Positions 1-64,000 of a DNA stretch of 64,000 nt are shown piece after piece (the stretch's first letter is position 1; every line of letters begins with the position of its first letter). The position numbers and the translations under genes were made by a program. Source of the DNA: Cenarchaeum sp. Its GTDB lineage: Archaea; Thermoproteota; Nitrososphaeria; Nitrososphaerales; Nitrosopumilaceae. Location of the stretch: contig CBDESU010000002.1 of the NCBI GenBank assembly GCA_965242695.1, positions 224,001 to 288,000 of the forward strand. The letters run 5' to 3'. Below the pieces are notes generated by a model. It saw nothing but the letters and a program-made list of their open reading frames with translations. It searched no databases and was not told the DNA's origin.

Positions 1-130
1 GCATACGGGCCATCCTCATCGGGTCCCCCCTGCAACGCCGGGATACACCGACAACGGCGGCGATCACCGGCTCGCCGCGCCCAAGCTGCCCATGACTTTC
101 AACGGAAAAAACCCCTCGCGGGCGGGCCGT

Positions 131-379
131 TCAGTCCTGCCCGCCTGCGGTACGGCACGGCTTGTCGGGGCGCCTGTCTTCAAACGGCCTCACCTCGATC
201 CTGTCCTTGCTGAACGTCTCGTAGTCCACCAGGCCGGCGCGGACGGGCGCGTACTCGTCGTACTGCGCCTGCGTCTCGGCAACCGTCAGCGGCTTGCCGG
301 TCGCCTTGTTGTAGACCATGCCGCTTGCGATGGCCTCCCTGCACAGCTCGGTGTCCCTCTCGGTCCACTTTCTAGCCAT
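131..379 (-). CDS. small hypothetical protein (~82 aa)
   Basis: Protein-like composition (MARKWTERDTELCREAIASG...) unlike the Arg/Pro/Gly-rich shadow frames. Start placed at ATG 379; the ORF track starts at 442. Confidence 0.5.
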   Translation of the reverse strand: MARKWTERDTELCREAIASGMVYNKATGKPLTVAETQAQYDEYAPVRAGLVDYETFSKDRIEVRPFEDRRPDKPCRTAGGQD

Positions 380-740
380 AGTTCCTGCCATGCCGGGGGC
401 CGGACTGCGGCCGCATATGAACGTGCCTTCAGGCATGGTCACGCCCTGCCCCGCCGCGGCGGGGGCGGAGTGGGCTGCGGCGATCCACGGGGTGCGGACT
501 GCACACGAACTGTCGGCCGAGGGCCGGCTTTTTCACGGCATCGGGGGAAGATGCAGTGCGCGGTGCCGCAGTCGGCGCCGCTGTGCCGTGCAGGCTGCCG
601 AAAAAGGCGGCAGCGCATGGCGCGTTGATGGCGGTGCTCATGCCGCATGGCATGCCGCCTGCAGGCATGCACGCCGACATCTCAAGCAGGGATGCCGTCC
701 CGCAAGAAAATCGCGCTGAAAAAAAAAAGAGTCTGCCCTG

Positions 741-1055
741 TCATTCCTCGATCATGAGGGGTATCGGCTCTTCGAGCAGCTCCTCCGTGAGGCGGCCGGC
801 CCTGGGCCTGGCGTTGCGCACGATCTCGAGCATCTTTTCGACGTCTTCCGGCACGTTGACCTCGGCCACCCCGTGCGGGCATCTCGACTTGAGCCGTAGG
901 TACTCGTGGGCAAATGCCCGGCCCATGAACGCGACCCCCGCAAAGTCCAGCTCCGCCTCGCCATCCCTGAAGGCGGCGTGGTCGAACAGGTGCACGGCCG
1001 TCCCGCGCAGCGCCAAGTTCTTGGCCACCTCTTCCACTACCATCAGCCTTGTCAT
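741..1055 (-). CDS. STAS-like (DUF4325-type) small protein
   Basis: Motif ELDFAGVAFMGRAFAHEY...VNVPEDVEKMLEIV fits STAS-like domains. Minus-strand TTTATA (1080-1085) lies ~25 nt before ATG 1055. Confidence 0.7.
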   Translation of the reverse strand: MTRLMVVEEVAKNLALRGTAVHLFDHAAFRDGEAELDFAGVAFMGRAFAHEYLRLKSRCPHGVAEVNVPEDVEKMLEIVRNARPRAGRLTEELLEEPIPLMIEE

Positions 1056-1496
1056 CGGGGGCGGGGCGATTCGGTGCGGTATAAACCGTTGCAGGGGCGG
1101 CCGCGGTGTTAATGCACACTCAGGCGCAGGGCGCCTAGCGCAGGCGCTACACAGGAGACGCCCTGCGCCTGCCAACACCTAATCCGTGCTGCTATTGCCA
1201 TGCCTATCGTTGAAAGATACTAGCAGTATTGATTCACATATGCGGCGTGTCTGCATCCCATGAAGAAACGGACAGCGACAATGCCGTACCGGCCTGCAAT
1301 TGCAACGATTGTGTCCGCTGCGCAGCCCACGCACCAGCGGCGCCGCCTCCGCCGGCGACGGCCGGGCCGGGGCCCCAAGGAGGGCGGCGGCCGGGGCCCC
1401 AAGGAGGGCGGCGGCGGCCCGATCGCGCCTAGCGCCGCGCTCGCAGGTGGCGGGAACCGCCGGCGCAGGGGGCGCCTAGGCAGTCCGAAGGAGCCG

Positions 1497-2377
1497 TCAT
1501 GCATCGCCGATCCTGATCGCGCAGCGGCCGCCTCCGCCTCCGGCGCGCAGGCCGCCGTTCCTGTCCGGGCGCCTCGCAAATTCCTTCACGTCGATCCCGT
1601 CGTCCGGCGGGACGCGGCCGCGAAAGCCGCTCCCGCGCGCGCCGTCCCCGCCCCTGTCCAGACATGCGGCCTCGCACGCCCGCCTGCGCGCCTCCGCCGC
1701 CTCGCGGTATTCTTGGCGGTTCAGTTTCTGGCCGCCGCGCACCCTGACCGCGCCGCCCCTGATCGCAAACCCGCAACCGCCCGCACCGCCGCACAGGCGG
1801 GAAATCGGCCCAGAGGGGATGCTTTCGACATTTTTCCGCCCGCGGCCCCTCAGGACGGCGGCGGCAGGTCCCGCGGCGGCGCCCGCATCGACGCGGGCGG
1901 TCCCGTCGACGGGCCTTGGGCCGCAAATCCAGCAGACCCCCTCCGCATGCTCGCGGCAAGCGGCGCGCAGAGGTACCACGCGTCGTCTATGAGGGTGCAC
2001 CCGAGCAGGCCGGCCTTGGCGCCTCGCGTCTAGCCGCTTGTCCCGACCGCGGGCAGGACAAGAACGAAGAGGCCGCCTCCGGCCCCAAAAGGAGCGGGGC
2101 CTGGCCGGAAGGCGCCCCAAAGGAGCTGGGGCGGCCGGGCAGGGGCCGCTTGAACTGCAGCGGCACGTACCTGCCGTCCAGCAGCCCGACCTGGGAGTCG
2201 CAGCCCATGCGGGCCTCTGCATTCTGGGCCGGCGATGCCATCGCGATGCCGCCCTCGGCAGGGCCTCCCCCGCCCTCAGGGCAGCTTGCCAGGCAACGGA
2301 GCACGTTCACCTCGAGGGACGTCTCGCTCGGCTGCGGGCGCTCCGTACAGGAGCGCTCGCCCGGCTGCGGGCGCCAT
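1497..2377 (-). pseudogene. frameshifted paralogue of the PD-(D/E)xK-like gene at 5525-6421
   Basis: Shares SE[T/M]SLEVNVLR, MASPxQNAEA, DSQV..DGRYV.LQFKRPLP and terminal AIRIGDA with 5525-6421, but the homology is split over different frames. Confidence 0.75.
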
Positions 2378-2916
2378 CGGGCTGGCGCCTGCACGGCATC
2401 GGCACGATCCACGCCCCCCCCCCCCATCTCGGACGGGCCGCCGGCAGGCTTGGGAACCCCGCCTCGAGCCGCCGGCGCGGCGCAGTCGGCCTCCTGCACC
2501 TCCACCCCCTCCGTCGCGGCGTCAGATACGGCTGCTGCGCGTCGAGGCGCGGCACGTCCCCTGGGACGGCAGGGCGGGCCGCAGGCCGGCACGGGCGACC
2601 GCCGCCGCGCGGCGGCGCTGGGCCCAATGGTTGAACCCATGTAAACCCCCGCGGGCGCGGCGGCTTATCGGGCGGTCTTAATTTTCAGCCACCAGCCGCG
2701 CCGTGTCCGCAGGGGCAGTGCGGGAGCAGTCCGCGTCTCTGGACGCGCTGCACGGGTTTGCGTTCCATCCCCAGGTCAGAACCGCCTGCCGCCTACAGAG
2801 TCCAACGCCCCACGGTTGCCATGAACCACGCCATCTTGGACGCAGCGCCTAGCGGCGCCTGCTGAACGTCAGGAGGCCGAACCTCGCAGTCCGGCCCGCT
2901 TTATATACAAACAATC

Positions 2917-2924
2917 TTTTTATA
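2917..2924 (+). promoter_or_regulatory. archaeal TATA box for the 2953 ORF
   Basis: TTTTTATA in an AT-rich patch ~28 nt upstream of ATG 2953. Confidence 0.55.
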
Positions 2925-2952
2925 GTCGGTCGGCGCACCTGCGCCGACCGAC

Positions 2953-3225
2953 ATGCCATCAATAAGCACGGATCAGCACAACACGGCGTACGTGCAAACA
3001 GGCCTGTTGCGGTGTCCGCACCACAGGCGGGAGACGGTCCGAGCGCGGCCCCCGAGCGCCGGGGTCGACGTGCAGGGGCCGGGCCACAGCGACGAGTACA
3101 TCAAGTCGTGGCAGGCGCTCATGCCCTTGGACGCCCGGAACCTAACACCCGAGCAGAGGCGTATAATCCTAGACAAGCTGTACCGCCGGCACTTCATAGT
3201 GTACGACCGGCTCGCGGAGATCTAG
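2953..3225 (+). CDS. small protein upstream of Doc/Fic gene, putative antitoxin
   Basis: 90 aa with own TATA box. The helical C-terminus (ILDKLYRRHFIVYDRLAEI) resembles Doc-neutralising antitoxin tails. A second copy lies downstream of the toxin gene. Confidence 0.5.
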   Translation: MPSISTDQHNTAYVQTGLLRCPHHRRETVRARPPSAGVDVQGPGHSDEYIKSWQALMPLDARNLTPEQRRIILDKLYRRHFIVYDRLAEI

Positions 3226-3349
3226 CACGGGCGGTTGCATGTGATGCCGCCTTTGCCACATGCTAGACGCGGGATCGCGCTCAAGGAGCGCCCGCTCCGC
3301 GGCGTCCATGCTGGTACGGCGAAGGCAGAAGGGGCGGGGCGAACGACAC

Positions 3350-5113
3350 ATGGTTATCTATAGCCTGGCGTACGACGACATAATGGACATGCTCGGGACG
3401 CTAAACCGCCGTCATTGCGTGAATGCCACGGTAATGAACAAGGGCCAGCTAGAAGCGGCCCTAGAAAAACCGGATTTGTCCATGTTCGGCAAAGTGTTCT
3501 ATCCCGAACTGCATCAAAAGGCCGCAATTCTTATGGAGTCTCTCTGCAAATCCCACTGTCTAAGCGACGGGAATAAACGCACATCGATGATGGCGGCGGA
3601 GTACCTGGTCAGCGCAAATGGCGCTACGCTCGTACTTCCGCTAAAATCCATACGCCTAACTGTCGATTGCGCCATGGACAAAGACGACAAGATGTCCGAC
3701 GAGCTGATCATGTGGTTCAAGACCCACATCGCTCAAGACCCGATCCAGCTCTCCATAATGTTTGAAGAGCTGATCGAGGAGCGGTTGATCGTGACCACGC
3801 TACTGAGCCAAGGCGAGTATGACAAGGCTGAGAAGATTGTCGACAAATGGCTTGTTTTTGACAATTATCCCGAAAGCAAGGCGATGTGGGATGATCTGAC
3901 GGACAAATGGAAAAAGCGAGACAGATCGATGGGATCTGAGCCGGGGGCGTCACGATCGAATTTTTCTCCATGGCTGTCTATAAGCCCCGAACTCAGAATA
4001 GAGGACAGTGTTAACCTTGCATCGATCCTGCCTGATGCCAGAGCAACCAACCCCGTTTATACGGAACACAGCATGAGCGAGCTAAAAAGGGTAGAAAATT
4101 ACATACAGGCGCAATCTGCACAGAGTAGTACGTCTTCGCTGCAGCGGGCAGCAGGCATCTTGGAAGGCTTCCACAGTCACAAGAATGCGTGTTTGGTTTA
4201 CGACAAGTTGATCGAAGTGGAGGGGAGGAGCAATCGCATTATGCATCGCAAGTTGTTTAACTTAGTCTTTAGCGAGCAATACAATGAAGCGCTGGCCTTG
4301 TCGAACCAGTTGCTAGAGTTGGATCAAAACTCCGTCCACGTAAACAGACTCAGAGCCAGAACGTGCGACATCATGGGAGATCGTTTGTCGGCACTGGAGT
4401 CTGCAAACCGAGTCCTAAAACAGATCCCGGATGATCTCCCCATGCTTAAAATCAAGGTGGACATAATCCGTGAGGATTATCCGTCGGACGCCACAAAACT
4501 GGACAGGGAAATATACCGCCTAGACCCCGACGATCTCGTGTCAGCTAAAAATATGGCGGTGTCGCTATCCGATCAGGGCAGAAACGAGGAAGCCATAAAA
4601 CTATTTGACAAAATACTGTCCAGAGCGCCCCGAGATGCCGCGGCGCATTATAGCAAGGGGCTATGTCTGTCACGCTTGGACAAAAACGAGGATGCGCTGA
4701 CATATTATGAAAAATCACTGCAAGTCGACCCAAGATATGTCATGGCGTTAATTAACATGGGAGCCATCTATATGAATGATGACAAAAAGAATGAAGCGTA
4801 TGACTGCCTATCCAAAGCGCTGAAATTGAGCCCCGAACACCCCATTGGTCTGCTAAATATGGGGGTAGTGCTACTGTCGCAGGAAAATGCTCAAGAGTCT
4901 ATCAACGTGCTCAACAAACTCCTTTCGGTCGATCATCTTAATGCCAACGGCATGTACTTGCTAGCACAGGCATACGTAAAACGTGATAAAACAGTCCACT
5001 CGCTTGACATTCTAGAGCGCCTTGTAAACATAGACCCGTCCTACAAATCTCGGATAAAAAATGACCCCAATTTTTATCAATTGCGAGACTTGCGCCGCTT
5101 TCAAAATCTGTAG
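3350..5113 (+). CDS. Doc/Fic-family toxin domain fused to C-terminal TPR repeats (~587 aa)
   Basis: Doc signature LEAALEKP...FYPELHQKAAILMESLCKSHCLSDGNKRTS, then multiple TPRs (AAAHYSKGLCL, ALINMGAIY, GLLNMGVVL). Visibly AT-richer than flanks. Start set at ATG 3350. Confidence 0.85.
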   Translation: MVIYSLAYDDIMDMLGTLNRRHCVNATVMNKGQLEAALEKPDLSMFGKVFYPELHQKAAILMESLCKSHCLSDGNKRTSMMAAEYLVSANGATLVLPLKSIRLTVDCAMDKDDKMSDELIMWFKTHIAQDPIQLSIMFEELIEERLIVTTLLSQGEYDKAEKIVDKWLVFDNYPESKAMWDDLTDKWKKRDRSMGSEPGASRSNFSPWLSISPELRIEDSVNLASILPDARATNPVYTEHSMSELKRVENYIQAQSAQSSTSSLQRAAGILEGFHSHKNACLVYDKLIEVEGRSNRIMHRKLFNLVFSEQYNEALALSNQLLELDQNSVHVNRLRARTCDIMGDRLSALESANRVLKQIPDDLPMLKIKVDIIREDYPSDATKLDREIYRLDPDDLVSAKNMAVSLSDQGRNEEAIKLFDKILSRAPRDAAAHYSKGLCLSRLDKNEDALTYYEKSLQVDPRYVMALINMGAIYMNDDKKNEAYDCLSKALKLSPEHPIGLLNMGVVLLSQENAQESINVLNKLLSVDHLNANGMYLLAQAYVKRDKTVHSLDILERLVNIDPSYKSRIKNDPNFYQLRDLRRFQNL

Positions 5114-5178
5114 TCACGACGAAAAATTTAGAGATGGCAGGGCAATTACACAGTTTAATTTTGTAATAATCCAGTTCG

Positions 5179-5450
5179 ATGAAATGTACAAGGTGGCCTC
5201 CATATCATTGCGGACACCAACTGACAGGCCATTTACCCTGCACGCGACATGAACGGGAGACGGGTCGGGCGCAGTCACCGAACACCGAGGGCACCGCGCA
5301 AGAGCCGGGTCACAGCGACGAGTGCATCAGGTCATGGCAGGCGCTCATGTCCTTGGACGCCCGGAACCTGACACCCAAGCAGAGGCAGACGATCCTAGAC
5401 AAGTTGCACAGCGGCACTCCATACTGTGCGACCGGCTCGCGGAGACCTAG
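5179..5450 (+). pseudogene. degenerate second copy of the 2953-3225 antitoxin-like ORF
   Basis: Aligns with ~3030-3250 (GHSDE.I.SWQALM.LDARNLTP.QR..ILDKL). An indel near 5410 shifts the frame off the shared TAG at 5448-5450. Confidence 0.65.
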
Positions 5451-5524
5451 CACGGGCGGTCGTGCGCGATGCCGCCCTGGCGGCGGCCGGACGCGGGAAT
5501 GCGCCGGGCGGAGCGGCAGGGCAG

Positions 5525-6421
5525 TCATGCATCGCCGATCCTGATCGCATAGCGGCCGCCTCTGGCAGCAGAGGCGGTGCCCGTTCCGCTCCCGCCAGGA
5601 CTCTCCGTGTTGCCCTCTTCGCGCGCGTGCCCAAGCGCGGTCGGGACCTCGGAGGCGGGTGCGTGCAGGTCTCCCCCGTCCTTGTAGTCAGGGTGCGCCT
5701 CTGCATGCGCCCGTGCGCGCCCCGCTGCCGCCTCCCTCCATTCCTTGCAGCCCCACTTCCCGCCGCCGCGCATCCTGACCGAGCCGCCCCTTACTGCAAA
5801 CCCAAGGCCGCCCGTGCCGTCGCACATGCTCGAAATCGGCCTGGAGTAGAGTCCCTCGATCCACTTCCGCCCGCGTCCCTGCGAGACGTCGACGGCGGCC
5901 CCTGCGCCGGCAGCGGCATCGGCGGCGTCAACGCGGACGGTCCGGACGAACGTCTTGGCACTGCGAACCCAGCGGCGGCCCTCCGTCGTGCTGGCCGCAA
6001 GCGGCATGTAGAGGTCCCACGCGTCGACGACGAGGGTGCGGCCGAGCAGGCCGGCCCTGGCGCCCCACATCTTGCCGTTCGTCCCGACCGCGGGCAGGAC
6101 AAGGAACGAGGATGCCGGGCAGGTCTTCAGGAGCGCCGAGACCTGGCGGGAGGGCACCTTGAAGGACAGCGTGTCGCCGCTTGGCAGGGGCCGCTTGAAC
6201 TGCAGCAGCACGTACCTGCCGTCCGGCAGCTTGACCTGCGAGTCGTAGCCTAGGAGGGCCTCTGCATTCTGGGTCGGCGATGCCATCTCAACATAGCCCT
6301 CCTCAAGGGGTACCTTGCGCTCGATGCAGTTTGCTAGGTAGCGGAGCACGTTCACCTCGAGGGACATCTCGCTCGGTGCGGACGCGCCGGACAGGAGCGT
6401 TCGCTTGGCTGCGGGCGCCAT
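5525..6421 (-). CDS. putative PD-(D/E)xK (restriction-endonuclease-fold) protein (~298 aa)
   Basis: Motifs SEMSLEVNVL, EALLGYD...VLLQFKRP resemble E..GYD..QFK nuclease-fold families. ATG 6421 is ~25 nt downstream of minus-strand TATTA. Confidence 0.55.
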   Translation of the reverse strand: MAPAAKRTLLSGASAPSEMSLEVNVLRYLANCIERKVPLEEGYVEMASPTQNAEALLGYDSQVKLPDGRYVLLQFKRPLPSGDTLSFKVPSRQVSALLKTCPASSFLVLPAVGTNGKMWGARAGLLGRTLVVDAWDLYMPLAASTTEGRRWVRSAKTFVRTVRVDAADAAAGAGAAVDVSQGRGRKWIEGLYSRPISSMCDGTGGLGFAVRGGSVRMRGGGKWGCKEWREAAAGRARAHAEAHPDYKDGGDLHAPASEVPTALGHAREEGNTESPGGSGTGTASAARGGRYAIRIGDA

Positions 6422-6685
6422 CGGGCGGGCACCCCGCACGGGCGTAATAGCGCTTTGCCGTCCGATCGCCTTGATGCCGTCAGCCGTCACAAGGGCCATT
6501 GCGGCGAGCCGCCCGAGCGCCCCGCGCCACCTGCGGCCAGGGTGCGGGCAGGGGGCGCAGTCGGCCCGCCGCTCCCGCACCCCGTGCCGCCTGCGCAGGC
6601 GCTCCCGAGATGTAGCTGCCGCCCCGCCAAGCAATGCCGCCGGAAGCGCCGCGCCCCGAGCGCCGCGGCGGCCTTGGACTGCGGC

Positions 6686-7156
6686 TCACCACATCTCGTA
6701 CTTGCTGAGCGCGGCGTACTCGGGGTACCTTGCATAGACGTGCCTCAAGAGGTCGGGCAGGGCGGTGTCGTTGAACTCGGCCTTTATTTCCTCAAGCTTG
6801 TCGTACGCCTTGTTGAAGCCGTATTCTTCGTACCGCGGATCGGACAAGAGCCTGCCGGCGGTCTCCCTGCCCGCCTCGGTGATGGTATAGGTGTACACCG
6901 TCCTGGCGGGGCGATCAGAGTCTGACCTGCCCTCGCCTATCAGCCCGTCCGACGTGAGCGCGTCGATGTCCCGCTGAAGCGTCTTCGAGTACGGCCCGTA
7001 GTCGAACGGGGCAAAGCCCAAGTTGGGAATGCGCTCATCGTCCTTGAGGTGCTCCCGCATGAGAAAGATCATCTTTTGGAAGCGCGTCCGGCCTCGGACG
7101 GGCGCGCCGCCGCATGCATGCGCCAAGAGGAGCGGGTATACCTGCCTAGGAGTCAA
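6686..7156 (-). CDS. YwgA / DUF4065 (SocA/Panacea-like) protein (~156 aa)
   Basis: GRTRFQKMIFL...FAPFDYGPYSKTLQRDIDAL...YTITEAG...LLRHVYARYPEY. TTG start overlaps the stop of the upstream TrmB-like gene. Confidence 0.75.
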   Translation of the reverse strand: MTPRQVYPLLLAHACGGAPVRGRTRFQKMIFLMREHLKDDERIPNLGFAPFDYGPYSKTLQRDIDALTSDGLIGEGRSDSDRPARTVYTYTITEAGRETAGRLLSDPRYEEYGFNKAYDKLEEIKAEFNDTALPDLLRHVYARYPEYAALSKYEMW

Positions 7157-7886
7157 GATCCGGCACCCTAACCTCCTTGCCTGCCTTAAACCCCCTCTTG
7201 AACCTTTCCACATGCGGCGCCGCAAAGCTGCGATCCCTGACCAGCAGGGCGCAGTCGGGCGCCTCAAACCTGGCCATGACGACCTCGTCGTCAATCAGGC
7301 AGCACGTCTCAATGTCCCTGCACGTGCGGGCCTCTGCCCCGCGCATGTAGGGCTCGCCCGACATTGAAAGGGACTCGGGCACGGCCAGCTCGACCTTCAC
7401 CGTCTCCGCCTTTTTTGCCAGCATCTCGGCATGCGCATCAAGCCACCGCAGGTCGCGATCCGCTATCCTCACCGACTCCTTGCAGCCGGCCAAGAGCTCG
7501 TGCATCTGCACCTGTATGCCTCCCATGCCGTACACCGTCCAGCAGGCCGCGCTCCGGGCACCCTGCGCGTGCCTCTCCTCGTACGCCTCTTCGGCCGCGC
7601 CGACTGCCGCGTCCCTTGATGCCTGAAGGGCCGTGAGCTCCTTGTCGAGGACCCCCCGCGGGTGTTGCGCGTCGTACAGGGCGGGCCTGTCGCCGATCTT
7701 TACGATGACGCCCCTCTGGTTGAGCTCCTCAAGGACGGAGTATATCTTGCCCTGGGCGACCCCCGACCTAGCAGCCAGGTCGGCTGGCTTCATCACCCCC
7801 TGCTCGACCAGGGTGGCATAGACGGATGCGTTGCCCTCGCTCCAGCCGATCCCCTTTAACGCCTCGACGAGGCGATCGCGGGCCAT
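7146..7886 (-). CDS. TrmB-family transcriptional regulator (wHTH + effector-binding domain)
   Basis: LKGIGWSEGNASVYATL...LAARSGVAQGKIYSVLEELNQRG...RPALYDAQHP is the TrmB N-terminus. TTATAA at 7911-7916 lies 25 nt before ATG 7886. Confidence 0.88.
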   Translation of the reverse strand: MARDRLVEALKGIGWSEGNASVYATLVEQGVMKPADLAARSGVAQGKIYSVLEELNQRGVIVKIGDRPALYDAQHPRGVLDKELTALQASRDAAVGAAEEAYEERHAQGARSAACWTVYGMGGIQVQMHELLAGCKESVRIADRDLRWLDAHAEMLAKKAETVKVELAVPESLSMSGEPYMRGAEARTCRDIETCCLIDDEVVMARFEAPDCALLVRDRSFAAPHVERFKRGFKAGKEVRVPDLDS

Positions 7887-8005
7887 CCGGCCGCGCCGCC
7901 TCATGCTCCCTTATAACAATACTATCGTACGCGGGGCCAACCTGTGTTCATCCGTGAGTTTTTTTGAGTGCTTTTATATAGGGGGGTAGAAGGCCCCCCG
8001 GCAAG
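7887..8005. promoter_or_regulatory. divergent promoter region with two TATA boxes
   Basis: TTATAA (7911-7916, leftward gene) and TTTATATA (7973-7980, rightward gene) each sit ~25 nt from the start codon in a 119-bp AT-richer gap. Confidence 0.7.
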
Positions 8006-8302
8006 ATGAGGAAAAATGTCATCGTCATCGATGCCGCCAACGCCCGAGAGGCAAGCGTGAGCGTCGATGACGGCGAGACAATCGACTCTGCCCTCGACAG
8101 GGGGTACGAGGAGCTCGGAGAGACGCGCCGCCCCAACGCCCATTTTGTGGACGGAGAGGGGAATAGCCTCGACGGCAAGCTGAGCGAGCCGGTCCGCACG
8201 ATCGAGACCGACCAGGACGGCAACACGACCATCGAGATCAGGAGCCCCACAGGGGGCGCCTGCCTTTTTTCTATCGGAGGGGACGGGGATGGCGCCTGCT
8301 AG
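8006..8302 (+). CDS. ubiquitin-like (beta-grasp) protein with internal GG and short C-terminal extension (BilA-like)
   Basis: 98 aa acidic protein with a beta-beta-alpha-beta pattern ending IEIRSPTGG|ACLFSIGGDGDGAC. First gene of an E2-JAB-E1-JAB operon. Confidence 0.7.
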   Translation: MRKNVIVIDAANAREASVSVDDGETIDSALDRGYEELGETRRPNAHFVDGEGNSLDGKLSEPVRTIETDQDGNTTIEIRSPTGGACLFSIGGDGDGAC

Positions 8303-8819
8303 GCCCGACACCGCGATCGCCCGATCGCAGTTCAAAGAGGACCTGATCAAGGTCGCGGGCAGCAGGCGCGCCAGGCAGCACGGCTGGCTGTTCAAGCCGG
8401 ACTACAAGGGCCTGCGCCTGCGCGTCGACATGTGGTCGCTTGACAAAGGCTGCGAACGGCGCGACGACTACCACATAGACATGGACATGTCGTACTACCG
8501 CGACTGGCCGCCCGGCGTGACCTTTGTCAACCCGGACACGGGATCCTTCGATCCGAACAGGGACGCGCGGTGGCTTCCCGCAAACCCCGCCATGAACCCA
8601 CCCGGCGTCAATATCGGCTACCACCTCTCGTACACCCTGACCGACGGCGTGACCAAGCAGATGGTCTGCAACTCGATGGTGCTAGAGTACTACCAGTCGA
8701 ACCATGCGCCCAAGCCCGAAGAGGTGTGGGATTCCAGGCGCCACACCCTGCATGCGACCCTGACGGTGCTCCAAGACCTGCTAAGGGAGCCGTACTACGG
8801 AGGTCGACGCTCGCAATGA
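8289..8819 (+). CDS. E2/UBC-like conjugating enzyme (BilB-like)
   Basis: UBC-like YHIDMDMSYYRDWPPGVTFVNP and candidate catalytic Cys in QMVCNSMVLEYYQSNH...W. Overlaps the Ubl stop, with ATGA coupling to the next gene. Confidence 0.75.
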   Translation: MAPARPDTAIARSQFKEDLIKVAGSRRARQHGWLFKPDYKGLRLRVDMWSLDKGCERRDDYHIDMDMSYYRDWPPGVTFVNPDTGSFDPNRDARWLPANPAMNPPGVNIGYHLSYTLTDGVTKQMVCNSMVLEYYQSNHAPKPEEVWDSRRHTLHATLTVLQDLLREPYYGGRRSQ

Positions 8820-9364
8820 GCCCCTCTCAGGACGCTATCCCGATCGCGGCTGCGGGCGACGGCAAAAGGACGCTCCTTGTCCAGAAAAGCCTCGTCGAGG
8901 AGACGTACCGCATGTTCGAGCGAAACAGGTGCAGGCAGAGGGTGTCGGTCGCCTACTGGTACGGGACAGGACGGCCGCAACTCGGGACAAGCGCCGTCCT
9001 GTCCTTGGGAGTGCCCCGGGCCGAGTGCAATGTGGTCGACTACCATGTGGAAGAGCCAGAGATCGCCCGCCTCGGCCACGCAATAAGGAGACAGGCGCCG
9101 GGGTCGATGGGGTCGCTGGCGCAGTTCTATACCCAGCCGAGCGGGGACGGACGACACTCCAAGAACGAAGACCTCAACGCCATCAGCCTGCGCGACGGCT
9201 TTCTGTCCCTGGCCGCGCCCTACTACGGGAAGAGGACGGAGCCGCTCATGGGCAACATAACCGTGCACGAGTGCTGGAAGGGCCGCTGGCGCGTACTGGG
9301 AGAGTCGGAGCGCCCTGGGCGCATCAAGATCATCGACAGCCTTGTCGACATGGAGGCGGGCTGA
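8816..9364 (+). CDS. JAB/MPN-domain protein lacking catalytic residues (pseudo-deubiquitinase, 182 aa)
   Basis: Paralogue of 11107-11847, but RVSVAYWYG / QFYTQP...HSKNED replaces EESVVYWYG / QFHTHP...HSDHDD. ATG 8816 overlaps the E2 TGA. Confidence 0.8.
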   Translation: MSPSQDAIPIAAAGDGKRTLLVQKSLVEETYRMFERNRCRQRVSVAYWYGTGRPQLGTSAVLSLGVPRAECNVVDYHVEEPEIARLGHAIRRQAPGSMGSLAQFYTQPSGDGRHSKNEDLNAISLRDGFLSLAAPYYGKRTEPLMGNITVHECWKGRWRVLGESERPGRIKIIDSLVDMEAG

Positions 9365-11110
9365 ATGGAAAGGCACCTGGACAGCCGCGGGGGCCGCCTG
9401 CCTCGAATCGGTGCAGGGGCCAAGAGGGTGGCCGTCTCCATATCCGAGGCGGCCGCGGAGGGTTCCGAGGGGCAGGCCATGCTGTGGACCGCCTGCAACC
9501 TGCTGTGCAGGCTAAAGGGAGTCGTCGGCGAGCTGGCAGTCTGCGTCCCAGAGGGGGTCGACGTGGCGGCAGGCGCTCCCCCTCCCGCGCCAGGGCGGGG
9601 CGATCTTGGCAGGTCCCTCGTCGACTCGCTCGACGCGTGCTCGCGCGGCTGCGATGTGCGGCTCGCGCAGGGCGAGCCGGAGCAGGGGCTTGATGCCGCC
9701 GTGCTGCTCGGCACGGGCGCACCAGCCGGCACGGGGGCGGCATTCGAGGTCCATGCGGCCTGCTCGGGATGGCTGGCATACGTGTGGCAGGGCTCGAGAC
9801 CCGCGCCGGATGCGGCCGCGCCTAGCGGCGACGGCCACAACCCGTTCGGCGCGGCGACGGCGGCCTGCCTTGCGGTCGGAGAGGTGTTCAAGCGCCTAGG
9901 CGGCCTGGACGTCAAAAAGGGCCGGTTTGCCGAGTCGCTGTGCTTTTCGACCTACGATCTAGAGGTGCATGGAGGACGGGAGGATGCCCCGGCCAACCCG
10001 GCCCTGCCTGCGCATATAGATCTCGGGCGGATTGCGGTCTGCGGCGCCGGCGCAGTGGCGCATGCGTTCTGCCAGGCGATCGCCTCGCTTGGCGAAGTCA
10101 AGGCCGACCTGCTCGTCGTCGACAGAAAGTCCAACTACGCCCTGGGCGACGAGTCCGTCGAGCCGACCAACCTGGCGCGGTACGTCATGGCGACTGGCGC
10201 CGACATAGGGCGCCCCAAGGCCGAGGTACTGTGCGGGAGGATCCGCTCGCCCTGCATACGGGCGGAGCACACCGACGAGGGGATAGAGGCCCTGGCCAGC
10301 AGCGGCGGGCTGTCCGGCGAGGGGCACGTCGTCTCGTGCGTCGACAACAACAGGGCGCGGCACGCCATCCAGGGCTGCATCCCCCGCATCATACGCGGCG
10401 GCAGCGTGTACGACCTGTCCTCCAGGGTGTCCGTATACGACATGGCAGGCGGCACCGCGTGCCTCAGGTGCGAGAACCCCGTCGAGGCGGGCGAGAGCGA
10501 CGAGGGCGTGGCCGAGCGGCTGCGCGACATGGAGCCGGATCGGCGGCGGGCCGAGGCGGGGCGCGCCGGCGTAGACCCCGGCGACCTGGACAGGTACCTA
10601 GAGTCGCCCGCGTGCGGCGCGCTCTCGGGCGATGCGCTGCGCAGGCTCGCCGCCGCCCTTCCCCCCGAATTCTCGGTCAACTTTGCGACCATGCTGAGCG
10701 GCACCCTCCTCGCCGCCGAGGCGTTCAAGGCGGCCTGCCCGCCCCTGCGCCCCGCGCTGGACGGGGCGGCGCGCTCGGACATGTTCTACAGCTTTTGGAA
10801 CTGCCGCCACCGGCTCTCGCGCACGGCGCCGTTCCCCGAGTGCTGGTGCCGCGCAGGGGGCACGACGCCGAGGGACATACATGGAGAAAAGTGGGGGCCG
10901 AAGGCGGCAGCGGCTGGACGGCAAGGGGCAAGCCGCGCCCTGCGCGGCGGGGCGGCGCCGGAGGCGGGCGGGGCGGCAGGAGACGAATGGCGTCCGGCAG
11001 GGGGCCCGAAGGGGAGGGGCGCAGGAGTGGCCGGCCGACTCGAACCCCGCCTCCACGTGCGCCCGCAAGCTGGGGCGGCAGGGCTGCGGCGCGGAGCGTG
11101 GCGCGCATGA
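9365..11110 (+). CDS. E1/ThiF-family Ubl-activating enzyme with N-terminal inactive-adenylation-like domain (BilD-like)
   Basis: IAVCGAGAVA, VEPTNLARY, RPKAEVL, SCVDNNRAR, Zn-site CLRC...ECWC, candidate catalytic Cys in SPACG. N-terminal domain has NPFGAATAACLAVGEVFK. Confidence 0.88.
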   Translation: MERHLDSRGGRLPRIGAGAKRVAVSISEAAAEGSEGQAMLWTACNLLCRLKGVVGELAVCVPEGVDVAAGAPPPAPGRGDLGRSLVDSLDACSRGCDVRLAQGEPEQGLDAAVLLGTGAPAGTGAAFEVHAACSGWLAYVWQGSRPAPDAAAPSGDGHNPFGAATAACLAVGEVFKRLGGLDVKKGRFAESLCFSTYDLEVHGGREDAPANPALPAHIDLGRIAVCGAGAVAHAFCQAIASLGEVKADLLVVDRKSNYALGDESVEPTNLARYVMATGADIGRPKAEVLCGRIRSPCIRAEHTDEGIEALASSGGLSGEGHVVSCVDNNRARHAIQGCIPRIIRGGSVYDLSSRVSVYDMAGGTACLRCENPVEAGESDEGVAERLRDMEPDRRRAEAGRAGVDPGDLDRYLESPACGALSGDALRRLAAALPPEFSVNFATMLSGTLLAAEAFKAACPPLRPALDGAARSDMFYSFWNCRHRLSRTAPFPECWCRAGGTTPRDIHGEKWGPKAAAAGRQGASRALRGGAAPEAGGAAGDEWRPAGGPKGRGAGVAGRLEPRLHVRPQAGAAGLRRGAWRA

Positions 11111-11847
11111 GCGGATACTGGCGGCCGAGCCACGAGGTCCTGCGGGCCAGCAAGAGCGGCAGGCGCCTTGCCGTGCCGAGGCGCCTGCTGGACGCGACGT
11201 ACGACATATTCGCCGAGCACGGGGACCGCCGCGAGGAGTCCGTGGTCTACTGGTACGGGGCCGAGTCGCTCCGCACCGGCCGCGGCGGAAAGATCGACTT
11301 GGTCGCGGCGGTCGGGGTGCCCCGCGGCAGGTACGCCGAGGGGCAGTTCGCGGTGCAGGCCGACGACGCGGCGCGCCTGGGCAGGGCGATGATGTCGCAG
11401 TCCCTCTCGTGCCTGGCGCAGTTCCACACGCATCCCGGCCGCGGCACCGAGCACTCCGACCACGACGACGGGAACGCGATCAGCATGCGCGACGGCTTTC
11501 TGTCGCTCGTCGCGCCCTGCTACGGGGGCGCAGGGCGCTCCCTGCGGGACGGCGTGACCGTTCACGAGGCCTGGGGGCGCCGGTGGTGCGTGCTGGGCGG
11601 CGGGGCGGCCGAAAAAAGAATCTTTGTCATTGACGACATTGTCGACCAGCGGCAACCGCTGCGCGGAGAAAGGGGCGGCGGGGCCGAGGCCGGGACGGGC
11701 GGGGCGCCGCCTGCGCCGCCCGTACTGCGCCGCGCCGGCGCTGGGGACGCAGACGGAACGGCGCCTGGGCGCGGCGCGGCCGGGCCGCTCTCCCGCGCGG
11801 CATCAGTCATACTATGCAGGATAAAGAGGGCTTTCGGCAGGGCGTAG
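11107..11847 (+). CDS. JAB/MPN+ metallo-isopeptidase (deubiquitinase-like, BilC-like, 246 aa)
   Basis: Intact JAMM motif E(ESVVYWYG)...HTHPGRGTEHSDHD. ATG 11107 overlaps the E1 TGA. Low-complexity C-terminal tail. Confidence 0.85.
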   Translation: MSGYWRPSHEVLRASKSGRRLAVPRRLLDATYDIFAEHGDRREESVVYWYGAESLRTGRGGKIDLVAAVGVPRGRYAEGQFAVQADDAARLGRAMMSQSLSCLAQFHTHPGRGTEHSDHDDGNAISMRDGFLSLVAPCYGGAGRSLRDGVTVHEAWGRRWCVLGGGAAEKRIFVIDDIVDQRQPLRGERGGGAEAGTGGAPPAPPVLRRAGAGDADGTAPGRGAAGPLSRAASVILCRIKRAFGRA

Positions 11848-11989
11848 GCAGATCCCGCGTGGGGCGCCGCTGGCCCGGAGGGGCGCGAGGGTGGCGGCGC
11901 GGGGCGCCGTCCCCGGGCGGTGCGGCAGAGCCGCCCGGCGGGCGGTCCTGTCCATGGGGGTGCGGCGCGCCGCTGGCCGCACTTGTGGC

Positions 11990-12606
11990 GCTGGCAGGCG
12001 CGGCCGATGCGACAAGGCTCCTGCCCAGGCACATAATCCTGCTGTACATCTGGTACGCCAAGACGAACGCCTACTAGGACAGCATCGCCATTCAGAGGAG
12101 GATCGGGCAGAAGACTGCGAGTCGCTACATAGCAATCGCCAAGGATGTGCTGTCCCGGACGCTCCCGACGCAGTGCAAATACGGCGGGCACATCCAGAGG
12201 CAGGCCCACATGCGCGAGATGAAAAAGTACCTGCCGGGCCGGACCGCGGCACGCGCATCGAGGACGGCATGCTCAACAGGATGCAGCGGTCGGGGCAGAA
12301 GGGCCCTCACGACAGGTCGTACAACGGGCGCAAAAAGGCCTACATGGCAACACGCTGGGCAGGTTCAGCGCCCGCGGCGAGATGGTCCCGGTGACTCCGA
12401 CCGACAAGGGCACATGCAACGACGTCACCATGGCGAGGAAGTACTGCCTGCACCGGGTCATTGCCACGCAGTGGCTGCACGATCCACACGCGCCGCAGAT
12501 GGACCGCGTGCACCGCATCGACGACACGGAGTTCGCATGCATCGAGACGGAAAAGCCCTGCGCGGACACGTTCGGGCCGGGCCAGAACCACCCCCGCGTC
12601 GACTAG
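11990..12606 (+). pseudogene. IS5/ISL2-like (HTH_Tnp_4 / DDE_Tnp_4) transposase remnant
   Basis: Fragments ILLYIWYAKTNAY*DSIA..IGQKTASRYIAIAKDVL, IEDG..RMQRS..SYNGRKK and KGTCNDVT, interrupted by a stop and frameshifts. Confidence 0.55.
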
Positions 12607-12705
12607 ATCGCAGTCGACGACACGGCCCTCTGGCGCGCCGCATACTGTGGCAGTGAGCGGCTCGGCCACCACCACTAGCGTGCCGGCGATCGGCTACGTG
12701 TACAA

Positions 12706-13677
12706 TCAATGATCGTCAAGTGTAGTCTGAACCGCAGACATGTTTTCGCTACACATCTTGTCCAAGAGAAATTCCCTGACATTCTTTTGGCGTGGTAGTG
12801 CATTAATGCGGTACCTGCCATCAGGAAGTTTTTTCGCTAATTTCATTTTATATAGCGTTTTCAGTCCGCGTGTTATCCAGCGAGTCCTTATCTGACTTTG
12901 CTCACCTTGTAGCCCCGACCAGCTTGCATAGTAGTTGTCAAGTCTACTTTTGAGATCTTCAACTGTCACTGTAATGTAGCCCTTCTTGTCAGCAATCAAT
13001 GGCAGTACGTTTTGGTAAAGCATGGACAGCACATAAAGGTCTGGAGGACTCGCTCTTACAAACAATCTTTTTTCATACCTGGCATGCGTCACCTCTATAG
13101 GCATCTCAATGCAAGCGTTCAGGCGTTTGTCGAAATACTTGCAGCCGGTACTTCCACTATCAAGGCCAAGTCGTATCACCTCCCGGGTCTTTCGACCCTT
13201 TATTTTTACTTCCTCCCAATGACCCAAACATAGATTTGTTGCGGTGATGGATGCACCGCTCTTATTTTTTTGCATCAGGACGCGGGCGTGTTCTACATCA
13301 ACCTTACGGACAAGAAGCAGTATAGAGTGCTCCCTGATTCTACCGTTATTAGTCTTCCATCCCGTCTCAATTTCGGCATATTTGGCGATTTGTTCCCCCA
13401 GGTCACGAACCATGTGCTCCTGGTCCTGCGGCAACGACGACTTGATTTCGCAGACTATTCCTTTTCTGTCATTGTCACACTGGAAAATTGCATCGGGCTG
13501 GACATCTTTTGATGCAGCCGTGCGCATTGTCGGCTCGCTTACCTTGAAGCTGCACTCCTCGTTGGGGCCAAAGGCATCTTTCAGTCCCACAGATACTACC
13601 ACTGTGGCATAGTATGCATCGTATTCAGCGTTGCACCGTTCTCTGCAGTTTTCTGCGGAGTGCTCGTCACCATTCAT
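12706..13677 (-). CDS. PD-(D/E)xK nuclease-like protein with probable C-terminal winged helix (323 aa)
   Basis: VQPDAIFQ...GIVCEIKSS motif; C-terminal WITRGLKTLYKMKLAKKLPDGRYRI. AT-rich; overlaps the upstream gene by 11 nt. Confidence 0.65.
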   Translation of the reverse strand: MNGDEHSAENCRERCNAEYDAYYATVVVSVGLKDAFGPNEECSFKVSEPTMRTAASKDVQPDAIFQCDNDRKGIVCEIKSSLPQDQEHMVRDLGEQIAKYAEIETGWKTNNGRIREHSILLLVRKVDVEHARVLMQKNKSGASITATNLCLGHWEEVKIKGRKTREVIRLGLDSGSTGCKYFDKRLNACIEMPIEVTHARYEKRLFVRASPPDLYVLSMLYQNVLPLIADKKGYITVTVEDLKSRLDNYYASWSGLQGEQSQIRTRWITRGLKTLYKMKLAKKLPDGRYRINALPRQKNVREFLLDKMCSENMSAVQTTLDDH

Positions 13678-14713
13678 ACTCGCCGATCACGCCCTCGTAA
13701 AATGCAGATGCCAGGAACTCTGTAAGTCGCAGCAACGACGCCTCGGATGTCCGGATCTGCGGTATTATGGCCAGTGCATCGTCACCCACAGACCTTACGG
13801 CAATTGTGGAGTTGTCCATTCTGTCCACTATGGATATGTAGAGGTGTGGGTTGCCGGCATGCACTATCACATAGTTGCAGTGTGTATACTCATCGATCAG
13901 ATTGCAAAACCGCTTCATGTCGTCATCGTCTGCGAACACGTCCCTTTTGTACTTGATCAGCAAAGGCTTCGGTTCTTTGTCAGCGCGTTCGCTCCGGCTG
14001 CGGTGCGAAAAGCGGTTGCGGCGTTCTAATCCATTGTCTATGATCGGGCGCAGTACGTTGGCGTATATCCCCTCTACGTTTCCACTGTGGATAGTGATCA
14101 GCCCCTTGCGGGATACAGTTATGTCCATGGCCTCGCGTCCATCTGTGAATGCGCGTAGGCTGTCAATCACCAAGTTCTTTTTTTCGGCGTCTTTGAATAC
14201 ATCTTCGACAGCGTCATACTCGCGGTTCGCAGCAGTTTTGTCCCATTCCAGAGAGGTCTTTGGCATGGTGCCAATGGTCCTTTTCTTCACGGATTTCTTG
14301 TGCTTTAGTGACGCGCCTGTATTCGCCTCAAACTCTGCAAGGATGCTCCTGATTTTTCCAGACTCGGTAAACGGTGCAAGCACCTCCGGCCCTAGTCTCT
14401 TGACGATGCGCTGTACTATGTCAAAAAACCCACCTCCTTCGCCGCTGAACAGGAGCACATGGCTGTCCTGCTGTAGCGAGTGGAGCCTTCCGTTGGTGTC
14501 TTCGCATGTCACTGAATATATGCTATGGGTGAACGAATCGTGCTGGTCCTTGGAGATCATTGCCACCTTGGCGACAGCATGACTCACTGTGGTGATCATG
14601 CTGGAAATGTCCCCCTCCGACATGAGGCACTGGACCTTTAGCGATCTGCACTCCCTCATGTAGGAATTGACCGCCATGGCTAGATCCAGCGGCATGTCTA
14701 TCGAGTCGCTCAC
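13667..14713 (-). CDS. hypothetical protein (348 aa), first gene of an AT-rich two-gene module
   Basis: Long open frame with normal globular composition, coupled to the nuclease-like gene. No motif recognised. Confidence 0.75.
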   Translation of the reverse strand: MSDSIDMPLDLAMAVNSYMRECRSLKVQCLMSEGDISSMITTVSHAVAKVAMISKDQHDSFTHSIYSVTCEDTNGRLHSLQQDSHVLLFSGEGGGFFDIVQRIVKRLGPEVLAPFTESGKIRSILAEFEANTGASLKHKKSVKKRTIGTMPKTSLEWDKTAANREYDAVEDVFKDAEKKNLVIDSLRAFTDGREAMDITVSRKGLITIHSGNVEGIYANVLRPIIDNGLERRNRFSHRSRSERADKEPKPLLIKYKRDVFADDDDMKRFCNLIDEYTHCNYVIVHAGNPHLYISIVDRMDNSTIAVRSVGDDALAIIPQIRTSEASLLRLTEFLASAFYEGVIGEYEW

Positions 14714-15019
14714 GAGGCCTGCGCCCAGGCTAGCTATCTAAACCTTGCCCCTTGTCTCCTTCCGCAGGCCCCGTAGCGGTGCCGCGCGGGACGCTGCATC
14801 CCCTGCGAGGCGCGCGCGTACACGAACGGCGCAGTCGCGCCAAGGCGGCGCGCCGCCATGCGCCAGCCGATGCCACCTGGCGGCTGGCGCGCCGTAGAGC
14901 GCGCGGCAGGCAGAGCCTAGAGCCGGCGGGCGCTGCATCTAGAGCCGCCATCCGCTTGCGCCCCTCCTCCCCTCCTCCCCCCGCCAAGCCTATTAATGCG
15001 CCCGCGCCGGCGGCGGCGC

Positions 15020-15610
15020 ATGGGCGACGCGTACGGGCCGCAGTTCAAGCCTCCCCCGTCGGCGACCGGCAGGAGGCCCCTCCCCTACATAGAGGAGCAG
15101 CTGCATGCGGCCGTTCCCGACCTGTTCACGGGCGCCCACAAGAGCGCGCTGTACGTCGGGGCCAACCGGCGGCGGCAGCACTTTCTTGACGACTTTATCG
15201 CCGCATGCGAGACGGTCACCATCGTAGAGGCGTTTCCCGAGAACGCGCGGTTCCTGAAGGAGGCCTACGAGGGCCCAAGGGTCCGCGTAGTCGAAGGCGA
15301 CGTGCGCAGCATATCCGGCCTCGTCGAGGAGCGGTTCGACGCGTGCTTTTTCTGGCACGGCCCCGAGCACCTCGGCGAGTCCGAGGCGCCCGGCGTGCTG
15401 CGCGCCCTAGAGGCCATGACCGACCGTACAGTGGTCCTCGGCATGCCCTACGGCAGGCACTACCAGGGCGACGAGTACCGCAACAAGTACGAGAGGCACC
15501 TGTGGCACATCTACCCCGAGGACATGCGCAGGCTAGGCTACGAGACGAGCACCGCCGGCAAGGTAGACGACCGCATGGGCAACATGGTCGCGTGGAAGCG
15601 CGTGGGATGA
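15020..15610 (+). CDS. class I SAM-dependent methyltransferase
   Basis: ALYVGA, TIVEAFPEN, VVEGDVRSI, FDACFFWHGPEHL motifs. TATTAAT at 14991-14997 precedes ATG 15020. Confidence 0.75.
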   Translation: MGDAYGPQFKPPPSATGRRPLPYIEEQLHAAVPDLFTGAHKSALYVGANRRRQHFLDDFIAACETVTIVEAFPENARFLKEAYEGPRVRVVEGDVRSISGLVEERFDACFFWHGPEHLGESEAPGVLRALEAMTDRTVVLGMPYGRHYQGDEYRNKYERHLWHIYPEDMRRLGYETSTAGKVDDRMGNMVAWKRVG

Positions 15611-15646
15611 CCTGCGCGGCGCGTCCGCCGGGGCGGCGCCCATCCC

Positions 15647-18361
15647 CTACGGTATCAGCACCGTCTGTATCCTGGTCTCGGCCGGATCGGCGGGCTGCTC
15701 TGGGAACCTGCCGCCCTCGAGCTCGACTGACGCTAGCGCATCGACCGTAGCATGCCCCTCCGTCACCATGCCAAACACCGTGTACTGCCCGTCGAGCCAC
15801 GGCGCATCCCCTAGAACGACAAAGAACTGCGAGCCGGCGCTGTCGATGTCGGCCCCCCTTGCCATCGACACCGCGTACTTTGTGTGCGTCGCCATGCCGC
15901 TGATCTCGGCGGGTATCGCGTAGCCTGGGCCGCCGGCCCCCCACGTCTCGCGCTCGCCCCCTATGGTATTTGGATCCCCGCCCTGCATGACAAACCCGGG
16001 GTTTATCCGGTGGAATATCGTCCCGTCGTAGAAGCCCGCGCTGGCCAGGCTCCTAAAGTTCTCCACCGTGCGCGGCGCAATGTCCGGCCTCAGCTCTATC
16101 GTAAAGTCGCCTGCGGCGGTCCTCACCACGGCAGTCCCGAGCGCCATCCTCTGCTGCTCGGCGATCATCTCCTGCACCTCTTCCATCGTCGGCACGTCCG
16201 GATCGTACTCCTTGTTCACCTCGTACACCAGAACGGCCGTCACCGGCCCCGGCGACTCGCGCCAAAACGTCTCGGACGCGTACGCGAGCCGGAACGGGCC
16301 CGTACCGTCGGGCGGGTACTTCAAGTCCATCGCGTACACGGGCGTGTACCCCGGGACGTACGAGCCGGACTGCTCGTTGGTCATCGGGTTTACGTACGCG
16401 ATGACAGAGTAGGGGATGATCCTGCCGGCCAGGGTGCTGTCCCAAAAGTGGTCAGTCCCCGACAGGCCGTCCACATGCAGGTATTTTTCCACGGGATCGT
16501 CGGCGGCAATCCTCATGAACCACTGCTTCTTGCTCTCGTCGCCGCCCCCGTTGAGCAGGTACGCCCCGACGGGCTCGCTCTGTATCTTTGTCCCCGCCAC
16601 GAATATCAGCACATAGTCGGCCCCCATCTCGTTGAGCCTCTTCCACGCCTCGTCCGGGTCGGCGAGCATCGTCCGCGCGATCTCGCGGATCGCCGACGTG
16701 TCCATCGTCGCGTTGTCGGCAAGCGACGTGCGGTTTCCAAGCGTCGTAATCCAGTACCCGTAGTCCCACCAGGCGGCGACCACGGATCCCTCGGGCGTCT
16801 GCGTCCGCATCCACTCGAGCGAGTCCGGCCAGTCGCCGAACACGGCGCCAAAGTTGGTCCCCCCGTTGAGTATGGTCGGCGGCGCCCGCACGCTGTCGAC
16901 CCAGTTGCCCTGTATGGGGACGACGGTAGGCACGAGAAGCAGGCCGACCACGGCCGAGACGAACGCGATCTTGCCGGCAAGCGGCATGCCGCGCACGTGC
17001 CGCTTTGTGCGCACGTCGGGGCGGAGGGCCTCAGACGCCAGCACTGCAAGCCCTATCGACGAGAGCACGATGACGGCAAGCGATGCGAACAGCTCGAGGC
17101 GGATGAACGTAGAGCTCACGTACGCGCCGGCCACGCCGAATATGAGCGCAAACGCGATCATGTCGGCCGGCAGGCGGATCCTGTACGACCGTATGCGCTC
17201 CCTGTTCGAGAATATCAGCCAGGCGCCGATCCCCGCGAACACCATCAGTATCGACAAAAAGAAGAACGACTGCGCGGTCGTCGTCGTGGCGTGCTCGGCG
17301 ACCGAGTCGACGAGCGGGTCGACCGACCTGAGGAACGGGTTGAGCGCGTTCTGGTACCGGAACGAGGGGAGCGCTATGAACCCCGCCGCGGCGTTGGCGG
17401 CGAGCACGCCGGCGCCGGCTGCGACCGTCCCGCCCAGGAAGATCAGGCCGTTGCGCAGGGCGGCGGCCCTGCGCGAAAAGCGCTGCAGCAGCGACGAGGC
17501 GGCGAGGTACGCGGCCGAGCCGCCGACCAGCACGCCGCCGATCCCCTCGACGAACCCGATCCCCGGCCTCTCAAAGAGCGGCACCGTCCCGAGGAACGCG
17601 ACCGCGAACACTGGCACAGACCACGCAAGGAACGAGTGGTCGCGGCGCAGCAGCGGCAGCGCCAGCAGGAACAGGCACAGGGGCACCACTATGTACTGGA
17701 TGCCGCCCCACGACGCCAGTCCGAACGTGAGCATGACGCCGCCGGCGGCCATGCGGGCCCCGGCGATCGCCCGGCCCCGGGGCGTCCCTCCCCCGTCGCC
17801 TCCCCTAAGCGCGCTCAGGAACAGGTACACGCCGAGCAGGCCGTAGAACAGGCCGACCGGCTCGGACTTGAACCAGCCGATCGTCCCCCTCACTATCACG
17901 GGCACGGACACGGCAAAGAGCAGGGACGCGAACAGGCCGGCCGTCGTCCCGCCGATCACCCTGACCAGCGCGAACACGACGACCGCCGTCAGCGAGCCGA
18001 ACACGGCGGGCACCAGTATCGTAAAGTCGTACAGGGGCATTCCGCCGCCAAAGGCGGCGTACGTGTAGGCGGCCGTAATGTGGAGCATGGTCTGCGAGGT
18101 AGCCGAGATGTCGCGGCCGTTGGGGAACCAGCTCATCGTGTCGTGCCAGTCCAGGTACGCCGGCAGGCCGTGGTCCACGAGGTACTCGGTGGCGCGGTAG
18201 TTGAAGAACGGGTCGAACTCGTTGAGCTCGTACCCAAACTCGGCAGGCTGCGCCCGTATCAGGAACGAGACGGAGAATGCGGCGGCGAGCACACCGACGA
18301 CGAGCAGGTGGTGCAGGCGCAGCTCGAACCGGCCCACGGTCGCCAGGCGGGCGTTGGACAT
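15647..18361 (-). CDS. aglB: oligosaccharyltransferase STT3/AglB fused to C-terminal cyclophilin-type PPIase (~904 aa)
   Basis: EFDPFFNYR, SVAEH, AAWWDYGYWI, DNATM, DESKKQWF with many TM helices; then APRTVENF..FYDGTIFHRINPGFVMQGGDP..SAGSQFF..WLDGQYTVFG. Confidence 0.95.
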   Translation of the reverse strand: MSNARLATVGRFELRLHHLLVVGVLAAAFSVSFLIRAQPAEFGYELNEFDPFFNYRATEYLVDHGLPAYLDWHDTMSWFPNGRDISATSQTMLHITAAYTYAAFGGGMPLYDFTILVPAVFGSLTAVVVFALVRVIGGTTAGLFASLLFAVSVPVIVRGTIGWFKSEPVGLFYGLLGVYLFLSALRGGDGGGTPRGRAIAGARMAAGGVMLTFGLASWGGIQYIVVPLCLFLLALPLLRRDHSFLAWSVPVFAVAFLGTVPLFERPGIGFVEGIGGVLVGGSAAYLAASSLLQRFSRRAAALRNGLIFLGGTVAAGAGVLAANAAAGFIALPSFRYQNALNPFLRSVDPLVDSVAEHATTTTAQSFFFLSILMVFAGIGAWLIFSNRERIRSYRIRLPADMIAFALIFGVAGAYVSSTFIRLELFASLAVIVLSSIGLAVLASEALRPDVRTKRHVRGMPLAGKIAFVSAVVGLLLVPTVVPIQGNWVDSVRAPPTILNGGTNFGAVFGDWPDSLEWMRTQTPEGSVVAAWWDYGYWITTLGNRTSLADNATMDTSAIREIARTMLADPDEAWKRLNEMGADYVLIFVAGTKIQSEPVGAYLLNGGGDESKKQWFMRIAADDPVEKYLHVDGLSGTDHFWDSTLAGRIIPYSVIAYVNPMTNEQSGSYVPGYTPVYAMDLKYPPDGTGPFRLAYASETFWRESPGPVTAVLVYEVNKEYDPDVPTMEEVQEMIAEQQRMALGTAVVRTAAGDFTIELRPDIAPRTVENFRSLASAGFYDGTIFHRINPGFVMQGGDPNTIGGERETWGAGGPGYAIPAEISGMATHTKYAVSMARGADIDSAGSQFFVVLGDAPWLDGQYTVFGMVTEGHATVDALASVELEGGRFPEQPADPAETRIQTVLIP

Positions 18362-18652
18362 CAAGCGAGCGGCGCGGGCGGCGCGGCGCATATTACCTTT
18401 TGTGGGGCGCGGGCCGCGGCTGCGCATGGGTCTGGACGGCATCCAGGCCGCGGCGTCTCCCTGTCGGCGGGCGGGGCGATCGCGGGCAGGGGGCGCCGCC
18501 CCTTGTCCGGCCCGCCCCCTCCCGCCGAGGGACGGGGGCGCCCTTCCCTCCCGGCCCGCGGCAGGCCGCGTGCGCGATGCGCCCCGGGGCCGCATCCGCG
18601 GCCCGGCACTGCGCCGGAAAGATTATTGAAGACGGGGCGCGGGCCGCCCCCG

Positions 18653-19708
18653 TTGAGGGTATGGTTCGACATTCTCACGCCCAAGCAGGTCGTCTTCTTC
18701 GAGCCCATGGTGCGCAGGCTTAGAAGGGGCGGCCACAGGGTGCTGTGCACGTCGCGCTCGTACAGGGAGGCGACCGAGCTGGCCAGGGTGCGCCGCTTCC
18801 CCACCGTGCAGATCGGCAGGCACGGCGGGGGCACCCGGGGCGGCAAGCTTGCGGCCGGCGCGCGGCGCATCAAGGAGCTGGTTCCGGCCGCGTCCAGGTT
18901 CAGCCCCGACCTTGCGGTCAGCTTTTGCTCGCCCGACGCGGCGTTCGCCGCGCACGGCCTCGGAATCGACCACATTGCGTTCATCGACGCGCCGCACTCG
19001 CACAAGGTCCTCAGCCTCACCGCGCCGCTCGTCGCAAAGCTCCTCGTGCCGTGGATCGTGCCCAGGGCGGCCATCGCGCGGCACGGCATGCCGCGCGCGG
19101 ATGTCGTCCAGTACAGGTCGATAGACGGCGCCATAACGGCAAAGAGGCCTGCTGCGCGCGGGGGCGGCCGCCTCCCCGTCGATCCGTCAAAAAGGACGAT
19201 ACTCGTCAGGCCCACCGAGACGCAGGCGTCGTACACCGACGGCTCGAACGTCGCCGACGGCGCCATCAGGGCCCTGGCCGGGGCGTTTCCCTCCGAGAAC
19301 ATACTCGTGCTGTCCCGGTACGCCGAGCAGACCAGGCGGATCAGGTCCATGTTCGGCAGCGCCGTCACCGTAACCGGCATGGCGCACGACGGAAGGCACC
19401 TGCTCGACAACTGCGACGTGTTCGTCGGGTCGGGCGGGACGATGACGGCCGAGGCGGCCCTGTCGGGCGTCCCGACCGTGTCCTACAACGGCGTCCCCAA
19501 CGTCATCGAGCGGTACCTTGTGCGCAGGCGCCTTGCAAGCAGGGAGACGACCGAGCGGGGCATACGGCGGCGCGTGGCGGGCATGCTCGCCGCCGGCGCG
19601 GCCGGAAAGAGGGCCGCCGCGGCGCGGGCCCGCAGCGAGGTGGCATCCATGGAGGACCCGTTCGACTGCCTTGCAAGGGCGGCGGCATCCATCGGCAGGC
19701 CGCTGTAG
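18653..19708 (+). CDS. DUF354 family GT-B fold protein (LpxB-related archaeal protein)
   Basis: RVWFDILTPKQVVFF, IGRHGG, SFCSPDAA, GSGGTMTAEAALSGVPTVS. TTG start at 18653 inside the long track ORF. Confidence 0.85.
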   Translation: MRVWFDILTPKQVVFFEPMVRRLRRGGHRVLCTSRSYREATELARVRRFPTVQIGRHGGGTRGGKLAAGARRIKELVPAASRFSPDLAVSFCSPDAAFAAHGLGIDHIAFIDAPHSHKVLSLTAPLVAKLLVPWIVPRAAIARHGMPRADVVQYRSIDGAITAKRPAARGGGRLPVDPSKRTILVRPTETQASYTDGSNVADGAIRALAGAFPSENILVLSRYAEQTRRIRSMFGSAVTVTGMAHDGRHLLDNCDVFVGSGGTMTAEAALSGVPTVSYNGVPNVIERYLVRRRLASRETTERGIRRRVAGMLAAGAAGKRAAAARARSEVASMEDPFDCLARAAASIGRPL

Positions 19709-19771
19709 GCCGCGCGGGCGCGGGCCGCGGCGCAAAAGAACAGTTATTGAGACTCTTGGCGGGGCGGCCCC

Positions 19772-21262
19772 GTGGCAGGAGGCGGCGATGCGGGCGGGAC
19801 GGCCCTTGCGGCGACGCTAGAGGCCGTGCGGGCCGGCCGGTACGCCGTCGAGGTGTACGGCCTCGGGTACGTCGGGCTCCCCCTTGCCGTCCGCCTCGCC
19901 AGCGGCGGCGGCGTGCGCGTGGCCGGAATCGACGTCGATGCGGGCCGCGTCGAGAGGCTGCGCGCCGGGCGCCTGATGAGCTCCGAGGCGCACCTGGCCG
20001 GCGAGTTCGGCAGGGCCGTCGAGTCGGGGCTCCTCTCCGTCGGGGGCGGCCCCCCTCCGAACGCCGTCGTCCCCCGAATCGGCATCATCTGCGTCCCGAC
20101 CCCGCTGCCCGGCGGGCCCGAGCCGTCGTCGGCGAGGGTCATGGCGGCGGCCGAGGCGTTTGTCGGCGCCGGCTCTGGGCCCGGCGATGTCGTCATTATA
20201 GAGAGCAGCGTCGGCAGCGGCACGACCGACACGGTGCGCCGCATGATCGAGTCGCGCGGCCTGGCCGTCGGCAGGGACTGCGGGCTGGCGTTCTGCCCCG
20301 AGAGGATAGACCCCGCAAACAAGAGGTGGGGCCTGGAGAACATACCGCGCGTCGCGTACTGCTCGGACGACCTGACGTACGGCATCGCAAGCGAGGTGTA
20401 CAGGCGCGTCAACAGCGCGAGCCTGTTTCGGGTAAGCTCGGCCGCCGCCGCCGAGGTCGTAAAGTCGTACGAGAACGCGTTCCGCCTCGTCAACATATCG
20501 CTGGTCAACGAGCTGGCCGTCCTGTGCGACGCGCTCGGCATAGACTCGCGCGAGGTCATCGCGGCGGCGGCCACCAAGCCGTTCGGGTTCATGCCGTTCG
20601 CGCCGGGCGCCGGCGCCGGCGGCCACTGCATACCAAAGGACCCGAGGTTCCTGTCCGAGGCGGCAAGGGAGTCGTCGGGCGGCCGGCCGTTCACGACAAT
20701 CGACAACGCCCTTGCGACCAACGCCGCAATGCCCGAGTACGTGTGCGGGCGCATACTCGGCAGGGTCGAGTCGATGGGGCTGGCCAGGACGGCCATGGTA
20801 TGCGGCATGGCCTACAAGGCCGACGTCGAGGACATGCGGGACTCGCCGGGCTTTCGCATCGCGGCGGGCCTGGCCGGCCTCGGCTTCAAGGTGCGCACGT
20901 TCGATCCCTACTACGACGAGGCGCTGCAGCCCAGGTACCTCCTCGAGAACGGCATGGGCGGCGGCCCGGCGCGGTTCAGGGCCGCCGGCGAGCTGAGCGC
21001 GGCCACGCTGCGCGGAACGAGCTGCCTGTGCATAGTCCAGCACCACGCCAGGGCGCGCCGGCAGGTCGAGGAGGCGTACGCGGCCTCGCTCGTCCCCGTC
21101 GTATACGACTGCCAGAACAGGCTCATGCCGGTCGCCGGAAGCCGCTCCATCCTCGACAGGCTCGGCGCGCCGGCGGCGGGGGAGGGTGGAGGCGGGAACG
21201 GGGCCGCGGAAGGCCCGGCCGGCAATACGGTTATTGCCCGCGGAGGCGGCGGCGCCGCATGA
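19772..21262 (+). CDS. nucleotide-sugar dehydrogenase (UDP-HexNAc 6-dehydrogenase, WecC/WbpA family)
   Basis: GLGYVGLPLA, ICVPTP, IESSVGSGTT, FCPERIDP, KSYENAFRLVNISLVNE, GGHCIPKDP, AYKADVEDMRDSP. Confidence 0.93.
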   Translation: MAGGGDAGGTALAATLEAVRAGRYAVEVYGLGYVGLPLAVRLASGGGVRVAGIDVDAGRVERLRAGRLMSSEAHLAGEFGRAVESGLLSVGGGPPPNAVVPRIGIICVPTPLPGGPEPSSARVMAAAEAFVGAGSGPGDVVIIESSVGSGTTDTVRRMIESRGLAVGRDCGLAFCPERIDPANKRWGLENIPRVAYCSDDLTYGIASEVYRRVNSASLFRVSSAAAAEVVKSYENAFRLVNISLVNELAVLCDALGIDSREVIAAAATKPFGFMPFAPGAGAGGHCIPKDPRFLSEAARESSGGRPFTTIDNALATNAAMPEYVCGRILGRVESMGLARTAMVCGMAYKADVEDMRDSPGFRIAAGLAGLGFKVRTFDPYYDEALQPRYLLENGMGGGPARFRAAGELSAATLRGTSCLCIVQHHARARRQVEEAYAASLVPVVYDCQNRLMPVAGSRSILDRLGAPAAGEGGGGNGAAEGPAGNTVIARGGGGAA

Positions 21263-22401
21263 GGGTCTGGTTCGACGCGCCGGCGGCCAGGGACCTGCTC
21301 TTCCTCGAGGGCGCCGTCTCGAGGGTCGCCCGCCGGCACGAGACGCTGCTCACGACGTCCGGCGATCCGACCGCGCTTGCCTTGTCCCGCGCGCGGCGGC
21401 TGGGGGCGCGGCGGGCCGGCGGGCCGGCTGCGGCTGCGGCTGCGGCCCATTCCCCGGCAGGCCGCGCCGGGGACGGGAAGGGGAGTGCGGCGGCCAAGAG
21501 GAGGGCCAGGCTCGATGCAAGGGTGTCAAGGCTCGGCCCCTTGGCTCGCCTGGCGTCCGGCTTTTCCCCCGACCTTGCCGTGAGCGTCTCGTCGGCAGAG
21601 GCGGCCCGCGCGGCCTTTGGCCTTGCCGTTCCCCATGTCGCGTTCGGCATGGACGAGCCGGGCGACGACGAGCTTGCCAGGCTGACGGCGCCGCTGGTCC
21701 AAAAGATGATCATACCGCGGCATGCCCCCGCCGCGCCGCTCGTCCGGCGCGGGCTGGCCGCGGCCGACATCGTGCGGTTCAGGGGGACGATCGCCTCGGC
21801 AACGGCGCGGCGCAAGCCGGCGCCTGCGGAGGGCGGGGCGAAGCGGCGGCTGCAGCAGAGGGCGGTCTCGGCCGCGGAGGGATACGTCCTTGCCAGGCCT
21901 CCCGCCGGCGGGGGCGCCGCATGGGCAAAGGAGGTCGCCGAGGCCGTCCTTGGAGGGCGCCGCCTGGCCATGGTCGCCGTCCTGCCGAGGCCCGGGCAGG
22001 CAAGGGGCCTTAGGTCCTCGCTCGGCATTGCAGCAAGGGTCATCGCCGGCGGGGTGCACGACGGCATGCCCCTGCTCGGCGCATGCCGCGCCTTTGTCGG
22101 GGCGGCCGGATCGACCATGGCATTCGAGGCGGCCCTGCGCGGCGTGCCGGCCGTCGCGTACGGGCCTGACGCGGGCGGGGCCCGCGCGGATGCCACCGGC
22201 GAGTCGCGCCTTGTGCGGCTTCGCCTGCTGTCCAGGGCCAGCACGGCGGCGGGCCTGCGAGCCAGGATCGGGGCCCTGCTGTCCGCTGGTCCCGGCGCGC
22301 GGGCAAGGGCCAGGGCCAGGGCCAGGGCCGAGCTGTCGTCCATGGAAGAGCCGTTCGCGGCGCTGTCAAGGGCAGCGCGGGCGGCCGGGGCAAGGCTGTA
22401 G
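21259..22401 (+). CDS. divergent second DUF354-like protein (380 aa)
   Basis: MRVWFD..., FSPDLAVS, AAFGLAVPHVAF, TMAFEAALRGVPAV and SMEEPF align with 18653-19708. ATGA-coupled to the dehydrogenase. Confidence 0.75.
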   Translation: MRVWFDAPAARDLLFLEGAVSRVARRHETLLTTSGDPTALALSRARRLGARRAGGPAAAAAAAHSPAGRAGDGKGSAAAKRRARLDARVSRLGPLARLASGFSPDLAVSVSSAEAARAAFGLAVPHVAFGMDEPGDDELARLTAPLVQKMIIPRHAPAAPLVRRGLAAADIVRFRGTIASATARRKPAPAEGGAKRRLQQRAVSAAEGYVLARPPAGGGAAWAKEVAEAVLGGRRLAMVAVLPRPGQARGLRSSLGIAARVIAGGVHDGMPLLGACRAFVGAAGSTMAFEAALRGVPAVAYGPDAGGARADATGESRLVRLRLLSRASTAAGLRARIGALLSAGPGARARARARARAELSSMEEPFAALSRAARAAGARL

Positions 22402-22622
22402 GGGCTCTCCCGCCCGCTCGGTTGCGGCATACTTCACACTGCCGAGGCCGGCGCGGGGAGTGGAAGTAGGCGCGCGGCGGCTGCGAAGTCCTCCCTGCGC
22501 GCCTCATGACATGGATGCGCTAGGGCAGTGGTGCCGCGCGCGGAGCCGCGGGCCGATCCGTGATGCGGAGCCATGCAAGCCCCAAGTGCAGGTCAAGGCC
22601 TTTTTCACAGGCGAGGGAACTG

Positions 22623-24410
22623 TCATGCGCTCTGTACGCCAAGTATCTCGCACAGCCTTGTCCCAAACGGATCTCGGCCTCCCATGTACTTGCGCCATCT
22701 TTCCCTTCGCCGGTACAGGCTCGGCAGCTTGTTCTCCTTGCGAAGCGGATCGCGCAAATAGTACATCTTCTGCTCGCTGAGGGGCTTGTCGGCATGGTCT
22801 CCTATGACTTCCGTAATTTCGTCCGCAATCCAGATGACAAGATCCATCAGCTCGTCGTCCATCTTGTCCATGACGTCGGCGTCGTACCTGATCGCATTGT
22901 CGATGATTGCGTCCACAACGGCGTTTTTTGTGTTTGTATCCATCGAGCCGAGTATTCGGCCAACTAGTCCTATCACGTAGTACCGCCCAATTTTGTACCT
23001 CAGCAGAAACCGGGCGTTTTTCTCGTCTTTGCCGACGCCGATGCCCTCCCCAATCCGTCTCTTGATTCTGCCAAGCAGGTGGTCAAAGACGCTAGGCACG
23101 ATGAAATCTTTCGGACCCGCATCCTCGTAGAGGCCGATGAACGGCTGCGACTTATCCGGGTCTTTCGGATCAAACGTGAATATCTTTGACGCCGACAGCT
23201 GCATTGACAAATCGGGGCTTCCCGTGTATGCCAGCTTTAGCCGGGCCGCGTCCACATTTCTGATCAGGTACAGTGCTTGCCTGGTTCTAGGGCGCTCGGT
23301 CCAGGTCAGCCACAGCCCCCTCTTCCGCTCGAAGAAGAACTTGTCGTAGTCTTTGAACCGCTCCTCGAGCTTTTTCAGGTACGGATGGTTGGATTGCATG
23401 TCCGGGTCTTTTATGACATTCTGGTGGTTTGTGCACCTGCTTATGTTTTCGCTAAATTCTGTGTCGCTCGTTTCCGACAGGCGAATCACCAGTCCCGCTC
23501 TCGGATCAACGTCGTCCATGTTGGCTATGGTTGTGATGGTCTGGCATCCATTGACTATCTTCAGGTTGTCTATCCACGCAATGCCGGTCTCCTTGTTGTA
23601 TTCAAAACGCTCGCATATTGCGCTAATGCCGTTGTTGTAGTGCCAGAGTCTTGCAGGCTCGGACTCTACAGTTTCCTTGATTTTTTTGGAAACAACGGAC
23701 TTCGAACCCAGGGACGATCGTGGGTTTAGGGAAAAAAGTGTCGGGACGCCGACAGATTTGCACACCTCCTTCAGCTCGGAAGCCGGCACGGTGGCGACCA
23801 TTCTTTTCACCTGCGTACCGGCTGCTGCGCCCACAAAGCACTCTCCTTTGATCAAGCGCAGCTCGCGTGGAGGGGTTTTTGGGTTACCCACATAGGCAAT
23901 CAGATCCCCGATTTCGAGGAATTCGAATGTTGTATCGCTGGGCATGTTCTGGTCCACCGACGGTGTGATGCTTTTCGCAGATTCGGACAGGGTCGCAGTT
24001 GTGACAAAAAGCAGTCGCGTCGAATATTTTTGCTCAACTAGACTCTTATACCGTTTTTGCTGCTCCTGAAAGCGTGAACTGCAGTCGCCGGTATTGGACA
24101 GCAGCTTCTTCGGAATCGCGTAAAAGTCAAGGACTGCTTTTGGCTCCACTTTGGACGACCTGTCTTCGCTGAATTTTGCCTGTATGATTGTGACTGTTTT
24201 GTTCGCGCAGTCCACATGGAAATAGTCTATTCCCCCGTCGGCCCCCATGGCGTCTTCCAGCGCGTCGTTCACATCCTTGTCTTCGACTCCCAGCACGTTT
24301 GAGGCAGACCAGTGTTGGAAGGCCCGGTCGAGATCGCGGTATGTATAATCGTCCCGAATGTGCTTTACTTCCTCCACAAGCACGTGCCGCAGCTCTTCTT
24401 CCCTGTCCAT
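22623..24410 (-). CDS. AIPR family protein (abortive infection phage resistance)
   Basis: N-terminal DGGIDY..IIQAKF; core LFSLNPRSSLG..IKETV..P..LWHYNNGISAIC..IVNGCQT..TNHQNVIKDPD. AT-rich. Confidence 0.88.
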   Translation of the reverse strand: MDREEELRHVLVEEVKHIRDDYTYRDLDRAFQHWSASNVLGVEDKDVNDALEDAMGADGGIDYFHVDCANKTVTIIQAKFSEDRSSKVEPKAVLDFYAIPKKLLSNTGDCSSRFQEQQKRYKSLVEQKYSTRLLFVTTATLSESAKSITPSVDQNMPSDTTFEFLEIGDLIAYVGNPKTPPRELRLIKGECFVGAAAGTQVKRMVATVPASELKEVCKSVGVPTLFSLNPRSSLGSKSVVSKKIKETVESEPARLWHYNNGISAICERFEYNKETGIAWIDNLKIVNGCQTITTIANMDDVDPRAGLVIRLSETSDTEFSENISRCTNHQNVIKDPDMQSNHPYLKKLEERFKDYDKFFFERKRGLWLTWTERPRTRQALYLIRNVDAARLKLAYTGSPDLSMQLSASKIFTFDPKDPDKSQPFIGLYEDAGPKDFIVPSVFDHLLGRIKRRIGEGIGVGKDEKNARFLLRYKIGRYYVIGLVGRILGSMDTNTKNAVVDAIIDNAIRYDADVMDKMDDELMDLVIWIADEITEVIGDHADKPLSEQKMYYLRDPLRKENKLPSLYRRRERWRKYMGGRDPFGTRLCEILGVQSA

Positions 24411-25227
24411 TCAGCATGCGGATTTCCTTAATGTATATCAATGTGTCGGTATGCGTGCACCTGCGTCGCTGATTGCACATTTGAACGGTGTTGATCGCCT
24501 CCCAATGCGCAGTGTCAAATTAGAACGTGCGTCCAATTGTGCGCTTGCGCGCGTCGGTGCGCATCAAGCATGCGTAAGCCGCCGCGCAAGTGCAGTGGCG
24601 ATCGCATTGCTCGTAGCATGCTCCGCATCCCGCAAAGGAAAAAGCCGAGGCTCCCACGACAGCGCCTGCCGGCTGTCACTGGGCGGATCGCCCTGCTCAA
24701 GCGCCGCGCGGGGGGCGTGTCGGCCGAGGCGGTCCAAAACTTGCACGTGCAGAGCCATAGAATTGCCGGTGCTCGCATGCTTGGGGGCGCCGCCGCCAGC
24801 GATCGCCCGCGGATACGCCCACTGCCTGCGGGCGTCCGTCGAGGGCCGCTCAAGCAGGGCGGCCGCAGCCAGGAAGCTGCAAGCGGCGACCACGTGCCGC
24901 TTGCCCCGCCGCGTCCCGCTGTCTGTTCCCACACCCCGCCCACCCCTCCCCCCGCAGGGAGCCTGCGCAGGGGCACTCTCCTGCGCGCATGCTCGGGCCT
25001 CTTGACGGCACTCGCCGGCGCAGGGCGCTGAGCCGCAGTGCCGGGGCGGGCAGAGCGGCCGTGGGCGCCATTGTCGGTGGCAGCAACGGCCGGTGCCGAA
25101 TGCGCCAAGGCCAGTGGCGCAACGCAGCTTCGAGCCCTCCCCCAGGCCCAGTTCGGGCCGCATCAACGGCAGGCGCTGGAAGGACAGGGGGCGCAACGCA
25201 CAAAAGCCGGCGGGCGCGGGCGGCGGC

Positions 25228-26040
25228 ATGGCGGGCGGCGATGCACGGGTAGCAGACGGCGCCGTCCTGCGCGGCGACGTGCGGCTCGGCCGCGGCGCGC
25301 GCATAGGCCACGGCTGCATCCTAGAGGGAGACATCGCGGTGGGCGACGGCACGCGCATAGACGACTACTGCACCGTGCGCGGGCGCGTCGAGATCGGCCC
25401 GGGCAACTGGATATACCCATACTGCACCATAGGGACGGGCCCGCAGCACTCGGCGCACCTGGAGGATCCCGAGGCCGATCCCGCCGAGAGCCCCGCGCGC
25501 GGCAGCATAACAATCGGGTCGGGCAACATCATACGCGAGTACAGCACCGTCCACCTTCCCGCCGTCGATGAGAGCACCTCGATCGGCTCGCGCTGCCACG
25601 TGCTGTCGTACTCGCACATAGCGCACGACTGCGCCGTCGGCGACTCCGTCACCATGGCCAACGGGACCACGCTCGGCGGCCACTCGAGCGTCGAGGGCGG
25701 GGCCAACCTCGGCTTCAACGTGTCGGTCCACCCGTACTGCCGGATAGGCGCGTACGCCATGGTCGCAATGATGATGCCCGTCGTCAAGGACGTGCTGCCG
25801 TACGCGCTGGTCAACCGCCAGAGGCTTGCCGGCGTCAACGAGGAGGGCATGAAGAGGGCCGGCATGACGGCGTCCGACATGGCCGACGTCAGGGCCGCGT
25901 ACGGGAGGCTCGGCCTGCAGGGCGGCGGTGGGGGCAGGTTCGACGACGAGCTGCGGCGGTTCGTCAAGGCATCCAAGAGGGGCTGCTACCTGCCGGAGAT
26001 CGTGGGCGGCGCCGAGGGCGGCTCGTCGGACGAGCCGTAG
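25228..26040 (+). CDS. LpxA-like hexapeptide-repeat acyl/acetyltransferase (270 aa)
   Basis: Left-handed beta-helix repeats, IGTGPQH, IREYSTVH, SHIAHDCAVGD, KDVLPY, GVNEEGMKRAG. Confidence 0.85.
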   Translation: MAGGDARVADGAVLRGDVRLGRGARIGHGCILEGDIAVGDGTRIDDYCTVRGRVEIGPGNWIYPYCTIGTGPQHSAHLEDPEADPAESPARGSITIGSGNIIREYSTVHLPAVDESTSIGSRCHVLSYSHIAHDCAVGDSVTMANGTTLGGHSSVEGGANLGFNVSVHPYCRIGAYAMVAMMMPVVKDVLPYALVNRQRLAGVNEEGMKRAGMTASDMADVRAAYGRLGLQGGGGGRFDDELRRFVKASKRGCYLPEIVGGAEGGSSDEP

Positions 26041-26141
26041 GACTAGCCGGCGCGTCTGCGGCCCTGCAGGGTCCGGGTCCCGGGCCCGCGCGCCGTACGC
26101 AGGCGCATGCGCTTTGGCGGGCAGTGCCGCAGACGGGTGCA

Positions 26142-26714
26142 ATGCCGCACAGGGTCGTTGGCGACCTGCCCGAGGCGAACGTGTCCTTTGAGGGGGAGGA
26201 GACGCAGAGGCGCTACGAGCGGTTCATGGAGTGTATACGGGACAAGAAGCACAGCCCGGCGCTGCTCGAGATCGGCGCGCCGATCTACCGCCTTGCGGCC
26301 ACGGGGATCGACAGGGACTACATACTCGAGGCCGCCGAGGGCAAGAAAGCCCGAATTCAGCCGCGGGCGGTGCGCGTCGGTGTGGAACGAGCTGGAAAGA
26401 CGCGGGGCGGCAGGCCACGGAGCCGCATGGCAGAACAGCCCCCCGTAAGATCGAGGGCGCGATCCGGGCGGGCGCATGCGCTTGGCCGGCCCGAGGGGCG
26501 CGATCGATGCGGTGCGGGCGGTTCATGGCGGCAGCTGCATCATTCTGAACGGCGGGGACGGCCCTGCCGAGCCCGCTACTGCTGCTGCTGCTGGCCGGCC
26601 GCCCCCTCCTGCGTGCGCGCCGCCGCGGTCGCGTTGAGGATCAGCTCGACGTCCTCGCCGTCCGTGTACCACATGTACTCCCTGAAAAAGTCGCGCACCT
26701 CGGCTGTGGTATAG
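26142..26714 (+). CDS. possible hypothetical protein or gene fragment
   Basis: N-terminal ~75 aa look protein-like (SFEGEETQRRYERFMECIRDKK...); the remainder runs antisense into the next gene. Confidence 0.25.
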   Translation: MPHRVVGDLPEANVSFEGEETQRRYERFMECIRDKKHSPALLEIGAPIYRLAATGIDRDYILEAAEGKKARIQPRAVRVGVERAGKTRGGRPRSRMAEQPPVRSRARSGRAHALGRPEGRDRCGAGGSWRQLHHSERRGRPCRARYCCCCWPAAPSCVRAAAVALRISSTSSPSVYHMYSLKKSRTSAVV

Positions 26715-28712
26715 TTCCTGCGGGTCAGCATGTCGTTGACTATCTCGTCCGTGTCGCCATGGCCCCACCTGTACGCCGCCGCAAGCAGGTCGTCGCCCAT
26801 GCGGACCGCGTCGGCCTGCTCCTCGGTGTAGCCCATTATGTGCACAAAGAACTCGCGTATGTCGCTGCGCAGGTAGCCCCAGTAGAACAGCTCGTCGACT
26901 ATCTGGTCCTCGGTGTAGTTTAGCTCGATGTACGCATTTGCAAACGACGTGAGCATTGTGTTGTACTCCCCGAGCAGCGTGGTCTTGTTGAGGGCATGGG
27001 TCGGCACCGACAGCCCGATGTCGAGCTCGGTAAACTGCGGCGGCTCCACCTCCTGCCCCCGTGCCATCATGTGGTCCAGGTACGTCTGCCCTGTCGCAGC
27101 GTACTCGTCTAGGGGCATGGACTTGTTTTTCGACACCGCCATGTATATCTCTGCAACATCGCTACTAAACCCACCTCCGACTATTCTCGCGACGCCCTCC
27201 TTCAATATCTTGAACTTCGCCTTTACGGTATAGGTCTCGCCCGGCTGCGCGACCGTGGTCACGTTGTCGGGATCGTAGGGCCTGAAAACGCCGGGGTCGC
27301 CCGTCCCTATGTTCGAGACCACATCAAAGACGCTGTCCGGCTGGGAGCGGCCAGACATGGTGCTGACTCCCACCACAAGGCTTGCCAGCGGGTGAACTGC
27401 GCCAGGGCCAAATGCGCTCGAGTCGGAGTAGTCCACAGTGAACGTCATCTCTGCCACTTCGCCGACCACGGGATACTTGGAGACTGACAGGGTGTTGTGG
27501 TGCCAATGCGGCAGGCGCGGGGCGGAGGTGCTACTGTGCCCCGCCAGGCTCGGTTCTCGGGCATCTGATGCGTCGGAAGCGCGATCCCGGCCGTCCGGGT
27601 GCGTCTCCAAGCCTTGCTCCACATCTTTTGTGGGCCCCTCTAGCCAACCGCGGCCCACAAGCGTGTCGAGCGACCCCGTAAACACGCATGCCAGTGCACC
27701 TCCAGGCGAGAGCAGCGGTATCCGGCCCTCATTGCACAGTACGTCGACTGCATCCACCCCCGCTTCCAACTGCTTGAGGGGCGCGGGCACGCCGAAATCG
27801 GCCGCCGCGGGAGCCAGCACTGCAAGGGCCGTTGCCGCCGCCGTCATCAAGCATGCAACCGTCACGCTACCCACGCATATGCCGCTGAATCGCCGCATAA
27901 AAGGATTTGACTGAGGGGCAAGACGGGGAGCGGGTCGCAAAGCGCAAGCATGCAACAAGAGAACGAAGATCTGACCGCACGCAACGTCAGACGCGGCTGT
28001 GCTGATCCCCATCATGCTGCCGCATTGTACAAGATGACGGAAAGATGTGCGCCGCGGTGGCCGCGCTAGCGTGCGCAGGAATGATGGCACGAGTGCCGTA
28101 GATATGGCTCCGCGCAGCGCACACTCTTGGCCGCATCTCCAAGCCACGGAGCATGCCCCCGCCGCCGCAACCGTGCGCGCCGTATTCCCCGCGCAGGCGG
28201 GCGTAATGTCCATGCAGGGGCGCACTGCGGCGAAGCATGTCTCGCGCACGCCATGCCATGAAGCGCAAGGCACACCACGAGCCTGCTTCGTGATGTAAGC
28301 CGCGCCGCCGGCAGGCGCGGTTCTAACCTGTGTCGGCAGCCGCTTCATCCTGCCGGTCCTGCAGCGGCTGACACGACTCCCTGCATGTCCACTGCGCGGA
28401 GGAGAGTATGAAGGAGCGGCATGCGGGCCTCGGCCGGCAGGCGCGCCCAAGATCAAGTCAGACAAGTAGCAACGCCCACCGGTGCGAGTCCTTCCATGAC
28501 CTGCCCCATGCAGGGCTCCGGCGGGCGCCCGCGCCACCCCGGTGCGCGCCCCTCCGGCCGCCGCATCCGGCGGCCCGCCGCCCCTCGGCCGCCGGCGGCA
28601 GCCCGCACCGAGCTCTGCGTCCAAGTTCGCCGCGCACCCCCGATGCGCAACTCGCAGCCCTAGCACGGATCGAGGCCGTCGATCGTGCAGCTCGTGCCGC
28701 CCACGGCATTCG
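26574..28712. repeat. ~2.1 kb direct repeat, copy A (copy B ~32447-34536)
   Basis: Coding part nearly identical; the intergenic part and a decayed FnIII-like tail are recognisably homologous. Confidence 0.8.
26576..27874 (-). CDS. truncated duplicate of the N-terminus of a secreted protein (432 aa)
   Basis: Signal peptide plus thaumarchaeal PLKQLEAGV..C..ACV..LVGRGW domain. Near-identical to 32256-33743 but ends (CAG)5-TAG. Confidence 0.7.
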   Translation of the reverse strand: MGSVTVACLMTAAATALAVLAPAAADFGVPAPLKQLEAGVDAVDVLCNEGRIPLLSPGGALACVFTGSLDTLVGRGWLEGPTKDVEQGLETHPDGRDRASDASDAREPSLAGHSSTSAPRLPHWHHNTLSVSKYPVVGEVAEMTFTVDYSDSSAFGPGAVHPLASLVVGVSTMSGRSQPDSVFDVVSNIGTGDPGVFRPYDPDNVTTVAQPGETYTVKAKFKILKEGVARIVGGGFSSDVAEIYMAVSKNKSMPLDEYAATGQTYLDHMMARGQEVEPPQFTELDIGLSVPTHALNKTTLLGEYNTMLTSFANAYIELNYTEDQIVDELFYWGYLRSDIREFFVHIMGYTEEQADAVRMGDDLLAAAYRWGHGDTDEIVNDMLTRRNYTTAEVRDFFREYMWYTDGEDVELILNATAAARTQEGAAGQQQQQ

Positions 28713-31700
28713 CCGCGCCGCCCCAGGGTCCGGCCGCGGCGCCCGTCACGCCCCCTCCCGGCGGCGCAGCCGGCGCAGCGCGAACCGCTACCGCATCGGA
28801 CGGCGGAGAGACGACGCTGCCTAGCTGCGCATGGACGCGGAATACATACTCTGCGATCCCGCCGCCCTGCGGGGGCTTGTACTCGAACGAGTTGTGCGGC
28901 GTCCGCCCTAGCTGCGCCCACGAGCCGCCCGCCTCCTGCATCTCCACTGTGTAGTATCGGAACAGCGGCGCGTGATCCCAGCCGAGGTAGATGACGGTCC
29001 CGGCCGCAGTGTCGGACGGGGCGGCCGCCAAGTTCAGCGGGGCCTGGATAGAGTCTGGAATCCTGACGGTTGCGTTCCCCGAGAAGAGTTGCTGCGGGCC
29101 CACCCGCTCGGACACCCTGTACGCCAGCGTCGAGCCGAGCCACTCGGGCCGGACGGCCTGCTCCGCGCCTGCGGGGGAAGCACGGCGCGCTCCTGCCGCC
29201 TCGAACTGTCCTCCGTCGATCGACACCTCGAGGCGGTGCCTGCCGCTGCTCCCGACTCCGTTCGTGTCGTGCCACCAAAGGTCTATCTTGTCCGAGGCGG
29301 CGCGCAGCGATGCCTCCAGGAGCAGCCCCGGCGGGAGGGATGCGGAACCTAACGGGAGGGTCGTTGCGCGCACGGAGCTCTGCGTCGTGTCGTCCCCCCT
29401 GACGCCGACGCGCACCACGTACTCGGTCGACGGCTCTAGGCCGGTCAGCCGGTAGCGAGACTCGGTCACGTTTGCGTCTGCGGTGCGGTTTTGCGGCGAG
29501 TCGGCCCTGTTCACGACCACCTTGTATCGGTCGGCGCCCGGGTGGTCGTCCCAGTCTACGACCACGTCCGTGTCGTACGCGTACTTTTCGGTTATCACAA
29601 TCCTGGTGCCATTCGACGCTTGCATTTCGAGCAGCTCGTGAACCTTCAGGGTGCTGTGCACCGGCGGCGCGCCGGCCAGCAGGCCGCTGATGCCCGGCCC
29701 CGCCGCGGCAGGCGGCGGCGGCGGGAATGATGGCGGGGCAGGAACTAGGACTTGCGGGGCCTGCGACATCGGGGCCGTCTCGTTGCGCGGTGCGGCCAGG
29801 GCCAGTGACCCGTACGACTGCACCGCGGATGCGGGCGCTGCGCCGCCCTGTCCCTCTTCTCCCGCGCCGCCCTGCGCGCCGCCGCTGCCGCACGTGGCGG
29901 TGTACGTCATCGCCTGGCTGACCCGGCGCACGGTGGAGGGCAGCGCGGGCTCGCCGCCGAAGTTGTACCTGTACTGCATGTCAAGCGAGCCGCCCACCGG
30001 GATAGGTCCGAGCTGCACCAGGCTTGACGCCGGGGTCCAAGACGGCAGCCCGGCCGCCGCCGACCGCACCTCGGCCACCGAGGGGGGCAGGGTGAACGAC
30101 GTTGGGCTTCCCCGCGAGTCGAGGCCCGTAATCCGCGAGAATGCAACCGAGAGCGCCGAGATTGGAAGCGTTCCCGTGTTGCGCACGGTCTGGGTGTCGA
30201 ACCCGCTCGTCCCCGTCCATCTGGGGGTGAACCCCACGTCCAGGAACCTCTTGGCCAGGTCCATCCCGCACGTGCTGGGCACCTGCCCCTCCACCTTCAG
30301 GTCGTCAAGGTAGAACCGCTGGTCCCAGTTGGCTATCCAGCTGTCGTGCAGGTGCACGAACACCGTGCACGGGCACCGCCCGGGGTCGAACGACGGCATT
30401 GTGATCGACGAGGTGCGCAGGCCCGTGTCCCGCACGACCGTGTCGCGCAGCCCCTGGAAGAGGGCCCCGCGGGCCACGACGTTGCCGGCCGAGTCGCTGA
30501 CTATCATGTGCAGGTTGTTGGTGTGGCCGCCCGTCGAGTGCCTCAGCCCGGTAAAGCTCTGGAACCGGGCGGTCACGTTGATATCCGCCAGGCTAAGGGA
30601 CGACGGCACGTCGAACGTCCTGACGGCGCCGGCGTTGCCGAACCAGCAGGTGCGGACGTAGCCCACGTACGCCGACCCGCCGTGCTCCTGCGAGTGCGAC
30701 AGCGCGTACGCCGTATTGTTCCGGCCGCCGCAGTACATGCGGTTGAGGCTGTCTGACGAGACCTGCCGGTACGTCCAGCCCTCGAGCGAGGCCGCGAACC
30801 CGCTAGACAGCGCATCGACCGTGTCGCCGGCCCTGGCGGGCACCGTGCCGTTGATCACGACATCGTCGACCGCCGCATCCGAGGTGGAGTACGACAGCCT
30901 TGCCGCGAACCTCACCTTGAAGTCGGTGCTGTCCAGGTAGGGCGCCAGCGACATCGTCTCGCGGTGCCACCCGTCGTCGCCCCCCGACCCGCGACCCCAC
31001 GTGTACGCCGTGCTCCAGGTCGAGCCGCCGTCGGGCGAGACGTCGACCCGCAGGTAGTCGCCGCGGCGGATGTGGCTGTCGACGAACCGCCAGAACGACA
31101 GCTCGGCCGTCTCGTATCCCGACAGATCGACTCCGTCCCCAAGCGTCAAGACGCACTCGGCGGCGCAGTGGCGCACGTTTGCGACCGTGTTGCCGTCAGG
31201 GTGGTGCTCCGACGGCTGCCTGCCCTCGTTGGGGGCGCCCGCGCGCCAGTTCGGGGTGCCCGATTCCTCCCACTTGCCGAGCCCGCCGAACCGGTCATGC
31301 AGGCGCGTCCCGTCGACGAACCCCATCGCGTGCAGCTCCATCACATTGCGCGCCGAGTGCGCCGGCGCCCGGGCAGACTCCCATGCCGAGTAAAAGTCCT
31401 CAAAGCTAGAGTATGTGGCCGCCCTAAACGTGCCGATGATCTCGTCGTCGCCCATGGCCAGGTCGTCGAGCGCCCGGTTCAGCCTGCTGTGGCCTGCCTT
31501 GTCGAGCTCGGCGTCGACGAGAGAGTCCTTTATGTCCCACAGGGCGGCCGCGACCTGCCCCTCGACCAAGTGACCCTCGTTGCCCGTCGCGCCCGTCCTG
31601 GCGAAGCTCGTCGATACCGTGCGGGGTATGTACTCAATCCTGTCCCGCTCCAGATTTATGTAGACGCCATCGACCCACCGCAGGCTGGAGCTGTTGTCCA

Positions 31701-33743
31701 CCATATGGGGCACAAAGTCGGCCCATCCCTCCGTCCATGCGCAGCTCGAGCCGCTTTGGTTGTGAAGGTAGTGGGGGGACGGGCAGCTCCGATCGGCCGG
31801 AAGCCTTCCCGCAGTATCCATTGCATGATGCCCGAACTCGTGCAGTATCGTCCACCTGTTGTGCGAGTCGTCGCCTGCCATCGCTCCGACCCCGTTGAGC
31901 CACATGGTGTTGCTTGATGCATCGTACGCGGCAGAGTTATTGCCCCTGTCGGCAAAGTCGCTGGCGCCGGCATTGTGCTGCCACTTTACTGTCAAGGAGG
32001 CTTTGTCTATGTCATATCCCTCAAAAAACCGCCGGCCGTCGCTTATCGCGTCTATGATCCGGCCTGCGCCTGCGGTGGGCCACGGCAACGTGATGTTCCT
32101 GTCGAGCATGGTTCCGCTAAAATTGCCGGCCACAGGCTCGTCGTGGGCATACAGCGCGCCGGACGTGCCCGCGACGCGCAGCCTACTCCCTTCCGACAGG
32201 ACGCGCAATACTAGATCGACGGTCGTGCCGTCGCTGGGATCGTCGTTTACGATATTTATGATGTGTACGCCCCGCTCTGGGCCGTGACCGTGCAGGCCTC
32301 CGTTGATGCAGACGTGCGCAGCAGGCTTGTCCGCATGGTGGAGGCATCATGATCATATGCGCACACCCTTATTCCGTGTACGGGCATGGGCGCAGTGGTG
32401 GAGTATCCCGGCCCGTGCACTCTTCCGGACACGGTGAACAGGCCTGCCCGCTGCTGCTGCTGGCCGGCCGCCCCCGCCTGCGTGCGCGCCGCCGCGGTCG
32501 CGTTGAGGATCAGCGCGACATCCTCGTCGTCCGTGTACCACATGTACTCCCTGAAAAAGTCGCGCACCTCGGCTGCGGTATAGTTCCTGCGGGTCAGCAT
32601 GTCGTGGACTATCTCGTCCGTGTCGCCCTCGCCCCACCTGTACGCCGCCGCAAGCAGGTCGTCTCCCATGCGGACCGCGTCGGCCTGCTCCTCGGTGTAG
32701 CCCATTATGTGCACAAAGAACTCGCGTATGTCGCTGCGCAGGTAGCCCCAGTAGAACAGCTCGTCGACTATTTGGTCCTCGGTGTAGTTTAGCTCGATGT
32801 ACCCATTTGCAAACGACGAGAGCATTGTGTTGTACTCCCCGAGTAGCGTGGTCTTGTTGAGGGCATGGGTCGGCACCGACAGCCCGACGTCGTACTCGGT
32901 AAACTGCGGCGGCTGCACCTCCTGCCCCCGTGCCATCATGTGGTCCAGGTACGTCTGCCCTGTCGCAGCGTACTCGTCTAGGGGCATGGACTTGTTTTTC
33001 GACACCGCCATGTGTATGTCTAGAAAATCATAATCAAGTCCTAGTCCGACTACTCTTGCGACGCCCTCCTTCAATATCTTGAACTTTGCCTTTACGGTAT
33101 AGGTCTCGCCCGGCTGCGCGACCGTGGTCACGTTGTCGGGATCGTAGGGCCTGAAAACGCCGGGATCGCCCGTCCCTATGTTCGAGACCACATCAAAGAC
33201 GCTGTCCGGCTGGGTGCGGCCGGACATGGTGACTCCCACCACAAGGCTTGCTAGCGGGTGAACTGCGCCAGGGCCAAATACACTCGAGTCGGAGTAGGCC
33301 ACAGTGAACGTCATCTCTGCCACTTCGCCGACCACGGGATACTTGGAGACTGCTAGGGTATTGTGGTGCAGATTCGGCAGGCGCGGGGCGGAGGTGCTAC
33401 TCTGCCCCGCCAGGCTCGGTTCTCGGGCATCTGATGCGTCGGAAGCGCGATCCCGGCCGTCCGGGTGCGTCTCCGAGCCTTGCTCCACATCTTTTGTGGG
33501 CCCCTCTAGCCAACCGCGGTCCACAAGCGTGTCGAGCGACCCCGTAAACACGCATGCCAGTGCCCCTCCAGGCGAGAGCAGCGGTATCCGGCCCTCATTG
33601 CACAGTACGTCGACTGCATCCACCCCCGCTTCCAACTGCTTGAGGGGCGTGGGCACGCCGGAATCGGCCGCCGCTGGAGCCAGCACTGCAAGTGCAGCTG
33701 CCACCACCGCCGTCATCAAGCATGCAACCGTCACGCTACCCAC
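28660..33743 (-). pseudogene. giant secreted HExxH metalloprotease-like protein (~1694 aa if repaired), split by one frameshift near 32260
   Basis: ORF 32256-33743 (signal peptide) and ORF 28660-32208 join as ..GAYT/IINIVNDDPSDGTTVDLVLRV.. with one added base. Contains ILHEFGH..WTEGWADF, jelly-roll-like and FnIII-like domains. Confidence 0.75.
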
Positions 33744-34409
33744 GTTCAGGCCGCCGAATCGTTGCATAAAAGGATTTGACGGTGCCGCGGCAAGACGCAA
33801 CCGTCCAGCAAGAGAACGAAGAGCTGCCCGCACGCAACGCTCGGACGCGGCTGATGCTGACCCTCTCACGCCGTCGCGTTGTACAAGCGGATGGAATGAC
33901 GGGCCTTCGGCGGCCGCGCGTGCGGAGAGGATGGTGGACGCCTAGCTACGGCGCCACGCCGGCACACTCTTGCCCGCATCTCCAAGCCGCGGAGCACGCA
34001 CCCGCCTCCAACCGCGCGCGCCGTATTCCCACAGGCGGGCGTAACGTCCATGCCGGGGCACTGCTACGGAGCATGTCTCGCGCACGCCAGGCCACGAAGC
34101 GCAAAGCACACCATGAGCTTGCTCCGCGATGCGAAGCCGCGCCGCTAGCGAGCGCAGGTGTAACCTGTGCTACAGCCGCCGTATCCGGCCGGCCCCGCAC
34201 CGCCAGCGCATTCCCTGCATGTTCACGGCGCTGAGGATGGGGAGCATGCGGGCCTCGGCCGGCGGGCGCGCCCAAGATCAAGTCAGTCAAGAAGCGGCTC
34301 CCACCCGGTGCCGCCTCTCCGACTTGCCCCATGCAGGGCACGGCGGGCTCCCGCGCCACCCCGGTGCGCGCCCCGTCCGGCCGCCGCATCCGGCGCCCGC
34401 GCCGCAACC

Positions 34410-37400
34410 TCAGCCGCCGGTGTCAACCCGCACCGAGCTCTGCGTCGAGGGATCTCCGCGCACCCCGACTCGCACCTCGTAGATCGAGTACGGATCCAGG
34501 CCGTCGATCCTGTAGCTCGTGCCGCCCACGGCATTCACCGCCCAGCCGCTTTCGTCCCCAGGGAATCCCGCGGCCGGCGCGGGGGCGACGGCAACGTCGT
34601 ACGCGCGGGCTCCGCCGTGCTCGCTCCACCCCAGCGACACCGACGTGCCGTCTATGATCTTTTCGGTGATCACCACCCTCGTGCCGTTCGAGGACGTCAT
34701 CGCAAACAGCTCGTCGACCGTCAGCGAGTTGCGCGCCGGCGCTGGGGCCGAATCGGACGAGCCCGAGGCCGCCCCCGACGGCGGCGACGCGGCCGGCCTT
34801 GCCACGGAGATATTGACGTTGTCCAGGTAGAACTGCTGCTCGGTATGCATCCTCCAGTCGTCGATCGTGTACACGAACACCTCGCACGGGCACGCCGACG
34901 CCGGGACGGCCTTGGCGTACACGGTAGCGTCCCTCCACCCGCTGTCGCCCTGGCCCGGCGTCCTCTCGTTGGTATACAGCCGCTCCCAGTGCAGGACGCG
35001 CCCCTCCGAGTCGCTTACGATCACGTGCAGGTTGTTTGTTCCCACGACGTTGCTGTACGTGTTAGCGCGCGTGCGGTACTCCAAGTCGATGCGCATGTCC
35101 CCGCCGCCGTGCTCGGCTGGAATGCCCACGTTCTTGGATGCCCCCGCGTCGCCGAACCAGCATGTGTTGACGTAGCCGAGATGCGCCGAGCCCCCGTGCT
35201 CGGTAGAGCGCGACAGGGCGTACTGGACGTTGTCGGCGGATCCCCAGCCGCAGTACATGGCCGTGGCGCGGGCATGGGTCACATGCTTGTACGACCACCC
35301 GTCTAGCGACGACGAGAACGTGCTAGCCGGAACAGCGTGGATCGATGCGTTGCGGACGGTCAGCGTAAACGTCCTGTTGGCCGCCGCGCCGTGCGAATCG
35401 GTGGCCGTGACCGTGACGGCGTACGATCCCGACTGCGACTCGCCGGGCACCCACTCGATCATCCCGTTCCCCGACGCGGCAAGGCCGGGCGCGGGCGGGA
35501 CGGCCGAGGCTGCCACCGACAGGCGGTCGCCGTTGGGGTCGGACGCCCGGGCGTCGTGCCGCAGCCTGCCGGTCTCCGTCACCACCATGTCGGGGATCGG
35601 CGGCATGCGCGGCGGCAGGTTCGGCCCAGCGGCCTCGATGCCGATCACCTGCAGGCCGTCGTCGTAGAACGACGTGACCAGGGCGTACAGCGCGGGCCCG
35701 ATCACCGCCGTCGCAACGCCGCTGGCCGTGTACATCTCGTCAAAGCCGGACGCGCCGTCCGACAGGGCCGCCGCCGGAGCCGGCGAGGCGGGGTTTGTAA
35801 TGTTGACGACCTGCACTCCGTGGTCCCACATCGAGGCCACCACGGCGTACGTGCTCGCGCCGATGCCGGCTACCGCCACGTCGCTCGCACCGCTGAGCCT
35901 CGCAAAGCCGGACGCGCCGTCGGTGGCAGACGAGACGGGGGTCGGCAGGGAGGGGTTCGTAATGTTGACGATCTGGATGCCGCTGTCCGACGACGAGGCG
36001 ACGACGGCGTACGTTGAGCCGCCGATCTCGGCGACCGCCACGCCCGAGGCGCCGGCCAGCTCGTCAAAGCCGGACGCGCCGTCGGTGGCAGACGAGACGG
36101 CGGCCGGGCGGGCGGGGTCTGTAATGTTGACGATTTGGATGCCGCTGTCCGACGACGATGCGACGACGGCGTACGTCGAGCCGCCGATCTCGGCTACCGC
36201 AACGCCCGAGGCGCCGGCCAGCTCGTCAAAGCCGGCCGCGCCGTCGGTGGCAGACGAGACAAGGGCCGGCCGGGCAGGGTCGGTGACGTTTGCGATGTAG
36301 ACGCCCCCCGCGCCCCCTGGCATTGCGGCTATCACGTACGCCGACCCGCCTGCCTCGAACGCGGCGATCCCGCCGGGCTGGCCCGGCCCGTACGTCGAGC
36401 CGCCCCCGCCTGCCGCCAGCGACGAGGCAGGGGAGGGGGAGGCTGGATCCGTAATGTTGACCACCTGGATGCCCCCGTCGCGGGGCGAGACGGCCGCAAC
36501 GTACGCGCCCTCTGCGGCGCCGCCGACGGGCGGCACGACAGCAACGTCCACGGCCCCGCCGAGCCTGTCAAAGCCGCCGCGCCCGTCGACTGCCAGCGAG
36601 ACGTGCTCCGCCCGGTGGGGGTCGGTGACGTTGACGATCTGGACGCCGTCAAGATACCACCACTCGGGGCGCGAAAAAGCCACCACGGCGTACGTCGAGC
36701 CGTCCACCTCGGCCGTGTCGATCCCGCGCGGGTTGGGCGTCATGCCGCCCTGCACGCGGGACGAAAGCGACGATGCCGGCACGGGGCTCGACGGGCCGTA
36801 CAGTATCGGCGGAAATGCGACTGCAATGTCAAACGATGCATCCCGCCTGTTGCCGCCCCCGTCGACCGCCTTGCACGACACGGCGGTCGTTCCCCACCCG
36901 AGCTCGGCGCCCGGCGGGGGCGTGCACTCTACGGGAACGCCCCGCCCCAGGTCGGTCGCCGTCGGCAGGGCATAGTCCGCTACGGCCGGCGCGCCGCCGC
37001 GAAGCCGGTGCATCGCAATGTCGCCGGGAACCCCCTCGATCGCGGGCGGAACGGTGTCGGACACCGCAATTAGCTGCGAGGCACTGGCGGTGTTGCCCGA
37101 CGAGTCGGCTGCACTGTACACCACGACGGCCGTCCCAAGCGGATACAGGCCGCTTGACGACCTGTTGTGCGCAAGGGACGGGGACGGGTCGTAGTTGTCG
37201 GCGACCAAAACCGGCGGCAGTCCGACGGATGTCCCGGCGTAGTGCGCCGCCTCTGCGGACATGTCGGCGGTTCCGTTGGAGGCGATCACGGGCGGCATGA
37301 CGTCGTCGACCCTTATCCTGACCGGCACCGAGTCGGACAGGCCGTGCGCCGTCGCCGTCAGCACGGCCGTAAAGTTTCCGGCTCCGGCCAGTGCGGCCGT

Positions 37401-39575
37401 TGCCTTGACGACTCCCCTGCCGTCCCCAGCGTCGTCTAGCGCGACCCACACCGACTCGGCCCTGCCCGCATCCTCGGGCAGGAGACCGGCAGAGCCGTTC
37501 GGGGTGATCATGCTCCCCCGCACATCGTCCACGGGCGAGAACGCGAGCGAGAGCGAGGCGGCATCGCCGTCCGGGTCAGAGGCGCTGGCATTGACGGCCG
37601 CAGTGCGGCCCTCGCCGACGCGCATGCCCTGCACGGCCCCCATGACGGGGGAAGAGTCGGGGCGGAATACGACGTCGACGACTGCGGCCGAATGGTTCTG
37701 CGACGGAGAGGTGGCGACGAGCCTCAGGTAGGCGTGGCCGCCTCCCTCCACCCGCACGGCATCGACAGCGGCCTCGCGCCACCCCGCAACAGAGCCGTTG
37801 TACGAGGCGGCGCTGGCCCAGGACGAGCCGTCCGCCGAGTGCTGCACGTGCAGGACGGACAGCGGGCCGCCGGCAAGCGAAAAGTTGAACGCCGTGCGGA
37901 CGTACCCGGACGCGTTCACCGCCGCAACGGCAGTGGCCTCGCAGCCCCTGCCGGTACCGCACCCTGACGAGACGAGCGCCGCCGAGCCGCCGGGGCCCGA
38001 TGCCGGGGCCACCCTCCAGTTTCCTCCGCCGGACATTATCCAAGAGCCGCTCCCGTTTTCAAGCCCGTCGGCGAACCCGGCGGCGCTGCCGTTTGTCGAC
38101 AGCAGCAGCGCCTGCACCGTATCCAGGCCGTTGAGGACCATGATGCTCTCCAGCGGCGGACGACCGCCGCCCCTCCAGTCCGCGGCAAAGTCGCCGAACG
38201 AGGCGGCCGTATACGCCTCGCCCGGCCCCCTTGCGCCGTACAGCGCGCTCCATATTCCCGCCGTCGCGTTGCCTACCGTGTCGCCGGCCTCGCCGCCGGC
38301 CCCGTCGTGGATATCCCACAGGGCAGATGCGACCTGGCCGGCCGAGCCGCCGGCAAAGCTTGACCCGGACGACGTGCCGCGCAGCCGCCACTTTGCGGGC
38401 TCGAGATCAAGGGGGTACCGGTGGTCGTGGTACCTGGCCAGCGACTCGCCCAGCGCGAGCGACGGGAAAAAGTACGCCCAGCCGTCCGCCCAGGCGCATG
38501 CGTCCGACGCGGCCCGCGCGATGCCCGCAGTGCACTGGCCGCCGCCCGGGTAGGCCGAGCCGGCCGCCGCGTACGCCGTGCGCATCACATGGTGGCCGTA
38601 CTCGTGCAGTATGGACGCCGGGTACGCCTCGGCCCCATGGCTCGCGCCGCGCTTTACGCCCGACGCGACGGTCATGCTCATGCCGGACGGGTCGTACGAG
38701 CTCGGCACGGCAGATCCGGCGTCGTTGAGCCACCGCACGTCGACGTGCGGCGCGTCGCGGCCGGTCGCGTTGCGGACAGTCTCCCGGCCGAGGGACACCG
38801 CGTCGAGTATCCAGAGGGCCTTGCGGACGTCCTCCGCCGCGCCCACGTCCGCGTTGCCGAGCCTTGTAATGTAGCCGCCCAGGTCGTCGGTGGCATTGAC
38901 GCGCACGGCGTACGTTTGGCCCGCCCCGTCGACGATCGTCGCGTGCGGGCCGGCCGCCGAGGCGTTCAGCCACAGGCGGACGGGGTCGCCGTCGTCGTTG
39001 TCGATGAATATGTGGCCGCCAAAGTACCCGTCGCCTCCCGTAACCTGGCAGGCCGGCTCGTCGGTGACCACGTGCCGGAGCGTCTTGAACGCGCCCGCCG
39101 GCGTGCGGTCGGCCAGGCAGACGGTGGCGCCCGCCTGGGCGCGGATCGATCCGTCCGGCTGGGCGCTGCGCAGCCAGCCGTACGCGAACGTCTCGCCGTA
39201 AAAGATGTCGGCCGGATCGGGAAGGCTTCCCGAAGAGCTGCCCGAGACGGCAGGCTCGGCGCCGCCGTCCGGCGGCTGCGCCGATCCCCCGCGCGCCGCC
39301 AGCGAGGGATGCTCGGCGAGCAGCCGGTCGCGGTACTCTTGCGGGAGGAACGCGGCGTTCTCGGCCAGCCACTGCGATGCATCCGCCGAGGGCGGAATGG
39401 CCCTCTCGAGGTACGGCGCAAGCTGGTCGATCGGGGGAACGCGGGAGTCGGCCTGCGGCTCCCCGCCGCCCGCCCCTTCCCTCTCATGCGGCTCGGCAAG
39501 GGCCGATGGGGCGGCCAGGGCAAGGGCAAGCAGTACGACGGTGGCAGGGAGTGCATGCAGGGCGCCGGCGTGCAA
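34410..39575 (-). CDS. giant secreted protein, paralogue 1 (1721 aa): HExxH domain, HYR-like, LVIVD-like propeller repeats, Ig/cadherin-like, variable domain, FnIII-like
   Basis: Signal peptide, ILHEYGHHVM, repeated GIQIVNITDPARP..ATDGAAGFDELAGA. TTAATA ~25 nt upstream of TTG. Confidence 0.88.
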   Translation of the reverse strand: MHAGALHALPATVVLLALALAAPSALAEPHEREGAGGGEPQADSRVPPIDQLAPYLERAIPPSADASQWLAENAAFLPQEYRDRLLAEHPSLAARGGSAQPPDGGAEPAVSGSSSGSLPDPADIFYGETFAYGWLRSAQPDGSIRAQAGATVCLADRTPAGAFKTLRHVVTDEPACQVTGGDGYFGGHIFIDNDDGDPVRLWLNASAAGPHATIVDGAGQTYAVRVNATDDLGGYITRLGNADVGAAEDVRKALWILDAVSLGRETVRNATGRDAPHVDVRWLNDAGSAVPSSYDPSGMSMTVASGVKRGASHGAEAYPASILHEYGHHVMRTAYAAAGSAYPGGGQCTAGIARAASDACAWADGWAYFFPSLALGESLARYHDHRYPLDLEPAKWRLRGTSSGSSFAGGSAGQVASALWDIHDGAGGEAGDTVGNATAGIWSALYGARGPGEAYTAASFGDFAADWRGGGRPPLESIMVLNGLDTVQALLLSTNGSAAGFADGLENGSGSWIMSGGGNWRVAPASGPGGSAALVSSGCGTGRGCEATAVAAVNASGYVRTAFNFSLAGGPLSVLHVQHSADGSSWASAASYNGSVAGWREAAVDAVRVEGGGHAYLRLVATSPSQNHSAAVVDVVFRPDSSPVMGAVQGMRVGEGRTAAVNASASDPDGDAASLSLAFSPVDDVRGSMITPNGSAGLLPEDAGRAESVWVALDDAGDGRGVVKATAALAGAGNFTAVLTATAHGLSDSVPVRIRVDDVMPPVIASNGTADMSAEAAHYAGTSVGLPPVLVADNYDPSPSLAHNRSSSGLYPLGTAVVVYSAADSSGNTASASQLIAVSDTVPPAIEGVPGDIAMHRLRGGAPAVADYALPTATDLGRGVPVECTPPPGAELGWGTTAVSCKAVDGGGNRRDASFDIAVAFPPILYGPSSPVPASSLSSRVQGGMTPNPRGIDTAEVDGSTYAVVAFSRPEWWYLDGVQIVNVTDPHRAEHVSLAVDGRGGFDRLGGAVDVAVVPPVGGAAEGAYVAAVSPRDGGIQVVNITDPASPSPASSLAAGGGGSTYGPGQPGGIAAFEAGGSAYVIAAMPGGAGGVYIANVTDPARPALVSSATDGAAGFDELAGASGVAVAEIGGSTYAVVASSSDSGIQIVNITDPARPAAVSSATDGASGFDELAGASGVAVAEIGGSTYAVVASSSDSGIQIVNITNPSLPTPVSSATDGASGFARLSGASDVAVAGIGASTYAVVASMWDHGVQVVNITNPASPAPAAALSDGASGFDEMYTASGVATAVIGPALYALVTSFYDDGLQVIGIEAAGPNLPPRMPPIPDMVVTETGRLRHDARASDPNGDRLSVAASAVPPAPGLAASGNGMIEWVPGESQSGSYAVTVTATDSHGAAANRTFTLTVRNASIHAVPASTFSSSLDGWSYKHVTHARATAMYCGWGSADNVQYALSRSTEHGGSAHLGYVNTCWFGDAGASKNVGIPAEHGGGDMRIDLEYRTRANTYSNVVGTNNLHVIVSDSEGRVLHWERLYTNERTPGQGDSGWRDATVYAKAVPASACPCEVFVYTIDDWRMHTEQQFYLDNVNISVARPAASPPSGAASGSSDSAPAPARNSLTVDELFAMTSSNGTRVVITEKIIDGTSVSLGWSEHGGARAYDVAVAPAPAAGFPGDESGWAVNAVGGTSYRIDGLDPYSIYEVRVGVRGDPSTQSSVRVDTGG

Positions 39576-39781
39576 CGGGCGAGCGGCCGTGCGTCCGGTA
39601 TTAAGCGATGGGCCGAGGATGCGGGCCGTGATTGAAATCCCTGGGACCCTGGCGCCTCCGGCCCTCCAAGAGGCTGCCCACAGGCCGCCAGTCCACGGAT
39701 TCCAAGCGTGCGTATTTAGGTCGGCCGTTCGTCAGGCGTGGCCGCCGGCACATGCCGCCCTGCTGCTCGACGCCTGCGGGC

Positions 39782-40045
39782 CTATCGCCGCCTTGTGCCG
39801 CTCCGGGTGCCGCTACCGCGGCCGCGGCCGCGGCGGGCCGGTGATGCATCTTCGGGCCCCTTGACGACGACGATCTCGTCCCCGCGCAGCCTGAAGGTGA
39901 TGCTCGCCGGCCTGCCGAGCTTGTCCATGACAGGCATCGGCACGGTGCTCTGGTACCCCCTGTTCCCGCAGATGTTCACGCTGACGGTGTACTCGGTGCG
40001 GTCGACGCTCCACGTAGGCACGGCCAGGGGTGGCGAAATCCCCAT
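39782..40045 (-). CDS. small AbrB/MazE-like DNA-binding protein
   Basis: 87 aa; YQSTVPMPVMDKLGRPASITFRLRGDEIVV fits the swapped-hairpin pattern. Divergent from the transposase. Confidence 0.55.
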   Translation of the reverse strand: MGISPPLAVPTWSVDRTEYTVSVNICGNRGYQSTVPMPVMDKLGRPASITFRLRGDEIVVVKGPEDASPARRGRGRGSGTRSGTRRR

Positions 40046-40092
40046 TTAACGGCGCGAAGCCTACCTATACGTAGGCTCGGGCGCCGGCGGCA

Positions 40093-42199
40093 ATGCAGAG
40101 GTACGAGACGCAGGACGGCGCGATGAGAAGGGCGCTGGCCGAGGCGCACGCCAGGATCGACTGGCTCGAGGCTGACGGTGCGCGCAAGGACGAAAAGATG
40201 GCCGACATGAGGAAAGAGATGACGGTCATGGGCGTGGAGTCAAGGCGCAAGGACGCCGAGATCGAGCTGTACAAGAAGATGCTCGAGGATGCGGGAATCA
40301 AGATCAAAAAGCTCGAGTCGAGCGAAAAGTACCACGACGGCCCCAACGTTCCCACGTCGACCGGGTCCCTGACGATGCGGCAGATGCAGAGGCAGGCCGT
40401 CGAGACGCGCCGCGCCGCGTCGACCGGCCGGGGCCCGGGCCGCGAGGCCGGCCACGAGGCCGGCCACGAGGGGACCACGGCCAAGATCGCCCCCGGGGCC
40501 CCGTCGAGGAGCGCTTCTGCAGGGCGACCCGGTGCCCGGACTGCGGCGGGACGGACCTGAAGGCCGAGACCGTCACAAAGCAGCTCGTCGACGTGGAGAT
40601 CAAAAAGATCGAAAAGTGGCTCGTCTTCCGCGACCTTGCATGCAGAGGGTGCGCACCCGGATAAGGGCGCCGCGGGACGGCGCCGTGGACGACACGGTGA
40701 TGGGATCCAACCTGCTCGCGATCGCCGGCGCCGTGCACGCCCACTGCCACGGCACGGCCGGCACGATCAGCGCGTTCCTGGACGACGGCCTAAACGTCAG
40801 TATCAAGCCGCCGGCGGTGGGCGCCGCAATCAACGCCGTCGGGCGAGGCCTGGCCGGGCGCGCGCAGCAGATACGCGACAAGGAGGAGATGCAGGCAAAC
40901 CCCGCCGAGGCAGACGAGACGGGCATGGTGACGTTCGTCGAAAAGGAGCCCGAGGACGACGGCAGCGCCCCGGGGACGGGCAGGAACCGGCGCCGGCGCG
41001 AGGCCAAGCGCGGGTACCTCTGGGTCGTACTGTCTAGGACGGCGGCCCGGGTCCACGCGGACCCGAGCAGGGCCGGCGCCGTCCTAGAGTGCAACTTTCC
41101 CGACCGCTGCTACGCCCCCACAGTCCACGACAAGCTCCAGCAGTACTACCACGTGTGCAGGTGCAGCCAGATGGACTACGTCCACCCCGCCCGGCACGCA
41201 AGGCATGCGATCATCAGGGCCGCGGCCGACCCCCAGAAAAGGGCAGTGGCCGAGGCCCTGCATGCGCGGTTCGTCTACGTGTTCAGGCGGGCAAGAAAAA
41301 TGGTCGAGGGCCACGGCGGGGCGTTCCAGGATCCCGACATCAGGAAGAAGGCGCAGTGGCTCGAGGACGAGGTCGCCGCCATAGCCGAGGACTACAGGGA
41401 GGCCGGCATCCAAGAGATGTACACCTACCTGCACGGGGCGGCAGGCCACATCGCCACGTTCATGCTGTATCCGGGCCTGTCGCCCGACACGACTGGCGTC
41501 GAGCGGTTCATGAAGTGGCTCATCGGCTGGCGCAAGAGCGGCGGCAGGACCGTCACGGCGACGGGCAGGAAAATATTCTCAGACATCGCCACGGTCGCCG
41601 GCTCGTACATGGTGCAGGAGCGCAGCTACGCCGACGCGATCAGGGAGGAGCTCGGATCCCCTCCTCCCCCAGAGTACGCCCAGATACGCGCCGAGGGATC
41701 CAGGTGGCACCTGTGTGCGCCCAGCCGCCGGCGCGGCCGCGGCCGGCGCGGCCCCCTGCCGGCTCCGGTCGCGCCGCGTGCCGGGGCCGACCCGCTCATC
41801 GCCGTGCCGGCGCGCGGGCCGGCGTCGAACGCGTGCGGCGCAGGGGCAAGGCCGGCGGGGCCGGAAAGGCAGGCAAAGCCGGGAACGCCGGCAAAGCCGG
41901 CGGGGCCGGAAAGGCAGGCAAGGCCGGCGGGGCCGGAAAGGCAGGCAAAGCCGGCAAAGCAGAGAACTGAAAGAGGGCGTCCCGGCGGAGCGGCACCACG
42001 AAGCGCACCCAAACAAAGCCAGCGGTGCTTTGCCGTGGCGGATGTGCCAGGGAAGGCAGCCGCCGCCGAGAAGGCCGGTAGGAAGCGGCCCGCTGCGCGG
42101 GCCCGTCCAGCTACCGTTCACGCCGCCCCCGTTGCGGCGCCGAGCGGCCCGGGACCTCCGTCGAACCGGGGGCCGCAGAACCTGGTAGCTGCTGCCTGA
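40093..42199 (+). pseudogene. IS66-family transposase, frameshifted
   Basis: Coiled-coil N-terminus, GHEGTT, CPDCG zinc ribbon in another frame, then DETG..GYLWV..SRAGAVL..VHD..YVHPARH..VERFMK. At least two frame breaks at ~40500-40660. Confidence 0.75.
41846..41960 (+). repeat. imperfect ~27-bp tandem repeats (ARPAGPERQ) in the transposase tail
   Basis: Unit gcaa(g/a)gccggcggggccggaaaggcag occurs three times with shorter variants. Confidence 0.6.
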
Positions 42200-42369
42200 C
42201 CCGATCCAATGGCCTACCGGTCGTCAACGGGACAACGTAAACCCGTACTAGCCCACCTAGCATCCCTGCACTCATATGCCACACAGGAGCAGGTTGACGC
42301 CTATGTCGACCTAAATACGCACGTGGGCCGCGTGCGCGGACTTATAGCCTGGGCGCCCGGGCGGCCGGC

Positions 42370-44811
42370 ATGGTTTGCGGTGCAGGTTCGGCCCGTCCCC
42401 GGCCGCCGTCCCTGTTGCTTGCCGTTGCCGCCGCGGCCGCCCTGTCGTTGCTCCTGCCTGCTGCGGTGCCGGGGCCGGATGCTGCCCATGCCCAGTCCAT
42501 GCCCCCGCCGGCCGCCGGGAATTATACCGCCGGCAACTATACCGCCGGCGACGGCCCCGGCGAGTTCAGGGCGCCGGAGGGCGTTGCCCTGTTTGAGAAC
42601 GGCACGCTCGTCGTTGCCGACACGGGCAACCATCGCATCCAGGTGTTCGGCCCCAACGGCATGTTCCTGTTCGCGTTTGGCTCGGAGGGCGACGGCCCCG
42701 GCGAGTTCAGGGCCCCGGCGGCAGTTTCTATCGACTTGTCGGGTGGTCGGCTCGTCGTTGCCGACACGGGCAACCATCGCATCCAGGTGTTCAATTTCAG
42801 CGGCGCCCACGTCCTCACGTTCGGCTCGGAGGGCAATGGTACGGGGGAGCTCCGGTTTCCGGCGTCGGCCACCGGAGGCATAAACTTCTTTGATGATTTC
42901 GTCGTTGCCGACACGGGCAACCATCGAGTCCAGACCTTCTATGCCAACGGCACTCATGCCCGCACATTGGGATCGCATGCCGATCGTCACTCGTTTGGAA
43001 CGTACGGCAATGACAGTGACTGGGAGTTTGAGAGCCCAATGGCCGTCCTTAGCCGGCTTGGCAGCTTGGAGTTTGCCGTTGCCGACACGGGCAACGATCG
43101 CGTCCAGGTTTTTAACTACCATCACGATCGATTGATCGAGTTGACGTATGAACGGAGTCTAGGATCTCACGGCGACGGCCCTAGGGAGTTTGACGGCCCC
43201 AGGTCGCTTGACTGGGCGCGTGGGTCTAGGATGATCGTTGCCGACACGGGCAACGATCGCGTCCAGCAGGTTGCGAGCACCACTACCGTGTTCGACTTTA
43301 CGTTCGGGTCGCACGGCTCCGGCCCGGGCGAGTTCATGGCGCCGGGGGGCGCATCCATGAACTTTGCCGAAAAGCTTGCCGTCGCCGACACGGGCAACGA
43401 TCGCGTCCAGGTATTCCATCCAAACCGGACGCTACACTTCATACTTGGGTTGCAGGGCGACGGCAACGGCACGGATCCCGTCCGGCGGCCGCCGCCGGAC
43501 GGCAACGGGGGCACGCCGCCGCCGGACGGCAACGGGGGCACGCCGCCGCCGGACGGCAACGGGGGCACGCCGCCGCCGGACGGCAACGGGGGCACGCCGC
43601 CGCCGGACGGCAACGGGGGCACGCCGCCGCCGGACGGCAACGGGGGCACGCCGCCGCCGGACGGCAACGGGGGCACGCCGCCGCCGGACGGCAACGGGGG
43701 CACGCCGCCGCCGGACGGCAACGGGGGCACGCCGCCGCCGGACGGCAACGGGGGCACGCCGCCGCCGGACGGCAACGGGGGCACGCCGCCGCCGGACGGC
43801 AACGGGGGCACGCCGCCGCCGGTGCCGCCGGCCGACCTCTCCCACATCGCCCCTGACCGGAACGGCATGCTTCCGCCCAACCAGACCGGGATCTCGAGAG
43901 AGGCGGCTACAGTCGAGTTTGCCCTCCGCACCAACTTTACCCGCTCCGGCACCGGGGAGGCGTACACCGGGCAGATCAACGTCACGGTTGCCAGCGACGA
44001 GAGGCGGGCGGTAGCCTTGGCCGCTCTTGCGGGGCTTGGGAACGCAAGCGCGGCCGGCAGGATTGGCACCGTCGTGGAGATCGGCAGCCCCGATGCGGAC
44101 ATTGCGCTGGACGGCATCGCGATCATACTGCTCCAAGGCCAGCCGCCGCATGCCAAGCTCTACCACATGGACAGCGCCGGCCGCATAACGGAGGTGCCCG
44201 GGTGCGGCAGCGCCGCGGATCCGGCAGGCTGGTTGGGGGGTGCCCCGGCCTCGACGCCGTTCTGCCATGCCGCATCGGGAGGTAGTGCTGAGATGTGGGA
44301 CTATGCGGTCTACACTTACCGCCTGAGCGCGTTCTTCGCAGTCGGGGCGCCTCTGCTGTTGCCGCCGCCGACGGGCGGCGCGGACAGCTGCTCGATAGGC
44401 CTTGCCGACGAGTCACTTGCCGTGAGCGCCGCCCCGGGCAAGGCCTCGCAGCCGGTCCGGCAGACCATAAACAACACGGGCTCGCTGGTCGTCAAGAGCG
44501 TCGAGATCAGCGCGACGCGGTGGTTTCTCGATCCCGTGGGCGATCCCCCGCACGGCGCGGATGCCGCATCGCTGCCGTCTACCCTCACCGAGATAAGCAC
44601 GGTGGATCCTGCCCGCGGCGCGTTCGCGGCCCTGCCCGCGGACGGGACGGCGTCGCTGCCGCTGGATGACGGCCTGCGGCCCGACGGCGAGCGCCACCTG
44701 TGGTTCAGGATCAACTTGGACGGGGCGGCGCCCCCGCCGCCGCCCCCCGACGGCGGGCTACTCGTGCAGAGTGTGGAGTATATCGCCGAGTGTGCCGCCC
44801 CGCCGCCCTGA
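42370..44811 (+). CDS. secreted NHL-repeat protein with Pro/Gly stalk (813 aa)
   Basis: Signal peptide, repeated VADTGNHRIQVF..FGSEGDGPGEF, (PPPDGNGGT)12 linker, two C-terminal domains. Confidence 0.9.
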   Translation: MVCGAGSARPRPPSLLLAVAAAAALSLLLPAAVPGPDAAHAQSMPPPAAGNYTAGNYTAGDGPGEFRAPEGVALFENGTLVVADTGNHRIQVFGPNGMFLFAFGSEGDGPGEFRAPAAVSIDLSGGRLVVADTGNHRIQVFNFSGAHVLTFGSEGNGTGELRFPASATGGINFFDDFVVADTGNHRVQTFYANGTHARTLGSHADRHSFGTYGNDSDWEFESPMAVLSRLGSLEFAVADTGNDRVQVFNYHHDRLIELTYERSLGSHGDGPREFDGPRSLDWARGSRMIVADTGNDRVQQVASTTTVFDFTFGSHGSGPGEFMAPGGASMNFAEKLAVADTGNDRVQVFHPNRTLHFILGLQGDGNGTDPVRRPPPDGNGGTPPPDGNGGTPPPDGNGGTPPPDGNGGTPPPDGNGGTPPPDGNGGTPPPDGNGGTPPPDGNGGTPPPDGNGGTPPPDGNGGTPPPDGNGGTPPPDGNGGTPPPVPPADLSHIAPDRNGMLPPNQTGISREAATVEFALRTNFTRSGTGEAYTGQINVTVASDERRAVALAALAGLGNASAAGRIGTVVEIGSPDADIALDGIAIILLQGQPPHAKLYHMDSAGRITEVPGCGSAADPAGWLGGAPASTPFCHAASGGSAEMWDYAVYTYRLSAFFAVGAPLLLPPPTGGADSCSIGLADESLAVSAAPGKASQPVRQTINNTGSLVVKSVEISATRWFLDPVGDPPHGADAASLPSTLTEISTVDPARGAFAALPADGTASLPLDDGLRPDGERHLWFRINLDGAAPPPPPPDGGLLVQSVEYIAECAAPPP
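43489..43812 (+). repeat. perfect 27-bp coding tandem repeat x12
   Basis: Unit CCGCCGCCGGACGGCAACGGGGGCACG; 324 bp = 12 units; no spacers. Confidence 0.95.
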
Positions 44812-44898
44812 CGTCAGGGCCGCGGGCTTGAATTTTTTTGGGCGGCCGCGACGCCTAGGGCCGAAGCTTTTATTAATACCCCCTCCCGCGTCGTCGGG

Positions 44899-47800
44899 TT
44901 GCCGACGTCTCGGGCCTTCCTGCCGTTGCTCGCCATTGCCGCTGTGGCGGTGGTGTTGGGCGCCGCCCCGCTTGCGGCCTATGCCGAGACCGGTGGCGAT
45001 GCAATGGACGGCCTGCGGCCCGGCACGATCGTTGTTGCCGACACTGCCGGCGATCGCGTCCAGGTGTTCAGCCCCGACGGCGCCCATGCCTTTGACATTG
45101 GCTCGCGTGGCGCAGGCGACGGGCAGTTCTCGGCGCCCGAGGGCGCCGCGATAAGCGCCGACGGCTTGATTGCCGTTGCCGACACTGGCAACCATCGCGT
45201 CCAGGTATTCTATCCGAACGGCACGTTTGCCCGCGCCTTCGGGTCGCAGGGCAGCGCCGTCGGGCAGTTCACGAGCCCCGCAGCCGTTGCGTTCGCGCCG
45301 CAGGGCGACCTGCTCGCCGTTGCCGACACGGGCAACCATCGCGTCTACATTTACCACGTCGACGGCGTGCCGGCATTCATGGCCGGGTCGCAGGGCTCTG
45401 GCCCCGGCGAGTTCTCGGGGCCGAAGGGCGTGGCGATCACGCGCGATCGCCTGCTCGCCGTTGCCGACACGGGCAACGATCGCGTGCAGGTCTTGGAGCC
45501 CGACGGCACGCCCGTATTCGAGTTTGGATCCCGCGGCTCCGGCAACGGGCAGTTTGCGGCCCCCCACGCCGTCGACCTGGACAGGGAGGGCGCGCGGCTC
45601 ATCGTTGCCGACACGGGCAACCATCGCGTCCAGGTGTTCGATTACGTAGGGCGCGGCGAGGCAAATCAAGCCGCCGAGTTCTCGTTTGCCGTGGGCTCGT
45701 TCGGCATTGGTAACGGGCAGTTTGCATCCCCCGCGGCCGCCGCCTTTGATACGGCCGGCGCGCGGCTCATCGTTGCCGACACGGGCAACGACCGCGTCCA
45801 GATCCTAGACGGCGCCGACGGCGGGTTCGTTTCCGAGTTCGGGGGACTTGGCGCGGCAAGTGGGCAGCTCGGCTACATGAAGTATCCATCGGCCGCGTTG
45901 CCTGCGTTGCCGCCGTCGATCATGTCGGTAGCGCTGCCGGGCGGCGCCGTTGGGGCCGGCGCCGTTGGGGCCGGCGCCGTGGGCGGCATGTCTGGCCATG
46001 GGCCGTCTATTTTGCCTCCCCAAGTCAAGTTTAACGCCCCGTTTGCCGTGGTTGATACCGGGCATGACCGTGTCATGTTATTCAGCGGCGAGGGCATCCC
46101 TATTCTCCATTTGGGGAATGCAGGTACTGCCCGCGGCGAGTTCCACACCGTGGTGGCGGCCGCCTATTCCCCGTCGGGTGACATGATTGCCGTGGCCGAC
46201 GAGCACAGGAACCGCATCCTGCTGTTCCACTTCAACGGCACGTTTGCCGACGAGTTCGGATCTGATGATCCCATCCGCGCCAACTTCGGCCGCTCCGGCG
46301 GCTCTGGCCCAGGGCAGTTCAACGGGCCCGTGTCCGTGGCATATTCCCCATCGGGCGACAGGATTGCCGTGGCCGATCATGGTAACAATCGCGTCCAGTT
46401 GTTTTACCCTGACGGCGACTTTGCCCTCGCGTTTGGCAAGTCAGGTACGGAGATCGGGCAGTTTGATCGGCCGTATTCCGTGTCGTATACACCGTCGGGC
46501 GACAGGATAATTGTGGCGCATGAGGGCACTCACGGCGCCCAGATCTTTTACCCCGACGGCACGCCCGCCGGGACGCTTGGATCGTACGGGGGCGGCAGTA
46601 ACGAGTATCAGTTTCCGCGTTCCGCACAGTATACACCGTCGGGCGACAAGATCGCCATGGCTGATTTCAACAACCACGGCGTTTGGGTTATCGGGGCCTA
46701 CGGCGCATTCGCTGACAAGTTCGGAACGAGGGGGTACGGCGCCGGACAGGTTAACTCTCCGTACTCGGCTACCTATTCCCCGACCGGCGACGTGATCGCC
46801 GTCGCCGACACGGGCAACAGCCGCATCACCCTGTTATTCGCCGACGATGGGGCGCCCGCCGGCGAATTCGGGGAACGGCAACCGGGATCACGTGTCTATT
46901 TTCAGTTCCCGCGTGACATTGTGTTCGCGCCGCCGCCCCCACCGCGTTCCCCGTTGCCAGGCATGCTGGCCGTCGCCGACTCCGGCAACGATCGCGTGCA
47001 GATGTTTCGGGGCGACGGCACGTTCGCAGGCAAGTTTGGATCCACCGGCAACGGCAGCAGGGAATTCAACAAGCCAGTCGACGCGGCATGGTCGCCGGAC
47101 GGAAAGAAGATCGCCGTCGCCGACTCCGGCAACGACCGCGTGCAGGTGTTCGCGCCAAACGGCGCCCACATCCTCGCGATCGGCACGTCCGGCACCGGCA
47201 ACGGGCAGTTTGACGATCCGACTTCCGCGGCATGGTCGCCGGACGGAAAGAAGATCGCCGTCGCCGACTCCGGCAACGATCGCGTGCAGGTGTTCAATGC
47301 GACTGACGCCAGCCACATCCGCACGTTCGGCACGTCCGGCACCGGCAACGGGCAATTCAACAAGCCCGTCGCCGCGGCATGGTCGCCCCTTGGCCTTCGC
47401 ATCGCCGTCGCCGACTCCGGCAACGACCGCGTGCAGGTGTTTCGGCCCGACGGCACGTTTACTCTAAAGTTCGGCGAGCGGGGCACCGGCAACGGGCAGT
47501 TTGACGATCCGGCTTCCGCGTCATGGTCGCCGGACGGAAAGAAGATCGCCGTCGCCGACTCCGGCAACGACCGCGTGCAGGTATTCCACGCCAACGGCAC
47601 GTTCATCCTAAAGTTCGGCGAGCGGGGCACCGGAAACGGGCAGTTTGACGATCCGGCTTCCGCGTCATGGTCGCCGGACGGAAAGAAGATCGCCGTCGCC
47701 GACTATAACGACCGCGTGCAGGTATTTCATGCCGACAACGGCACGCTGGACGTCAAGTTCGGCGAGCGTGGCGCCGGAAACGGATACCTTTCGAATCCCC

Positions 47801-49656
47801 GTTCCGTCGCATTCGCGGACGTGTCGATGCCGTCGCCCGATATAGGCCCTGCCGCGCCCCCTGCCGACATGCTAACGCCTGGCATGATCGTCGCAACAGA
47901 GCAGGGCAACCACCGCGTCCAGCTATTCCACGCCAACGGGACGTTCGTATCCGCGTTCGGATCAGAGGGCAGTGCCAACGGCATGTTTACCCGGCCCGCG
48001 TCCGCGGCCGTCAATCCGCACGATCACAAGATCGCCGTCGCCGACATGGACAACCACCGCGTCCAGGTATTCCACGCCAACGGGACGTTCAACTTTGCGT
48101 TTGGATCGCGGGGCACCGACCACGGAAAGTTCGAGTTTCCGAATTCCGTGGCGTATTCCCCAAGCGGCAAGAAGATCGCCGTCGCCGACTATGGCAACAA
48201 CCGCATCCAGGTATTTGATGCCGCCAACGGCGCGTTCGACTTTTCGTTTGGATCCTACGGGTTCCAAAACGGCCAGTTCCAAACGCCGCGCGCGGTAGCA
48301 TACTCCCCGAACGGCGCAAACATTGCGGTTGCCGACGGGTGGAATAACCGCGTGCAGATATTCCACGCCGCCAACGGCGCGCATATCCGCAACGCGGGTT
48401 TGGGAGAGGGCACCGCCGACGGCCAATTCAACCTTGTGCGTTCCGTCGCGTATTCCCCCGACGGGAGCAAGATCGTCGCCGTCGATCGCGGAAACAACCG
48501 CGTGCAGGTATTCCACGCCGGCAATGGATCCCACGCCCTTACGTTCGGGGCCGAGGGGGCCGGCAACGGTAATTTTAACAAGCCGATCGTCGCCGCATGG
48601 TCGCCGGACGGCGCATCAATAGCGGTAGCCGACCAGGGAAACGACCGCATCCAGGTATTCGATGCCGAGACCGGCGCCTTTAACTTCACGCTCGGCGGGC
48701 CCGGTACCGTCAACGGCAGGTTTGATCGGCCCATATCCGTCGCGTTCGTTCCGCCGCCAGCGTTCACATATCTCGCTGTCGCCGACCGCGGCAACCACCG
48801 CATCCAGATATTCGGTGCGGACACCGGCGCCTTTGTTTCCAAGTTCGGGCAACTCGGCAACGACGACGGGGAGTTCAACCTCCCGACAGGTATCGGGTAT
48901 TCGCCCGACGGCGAGCGGCTGGCCGTGGGCGACTATTATTCCAGTCACCGCATCCAGGTGTTCGATGCGGACACCGGCGCATTCGTGTTCAAGTTTGGGC
49001 AGTTTGGTAGAATCGCAAACGGGTCGCTCAACTACCCGACCGATGCCGCATACTCGCCCGACGGCGAGCGGCTGGCCGTGGCCGACTTTAGAAACCACCG
49101 CATCCAGATATTCGATGCGGACACCGGCGCCTTTGTTTCCAAGTTCGGGCAGCGCGGCTACGGCAACGGGTCGTTCTCATATCCGATATCCGTCGCCTAC
49201 TCGCCCGACGGCGAGCGGCTGGCCGTGGGCGACCAGAGCAGCCGCATCCAGATATTCGATGCGGACACCGGCGCCTTTGTTTCCAAGTTCGGGCGAAGCG
49301 GCACCGCCGACGGGTCGTTCGTCGGTATGTTTGGAATTGATTACTCGTTGCCCGACGGCGAGCGGCTGGCCGTGGCCGATCGCTTTAACCACCGCATCCA
49401 GGTGTTCGATGCGGACACCGGCGCATTCGTGTTCAAGTTCGGGCAACACGGCAACGCCAGCGGATCGCTCATCTATCCGAGCGATGTGGCCTACTCGCCC
49501 GACGGCGAGCGGCTGGCCGTGGCCGATCGCTTTAACCACCGCATCCAGGTGTTCGATGCGGACACCGGCGCATTCGTGTTCAAGTTCGGGCAACACGGCA
49601 ACGCCGACGGGTCGCTCTCATGGCCGGTGTCCGTCGACTATTCCCCGTTGCCGTAG
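44899..49656 (+). CDS. giant secreted NHL-repeat (multi beta-propeller) protein (1585 aa)
   Basis: Signal peptide and dozens of SPDG..IAVAD.GN.RVQVF repeats in blocks separated by Pro-rich linkers. TATTAATA at 44871-44878. Confidence 0.92.
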   Translation: MPTSRAFLPLLAIAAVAVVLGAAPLAAYAETGGDAMDGLRPGTIVVADTAGDRVQVFSPDGAHAFDIGSRGAGDGQFSAPEGAAISADGLIAVADTGNHRVQVFYPNGTFARAFGSQGSAVGQFTSPAAVAFAPQGDLLAVADTGNHRVYIYHVDGVPAFMAGSQGSGPGEFSGPKGVAITRDRLLAVADTGNDRVQVLEPDGTPVFEFGSRGSGNGQFAAPHAVDLDREGARLIVADTGNHRVQVFDYVGRGEANQAAEFSFAVGSFGIGNGQFASPAAAAFDTAGARLIVADTGNDRVQILDGADGGFVSEFGGLGAASGQLGYMKYPSAALPALPPSIMSVALPGGAVGAGAVGAGAVGGMSGHGPSILPPQVKFNAPFAVVDTGHDRVMLFSGEGIPILHLGNAGTARGEFHTVVAAAYSPSGDMIAVADEHRNRILLFHFNGTFADEFGSDDPIRANFGRSGGSGPGQFNGPVSVAYSPSGDRIAVADHGNNRVQLFYPDGDFALAFGKSGTEIGQFDRPYSVSYTPSGDRIIVAHEGTHGAQIFYPDGTPAGTLGSYGGGSNEYQFPRSAQYTPSGDKIAMADFNNHGVWVIGAYGAFADKFGTRGYGAGQVNSPYSATYSPTGDVIAVADTGNSRITLLFADDGAPAGEFGERQPGSRVYFQFPRDIVFAPPPPPRSPLPGMLAVADSGNDRVQMFRGDGTFAGKFGSTGNGSREFNKPVDAAWSPDGKKIAVADSGNDRVQVFAPNGAHILAIGTSGTGNGQFDDPTSAAWSPDGKKIAVADSGNDRVQVFNATDASHIRTFGTSGTGNGQFNKPVAAAWSPLGLRIAVADSGNDRVQVFRPDGTFTLKFGERGTGNGQFDDPASASWSPDGKKIAVADSGNDRVQVFHANGTFILKFGERGTGNGQFDDPASASWSPDGKKIAVADYNDRVQVFHADNGTLDVKFGERGAGNGYLSNPRSVAFADVSMPSPDIGPAAPPADMLTPGMIVATEQGNHRVQLFHANGTFVSAFGSEGSANGMFTRPASAAVNPHDHKIAVADMDNHRVQVFHANGTFNFAFGSRGTDHGKFEFPNSVAYSPSGKKIAVADYGNNRIQVFDAANGAFDFSFGSYGFQNGQFQTPRAVAYSPNGANIAVADGWNNRVQIFHAANGAHIRNAGLGEGTADGQFNLVRSVAYSPDGSKIVAVDRGNNRVQVFHAGNGSHALTFGAEGAGNGNFNKPIVAAWSPDGASIAVADQGNDRIQVFDAETGAFNFTLGGPGTVNGRFDRPISVAFVPPPAFTYLAVADRGNHRIQIFGADTGAFVSKFGQLGNDDGEFNLPTGIGYSPDGERLAVGDYYSSHRIQVFDADTGAFVFKFGQFGRIANGSLNYPTDAAYSPDGERLAVADFRNHRIQIFDADTGAFVSKFGQRGYGNGSFSYPISVAYSPDGERLAVGDQSSRIQIFDADTGAFVSKFGRSGTADGSFVGMFGIDYSLPDGERLAVADRFNHRIQVFDADTGAFVFKFGQHGNASGSLIYPSDVAYSPDGERLAVADRFNHRIQVFDADTGAFVFKFGQHGNADGSLSWPVSVDYSPLP

Positions 49657-49854
49657 ACGTTCGCTAGGACGGCGCCGGTAGCGGCTTGTTGTCTTGAATT
49701 TTTTGACGGTTTCCGTGCAGTGCATGCCCTGGCGGGCCGGACGGGCCCCGCCCCCATGGCCCATGGGGATGGCCGCCGGCGGGCCGGACGGGCCCCGCCC
49801 CCGCCCCAGGCGCCGACGTTGATTATTCGTAAGTGATCAGGTGATCTGGCCGCT

Positions 49855-50716
49855 CTAGACGTACTTTACGAGCTCCTCCCGGTAGTCCTTGCCCTGCGAC
49901 TTCCACGTCATGACACAGGCGAACAGGTTGCCCATCCACTCCATCGTCTCGACGGCCCGGATGGCCCCGCGTATCTTCCTGTGCACGACGATCTCGCGCA
50001 GCCCGCGCTCGGCGATGTTGTTCGTCGGGGGGATGGTGGGGTCCACCACAAACTCGAACAGGTCGCCGGCGGCCCGGTCCAGCTTGCCCATGAACTTGCC
50101 GAGGACGGGATCGTCGATGTACTGCCGCGCGATGTACCGCGTCCGCCGGATCAGCCGCCTCCGGGCGGCCTTCCTGGCCCCGATCGTCTTGCACGTCTTG
50201 GATGCGGCGACCGCATCGTTGAATATCCTCTCGATCATGCGCGTGACGTGCGCCGCGTTCCAGTCGTCCTGGTTTTTGGCCTGGATGTCGTGCATCTCGC
50301 GCAGTATGTGCGCCCAGTAGCGCTGGATGTGGTACGCCCAGTACGCCTGCCACCCGTCGCAGACGATCGTTCCGGCCCACTTTCCGAGCACCTCCTCAAG
50401 CACCTTGCGGCCCCTCGAGTCCCGTATGACGTAGACCGCCATGCCCGTGATCGGGTCGGTTATGATCCAGACCCACACCAGCTTGCCGTTGAGGCTGAAC
50501 TACGTCTCGTCGACGTTGAGTACGTTGCAGGCTAGCAGCATCGCCGCCAGGATCGCGTTTGCCGGCACCGCCAGGGCCTTGCCCGTCCTCTTGACCACGT
50601 TGTGGGCGGTGCCGGCCGACATGGGGACGCCCCTGCGGGTCATTTTTTCGGCGATCCTGCGGTTCGTCAGGCGGTCGACAAAGTTTTCGGTCGTCTCCAC
50701 GACCACGTTCTTGCCG
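49855..50716 (-). pseudogene. IS66 transposase C-terminal part
   Basis: VLNVDET*FSLNG (in-frame TAG at 50500-50502), WVW, SRGRKV, VCDGWQAY, QRYWAHILRE, PPTNNIAERGLRE. Confidence 0.85.
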
Positions 50717-52182
50717 TAGTAAACGAGTTAGGGAATGAGAGTATACGGGGACAAATCTTGGTTGTAGCGGCCAATAGACGGCAATTTTGGCGTCAACGAG
50801 GCAAAAAACCGCCCGAATGTCGCCAAACGAGCAGGGGCCACCAATTTTATGGCGCAGGAACATTTTGGGGTGACACTGCAGGGGAAATCGACCTGAAATT
50901 GGCAGGAAGGTTCGGGGCCGCGGGCCCGCCGCGCGTCCCGCGGCGGCGCGTGTGATGCCAGCGCGCGGATCAGTTGTAGTACGGAGAGTGCACGACCTTT
51001 TTTTCCACCCTGACGGTGCAGCGGCGCGGCCTCGGCCTGTTCTTGTCCCTTGCATACGAGGCGATCGGCACGATCAGGGCGTCGTCGCTCAGCAGAACCT
51101 TGCGCACGCCCTTCTTCAGGGCTTCGGTGTCGGCAAACGCGATGTTGGCAATCGCCTTGCGTATCACGCGCCACTGGATCTCGATCGAGTTGAGCTCGGG
51201 CGTGTACGGCGGCAGGTACACGAGGACCAGGCGGCCGCCGAACTCTTCCTCCAGGCTCTCAATGTTGCCTGCATGGTGGGCCGATGCGTTGTCGAGGATC
51301 GCCATGACCCACTCCCTGCGGGCCAGCTGCTTGCGCAGGAACCACTCGATGGCTTCGCTGTTGATCTTGTCAAAGAACTCTATGTCCAGCTCCCCGTCGT
51401 ACAGGGCGCCGAGCATGTGGGTCCTCTTGCGGGACAGCGTGACGGGCGCAAACCGCGTCTTTCCGGTCGGGTACCAGCCGCGCTGCATGTTCCACCCCGC
51501 GATGAGCGAGGCCGAGTCGATCATGCAAACCGAGCAGCCCTTCCGCCACCCCCTCATGGCGGCGACCCTGCGCTTGAACCTGGCCATTTCCTTCTTGGTG
51601 GCCGCCTTGGGGTGCCGCGGCCGCGGAACCCTGCTGGACAGCCCGATGCGGTGCAGCAACAGCTGCATCCCGCGCACGCCGTAGTCCACCTTGAACTCCC
51701 TCTTGACGACGGGAATCAGACGCCGCGCCGTCCACGCGTCGCCCGAATAGCCGTGCTTGGCGGGGCCCTCCTCGACTATCTCGTACAGCTTCCTGCACTG
51801 GTCGTCGTCAAGGCGGCACCTTGCGCCCTGCCTCTTCTTGAGGTCTAGGGCTGAGGGGCCCTCGCGCGCAACGGCCAGCAGCCAACGGTGCACGGTCGAG
51901 TATGGTACCTCTAGCTCGGCCGCAATGGCCGGAATCTCCATGCCCTTCTTGCGTTTTATGCATGCCTTGATGCGGTCTGCCTTTGTCCTGTTGGTTTCCT
52001 TCTTGAGCATCTTCTTTAGCTTGCCCACGGGATAGTTGATCAAAAGCTTTCCGCCCTTGGGTATCTCCTTACTTATTCTCATTGCCCGGCAGCGATCTAC
52101 ACCGTGTTTTTAATGTATGCCGCCCCGGCAGGCCACGGCCACCTGCCCCCCTGCATTCTCTCATCTTTAGACTCGTTTACTA
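50717..52182 (-). mobile_element. IS630-family insertion sequence nested in the IS66 transposase
   Basis: Ends TAGTAAACGAGT / ACTCGTTTACTA. The IS66 frame GLPDEGAY|GKNV resumes across it. Confidence 0.9.
50970..52082 (-). CDS. IS630-family transposase (370 aa, uninterrupted)
   Basis: HTH (IAAELEVPYSTVHRWL), WTARRL, LLHRIGLS..PRP, and DDE motifs MIDSAS, ILDNASAH, LPPYTPELNSIE. Confidence 0.92.
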   Translation of the reverse strand: MRISKEIPKGGKLLINYPVGKLKKMLKKETNRTKADRIKACIKRKKGMEIPAIAAELEVPYSTVHRWLLAVAREGPSALDLKKRQGARCRLDDDQCRKLYEIVEEGPAKHGYSGDAWTARRLIPVVKREFKVDYGVRGMQLLLHRIGLSSRVPRPRHPKAATKKEMARFKRRVAAMRGWRKGCSVCMIDSASLIAGWNMQRGWYPTGKTRFAPVTLSRKRTHMLGALYDGELDIEFFDKINSEAIEWFLRKQLARREWVMAILDNASAHHAGNIESLEEEFGGRLVLVYLPPYTPELNSIEIQWRVIRKAIANIAFADTEALKKGVRKVLLSDDALIVPIASYARDKNRPRPRRCTVRVEKKVVHSPYYN

Positions 52183-52814
52183 CGTACGCGCCCTCGTCGG
52201 GGAGGCCCGTCTCGGGAGTAAAGCCCTTCAGCCCGCACTTCTTGCAGTCGTACTCGCCGATGGTGTGCTGCGTGGTGACTTCCTTGGGCGGGGGAGGCGT
52301 CTCCGTGATGTTTCGGGTGTGCTCACCCGTCCTCTCGATCTCTTCGCTCTTGCACCTGCGGCAGTTCTTCGCCGCGTGCTCCTTGAACTCGGTCGGCTTT
52401 GGCTTCCGGGTGGTTCCCTTGTGGCCCTTTTGCCCGCCTGGGCGCCTCGCGGTCGTGTCCGCCGCCTTTTTGGCGCGGGCGGACCGCTTCTTGCGCGCCT
52501 TCTCTGCCTTTCCAGACAGGGTGTTGTGCGAGGGGGGGCGTATGCGGCCCGCCGTCGTGCGCGTTTGCGCGCTTGAGGGCCTCGATCTCGGCATCCTTGC
52601 GCTCGTTGTCGGCCCTGAGGGCCTCGATCTCGGCATCCTTGCGCTCGTTGTCGGCCCTGAGGGCCTCGATCTCGGCATCCTTGCGCTCGTTGTCGGCCCT
52701 GAGGGCCTCGATCTCTGCCCTCAGGGCCTCGATCTCGGCGGCGGCAGGGTGATCGGCCCGCTTCCCATGATCGGGCTTTTCGACCAAGATCGCTTCGCAC
52801 GCTGTCTTGCGCAT
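52183..52814 (-). pseudogene. IS66 transposase N-terminal part
   Basis: Coiled coil (EIEALRADNERKDA)n, frameshift at a C7 run (plus-strand G7, 52532-52538), then RRPGGQKGHKGTTR, CRRC, CKKCG. Confidence 0.8.
52574..52715. repeat. 42-bp coding tandem repeat x3 plus partial
   Basis: Unit tgagggcctcgatctcggcatccttgcgctcgttgtcggccc. Confidence 0.9.
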
Positions 52815-53302
52815 GCCGCCTATGCCCCCATACGGTACTTCATCCCCGTTGTGAAGAAAAATCGACCAAAGGGCCAACCAGATCTACACTTGGCACGTCA
52901 TTTGACGCCTGTAGACCGCCCCGATCACCTGATCACTTACCAAAAAAGTGGCCGTCGTTTGAGCGGGAACATGCGATTGCCAGGCAGATCGAGGACAAGG
53001 GCGGCTACATACTGCCGGTTACGATGGACGGCACCAGGGTGCCCGGCCTGCCCACGACAGTATTCTACGAGGATGCCCGCAAAAGGTCCCCGCAGGAGAT
53101 TGCAGAGGCGTTCGTGCGCCGCCTCCGCCCTGGCCCCGATGCCGACTAGTGCGGCGCGGTCGGGCGGCATGCAGGATCAGCCCGCAAGTCGACCCGGATC
53201 AAGCCCGGCGGGCCACTACCCGGCCGTCGGGGCACGTCTCACGCGGGGCGCCGGCGCAAGCCGGGCGCGCAACCCGCCCGAATGCCGCATCCCGCAGCCC
53301 CC

Positions 53303-56300
53303 TCACCCGCCGGTAAGCACGCGCACCGAGCTCTGCGTCGAGGGATCGCCGCGCACCCCGACGCGCACCTCGTACTCCGAGTAGGGATCGAGGCCATCGA
53401 TCCTGTGGCTCGTCCCGCTTGCTGCGTGCACCTCCCAGCCGTCGTCCCCGTCGGATCCCGAGACGGGCACAACGGCCACATCGTACGCACGGGCGCCGCC
53501 GAGCCCGTCCCACCCCAGCGAGACCGACGTGCCGTCTATGATCTTTTCGGTGATCGCAACCCTCGTCCCGTTCGAGAACATCATCGCAAACATCTCGTCG
53601 ACCGTCAGCGAGTTGCGCGGCGGCGCGGGCGCGGAGCCTGCCGAGCCCGATACCGCGCCCGACGATGGCGGCGCCGACTCGGCCGGCCTTGCAACGGAGA
53701 TGTCGACGTTGTCCAGGTAGAATTGCTTGTGGTGCTGCATCCTCCAGCCGTCGTGCGTGAATACGAACACCTCGCACGGGCACGCCAACGCCGAAGCCCC
53801 CTCGGCGTACACGGTCGCGCTCCTCCACCCGCTGTCCTCCTGGCCCGGTATCCTTTCGTTGGCGTAGATCAGCTCGCTGGCAAGGGCGCGCCCCTCCGAG
53901 TCGCTCACAGCCACGTACAGGTTGTTCGATCCCCCGCCGGTCCTGTATATGGTGGCCAGCGTGCGGTAGTCGAGGTCGATGCGCATGTCGCCGCCGCCGT
54001 GCCCCGCCGGAACGTCCACGCTCTTGGCCGCCCCCGCGTTGCCGAACCAGCACTTCGAGTTGACGTAGTCTAGGTGCGCCGAGCCTCCGCGCTCGGCCGA
54101 GCGCGACAGCCCGTACTGGACGCTGCCGGCCCAGCCCTGGCCGCAGTGCGCGGCCATGTTGCGGGTGTCGACGACGTGCTTGTACGCCCACCCGTCGAGC
54201 GACGACGAGAACGCGCTCGTCGGAACGGCGTGCACCGATGCGTTGCGGACGGTCAGCGCAAACGTCCTGTTCGCCGACGCGCCGTGCGAATCGGTCGCCG
54301 CGACCGTGACCGAGTACAGGCCCGACTGCGACTCGCCGGGCACCCACTCGAGTGCCCCGTCCCCGGACACGGCAAGGCCGGGCGCGGACGGGACGGCCGA
54401 GGCTTCCACCGACAGGCGGTCGCCGTTGGGGTCGGACGCCCGAGCATCGTGCCGCAGCCTGTTCGTCTCCGTCACCGCCATGTCGGGGATCGGCCGAATG
54501 CGCGGCGGCAGGTTCGGCGCCGCCGCCTCGATGCCGACGACCTGCAGGCCGTCGTCGTAGAGCGACGTGACCAGGGCGTACAGCGCGGGCCCAATCACCG
54601 CCGTCGCCACGCCGTTGGGCGTGTACAGCTCGTCGAACCCGCCGGCGCCGTCGGCCAGGGCCGCCACCGGGGCCGGCGAGGCCGGGTCCGTAATGTTGAC
54701 TATCTGAACTCCTCCGTCCGGGTGCACCGCCGCATACCAGCGCGAGCTGGTCGCAAAGTCCGGCGCCGCCACGACGGCGTACGTGTTCGAGCCGATGCCC
54801 GCTATCGCCACGTCGCTTGCGCCGTTGAGCTTTGCAAAGCCGGCCGCGCCGTCGGTCGCAGACGAGACGGGAACCGGCAGGGCGGGGTTTGTAATGTTGA
54901 TCACCTGGATGCCGCTGTCCCGCGTCGATGCGACGACGGCGTACGTAGAGCGGCCGATCTCGGCGACTGCCACCCCCGAGGCTCCTGCCAGCTCGTCAAA
55001 GCCGGCCGCGCCGTCGGTCGCAGACGAGACGGCCGCCGGGCGGGCGGGATCCGTAATGTTGATTATCTGCACCCCGTCGTCCGACGACGAGGCGACGACG
55101 GCGTACGTATTCCCGCCGATGCCGGCGACTGCCACCCCCGAGGCTCCTGCCAGCTCGTCAAAGCCGGCCGCGCCGTCGGTCGCAGACGAGACGAGGGACG
55201 GCCGTTCGGGGTCGGTGACGTTTGCGATGTAGACGCCCCCGGTCCACGGCATCGCGGCTATCACGTACGCCGACCCGGCGCCCTCGAACGCGGCGATTCC
55301 TCCGTCCTGGCCGGGGCCCGACGTGTAGCCGCTCCCCCCCACCGCCAGCGACGAGGCAGGGGACGGGAGGGCGGGGTTTGTAATGTTGATCACCTGGATG
55401 CCCCTGTCGCGGGGAGAGACGGCTACTGCGAACGTGCCCGTGCCGTTCCCGGCGGCCGGCACGACCGCGACGTCCATCGCCCCGGCGAGCCTGTCAAAGC
55501 CGCCCCGCCCGTCGCTGATCCACGAGACGTGCTCGGGGCGGTACGGGTCGGTGACGTTGACGATCTGGACGCCGTCGTAGTTCCACCACTCGGGGCGCGA
55601 AAACGCCACCACGGCGTACGTCGAGCCGTCCACCTCTGCCGTGTCGATCCCGCGCGGGCTGGCCATCATCCCGCCCTGCACGCGAGCCGAAAGCGACGAC
55701 ACCGGCACGGGGCTCGACGGGCCGTGCAGTATGGAAGGGAGCGCAACGGCAATGTTGAACGATGCAACCCGCCTGTTGCCGCTCTCGTCGACCGCCTCGC
55801 ACGACACGGCGGTCGCGCCGTACCCGAGATCGGTGCCCGGCGGGGGCGTGCACTCTACGGGAACGCCCCGCCCCAGGTCGGTCGCCGTAGGCGGGGCGTA
55901 GTCCGCGACTGCCGGCGCGCCGCCCCGCAGCCGGTGCAGCGCAATGTCGCCGGGGACTCCCCCGATCGCCGGCGGGATCGTATCGGACACTGCAATCCGC
56001 TGCGATGCGCCCGCGCTGTTGCCCGACGAGTCGGCCGCGCTGTACAGCACGACTGTGGTCCCTATACGATACAGGCCGCTTGACGACCTGTTGTGCGCAA
56101 GGGACGGGGACGGATCGTAGTTGTCGGCGACCAGAACCGGCTCCAGTACGACGGGGGTGCCTTCATAGTGCGCCGCCTCTGCGGCCCTGTCTGCAGTCCC
56201 GTTGGCGATCACGGGCGGCATGACGTCGTCGACGCGTATTCTGACCGGCGCGGAGTCGGACAGGCCGTGAGCCGTCGCAGTCAGCACGGCCGTAAAGTTT

Positions 56301-58498
56301 CCGGCTCCGGCCTGCGCGGCCCGCGCCTTGACTATCCCCCTGCCGTCCCCGACGTCGTCTAGTGTGACCCACACCGACTCGGCCCTGCCGGCGCCGTCTG
56401 GCAGGAGCCCGGCCGAGCCGTTCGGGGTGATCGTACTCCCCCGCACGTCGTCCACGGGCGAGAACGCAAGCGAGAGCGAGACGGCATCGCCGTCGGGATC
56501 CGAGGCGCCGACAATGGCGGCCCCTGCGCGGCCCTCGCCGATGCGCATGCCCTGCACGGCCCCCACAACGGGGGGCGAGTCGGAGCGGAACACTATATCG
56601 TCGACAACGGCTGAATGGTTCTGCGACGGGGAGTGGGCGACGAGCCTCAGGTAGGCGCTGTCCCCTTCCACCCGCACGGCATCGACAGCGGCCTCGCGCC
56701 ATCCCGCAACCGAGCCGTTGTACGAGGCGGCCGTGGCCCAGGACGAGCCGTCGGCCGAGTGCTGCACGTCCAGAACCGACAGCGGGCCGCCGGCAAGCGA
56801 AAAGTTGAACGTGGTGCGGACGTATGCGGACGCGTTCACGGCCGCAATGGCCGTGGCCTCGCAGCCCCTGTCCGCGCCGCACCCGGACGAGGCGAGTGCT
56901 GCCGAGTCGTCGTGCCCTGCCGCCGGCGCTGCGCGCCAGTTGCCGCCGCCGGACATTATCCAAGAGCCGGCCCCGCCTTCAAACCCGTCGGCGAACCTGG
57001 CCGCACTCCCGTTCGCCGCCTCTGCAAGCAGCAGCGACCGCACCGTCTCTAGGCCGTTGAGGACCATGATGCTCTCGAGCCGCGGATGCCCGCCGGCCCT
57101 CCAGTCCGCGGCAAAGCCGCCGAACGACGCTGCCGTATACGCCTCGCCCGGCCCCCTTGCGCCGTGCAGCGTACTCCATATTCCCGCCGTCGCGTTGCCC
57201 ACCGTGTCGCCGGCCTCGCCTCCGGCCCCGTCGTGGATGTCCCACAGTGCAGCTGCGACCTGGCCGGCCGAGCCGCCTGCAAAGCTCGACCCTGCAGACG
57301 AGCCGCGCAGCCGCCACTTTGCCGGCTCTAGGTCAAGGGGGTACCGCTGGTCGTGGTATCTGGCCAGCGAGTCGCCCAGCGCGAGCGACGGGAAAAAGTA
57401 GGCCCAGCCGTCCGCCCAGGCGCATGCGTCCGACGCGGCCCGTATGATCCCCGCCGTGCACTGGCCGCCTCCCGGGTAGGCCGAGCCGGCCGCCGCGTAC
57501 GCCGTGCGCATCACGTGGTGGCCGTACTCGTGCAGTATGGACGCCGGGTACGCCTCGGCCCCGTGGCTCGCCCCGCGCTTCACATTCGACGCCACTGTCA
57601 TGTTCATGCCGGATGGGTCGTATGAGCTCGGCGCGGCCGAGCGGGGGTCGTTTAGCCACCTCACATGGACATGCGGCGTGTCGCGGCCGGTCGCGTTGCG
57701 TACCGTCTCCCAGCCGAGCGAGACCGAGTCGAGTATCCAGAGCGCCTTGCGAATGTCCTTCGTTGCGCCCATGTCCGCGTTGCCGAGCCGCGTAATGTAG
57801 CCGTCCAGGTCGTCGGTGGCGTTGACCTGCATATGGTACGCCCTGCCCGCCCCGTCGATGACCGTCCCGCGCGGGTTGACGGCCGAGACGTTCAGCCACA
57901 GGCGGACGGGATCGCCGTAGTCGTTGTCAATGAAGATGTGGCCGCCAAAGTACCCGTCGCTTCCCGTAACCTGGCAGGCCGGCTCGTCGGTGATCGCATG
58001 CCTGAGGGTCTCGAGCTCGCCCTGCTGCGCGCGGTCGGCCAGGCAGACGGTCGCGCCGGGCTGGGCGCGGATCGATCCGTCGGGCTGGGCGGCGCGCAGC
58101 CAGCCGTACGCGAACGTCTCGCCGTCGTATATGTCGGCGGGATCTGGAAGGCTGGGCGAGGAGCTGCCCGAGACGGCAGGAGGCGGGCCGCCGGGCTGGG
58201 GCTGCGCCGATCCAGTGCGCGCCGCCAGCGAGGGATGCTCGGCGAGCAGCAGGTCGCGGTACCCCTGCGGCAAGAACCCGGCGTTGTCGGCCAGCCACTG
58301 CGATGCGTCCGCCGAGGGCGGGATCACCCTCTCAAGGTACGGCGCCAGCTGGTCCATGGGCGGAACGCGGGCGTCGGCATGCGGCCTCTCGCCGCCTTCC
58401 TCCTGCGCATGCGAGGCGGCAAGGGGCGCCGGGGCGCCAAGGGCGAGGGCGAGCAGTGCGACAATGACCGGGACGGCATGCAGGGCGCTGGCGTGCAA
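53303..58498 (-). CDS. giant secreted protein, paralogue 2 (1731 aa)
   Basis: Collinear with 34410-39575 over its full length. Homologous TTG start and TTAATA box, so the track's extension to 59008 is not used. Confidence 0.88.
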   Translation of the reverse strand: MHASALHAVPVIVALLALALGAPAPLAASHAQEEGGERPHADARVPPMDQLAPYLERVIPPSADASQWLADNAGFLPQGYRDLLLAEHPSLAARTGSAQPQPGGPPPAVSGSSSPSLPDPADIYDGETFAYGWLRAAQPDGSIRAQPGATVCLADRAQQGELETLRHAITDEPACQVTGSDGYFGGHIFIDNDYGDPVRLWLNVSAVNPRGTVIDGAGRAYHMQVNATDDLDGYITRLGNADMGATKDIRKALWILDSVSLGWETVRNATGRDTPHVHVRWLNDPRSAAPSSYDPSGMNMTVASNVKRGASHGAEAYPASILHEYGHHVMRTAYAAAGSAYPGGGQCTAGIIRAASDACAWADGWAYFFPSLALGDSLARYHDQRYPLDLEPAKWRLRGSSAGSSFAGGSAGQVAAALWDIHDGAGGEAGDTVGNATAGIWSTLHGARGPGEAYTAASFGGFAADWRAGGHPRLESIMVLNGLETVRSLLLAEAANGSAARFADGFEGGAGSWIMSGGGNWRAAPAAGHDDSAALASSGCGADRGCEATAIAAVNASAYVRTTFNFSLAGGPLSVLDVQHSADGSSWATAASYNGSVAGWREAAVDAVRVEGDSAYLRLVAHSPSQNHSAVVDDIVFRSDSPPVVGAVQGMRIGEGRAGAAIVGASDPDGDAVSLSLAFSPVDDVRGSTITPNGSAGLLPDGAGRAESVWVTLDDVGDGRGIVKARAAQAGAGNFTAVLTATAHGLSDSAPVRIRVDDVMPPVIANGTADRAAEAAHYEGTPVVLEPVLVADNYDPSPSLAHNRSSSGLYRIGTTVVLYSAADSSGNSAGASQRIAVSDTIPPAIGGVPGDIALHRLRGGAPAVADYAPPTATDLGRGVPVECTPPPGTDLGYGATAVSCEAVDESGNRRVASFNIAVALPSILHGPSSPVPVSSLSARVQGGMMASPRGIDTAEVDGSTYAVVAFSRPEWWNYDGVQIVNVTDPYRPEHVSWISDGRGGFDRLAGAMDVAVVPAAGNGTGTFAVAVSPRDRGIQVINITNPALPSPASSLAVGGSGYTSGPGQDGGIAAFEGAGSAYVIAAMPWTGGVYIANVTDPERPSLVSSATDGAAGFDELAGASGVAVAGIGGNTYAVVASSSDDGVQIINITDPARPAAVSSATDGAAGFDELAGASGVAVAEIGRSTYAVVASTRDSGIQVINITNPALPVPVSSATDGAAGFAKLNGASDVAIAGIGSNTYAVVAAPDFATSSRWYAAVHPDGGVQIVNITDPASPAPVAALADGAGGFDELYTPNGVATAVIGPALYALVTSLYDDGLQVVGIEAAAPNLPPRIRPIPDMAVTETNRLRHDARASDPNGDRLSVEASAVPSAPGLAVSGDGALEWVPGESQSGLYSVTVAATDSHGASANRTFALTVRNASVHAVPTSAFSSSLDGWAYKHVVDTRNMAAHCGQGWAGSVQYGLSRSAERGGSAHLDYVNSKCWFGNAGAAKSVDVPAGHGGGDMRIDLDYRTLATIYRTGGGSNNLYVAVSDSEGRALASELIYANERIPGQEDSGWRSATVYAEGASALACPCEVFVFTHDGWRMQHHKQFYLDNVDISVARPAESAPPSSGAVSGSAGSAPAPPRNSLTVDEMFAMMFSNGTRVAITEKIIDGTSVSLGWDGLGGARAYDVAVVPVSGSDGDDGWEVHAASGTSHRIDGLDPYSEYEVRVGVRGDPSTQSSVRVLTGG

Positions 58499-58949
58499 CG
58501 GACGCTCCGCCGTGCGGCCTGTATTAAGAGATCCGGGAGGGCAGCTCGCCGGCGCGATCGGCCGGCACTGGCTTGCGCGCCTCGCGTACAACGCGGCGCG
58601 TGCGCGCAGCGTGCGGCCGTGTGCGCAGGGGTGTGCGTACGCGGCAAGGAATCCCGGATCGGAGCCGGTCGCAGGTGCCGCGGCAGGCCGATCAACGCGT
58701 GCGCAAACATCATGCGCCTCGGGTTTGGCCGCCCGGGGAGGAGGGCCAGGCGGCGGCGGATTGCCGCGTCTGGCGGCCGTGGGAAGAGGAGAGCAATCAG
58801 CAGGGCGGCCAACGGAGCCTACCGGGCGGCGGCACAGCCGGCGCCGATGCCGCGCGGCAAGAACGCCGATGCGATCGGGCGCGATCATCCCTGCCATCTG
58901 AACTCCCCCCTCGGTGACCCTCCACATAGGGCTACTTTTTGTACAACAG

Positions 58950-59230
58950 ACGATGCCGCGGCAAGGCGCAAGCGTGCAACAAGAGAGCGAAGAGCTGCCT
59001 GCACGCATACGCTCGGACGCGGCTGATGCGGATCCCCCTCGCCGTCATATTGTACAGGCGGACGGAGGCATGGGTTGTGAGGCGACATAGCCTGCGCATT
59101 CGGGGAGGATGTCGAGGGCGGCGGCGTGCCGTGCAGCTCTTGTCAGCCTCTCCAAGCCGTGTAGCGCCCTCCCCTCCGCTCTGTGCGCGCCGTATTACCT
59201 CCACAGGCCGCCAATCCACGGATTCCAAGC
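58950..59230. repeat. intergenic repeat shared with ~27915-28200, ~33780-34040 and ~39677-39707
   Basis: Shared strings gccgcggcaag.cgcaa, aagag..cgaagagctgcc.gcacgca..gctcggacgcggctgatgc, ctccaagcc and caggccgcca.tccacggattccaagc. Confidence 0.65.
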
Positions 59231-59270
59231 CAGCACGTCGTTTTTATGGCAGGGCCCTTGGCGCGGGTTC

Positions 59271-62200
59271 GTGCCAGCCGCGACACGGGCCGCCGTTGCG
59301 ATTGCTGCGGTCGCCGTCGCCGCGGCGGCATACGCGGCGCCCGCAGAGGCCGCCGCCGGCGCGCAGGACGGCCTGGACGCCGCCGAGGTGCTTCCCCCAA
59401 CGGACCCGCTGGCGCGGTACCTAGAGAGGGTCATCCCCGACGAGGCAAGCGCCCGGCAGTGGCTGGCCGACCACGCGCCACACCTTCCTGCCGAGTACCG
59501 CGACAGGCTGCTGGCGGAAAATCCGTCCCTGGCCTCGCGGACGGGGACGGCGCCGCCGGCCGCCTCTGGCCAGAGCTCGATACAGTACCCCGACATTACG
59601 GAGGTCTACGACGGCGAGACGTTCGCGTACGGAGCCCTGCGCAGCGCATCGCCCGACGGCGCGCTGCGCGACCAGCCCGGCATCACGGTATGCCTTGTCG
59701 ACCGGCTGGCATCCGGCTCGTTCGCCCCGCTGCACGACGTCGTCACGTTCGAGCCGGCCTGCCAGGTCACGGACATGGACGGGGCGTTCTGGGGGCACAT
59801 ATTCATCTACGGCGACCACGGCGATCCGGTCGACCTGTGGCTGAACGTGTCCGCCGCCGCCCCCGCCGGCAGGGTCGTAGACGGTACGGGCAGGACGTAC
59901 GCCGCATACGTCGACGCATCCGACGGCCTGGACGGCTACCTCACGGGGCTCGGCGCCACAACCATGGACGGGGACGACGGCATGCGCAGGACGTTTTGGA
60001 TACTCGACTCGGTCGCCCTCGGGCGCGAGGCCGCGCACAACGCGACAGGCCGCGCGATGCCGCCCCTGGACATAGTATGGCTCAACGACACGAGGTCGCG
60101 CGTGCCGAGCTCGTACGACGGCACGGGCATGAACATGACCGTCTCGTCGTCCGTAAAGCGCGGCGCAAGCCACGGGGCCGAGGCCTACCCGGCGTCCATC
60201 CTGCACGAGTACGGGCACCATGTAATGCGCGACGCCCGCGGGGCGACCGGATCGGCGGTCCCCGGCAGCGCCGCCTGCTCGGATGCAATCATGAGGCAGA
60301 CCACTCCGGCCTGCGCCTGGTCCGAGGGCTGGGCCCACTTCTTCCCGGCGCTTGCCCTGGACGGCCGGCTCCTGCAGTACCAGGAGCAGCGCTATCCGAT
60401 CGACCTGGAGGCGGCAAAGTGGAGGGTGCGCGGGCAGTCGGGGGCCGGCTTTGCGGACGGCTCGGCCGGCCGGGTCGCCTCGGCCCTGTGGGACCTGCGC
60501 GATGCGGCCAACGAGGGCGGCGACACAGTGGACAACGCGACGGCCGCTGTATGGGCGTCCCTGTACGGAGCGGGAAACGGCAGCGCGGCGCGCACCCCCG
60601 CAGCGTTCTCCGACTTTGCGGCAGGCTGGAGCCGCGCTGCGCCAGGCCACCCGCCGCTCGGCAGCGTCATGGTCCTCAACGGGCTCGCCTCGATCCCGCA
60701 GCTGCTGGCCGCATCGGCCGGCACGGGGCGGTTCCACGACGGGTTCGAGTCGGGCACCGGCTCGTGGGCGATGTCGGGCGGCGGAAACTGGCGCGCGGCG
60801 CCGGCCGCGGGCCAGAACGGCTCGGCGGCCCTCGTGTCGTCCGGGTGCGCCCCGTCCGCCGGCGGCTGCGTGGCGACCGTACTCGAGGCGATAAACTCGA
60901 CCGGATACGCGCGCGCCTCGCTGCGCATGTCGCTCGCCGGCGGCCCGTCGTCGGCCGTGGCCCTGCAGCACTCTGCGGACGGCCTGTCCTGGGCCAACGC
61001 GTCCTCGCACAACGGCACGATATCCGGCTGGCGCGGCGCAGACGTCGATGCGATACGGCTGGGAGCCGAGGGGGATCCGGCCCGCTCGTACTTTAGGCTC
61101 GTCGCATTCTCCGGCGAGGCGAACCAGTCGGCCGCAGTCGACCACATCATGATCCGCGCCGACTCTGCCCCCACGGTCTCCGTCGCGCCGAGCGTCCGCA
61201 TCGGGCACGACCGCCTGCACAGGCTCGCCGTCGGCGCCTCCGACCCCGACGGGGATGCCGTGTCCCTCTCGCTGGAGATCGGCGCCGGCGCCGCTCCAAG
61301 CGGGGTGTCCGCTGTCCTGCGCGACCTTGGAAACGGCACCGGCATCGCAGAGGTGCGGGCATCCCCGTCGAGCGCGGGGAACTTTGCGGCTACCGTAACC
61401 GCGACCGCGCACGGCCTGTCGCGCTCGGCCCCGCTGGCCATAGCCGTCGACGACGTAGAGCCGCCGGCCATAGGCGGCGACACCGGCCACAGGACCGTCG
61501 AGGCGACCGCCCTGCCCGCCACGCCCGTCATACTGGGCCCCGTCAACGCCACCGACAACCACGATCCCCGCCCGTCCCTTGCGCACAGCCGCGCGCCGGG
61601 CGGCGCGTACCCGCTTGGAACGACGATCATACGGTACAATGCCACCGACGCGTCGGGCAACACCGCGGCGATACTCCAGAACGTGACCGTACTCGACACC
61701 ACGCGGCCGGCGTTTGGCGCCATCGGGCCGCTTGCCGTGCGGCTCGGGATCAGCGGGGCGCCGGCGCCCGTCGACTATGCCGTCCCCGCGGCGACCGACC
61801 TAGAGGGGCCGGTCCCCGTGCGCTGCGATCCGCCGCCGGGATCGCTGTTTTCGGCCGGCACGACGAGCGTGTCGTGCACCGCGTCCGACGGGAGGGGAAA
61901 CACCGCGACTGCCACGTTCGCCGTCACCGCGGCGCCGCCTCCCGCGCTGAACCACCCGTCGAGCCCCGTCCCGGTCTCGGCGTTCCGCATGGACAACCCC
62001 CGCGGGAGCGACACGGCCGAGTTCAACGGATCCACGTACGCCGCCGTGGCCTACTCTTATCCCGTATGGTGGTACGCCGACGGCGTCATGATCATCGACA
62101 TTACCGACCCGCACCGCCCCGCGTACGCCTCGTCCCCGCGAGACGGGCACGACGGGTTTGGCACGCTTGGCGGGGCAAGGGACGTGGCGCTTGCGATCGT

Positions 62201-64000
62201 CGACGGCGGGATGTACGCGGCGGCCGTGTCGGCCGGCGACGGGGCAATCCAGGTGATCAACGCCACGAACCCGGCCCGCCCGGCCCCCCTCCCGTCGCTC
62301 GCGGTGCCGCGGTCGGGCAGCGCGGGCGATCCCGGGCACGGCGCGGCAATCACGTCGTTCAGGTCGGGCGCGTCGACGTACGTGGCGGCCGCCGTCCCGG
62401 GCTACGGCCGGGGCGGGGGCCTCTACATTGCAAACATTACCGACCCCGCCTCGCCCGTCCTCTTGTCGTCGGCCGTCAACGGCACGGGCGGGTTCGACAC
62501 GCTCGCCGGCGCGTCCGGCGTCGACGTGGCGCGCATCGGGTCCTCGACGTACGCCGTCGTCGCATCGTCCTGGGACGGCGGGATCCAGATAGTCGACATT
62601 ACGAGCCCCGCATCTCCGGCGGCCGTCGCATCGGCGAGGGACGGGATCGGCGGGTTTGACGAGCTCGCGGGGGCATCGTCTGTCGCCATAGCCCATATCG
62701 GCCCGTCGACGTACGCCGTCGTCGCGGCGGCGAGGGACGACGGCGTCCAGATCATCAACATTACCGACCCCGCCTCGCCGGCGGCCGTCGCATCGGCGGG
62801 GGACGGGACCGGCGGGTTTGAAAAGCTCGACGGCGCGTCGGACGTGGCGATCGCATCCCTCGGGGGCGCCACGTACGCCGTCGTGGCCTCGCCCGACCGT
62901 GCGACCAGCACGTACTGGTACGCGGCGGTCCACCCCGACAGCGGCGTCCAGATCATCAACATTACCGACCCCGCCTCGCCGTCCCCCGCCGCGGCCCTGA
63001 CCGACGGCGCCGGCGGGTTCGACGAGCTGTACACTGCGAGCGGCGTGTCCGTGGCCGCCGTGGGGCCCGCCCTGTACGCGGTCGTCTCGTCGCTCTACGA
63101 CGACGGCCTGCAGATCGTCGGCATCGGCGCGGCGCAGCCCAACCTGCCGCCCGCCGTCGACGTATCCCCGAACGCGACCGTGCTCGAAACGGGCCGCCTC
63201 CGGCACGCCGTCCACGCGCACGACCCGAACGCCGACCGCCTCAACGTCACCGTGTCCTCGAGCCCGCCGGCGCCCGGCCTTGCGCTGTCCGGGGACGGGG
63301 CCGTCGTGTGGACGCCCGGCGAGTCGCAGTCGGGCTCGTACACCGTAAGCATTACCGCCGTCGACCCGCACGGCGCGTCCGCGAGCGGGCAGTTCGAGCT
63401 GGCCGTATCCGACGCGTCCGTCTCGCACAGGTCGCACGATGCGTTCGCATCGTCGCTCGGCGGGTGGTCGTACAAGCAGGTCTGGGATCCCGGGGGCGAC
63501 AGGACCTGCGGGGCCACCTCGCACGTCGTGCAGTACGGCATGCGGCACTCTGCCGAGCACGGCGGCTCGGCGCACGTCAGCGGCAACGGAAACTGCTGGA
63601 AGGGCAGCGCTGGGGCCGCCCGCAGCGTGTCCGTCCCCCCGTCTCACACGGGGGGCGACATCCGCATCGACCTCGAGTTCCGCACCGGCAGCATCATATA
63701 CAGGACGGGGAGCTGGACGAACAACCTGGCCGTCGACGTGACCGACTCGCAGGGGCGCTCCCTCGCGGACGAGCCCCTGTACGGGAGCGAGAGGGTGCCC
63801 GGCCAGGGCGACAGCGGCTGGTCGAGCGCGACCGTGTACGCAAGGGGCGTCGACTCGTCGGCATGCCCGTGCGAGGTGTACGTGCACTTCCACGACTTCT
63901 GGGAGATGAACCACGGGCAGAACTTTTACCTGGACAACGTCAACATCACCGTGTCAAAGCCGGCCGCCGTTGCGGCCGGCGCCGGCGGCGCCGGCGGCGC
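59271..64000 (+). CDS. giant secreted protein, paralogue 3 (partial, >1576 aa; runs off the window)
   Basis: Absent from the ORF track because there is no stop in the window. GTG 59271 follows TTTTTAT (59241-59247). Signal peptide, ILHEYGHHVM..WSEGWAHFF, the same repeats and C-terminal domain, all in one frame. Confidence 0.88.
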   Translation, partial: MPAATRAAVAIAAVAVAAAAYAAPAEAAAGAQDGLDAAEVLPPTDPLARYLERVIPDEASARQWLADHAPHLPAEYRDRLLAENPSLASRTGTAPPAASGQSSIQYPDITEVYDGETFAYGALRSASPDGALRDQPGITVCLVDRLASGSFAPLHDVVTFEPACQVTDMDGAFWGHIFIYGDHGDPVDLWLNVSAAAPAGRVVDGTGRTYAAYVDASDGLDGYLTGLGATTMDGDDGMRRTFWILDSVALGREAAHNATGRAMPPLDIVWLNDTRSRVPSSYDGTGMNMTVSSSVKRGASHGAEAYPASILHEYGHHVMRDARGATGSAVPGSAACSDAIMRQTTPACAWSEGWAHFFPALALDGRLLQYQEQRYPIDLEAAKWRVRGQSGAGFADGSAGRVASALWDLRDAANEGGDTVDNATAAVWASLYGAGNGSAARTPAAFSDFAAGWSRAAPGHPPLGSVMVLNGLASIPQLLAASAGTGRFHDGFESGTGSWAMSGGGNWRAAPAAGQNGSAALVSSGCAPSAGGCVATVLEAINSTGYARASLRMSLAGGPSSAVALQHSADGLSWANASSHNGTISGWRGADVDAIRLGAEGDPARSYFRLVAFSGEANQSAAVDHIMIRADSAPTVSVAPSVRIGHDRLHRLAVGASDPDGDAVSLSLEIGAGAAPSGVSAVLRDLGNGTGIAEVRASPSSAGNFAATVTATAHGLSRSAPLAIAVDDVEPPAIGGDTGHRTVEATALPATPVILGPVNATDNHDPRPSLAHSRAPGGAYPLGTTIIRYNATDASGNTAAILQNVTVLDTTRPAFGAIGPLAVRLGISGAPAPVDYAVPAATDLEGPVPVRCDPPPGSLFSAGTTSVSCTASDGRGNTATATFAVTAAPPPALNHPSSPVPVSAFRMDNPRGSDTAEFNGSTYAAVAYSYPVWWYADGVMIIDITDPHRPAYASSPRDGHDGFGTLGGARDVALAIVDGGMYAAAVSAGDGAIQVINATNPARPAPLPSLAVPRSGSAGDPGHGAAITSFRSGASTYVAAAVPGYGRGGGLYIANITDPASPVLLSSAVNGTGGFDTLAGASGVDVARIGSSTYAVVASSWDGGIQIVDITSPASPAAVASARDGIGGFDELAGASSVAIAHIGPSTYAVVAAARDDGVQIINITDPASPAAVASAGDGTGGFEKLDGASDVAIASLGGATYAVVASPDRATSTYWYAAVHPDSGVQIINITDPASPSPAAALTDGAGGFDELYTASGVSVAAVGPALYAVVSSLYDDGLQIVGIGAAQPNLPPAVDVSPNATVLETGRLRHAVHAHDPNADRLNVTVSSSPPAPGLALSGDGAVVWTPGESQSGSYTVSITAVDPHGASASGQFELAVSDASVSHRSHDAFASSLGGWSYKQVWDPGGDRTCGATSHVVQYGMRHSAEHGGSAHVSGNGNCWKGSAGAARSVSVPPSHTGGDIRIDLEFRTGSIIYRTGSWTNNLAVDVTDSQGRSLADEPLYGSERVPGQGDSGWSSATVYARGVDSSACPCEVYVHFHDFWEMNHGQNFYLDNVNITVSKPAAVAAGAGGAGG

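What the first reader, a model, noticed from the sequence alone, without database searches (positions are those of the whole stretch)
8006..11847. Archaeal five-gene ubiquitin-like conjugation operon (Ubl-E2-pseudoJAB-E1-JAB), Bil type II-like
Seen: five co-oriented genes joined by overlaps or abutment (14-nt overlap; ATGA at 8816-8819; TGA|ATG at 9362-9367; ATGA at 11107-11110) behind one TATA box. They encode a GG-containing Ubl, a Cys-bearing E2, a two-domain E1 and two JABs. No E3 is recognisable. Known: bacterial BilABCD (Ubl, E2, JAB, E1) conjugates a Ubl to phage structural proteins; archaeal SAMPylation uses an E1 only; the Caldiarchaeum/Asgard system has a RING E3 and eukaryote-like ubiquitin. 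Inference: a distinct, probably antiviral, protein-conjugation system in an ammonia-oxidiser lineage with an extra JAB subunit. This is the best candidate for the undescribed system.
Basis: partly seen in the sequence, partly recalled or inferred. Interest (0 to 1): 0.93.

Follow-up and report, generated by a model that had tools for sequence, protein, structure and literature searches.

The report
Archaeal Bil-like ubiquitin tagging operon
An ammonia-oxidising archaeon carries a five-gene kit for attaching a small ubiquitin-like tag to proteins, a relative of a known bacterial system, unusual in having one dead and one live copy of the tag-trimming protease.

Summary
Five co-oriented, overlapping or abutting genes at 8006-11847 encode a beta-grasp Ubl with an invariant T-G-G-A, an E2, a JAB paralogue that has lost its catalytic residues, a two-domain E1, and an intact JAB.

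All four protein types have the Ensifer aridi type II BilABCD proteins as their best solved-structure match: BilD 2.4e-27, BilC 1.3e-12, BilB 1.7e-4 plus top Foldseek hit, BilA top Foldseek hit.

The genome carries archaeal amoA. The E2 was found in 0 of 60 sampled relatives.

All six related loci with at least 3.8 kb of sequence beyond E1 have the canonical four genes, Ubl-E2-JAB-E1, and no second JAB. Only the window's own clade has the dead position-3 JAB together with an extra live JAB after E1. That layout recurs in a ~92%-identical contig from an independent sponge metagenome. The dead JAB is conserved at 67-88% identity in four further protein clusters.

Verdict: a real, archaeal, type II Bil-like conjugation operon, and a new variant of a known kind. 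An antiviral role and the function of the pseudo-JAB are inferred, not shown. The literature searched lists no thaumarchaeal Bil system and no dead/live JAB pair.

The parts
6686..7294 (-). Conserved upstream gene (start codon uncertain, probably inside this ORF) resembling PADLOC candidate defence protein PDC-M19A and the DarG C-terminal region
   Evidence: PADLOC PDC-M19A 3.6e-11, DarG 1.5e-5. PHROG 14939 2.3e-7. Homologue upstream of the operon in L001 and L002/L003.
7146..7904 (-). TrmB-family transcriptional regulator, divergent from the operon
   Evidence: Pfam TrmB 1.1e-13. Homologue in the same position in L001 and L002/L003, 36-40% identity.
7973..7980 (+). TATA-like box TTTATATA, 25 nt before the Ubl ATG
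   Evidence: Sequence read directly. Function not tested.
8006..8302 (+). Ubl (BilA-like), 98 aa: beta-grasp core 1-81, invariant T-G-G-A 82-85, 13-residue tail after A85
   Evidence: AF2 model with core pLDDT ~87 and bb-a-b-b topology. Foldseek top hits are BilA 8tyx_A 6.1e-6 and 8tyz_B 2e-4. G83 G84 A85 invariant in 13 of 13.
8252..8257 (+). Codons of Gly83-Gly84, the predicted mature C-terminus of the Ubl
   Evidence: Invariant columns. Processing is inferred by analogy with BilA Gly97.
8289..8819 (+). E2 (BilB/CEHH-like), 176 aa
   Evidence: AF2 pLDDT 93.6. Foldseek top hit is BilB 8tz0_C 2.4e-4, followed by eukaryotic UBC E2s. Wider family profile against PDB gives BilB 1.7e-4.
8667..8669 (+). 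Codon of Cys127, the predicted E2 catalytic cysteine (motif C127 N128 E133 Y135 H139)
   Evidence: CNEYH in 25 of 29 relatives. The other 4 have lost C127 and H139 together.
8816..9364 (+). Pseudo-JAB, 182 aa, paralogue of JAB2 with catalytic residues replaced
   Evidence: 40% identity to JAB2, E 4e-38. V-Y-Q-S-E in place of E-H-H-S-D. Four further clusters at 67-88% identity all lack the same residues.
9128..9169 (+). Degenerate JAMM motif of the pseudo-JAB (Y105-T-Q107 ... S115 ... E118)
   Evidence: Alignment with active JABs.
9365..11110 (+). E1 (BilD-like), 581 aa. The conserved core ends near residue 513 (nt ~10903). The rest is an unconserved GC-rich tail.
   Evidence: PADLOC BilD 5.1e-11 over residues 21-337. 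Pfam ThiF 4.2e-11 over 222-458. Profile against PDB gives BilD 8tyz_A 2.4e-27. Alignment and tail. No codon periodicity in the tail.
10613..10615 (+). Codon of Cys417, the invariant cysteine in the helical insertion after the CxxC motif and the predicted E1 catalytic cysteine
   Evidence: Invariant in 5 of 5 E1s. The role is inferred from the BilD CYS domain.
11107..11847 (+). JAB2 (BilC-like active JAMM peptidase), 246 aa. Core is 1-~183; the tail is unconserved.
   Evidence: PADLOC BilC 1.3e-9. Profile against PDB gives BilC 8tyx_B 1.3e-12. E44 H107 H109 S117 D120 intact.
11425..11466 (+). Intact JAMM motif H107-T-H109-x7-S117-x2-D120 of JAB2

Best explanation
This is an archaeal homologue of the bacterial type II BilABCD (CEHH/6C) ubiquitination-like operon, in a clade-specific five-gene form.

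Shown by sequence and fold: the operon encodes a single-domain beta-grasp Ubl, a UBC-fold E2 with a Cys/His pair, an E1 with an N-terminal region plus an active adenylation domain and a Cys-bearing insertion, one intact JAMM peptidase, and one JAMM paralogue without catalytic residues.

Inferred mechanism, by analogy with E. aridi BilABCD:
- JAB2 trims the 14 residues after Gly84 of the pro-Ubl.
- The E1 adenylates Gly84 and takes it as a thioester on Cys417.
- The Ubl passes to E2 Cys127, assisted by His139.
- The E2 conjugates it to target lysines without an E3.
- JAB2 can also reverse conjugates.

The pseudo-JAB descends from the resident position-3 DUB. It is most likely retained as a non-catalytic subunit: either a partner of JAB2 or a binder of the Ubl or its conjugates that gates processing or deconjugation.

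The operon is an accessory element, probably regulated by the divergent TrmB-family gene and its conserved neighbour. Its most likely role is defence against viruses or other mobile elements.
For: Homology:
- E1 profile against PDB: BilD 2.4e-27, with the next hit MccB at 1.6e-9.
- PADLOC BilD 5.1e-11 and BilC 1.3e-9.
- JAB profile: BilC 1.3e-12.
- E2 model (pLDDT 93.6): top Foldseek hit BilB, then UBC E2s.
- Wider E2 profile of 51 sequences: BilB 1.7e-4. 2 of 51 members hit Pfam Metal_CEHH.
- Ubl model: top hits BilA, then SUMO and ubiquitin.

Gene order and residues:
- The order Ubl-E2-JAB-E1 matches Bil and recurs in every related locus that covers it.
- Ubl GGA is invariant in 13 of 13.
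- The E2 motif CNEYH is present in 25 of 29, and C and H are lost together in the other 4.
- E1 C417, GxGxxG, D327 and the CxxC...CxC cysteines are invariant in 5 of 5.
- JAB2 has EHHSD.

Pseudo-JAB is retained:
- 5 clusters at 67-88% identity, full length, with 88 invariant columns in the alignment.
- It is sister to an active JAB (P0048) with 98/94 support, on a long stem branch.
- The whole stretch recurs in a ~97% contig (X5) and a ~92% contig of another study (X6, sponge metagenome).

Accessory nature:
- The E2 was found in 0 of 60 relatives, including 4 of the same genus.
- Strong JAB matches occurred in only 2 of 400 other genomes of the class.
- Neighbours match PADLOC candidate defence families PDC-M19A and PDC-S23.
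Against: - The Ubl, E2 and pseudo-JAB match nothing in Pfam, PADLOC, NCBIfam or PHROGs.
- The sequence link of the E2 to BilB is weak: 0.072 with the narrow profile and 1.7e-4 with the wide one.
- The Ubl profile finds no PDB sequence relative; the best hit, 0.066 to Cas12a, is chance.
- The E2 motif departs from CEHH: Tyr replaces the first His, and the spacing to the last His is one residue shorter.
- The Ubl tail is 14 residues after GG, against up to nine in the bacterial set.
- No thioester, conjugation, cleavage or expression data exist. No RNA run was listed.
- The E1 was not found in viral contigs, and no known complete defence system was seen next to the operon.
- The preprint passages I read only suggest, and do not show, a defence role for type II Bil.
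Confidence: 0.75

Rival explanations
1. The conjugation chemistry is the same, but the role is not antiviral. The system would modify the cell's own proteins for regulation or turnover, or act in host association. Type II Bil is concentrated in plant-associated rhizobia, and a close relative of this archaeon lies in a sponge metagenome.
For: The preprint states that most of 162 type II operons are in Rhizobiaceae and only suggests defence. A ~92%-identical contig comes from a sponge metagenome. No virus-derived sequence or canonical defence system was identified beside the operon.
Against: The patchy distribution (0 of 60 relatives) argues against a housekeeping role. The neighbours resemble candidate defence or toxin-antitoxin proteins. 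According to the preprint's introduction, type I Bil protects against phage.
Confidence: 0.25
2. The pseudo-JAB is a decaying relic with no function. The system is effectively a four-gene BilABCD whose DUB gene was replaced by a copy placed after E1.
For: Catalytic residues are lost. It diverges faster than its neighbours: for proteins that share the longest-contig figure of 259,406 bases (taken as one contig, not verified), identities are pseudo-JAB 67%, E2 76% and Ubl 79-83%. It sits on a long stem branch.
Against: The reading frame is intact and full length (179-182 aa; one 150-aa cluster is partial) in 5 clusters down to 67% identity. 88 columns are invariant, including the blocks shared with active JABs. 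The tight ATGA and TGA|ATG coupling is kept. No indel inside it is listed for the 92% relative, although 6 indels were not shown.
Confidence: 0.2
3. This is a sulfur-carrier or SAMP-like system in which only the E1 acts on the Ubl and the E2-like protein is non-catalytic.
For: The E1 gives weak NCBIfam matches to ThiF, MoeB and the SAMP E1. 4 of 29 E2 relatives lack the cysteine.
Against: Those matches are far below the family cut-offs (23.8 bits against 450 for UbaA). The E1 is BilD-like, with an N-terminal extra domain and a Cys insertion. The window's E2 keeps Cys and His. No cofactor-biosynthesis genes were found nearby.
Confidence: 0.05

Closest known systems
Type II BilABCD (CEHH/6C operons; Ensifer aridi TW10; PDB 8tyx, 8tyz, 8tz0; preprint 10.1101/2023.09.26.559546)
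   Same: Gene order Ubl-E2-DUB-E1. Single beta-grasp Ubl with a conserved Gly followed by a removable tail. UBC-fold E2 with a Cys...His pair and an E between them. E1 with an extra N-terminal domain, an adenylation domain and a Cys-bearing helical insertion. JAMM DUB. No E3. Each protein type has the E. aridi protein as its best PDB match.
   Different: The host is an archaeon. The preprint's table of type II operons names one archaeon, a Heimdallarchaeote, and no Nitroso- or Thaumarchaeota entry. The E2 belongs to a small separate family, 102 representatives among 1.84 billion, that Pfam Metal_CEHH does not recognise for the window protein. The motif is C-x5-E-x-Y-x3-H. The Ubl tail is longer. 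The position-3 JAB is catalytically dead and a second, live JAB follows E1. The regulators are a TrmB-family protein plus a PDC-M19A-like protein instead of CapH/CapP.
Type I BilABCD (Collimonas sp. OK412; PADLOC models BilC, BilD)
   Same: Same four functions and gene order. The PADLOC BilD and BilC models match the E1 and JAB2.
   Different: According to the preprint, the type I Ubl has two beta-grasp domains, whereas here there is one. PADLOC gave no match at E<=1 for the Ubl or E2.
Four-gene Ubl-E2-JAB-E1 loci of other Nitrososphaeria (L001-L005, L031-L034)
   Same: Orthologous proteins: E2 40-57%, E1 32-43%, JAB 38-45% identity. Same order and overlaps. TrmB plus PDC-M19A-like genes lie upstream in L001 and L002/L003.
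   Different: They have a single JAB, always with the HTHP motif intact (9 of 9 loci that cover it). No JAB follows E1 in the 6 loci with at least 3.8 kb downstream.
Eukaryotic MPN+/MPN- pairs (Rpn11-Rpn8, CSN5-CSN6, BRCC36-Abraxas); recalled, not from a call
   Same: An active JAMM peptidase is encoded together with a paralogue that has lost the zinc and catalytic residues.
   Different: Pairing of the two proteins is not shown here. They are 40% identical paralogues within one operon of a prokaryotic conjugation system, not subunits of a large complex.
Archaeal SAMP/UbaA and the Caldiarchaeum/Asgard ubiquitin-E1-E2-RING systems
   Same: Beta-grasp modifier, E1 and JAMM protease in an archaeon.
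   Different: SAMPylation has no E2, and the UbaA model scores 23.8 bits against a cut-off of 450. No RING E3 was found among the neighbours scanned. The Caldiarchaeum ubiquitin is only rank 49 among fold matches of the Ubl.

Membership tests
Type II BilABCD (CEHH/6C) | Operon order Ubl - E2 - JAB DUB - E1 | tested here: met
   A fifth gene (JAB2) is appended after E1 in the window.
Type II BilABCD (CEHH/6C) | E1 with an N-terminal inactive adenylation-like domain, an active adenylation domain and a Cys-bearing helical insertion | tested here: met
   Tested by sequence only. The PADLOC BilD match spans residues 21-337. BilD is the top PDB hit at 2.4e-27. ThiF domain at 222-458. Invariant C417 in the insertion after CxxC. 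No structure model of the E1 was made.
Type II BilABCD (CEHH/6C) | E2 with the CEHH motif (C138, E144, H146, H151 in E. aridi; C and the last H conserved in both Bil types) | tested here: inconclusive
   C127, E133 and H139 are present, but Tyr135 replaces the first His and the spacing to the last His is one residue shorter. Pfam Metal_CEHH does not match the window protein and matches 2 of 51 family members. The fold and profile still point to BilB.
Type II BilABCD (CEHH/6C) | Ubl with a beta-grasp fold and a conserved Gly followed by a short removable tail | tested here: met
   The tail is 14 residues after GG, against up to nine in the bacterial set.
Type II BilABCD (CEHH/6C) | Active JAMM deubiquitinase at the BilC position | tested here: not met
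   The position-3 protein has V-Y-Q-S-E in place of E-H-H-S-D. An intact BilC-like JAB is present, but after E1.
Type II BilABCD (CEHH/6C) | ATP-dependent E1~Ubl and E2~Ubl thioesters and lysine conjugation | not testable with these tools
   Needs biochemistry.
Anti-phage defence system (Bil sensu Millman/Hor) | Protection of the host against virus infection | not testable with these tools
   Context only: patchy distribution and PADLOC candidate families next door.
MPN+/MPN- paired JAMM proteins | Paralogue lacking the zinc ligands and catalytic Glu, encoded with an active one | tested here: met
MPN+/MPN- paired JAMM proteins | Physical heterodimer of the two | not testable with these tools
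SAMP/UbaA (archaeal SAMPylation) | E1 of the UbaA family acting without an E2 | tested here: not met
   NCBIfam UbaA scores 23.8 bits against a cut-off of 450. A UBC-fold E2 with Cys is present.

The most novel reading that the evidence does not exclude
In one clade of sponge-associated ammonia-oxidising archaea, a Bil-type ubiquitination system has evolved an MPN-/MPN+ pair. The dead JAB, derived from the original DUB, would act as an obligatory partner of the live JAB or as a non-cleaving reader of the Ubl or its conjugates, controlling when the tag is matured or removed. That would be a prokaryotic parallel to Rpn8-Rpn11 and CSN6-CSN5, arising independently inside an archaeal defence system against archaeal viruses.
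Probability: 0.3. Interest if true: 0.75.

Novelty: new variant of a known kind. Interest (0 to 1): 0.55.

Why it matters
Bil systems are the closest prokaryotic counterparts of eukaryotic ubiquitination, and so far they have been studied only in bacteria.

A compact, complete version in ammonia-oxidising archaea extends the family to an abundant archaeal lineage. Related four-gene loci occur in MAGs titled Nitrosotalea and Nitrosopumilus.

The family also contains natural variants that could be informative:
- a catalytically dead DUB kept beside a live one;
- in four relatives, an E2 that has lost its Cys and His together.

The dead/live JAB pair offers a simple system for asking how pseudo-DUB subunits arise and what they do. 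If the role is antiviral, it would add a protein-conjugation defence to the little that is known of immunity in these archaea.

Tried and rejected
**Family libraries.** Pfam, PADLOC, NCBIfam and PHROGs gave no match for the Ubl, E2 or pseudo-JAB. The Ubl sequence profile against PDB found only chance-level hits.

**Viral contigs.** A scan with the E1 profile gave 34 pattern matches, none confirmed. This is not evidence for or against a viral link.

**Rfam.** A scan of 6000-15000 found nothing.

**Complex prediction.** Nothing was folded, so the pairing is untested.

**Sequencing runs.** No RNA holder was listed, so nothing can be said about expression.

**Relatives' contigs.** Their gene order is therefore known only indirectly, from shared contig lengths and from laid contigs.

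**Recent tandem duplication rejected.** I considered that JAB2 is a recent tandem duplicate of the pseudo-JAB. The two are only 40% identical, and in the midpoint-rooted tree JAB2 branches outside the pseudo-JAB plus P0048 group (91/92 and 98/94 support).

**E1 tail.** I considered that the E1 tail hides another gene. It has no coding periodicity in the E1 frame, and in the 92% relative it carries indels and a replaced segment. I treat it as a low-constraint extension.

**Literature.** Searches for a thaumarchaeal Bil system or a Bil system with an inactive JAB found none. Passages of Iyer et al. 2006 and Makarova and Koonin 2010 do not mention one.

**Earlier scan notes.** None exist for this genome.

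Full report
**Observation**

- Ubl, 8006-8302
- E2, 8289-8819
- a JAB-like protein, 8816-9364
- E1, 9365-11110
- a second JAB, 11107-11847

All are on the + strand. The junctions are a 14-nt overlap, ATGA, TGA|ATG and ATGA. TTTATATA lies at 7973-7980, 25 nt before the first ATG. Third-position GC is 0.81-0.92 in the five gene cores.

The genome is 3.89 Mb in 2 contigs and 96% complete. It carries an archaeal amoA that scores above the Pfam cut-off, so 'ammonia-oxidiser lineage' is justified.

**What the proteins are**

Only two of the five are recognised by family libraries:
- The E1 matches Pfam ThiF (4.2e-11, residues 222-458) and PADLOC BilD (5.1e-11, residues 21-337).
- JAB2 matches PADLOC BilC (1.3e-9) and, below its cut-off, Pfam Prok-JAB.
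- The Ubl, E2 and position-3 JAB match nothing in Pfam, PADLOC, NCBIfam or PHROGs.

Profiles and models resolve the remaining three.

*E2.* It has 33 protein clusters at E<=1e-3, mostly 173-176 aa. One is named as a hypothetical protein of a Thaumarchaeota archaeon. An AlphaFold2 model built from 29 of them has pLDDT 93.6. Its best Foldseek match in the PDB is BilB of the E. aridi E1-E2-Ubl complex (8tz0_C, 2.4e-4), followed by eukaryotic UBC enzymes.

A full HMMER scan of 1.84 billion representatives found only 102 relatives at E<=1e-3. One cluster among them, 14 members, includes a hypothetical protein of the actinobacterium Luethyella okanaganae, so the wider family is not purely archaeal. 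A profile of 51 of these proteins hits BilB at 1.7e-4 in the PDB sequence set, with eukaryotic E2 and UEV proteins next at 0.1-0.9. 2 of the 51 hit Pfam Metal_CEHH.

The E2 motif is C127-N128-x4-E133-x-Y135-x3-H139. It is present in 25 of 29 relatives, and the other four have lost C127 and H139 together. The preprint describing type II Bil defines CEHH as C138, E144, H146 and H151, with C138 and H151 the residues conserved in both Bil types (passages).

*Ubl.* The model has core pLDDT of about 87 and a disordered residue range 82-98. It shows beta-grasp topology. Its best matches are BilA (8tyx_A 6.1e-6; 8tyz_B 2e-4), then SUMO and ubiquitin. In 13 Ubls from this family G83-G84-A85 is invariant, followed by 0 to 13 variable residues. 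In E. aridi BilA a conserved Gly is followed by a tail that BilC removes.

*E1.* The profile's best PDB hit is BilD (2.4e-27), and the next is MccB at 1.6e-9. Invariant in 5 of 5 E1s are the GxGxxG loop, D327 in SCVDN, the cysteine pairs C366/C369 and C493/C495, and C417 inside the insertion that follows CxxC. Assigning these to ATP binding, zinc binding and the catalytic CYS domain rests on what is known of ThiF/MoeB (recalled) and of BilD.

*The two JABs.* They are paralogues, 40% identical, E 4e-38. Their joint profile hits BilC at 1.3e-12. JAB2 keeps E44, H107, H109, S117 and D120. The position-3 protein has V, Y, Q, S and E at those places.

**Relatives and what is special here**

Five loci in species-representative genomes carry Ubl-E2-JAB-E1 with one JAB. 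They come from MAGs titled Thaumarchaeota archaeon, Nitrosotalea sp., Nitrosopumilus sp. and uncultured archaeon; two of the five are nearly identical. Five metagenome contigs carry the same order as far as they reach.
- That single JAB has HTHP intact in 9 of 9 loci that cover it.
- None of the 6 loci with at least 3.8 kb beyond E1 has a second JAB.

The dead JAB is not a one-off. Four further protein clusters, 67-88% identical to it, show the same replacements, while the next relative (P0048, 49%) is intact. In a midpoint-rooted maximum-likelihood tree of 13 JABs, the four pseudo-JABs form a clade (100/99) on a long stem. That clade is sister to P0048 (98/94), and JAB2 branches outside this group (91/92). 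The pseudo-JAB therefore descends from the resident DUB, and JAB2 is an older paralogue or an import, not a fresh tandem copy.

Laying public contigs on 7000-12700 gave two independent views of the layout:
- A 4,469-base contig (run X5) covers 8373-12011 with 101 differences and no gaps.
- A 4,724-base contig from another study (run X6, a sponge metagenome) covers 8097-11010 and 11080-12011 at about 92% identity.

So the five-gene layout exists in a diverged relative. In the X6 contig the indels cluster at 10914-10940, and 11010-11080 is replaced. Both regions lie inside the 68-residue E1 tail, which no relative shares and which lacks codon periodicity. The JAB2 tail behaves likewise.

**Context**

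The E2 was found in 0 of 60 sampled relatives: 4 of the same genus, 32 others of the same family, and 24 of the same order. With a JAB profile, 16 of 401 genomes of the class matched, counting the window's own genome:
- 2 of the other 400 matched strongly; these are two of the loci above.
- 13 matched distantly.
- Only the window's genome had two strong matches.

In 11 of the 13 distantly matching genomes tblastn found an E1 match next to the JAB; one locus gave only an E1 match and one only a JAB match at these settings. The window's own genome holds one more such distant JAB-E1 pair about 200 kb away, so divergent JAB-E1 cassettes are scattered in this class.

Upstream and divergent from the operon lie two genes:
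- a TrmB-family regulator (Pfam 1.1e-13);
- a gene resembling PADLOC PDC-M19A and the DarG C-terminal region (3.6e-11).

Both recur in the same place in L001 and L002/L003 but not in the other loci. A Fic-TPR protein at 3260-5113 resembles candidate family PDC-S23. Downstream are two lower-GC genes with no family match.

This is the picture of an accessory island, which is compatible with defence but does not prove it.

**Mechanism**

The fold and motif assignments above are shown. The following steps are inferred by analogy with E. aridi BilABCD:
- JAB2 removes the 14 residues after Gly84.
- The E1 adenylates Gly84 and forms a thioester on Cys417.
- The Ubl is transferred to E2 Cys127 beside His139.
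- The Ubl is conjugated to lysines without an E3.
- JAB2 reverses the conjugates.

The pseudo-JAB keeps the blocks shared by all JABs of the family: YWYG, S-x-R-x-G-F-L-S-L...P-x-Y-G, and H-E...W. It has stayed full length across five clusters. I therefore consider a non-catalytic role more likely than decay, roughly 0.65 against 0.2. I could not test any binding.

**Comparison and novelty**

The closest known system is type II BilABCD. Of its defining features:
- Gene order, E1 architecture and Ubl type are met.
- The E2 motif is only partly met.
- 'Active DUB at the BilC position' is not met, because that function has moved to a fifth gene.

The preprint's table of type II operons (supplement read in part and searched) has columns only for CapP, CapH and BilA-D. 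It names one archaeon, Heimdallarchaeota LC_3, and no Nitroso- or Thaumarchaeota entry. Full-text searches found no thaumarchaeal Bil system and no Bil system with an inactive JAB. Neither did the passages of Iyer et al. 2006 or Makarova and Koonin 2010. I did not read the published Nature version or Hor et al. 2024, and their supplements may hold more.

Earlier notes of this scan (unchecked AI notes) report Bil-like cassettes in DPANN and Poseidoniales archaea and in archaeal viruses, and one JAB-E1-JAB locus.

I rate this a new variant of a known kind, with interest 0.55.

Noticed in passing
window 12013-12563: A 551-base stretch just downstream of the operon has a second copy in the genome at 89% identity (G000:C2:1117228-1117779). 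Contigs of other runs break at its borders and show higher summed depth there. It is probably a repeat or mobile-element fragment bounding the island.
   Followed up: partly
G000:C2:426049-426468 (L008/L029, outside the window); L014-L026 and L028: A second, distant JAB-E1 pair (27-33% identity to the window's proteins) lies about 200 kb away in the same genome. In 11 of the 13 other Nitrososphaeria genomes with a distant JAB match, an E1 match was found next to the JAB. Whether these loci have a Ubl and an E2 was not examined.
   Followed up: partly
proteins P0033, P0034, P0035, P0037 (relatives of window 8289-8819): Four of 29 E2 relatives have Arg in place of Cys127 and have also lost His139. 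They are apparently catalytically dead E2-like variants within the same family.
   Followed up: partly
window 10904-11110 and 11656-11847: The E1 and JAB2 ORFs run on for about 68 and 64 residues of Arg/Gly/Ala-rich sequence. These extensions are unconserved, about 78-81% GC and without codon periodicity. The E1 tail carries indels and a replaced segment in a 92%-identical relative.
   Followed up: partly
window 7981-7999: A G6-N7-C6 inverted repeat (GGGGGGTAGAAGGCCCCCC) sits between the TATA-like box and the Ubl start codon. It could be an operator or a 5' hairpin.
   Followed up: no
window 3260-5113 (+): A 617-aa protein with an N-terminal Fic domain and C-terminal TPR repeats. The Fic part resembles PADLOC candidate family PDC-S23.
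   Followed up: no
window 12706-14713 (-): Two overlapping genes (323 and 348 aa) lie in a lower-GC stretch (about 54%). They have no match in Pfam, PADLOC or PHROGs.
   Followed up: no
window 15647-18595 (-): A 982-aa ORF combines STT3/AglB oligosaccharyltransferase domains with a C-terminal cyclophilin-type peptidyl-prolyl isomerase domain.
   Followed up: no
proteins P0062, P0063, P0087: Some members of the wider E2 family are 265-376 aa, with the E2 domain at the C-terminus. These are possible fusions with an N-terminal domain (Ubl-E2?).
   Followed up: no

What the first reader, a model, noticed from the sequence alone, without database searches (positions are those of the whole stretch)
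8816..11847. Active/inactive JAB paralogue pair reminiscent of eukaryotic MPN+/MPN- heterodimers
Seen: the two JABs align well (YWYG, GVPR, ARLG.A, LAQF, NAIS.RDGFLSL.AP.YG, TVHE.W..RW.VLG, I..ID..VD). The first has all four catalytic positions changed (E>V, H>Y, H>Q, D>E) yet keeps an intact, translationally coupled frame in the slot where Bil has its DUB. Known: Rpn11/Rpn8, CSN5/CSN6 and BRCC36/Abraxas are active/pseudo MPN pairs. Inference: a selected pseudo-enzyme acting as DUB activator, Ubl reader, E3-like adaptor or decoy for viral inhibitors, possibly a convergent prokaryotic MPN+/MPN- pair.
Basis: partly seen in the sequence, partly recalled or inferred. Interest (0 to 1): 0.88.

Follow-up and report, generated by a model that had tools for sequence, protein, structure and literature searches.

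The report
Archaeal Bil operon with pseudo-deubiquitinase
A marine-archaeon genome carries a ubiquitin-like tagging operon in which the usual trimming enzyme has lost its catalytic residues yet is kept intact beside a second, working copy, an arrangement that recalls the active/inactive enzyme pairs of the eukaryotic proteasome.

Summary
Window 8006-11847 (+) is a tightly packed five-gene operon: Ubl, E2, JAB1, E1, JAB2. It is a distant archaeal relative of Type II BilABCD. The best solved-structure matches are Ensifer BilC at 8.5e-15 and BilD at 1.7e-15.

JAB1 and JAB2 are 40% identical (E 4e-38). JAB2 keeps E...HxHx7Sx2D. JAB1 has V, Y, Q and E at those positions. Four further orthologues share the dead pattern, whereas 165 of 168 other family proteins keep the motif.

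Relatives have one active JAB directly before E1, so JAB1 sits in the ancestral DUB slot and JAB2 is the extra gene.

JAB1 keeps 14 of 16 non-catalytic family-conserved positions and folds confidently as a BilC-like JAB domain. It evolves 2-3 times faster than JAB2 but slower than disordered linkers.

A complex model supports a JAB1:JAB2 dimer: score 0.80 against a best control of 0.00. It cannot tell this from homodimers.

dN/dS could not be computed. Verdict: a retained pseudo-DUB, probably partnered with JAB2; a new variant of a known kind; interest 0.6.

The parts
7146..7904 (-). Divergently transcribed TrmB-family regulator, probably the operon's regulator
   Evidence: Pfam TrmB 1e-13. 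A similar 251-aa ORF lies divergently upstream of the related operon in L005.
8006..8302 (+). Ubl (98 aa) ending ...SPTGG plus a 14-residue tail that must be trimmed
   Evidence: tblastn finds relatives in the same slot in L004, L005, L026 and L027 (E 1e-6 to 1e-9), with GG followed by 1-8 residues. The Atlas gave only leads to ubiquitin-like families (0.86). The beta-grasp fold was not tested.
8289..8819 (+). E2-like protein (176 aa) with an invariant Cys127 and His139
   Evidence: C127 and H139 are invariant in 5 of 5 sequences. Atlas look-alikes are Metal_CEHH/DUF7665 clusters at 0.96 (a lead). PADLOC BilB matched 1 of 5 members at 0.0046. Pfam, PDB and PADLOC gave nothing significant for the window's own copy.
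8816..9364 (+). JAB1, a catalytically dead JAB/MPN domain (V43, Y105, Q107, E118) in the ancestral DUB slot
   Evidence: AF2 model pLDDT 90.3, pTM 0.85. Best PDB match is BilC 8tyx_B, TM 0.75/0.83.
9365..11110 (+). E1 (581 aa). N-terminal part and ThiF adenylation domain (residues 222-458), then a low-complexity extension after about residue 515 (about 10910-11110)
   Evidence: Pfam ThiF 4e-11. PADLOC BilD 5e-11. PDB BilD 8tyz 1.7e-15. Relatives' E1 alignments end at residue 510-513. Indels cluster at 10914-11080.
11107..11661 (+). JAB2 catalytic domain (residues 1-185) with an intact E44 / H107 / H109 / S117 / D120
   Evidence: PADLOC BilC 1.3e-9. Pfam Prok-JAB 3e-4, below the cut-off. AF2 core pLDDT above 95.
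11662..11847 (+). JAB2 tail: a disordered Gly/Ala/Pro/Arg-rich linker (residues 186-229) and a conserved basic terminal helix (230-246)
   Evidence: Linker identity to orthologues 50-73% with gaps; last 17 residues 65-94%. Helix 230-244 is predicted at low confidence.

Best explanation
This is an archaeal offshoot of the Type II Bil (Ubl-E2-DUB-E1) conjugation operon. The original DUB gene (JAB1) has become a pseudo-enzyme, and a second, active JAB (JAB2) added after E1 now supplies the peptidase. JAB2 is inferred to remove the 14-residue tail behind the Ubl's Gly-Gly, so that E1 can adenylate it, and to take the Ubl off targets. JAB1 cannot bind the catalytic zinc or activate water, but it keeps the JAB fold and the family's surface. 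It most likely pairs with JAB2 in a pseudo-symmetric dimer: each C-terminal strand packs on the partner's strand (residues 58-65) and helix (80-93), giving a DUB with one live and one dead site, probably derived from an ancestral homodimer. Shown: the sequences, the slot, the dead state shared across orthologues, the fold model. Inferred: who cleaves what, the dimer, its origin.
For: (1) Paralogy and motif state. JAB1's V43 and E118 align with the BilC residues whose mutation abolished cleavage. (2) A working DUB is needed in Bil: disrupting its active site inactivates the system (passage of the Hor preprint), and BilC pre-processes BilA. A dead slot-3 gene therefore needs JAB2, and the two co-occur. 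JAB1 and JAB2 orthologues share the longest-contig lengths 7643, 16549 and 259406. (3) The slot is ancestral. There is one JAB directly before E1 at 15 of 16 other places in the class, and only the window's genome has two adjacent ones among 401 genomes. L004, L005 and L027 show no JAB after E1. (4) Retention: 4 of 4 catalytic but only 2 of 16 other family-conserved positions changed (my Fisher estimate is about 0.003). JAB1's variable sites lie in family-variable columns (Mann-Whitney p 0.0076). Core identity is 88/79/70%, against 73/50/54% for the JAB2 linker and 59/59/41% for JAB1's own disordered N-terminus (the last measured on P0006/P0008/P0009, because P0007 lacks that part). All 14 gap letters of a contig about 7.4% diverged fall in E1 and none in JAB1. 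(5) Fold: pLDDT 90.3; best match is BilC. (6) Dimer: ipSAE 0.80, 0.73 and 0.82 against 0.00 in 3 controls. That mark was reached by 58 of 80 solved complexes and 2 of 110 mismatched pairs. Runs agree in at least 92% of contacts, and partner pLDDT is at least 79.
Against: No dN/dS: no DNA of orthologues could be fetched, and the variant table was cut before the JAB region. JAB1 evolves 2-3 times faster than JAB2 on matched paths (0.50 v 0.24; 0.31 v 0.10). The second His position drifts (Q/R/L). One of 5 JAB1 proteins (P0007) lacks the first 32 residues for unknown reasons. Modelled interface residues are no better conserved than the rest (Fisher p 0.46 for JAB1, 0.55 for JAB2). The replacement-type test did not depart from neutrality for JAB1, nor for active JAB2 (both p 0.17). 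The complex pass may reflect homodimerisation of close paralogues or likeness to solved MPN dimers (caveat printed); no homodimer model could be run. There is no expression or protein evidence. The clade is small: five JAB1 sequences.
Confidence: 0.5

Rival explanations
1. JAB1 is a retained non-catalytic subunit that works with E1 and/or the Ubl rather than with JAB2. For example, it could hold the Ubl precursor or conjugate, or stabilise E1, while JAB2 acts on its own.
For: In this family the slot-3 JAB is recurrently fused to the N-terminus of E1. P0035 is 646 aa, with its E1 part 48% identical to the window's E1 from residue 2 (E 1e-121). P0104 is 647 aa (E 5e-30), and P0118 is 625 aa. JAB+E1 fusions were also described for '6e' operons (passages of Iyer et al. 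2006). JAB1's stop abuts the E1 start. JAB1's best structural match is BilC in its Ubl complex. The retention evidence is the same as for the best explanation.
Against: No fused form of JAB1 itself was found among longer proteins (0 hits; weak evidence). The JAB1:JAB2 model passed. The two readings are not exclusive.
Confidence: 0.22
2. JAB1 is a functionless remnant: a recently inactivated gene. Its frame survives because the clade is young, because stop codons are rare in 66-74% G+C DNA, and because its translation is coupled to E1.
For: Amino-acid change is 2-3 times faster than in JAB2. A former zinc ligand position drifts (Q/R/L). P0007 is N-terminally short. The region has many long spurious ORFs in all frames, so an open frame alone is weak evidence. 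Replacement types are not distinguishable from neutral. Interface residues are not specially conserved.
Against: 14 of 16 non-catalytic conserved positions are kept, while 4 of 4 catalytic ones changed. Variation is biased to family-variable columns (p 0.0076). The core is clearly better conserved than the neighbouring disordered segments of the same locus. There is no indel in JAB1 on a contig with 14 gap letters in E1. About 4.6 nonsense changes would be expected for the 92 replacements seen under strict neutrality (stop share 0.048; my arithmetic), and none is seen in the aligned parts. The fold model is confident.
Confidence: 0.18
3. JAB1 is still an enzyme, with different chemistry or a different metal site.
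For: Ser115, His114, Asp119 and His151 are kept, and Glu replaces the Asp ligand in 4 of 5 sequences.
Against: The general-base Glu is Val in 5 of 5. Both His ligands are gone, and the second position is Q, R or L, so no alternative ligand set is conserved.
Confidence: 0.03

Closest known systems
Type II BilABCD (6C/CEHH) operon, e.g. Ensifer aridi (PDB 8TYX, 8TYZ, 8TZ0)
   Same: Gene order is Ubl-E2-JAB-E1. BilC is the only PDB sequence match of the JAB family (8.5e-15), and BilD the only one of the E1 (1.7e-15). The Ubl has residues after the conserved Gly that a DUB must remove. A regulator is transcribed divergently upstream.
   Different: The host is an archaeon. There are five genes, not four. 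The slot-3 JAB is dead and a second JAB follows E1. The regulator is TrmB-type, not CapH/CapP. The JABs carry a conserved C-terminal strand that extends beyond the part aligned to BilC (profile positions 167-179). The E2 is only weakly recognisable.
Eukaryotic MPN+/MPN- pairs (Rpn11/Rpn8, CSN5/CSN6, BRCC36/Abraxas-KIAA0157)
   Same: One zinc-competent and one dead MPN/JAB paralogue are encoded together. A heterodimer is supported by a model. Rpn8, CSN6 and BRCC36-KIAA0157 chains are among JAB1's structural matches. That the pseudo-DUB is essential for BRCC36 activity comes from the abstract of PMC4579573 (listing).
   Different: The origin is independent: the duplication lies within one archaeal Bil-type subfamily. 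No larger scaffold complex is known. Whether the interface is the same as in the eukaryotic pairs was not compared. Dependence of JAB2 on JAB1 is untested.
E1(BilD) IAD/AAD pseudo-dimer
   Same: In the same pathway, an inactive and an active copy of one fold are paired where relatives form homodimers (passage of the Chambers preprint).
   Different: There the two copies are domains of one chain; here they are two genes.
JAB-E1 fusion proteins of prokaryotic Ubl operons (Iyer et al. 2006, type 6e) and P0035/P0104/P0118
   Same: The JAB lies directly N-terminal to E1, as JAB1 does to the window's E1.
   Different: The fused JABs keep the catalytic motif. JAB1 is separate and dead.

Membership tests
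JAB/JAMM (MPN+) metallopeptidase | Catalytic Glu plus HxHx7Sx2D zinc motif | tested here: met
   This row is for JAB2: E44 and HTHPGRGTEHSDHD. For JAB1 see the next row.
JAB/JAMM (MPN+) metallopeptidase | The same motif in JAB1 | tested here: not met
   V43, Y105, Q107 and E118; only S115 is kept. The same holds in 5 of 5 clade members, except that P0009 keeps the Asp.
JAB/MPN fold | MPN fold of JAB1 | tested here: met
   AF2 pLDDT 90.3, pTM 0.85. Foldseek best match 8tyx_B, E 8e-13, TM 0.75/0.83, followed by Rpn8/Rpn11, AMSH and CSN6. This is a model, not a structure.
Type II BilABCD | [quoted passage not shown] | tested here: met
   Ubl-E2-JAB1-E1 with overlapping or abutting genes, plus one extra JAB at the 3' end.
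Type II BilABCD | E1 of BilD type (N-terminal inactive domain plus active adenylation domain with a Cys insert) | tested here: inconclusive
   PADLOC BilD 5e-11 over residues 21-337. ThiF at 222-458. PDB BilD match over 105-386. The domain structure itself and the catalytic Cys were not examined.
Type II BilABCD | E2 of the CEHH/BilB type | tested here: inconclusive
   No Pfam, PADLOC or PDB hit for the window's protein. Profile against 8tyz_C gave E 0.48. BilB model matched 1 of 5 members at 0.0046. Atlas look-alikes are Metal_CEHH/DUF7665 at 0.96. Cys and His are invariant.
Type II BilABCD | Anti-virus defence by Ubl conjugation | not testable with these tools
   No defence genes were recognised next to it. 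The neighbours are a TrmB regulator and a Fic+TPR protein. No relatives were found in viral contigs.
MPN+/MPN- heterodimer | Active and inactive paralogues encoded together | tested here: met
   Co-occurrence on three further contigs is inferred from equal contig lengths.
MPN+/MPN- heterodimer | The two bind each other | tested here: inconclusive
   The model supports binding (0.80 against a best control of 0.00; 58 of 80 solved complexes and 2 of 110 mismatched pairs reached the mark). Close paralogues can pass by likeness, and no homodimer comparison was possible.
MPN+/MPN- heterodimer | The inactive partner is needed for the activity or targeting of the active one | not testable with these tools
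   Needs biochemistry.
MPN+/MPN- heterodimer | Common descent with the eukaryotic pairs | tested here: not met
   JAB1 and JAB2 both fall in one 14-row archaeal subfamily (support 94/98) within a Bil-type family. Any likeness is convergent.

The most novel reading that the evidence does not exclude
An obligate one-live-one-dead JAB heterodimer arose independently in an archaeal Bil-type system from a homodimeric DUB. The dead subunit, still sitting next to E1, activates or positions the live one. This would be a natural, recent replay of how Rpn11/Rpn8-type MPN+/MPN- pairs originated, with close relatives that keep the motif and appear to have a single JAB available for comparison.
Probability: 0.3. 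Interest if true: 0.75.

Novelty: new variant of a known kind. Interest (0 to 1): 0.6.

Why it matters
Bil-type operons are the closest prokaryotic counterparts of eukaryotic ubiquitination, and their DUB is essential but poorly understood. A lineage that split the DUB role between a dead copy and a live copy offers a small, expressible system of two proteins of about 180 residues. It could be used to ask what a JAB does besides cutting: binding the Ubl, binding E1, or dimerising. It could also show how pseudo-enzyme partners arise.

It also shows that Bil-like conjugation systems occur in ammonia-oxidiser-type archaea: 16 of 401 genomes of the class searched. I found no description of an active/inactive JAB pair in a prokaryotic Ubl operon in four full-text searches.

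Tried and rejected
dN/dS. No DNA of JAB1 orthologues could be obtained. No codon count was therefore possible. I rejected a rough ratio from whole-contig divergence because the link between contigs and proteins is unverified.

Replacement-type test. Mean BLOSUM62 of replacements against single-nucleotide neutral expectation was uninformative: p 0.17 for JAB1 and also 0.17 for active JAB2.

Interface conservation. There was no enrichment.

Duplication timing. The best tree puts JAB1 with the motif-bearing relatives P0010/P0031 and P0016/P0017, and puts JAB2 outside them (90/88). The AU test does not reject JAB1+JAB2 as one clade (p 0.186). Tandem duplication versus an older or transferred copy therefore stays open. 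The gene neighbourhoods of P0010, P0031, P0016 and P0017 could not be seen.

Fused forms of JAB1. None was found among longer proteins (weak evidence).

Relatives in viral contigs. None was found.

E2 identity. Sequence searches were not significant.

Predicted-complex tests of JAB1:E1, JAB1:Ubl, JAB1:JAB1 and JAB2:JAB2 were not run, because the cap is one job.

Supplementary tables of the Bil papers, which list the operons, are closed.


Full report
WHAT IS THERE

On the + strand, window 8006-11847 holds five genes with overlapping or abutting ends:
- a 98-aa protein ending ...SPTGG plus 14 more residues (8006-8302)
- a 176-aa protein (8289-8819)
- JAB1 (8816-9364, 182 aa)
- a 581-aa ThiF-type E1 (9365-11110)
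- JAB2 (11107-11847, 246 aa)

The E2 stop overlaps the JAB1 start (ATGA). The JAB1 stop is followed at once by the E1 ATG. The E1 stop overlaps the JAB2 start (ATGA). A TrmB-family regulator (7146-7904, minus strand; Pfam 1e-13) is transcribed divergently upstream.

THE OBSERVATION

JAB1 and JAB2 align over 180 residues at 40% identity (E 4e-38). JAB2 has the catalytic Glu (E44) and HTHPGRGTEHSDHD, the JAMM motif HxHx7Sx2D. JAB1 has V43, Y105, Q107, S115 and E118 at those positions; I read the codons directly.

In a profile-to-PDB alignment, the Glu and Asp positions fall on BilC E33 and D106. In passages of the Chambers et al. preprint that I read, E33A and D106A abolished cleavage of a Ubl-GFP substrate.

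WHAT THE OPERON IS

- Pfam sees ThiF in the E1 (4e-11), and Prok-JAB in JAB2 only below threshold.
- PADLOC sees BilD in the E1 (5e-11) and BilC in JAB2 (1.3e-9), and nothing in JAB1, the E2 or the Ubl.
- Against all PDB sequences, a profile of the JAB family hits only Ensifer aridi BilC (8TYX, 8.5e-15). The E1 hits only E. aridi BilD (8TYZ, 1.7e-15).
- The E2 is recognisable only weakly. Its profile matches BilB at E 0.48. The PADLOC BilB model matches 1 of 5 family members at 0.0046. Atlas look-alikes are Metal_CEHH/DUF7665 clusters at 0.96 (a lead). It has an invariant Cys127 and His139.
- The Ubl has only sub-threshold leads to ubiquitin-like families (0.86).

Taken together, this is a distant relative of the Type II BilABCD (6C/CEHH) operon. 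Its gene order bilA-bilB-bilC-bilD was reported as constant (passage).

THE HOST

The window's genome (3.89 Mb, 2 contigs) is placed by the genome search in the same family as the genomes that hold L008 and L006. These loci give the same tblastn figures as L004 and L005. The record titles of L004 and L005 read 'MAG: Nitrosopumilus sp.' and 'MAG: Thaumarchaeota archaeon'. The host is therefore an archaeon of the Nitrosopumilus family; this is an inference from those calls.

One run that holds a diverged copy is labelled sponge metagenome.

WHICH COPY IS THE ORIGINAL

A profile of the JAB family finds it in 16 of 401 genomes of the class, counting the window's own. Only the window's genome has two adjacent matches. 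One other genome (G004) has two, about 0.9 Mb apart.

At 15 of the 16 places in other genomes, E1 lies directly downstream of the JAB. At two of these (L014, L020) the JAB was located by the profile rather than by tblastn. At the sixteenth (L021), no E1 was found in the 970 bases left on the contig.

The longer loci L004, L005 and L027 read Ubl-E2-JAB-E1 with an active JAB and no JAB after E1. JAB1 therefore occupies the ancestral DUB slot, and JAB2 is the added gene.

HOW UNUSUAL THE DEAD STATE IS

A whole-library profile search gave 538 proteins at E up to 0.001. The three exceptions are P0030, P0131 and P0140. The Glu is present in all 133 full-length members aligned.

JAB1 has four known orthologues, P0006-P0009, at 67-88% identity. 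All have Val for the Glu and Tyr for the first His. The second His is Q, Q, Q, R or L. Four have Glu for the Asp, and P0009 keeps the Asp.

JAB2 has five orthologues, P0011-P0015, at 77-91% identity, all with the motif. Three JAB1/JAB2 pairs share a longest-contig length (7643, 16549, 259406). They are most likely neighbours there too, which is an inference. The inactivation thus predates the divergence of this small clade.

IS JAB1 KEPT OR DECAYING?

A codon-based test was not possible (see Tried and rejected). The indirect tests were these.

(a) Of 20 columns conserved in at least 80% of 133 active members (start Met excluded), JAB1 changed all 4 catalytic ones. It changed only 2 of the 16 others: V133A and R180E. 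My Fisher estimate for that split is about 0.003.

(b) Changes that arose after the inactivation fall preferentially in columns that vary in the active family (Mann-Whitney p 0.0076; 60 variable of 164 columns). For JAB2 the same test gives p 2.8e-6 with 41 variable of 164.

(c) On the three matched contigs, identities to the window were as follows:

| Region | contig 7643 | contig 16549 | contig 259406 |
|---|---|---|---|
| JAB2 core | 96% | 88% | 87% |
| JAB1 core | 88% | 79% | 70% |
| JAB2 disordered linker (with gaps) | 73% | 50% | 54% |

JAB1's own disordered first 17 residues are 59, 59 and 41% identical in P0006, P0008 and P0009; P0007 lacks that part.

(d) A 4724-base contig from another study covers 8097-12011 at about 7.4-8.8% difference. 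All 14 gap letters of its first piece lie at 9571-9577 and 10914-10940, inside E1, and none lies in JAB1. A second contig, 2.8% different, has no gaps at all.

(e) With a stop share of 0.048 among non-synonymous single-base changes and 92 distinct replacements, strict neutrality would predict about 4.6 nonsense changes (my arithmetic). None is seen in the aligned parts. However, P0007 lacks its first 32 residues for unknown reasons, and the protein search took only sequences of 100-319 residues.

(f) The AlphaFold2 model of JAB1 is confident (pLDDT 90.3, pTM 0.85), and its best PDB match is BilC (E 8e-13, TM 0.75/0.83, rmsd 2.0).

Against retention:
- JAB1 changes 2-3 times faster than JAB2 on matched tree paths (0.50 v 0.24; 0.31 v 0.10).
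- The replacement-type test is uninformative (p 0.17 for both JABs).
- Open frames are cheap in this G+C-rich DNA.

My reading is relaxed but real constraint on JAB1.

DOES IT PAIR WITH JAB2?

The verdict was that the model supports binding but does not show it.

- The score was 0.80 (runs 0.80, 0.73, 0.82), against a best control of 0.00 in 3 controls.
- The mark was reached by 58 of 80 solved complexes and 2 of 110 mismatched pairs.
- Runs agree in at least 92% of contacts, and partner pLDDT is at least 79.
- Because my own alignments were used, these counts hold only roughly.

The interface is reciprocal. JAB2 173-185 lies on JAB1 62-69 and 82-90, and JAB1 171-181 lies on JAB2 67-74 and 87-95, with the first helices alongside. 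This conserved C-terminal strand lies beyond the region aligned to BilC (profile positions 17-166 of 179).

Three cautions apply:
- Such a pseudo-symmetric interface would serve a homodimer equally. The tool warns that close cousins of a true partner also pass and that solved look-alikes (MPN dimers are in the PDB) can be remembered.
- Interface residues are not better conserved than others.
- I could not model the homodimers.

I therefore put the heterodimer at roughly even odds.

OTHER PARTNERS

The slot-3 JAB is fused to E1 in at least three family members. P0035 is a close one: its E1 part is 48% identical to the window's E1, starting at residue 2. Iyer et al. 2006 described JAB+E1 fusions in other Ubl operons (passages). 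This suggests that the slot-3 JAB works beside E1. JAB1 may therefore also, or instead, serve as an E1- or Ubl-binding subunit. No fused JAB1 was found.

ORIGIN OF JAB2

JAB1 and JAB2 are each monophyletic (100/99) inside one 14-row subfamily (94/98). The best tree groups JAB1 with the motif-bearing relatives P0010/P0031 and P0016/P0017, and puts JAB2 outside them (90/88). A JAB1+JAB2 clade is not rejected (AU p 0.186). Tandem duplication versus an older or transferred copy stays open.

JAB2 carries a disordered linker of about 44 residues and a conserved basic terminal helix that relatives lack. The window's E1 has an indel-rich extension of about 65 residues that runs into the JAB2 start.

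MECHANISM I COMMIT TO

JAB2 is the working DUB: it trims the Ubl tail and removes the Ubl from targets. The need for a live DUB in Bil is from the Hor et al. preprint passage. The pre-processing role is from Chambers et al.. Both are applied here by inference.

JAB1 is a retained pseudo-DUB that probably dimerises with JAB2 and may tether it near E1. My confidence is 0.5 for the whole statement and about 0.75 for 'retained pseudo-enzyme plus compensating active copy'.

COMPARISON AND NOVELTY

The operon works like a Type II Bil system and is best filed as a diverged archaeal relative of it. It is not a plain member: it has five genes, a dead slot-3 JAB and a different regulator, and its E2 is only weakly recognisable.

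The JAB pair works like an MPN+/MPN- pair. It is not related to the eukaryotic pairs by descent.

Four full-text searches and passages of the main Bil papers showed no description of such a pair in prokaryotes.

I rate it a new variant of a known kind, interest 0.6. It is a neat and testable case of pseudo-enzyme birth in a ubiquitin-like pathway, but it is known from only five sequences of uncultured archaea, and the key claims (selection, binding, dependence) are still indirect.

Noticed in passing
window 12013-12563: A repeat starts 166 bases after the JAB2 stop. A second copy lies at G000:C2:1117228-1117779 (89% identical). In all four runs laid, contigs break at about 12011-12042 and depth rises several-fold beyond. 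The G+C content of 12001-14000 drops to 0.54. It may be a mobile or multi-copy element bounding the operon.
   Followed up: partly
window 11662-11847 (JAB2 residues 186-246): JAB2 and its orthologues carry a disordered Gly/Ala/Pro/Arg-rich linker and a conserved basic C-terminal helix (last 17 residues 65-94% identical). The other family members fetched by the JAB2 search lack it. Its function is unknown; it could be a docking peptide or a membrane-binding helix.
   Followed up: partly
window ~10910-11110 (E1 residues ~516-581): The window's E1 runs about 65 residues past the point where relatives' E1 ends, through low-complexity G+C-rich sequence. Here a diverged contig shows many small indels and a replaced stretch of 68-69 bases. 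One JAB2 orthologue (P0013) is open upstream in JAB2's frame. This is probably former spacer now read through.
   Followed up: partly
G000:C2:426055-426342 (locus L024, outside the window): There is a third, degenerate JAB-family match in the same genome, with a TGA inside and an E1-like match just downstream. It looks like a decayed second Bil-like locus.
   Followed up: no
window 3260-5113 (+): A 617-aa protein with an N-terminal Fic/DOC domain (2.5e-8) and a long TPR array lies about 3 kb upstream of the operon.
   Followed up: no
window 15884-19708 and 18745-22401 (+): Two very long ORFs overlap by about 960 bases, and each has a DUF354 match only near its C-terminal end. The real genes are probably much shorter, and the long N-terminal parts are probably spurious open frames of G+C-rich DNA.
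   Followed up: no
proteins P0035, P0104, P0118: JAB-E1 fusion proteins of 625-647 aa occur in the same JAB family. P0035's E1 part is 48% identical to the window's E1.
   Followed up: partly
window 8258-8302 (Ubl tail): The Ubl tail after Gly-Gly is 14 residues here, including a second GG, against 1 residue in L004 and 8 in L005.
   Followed up: no
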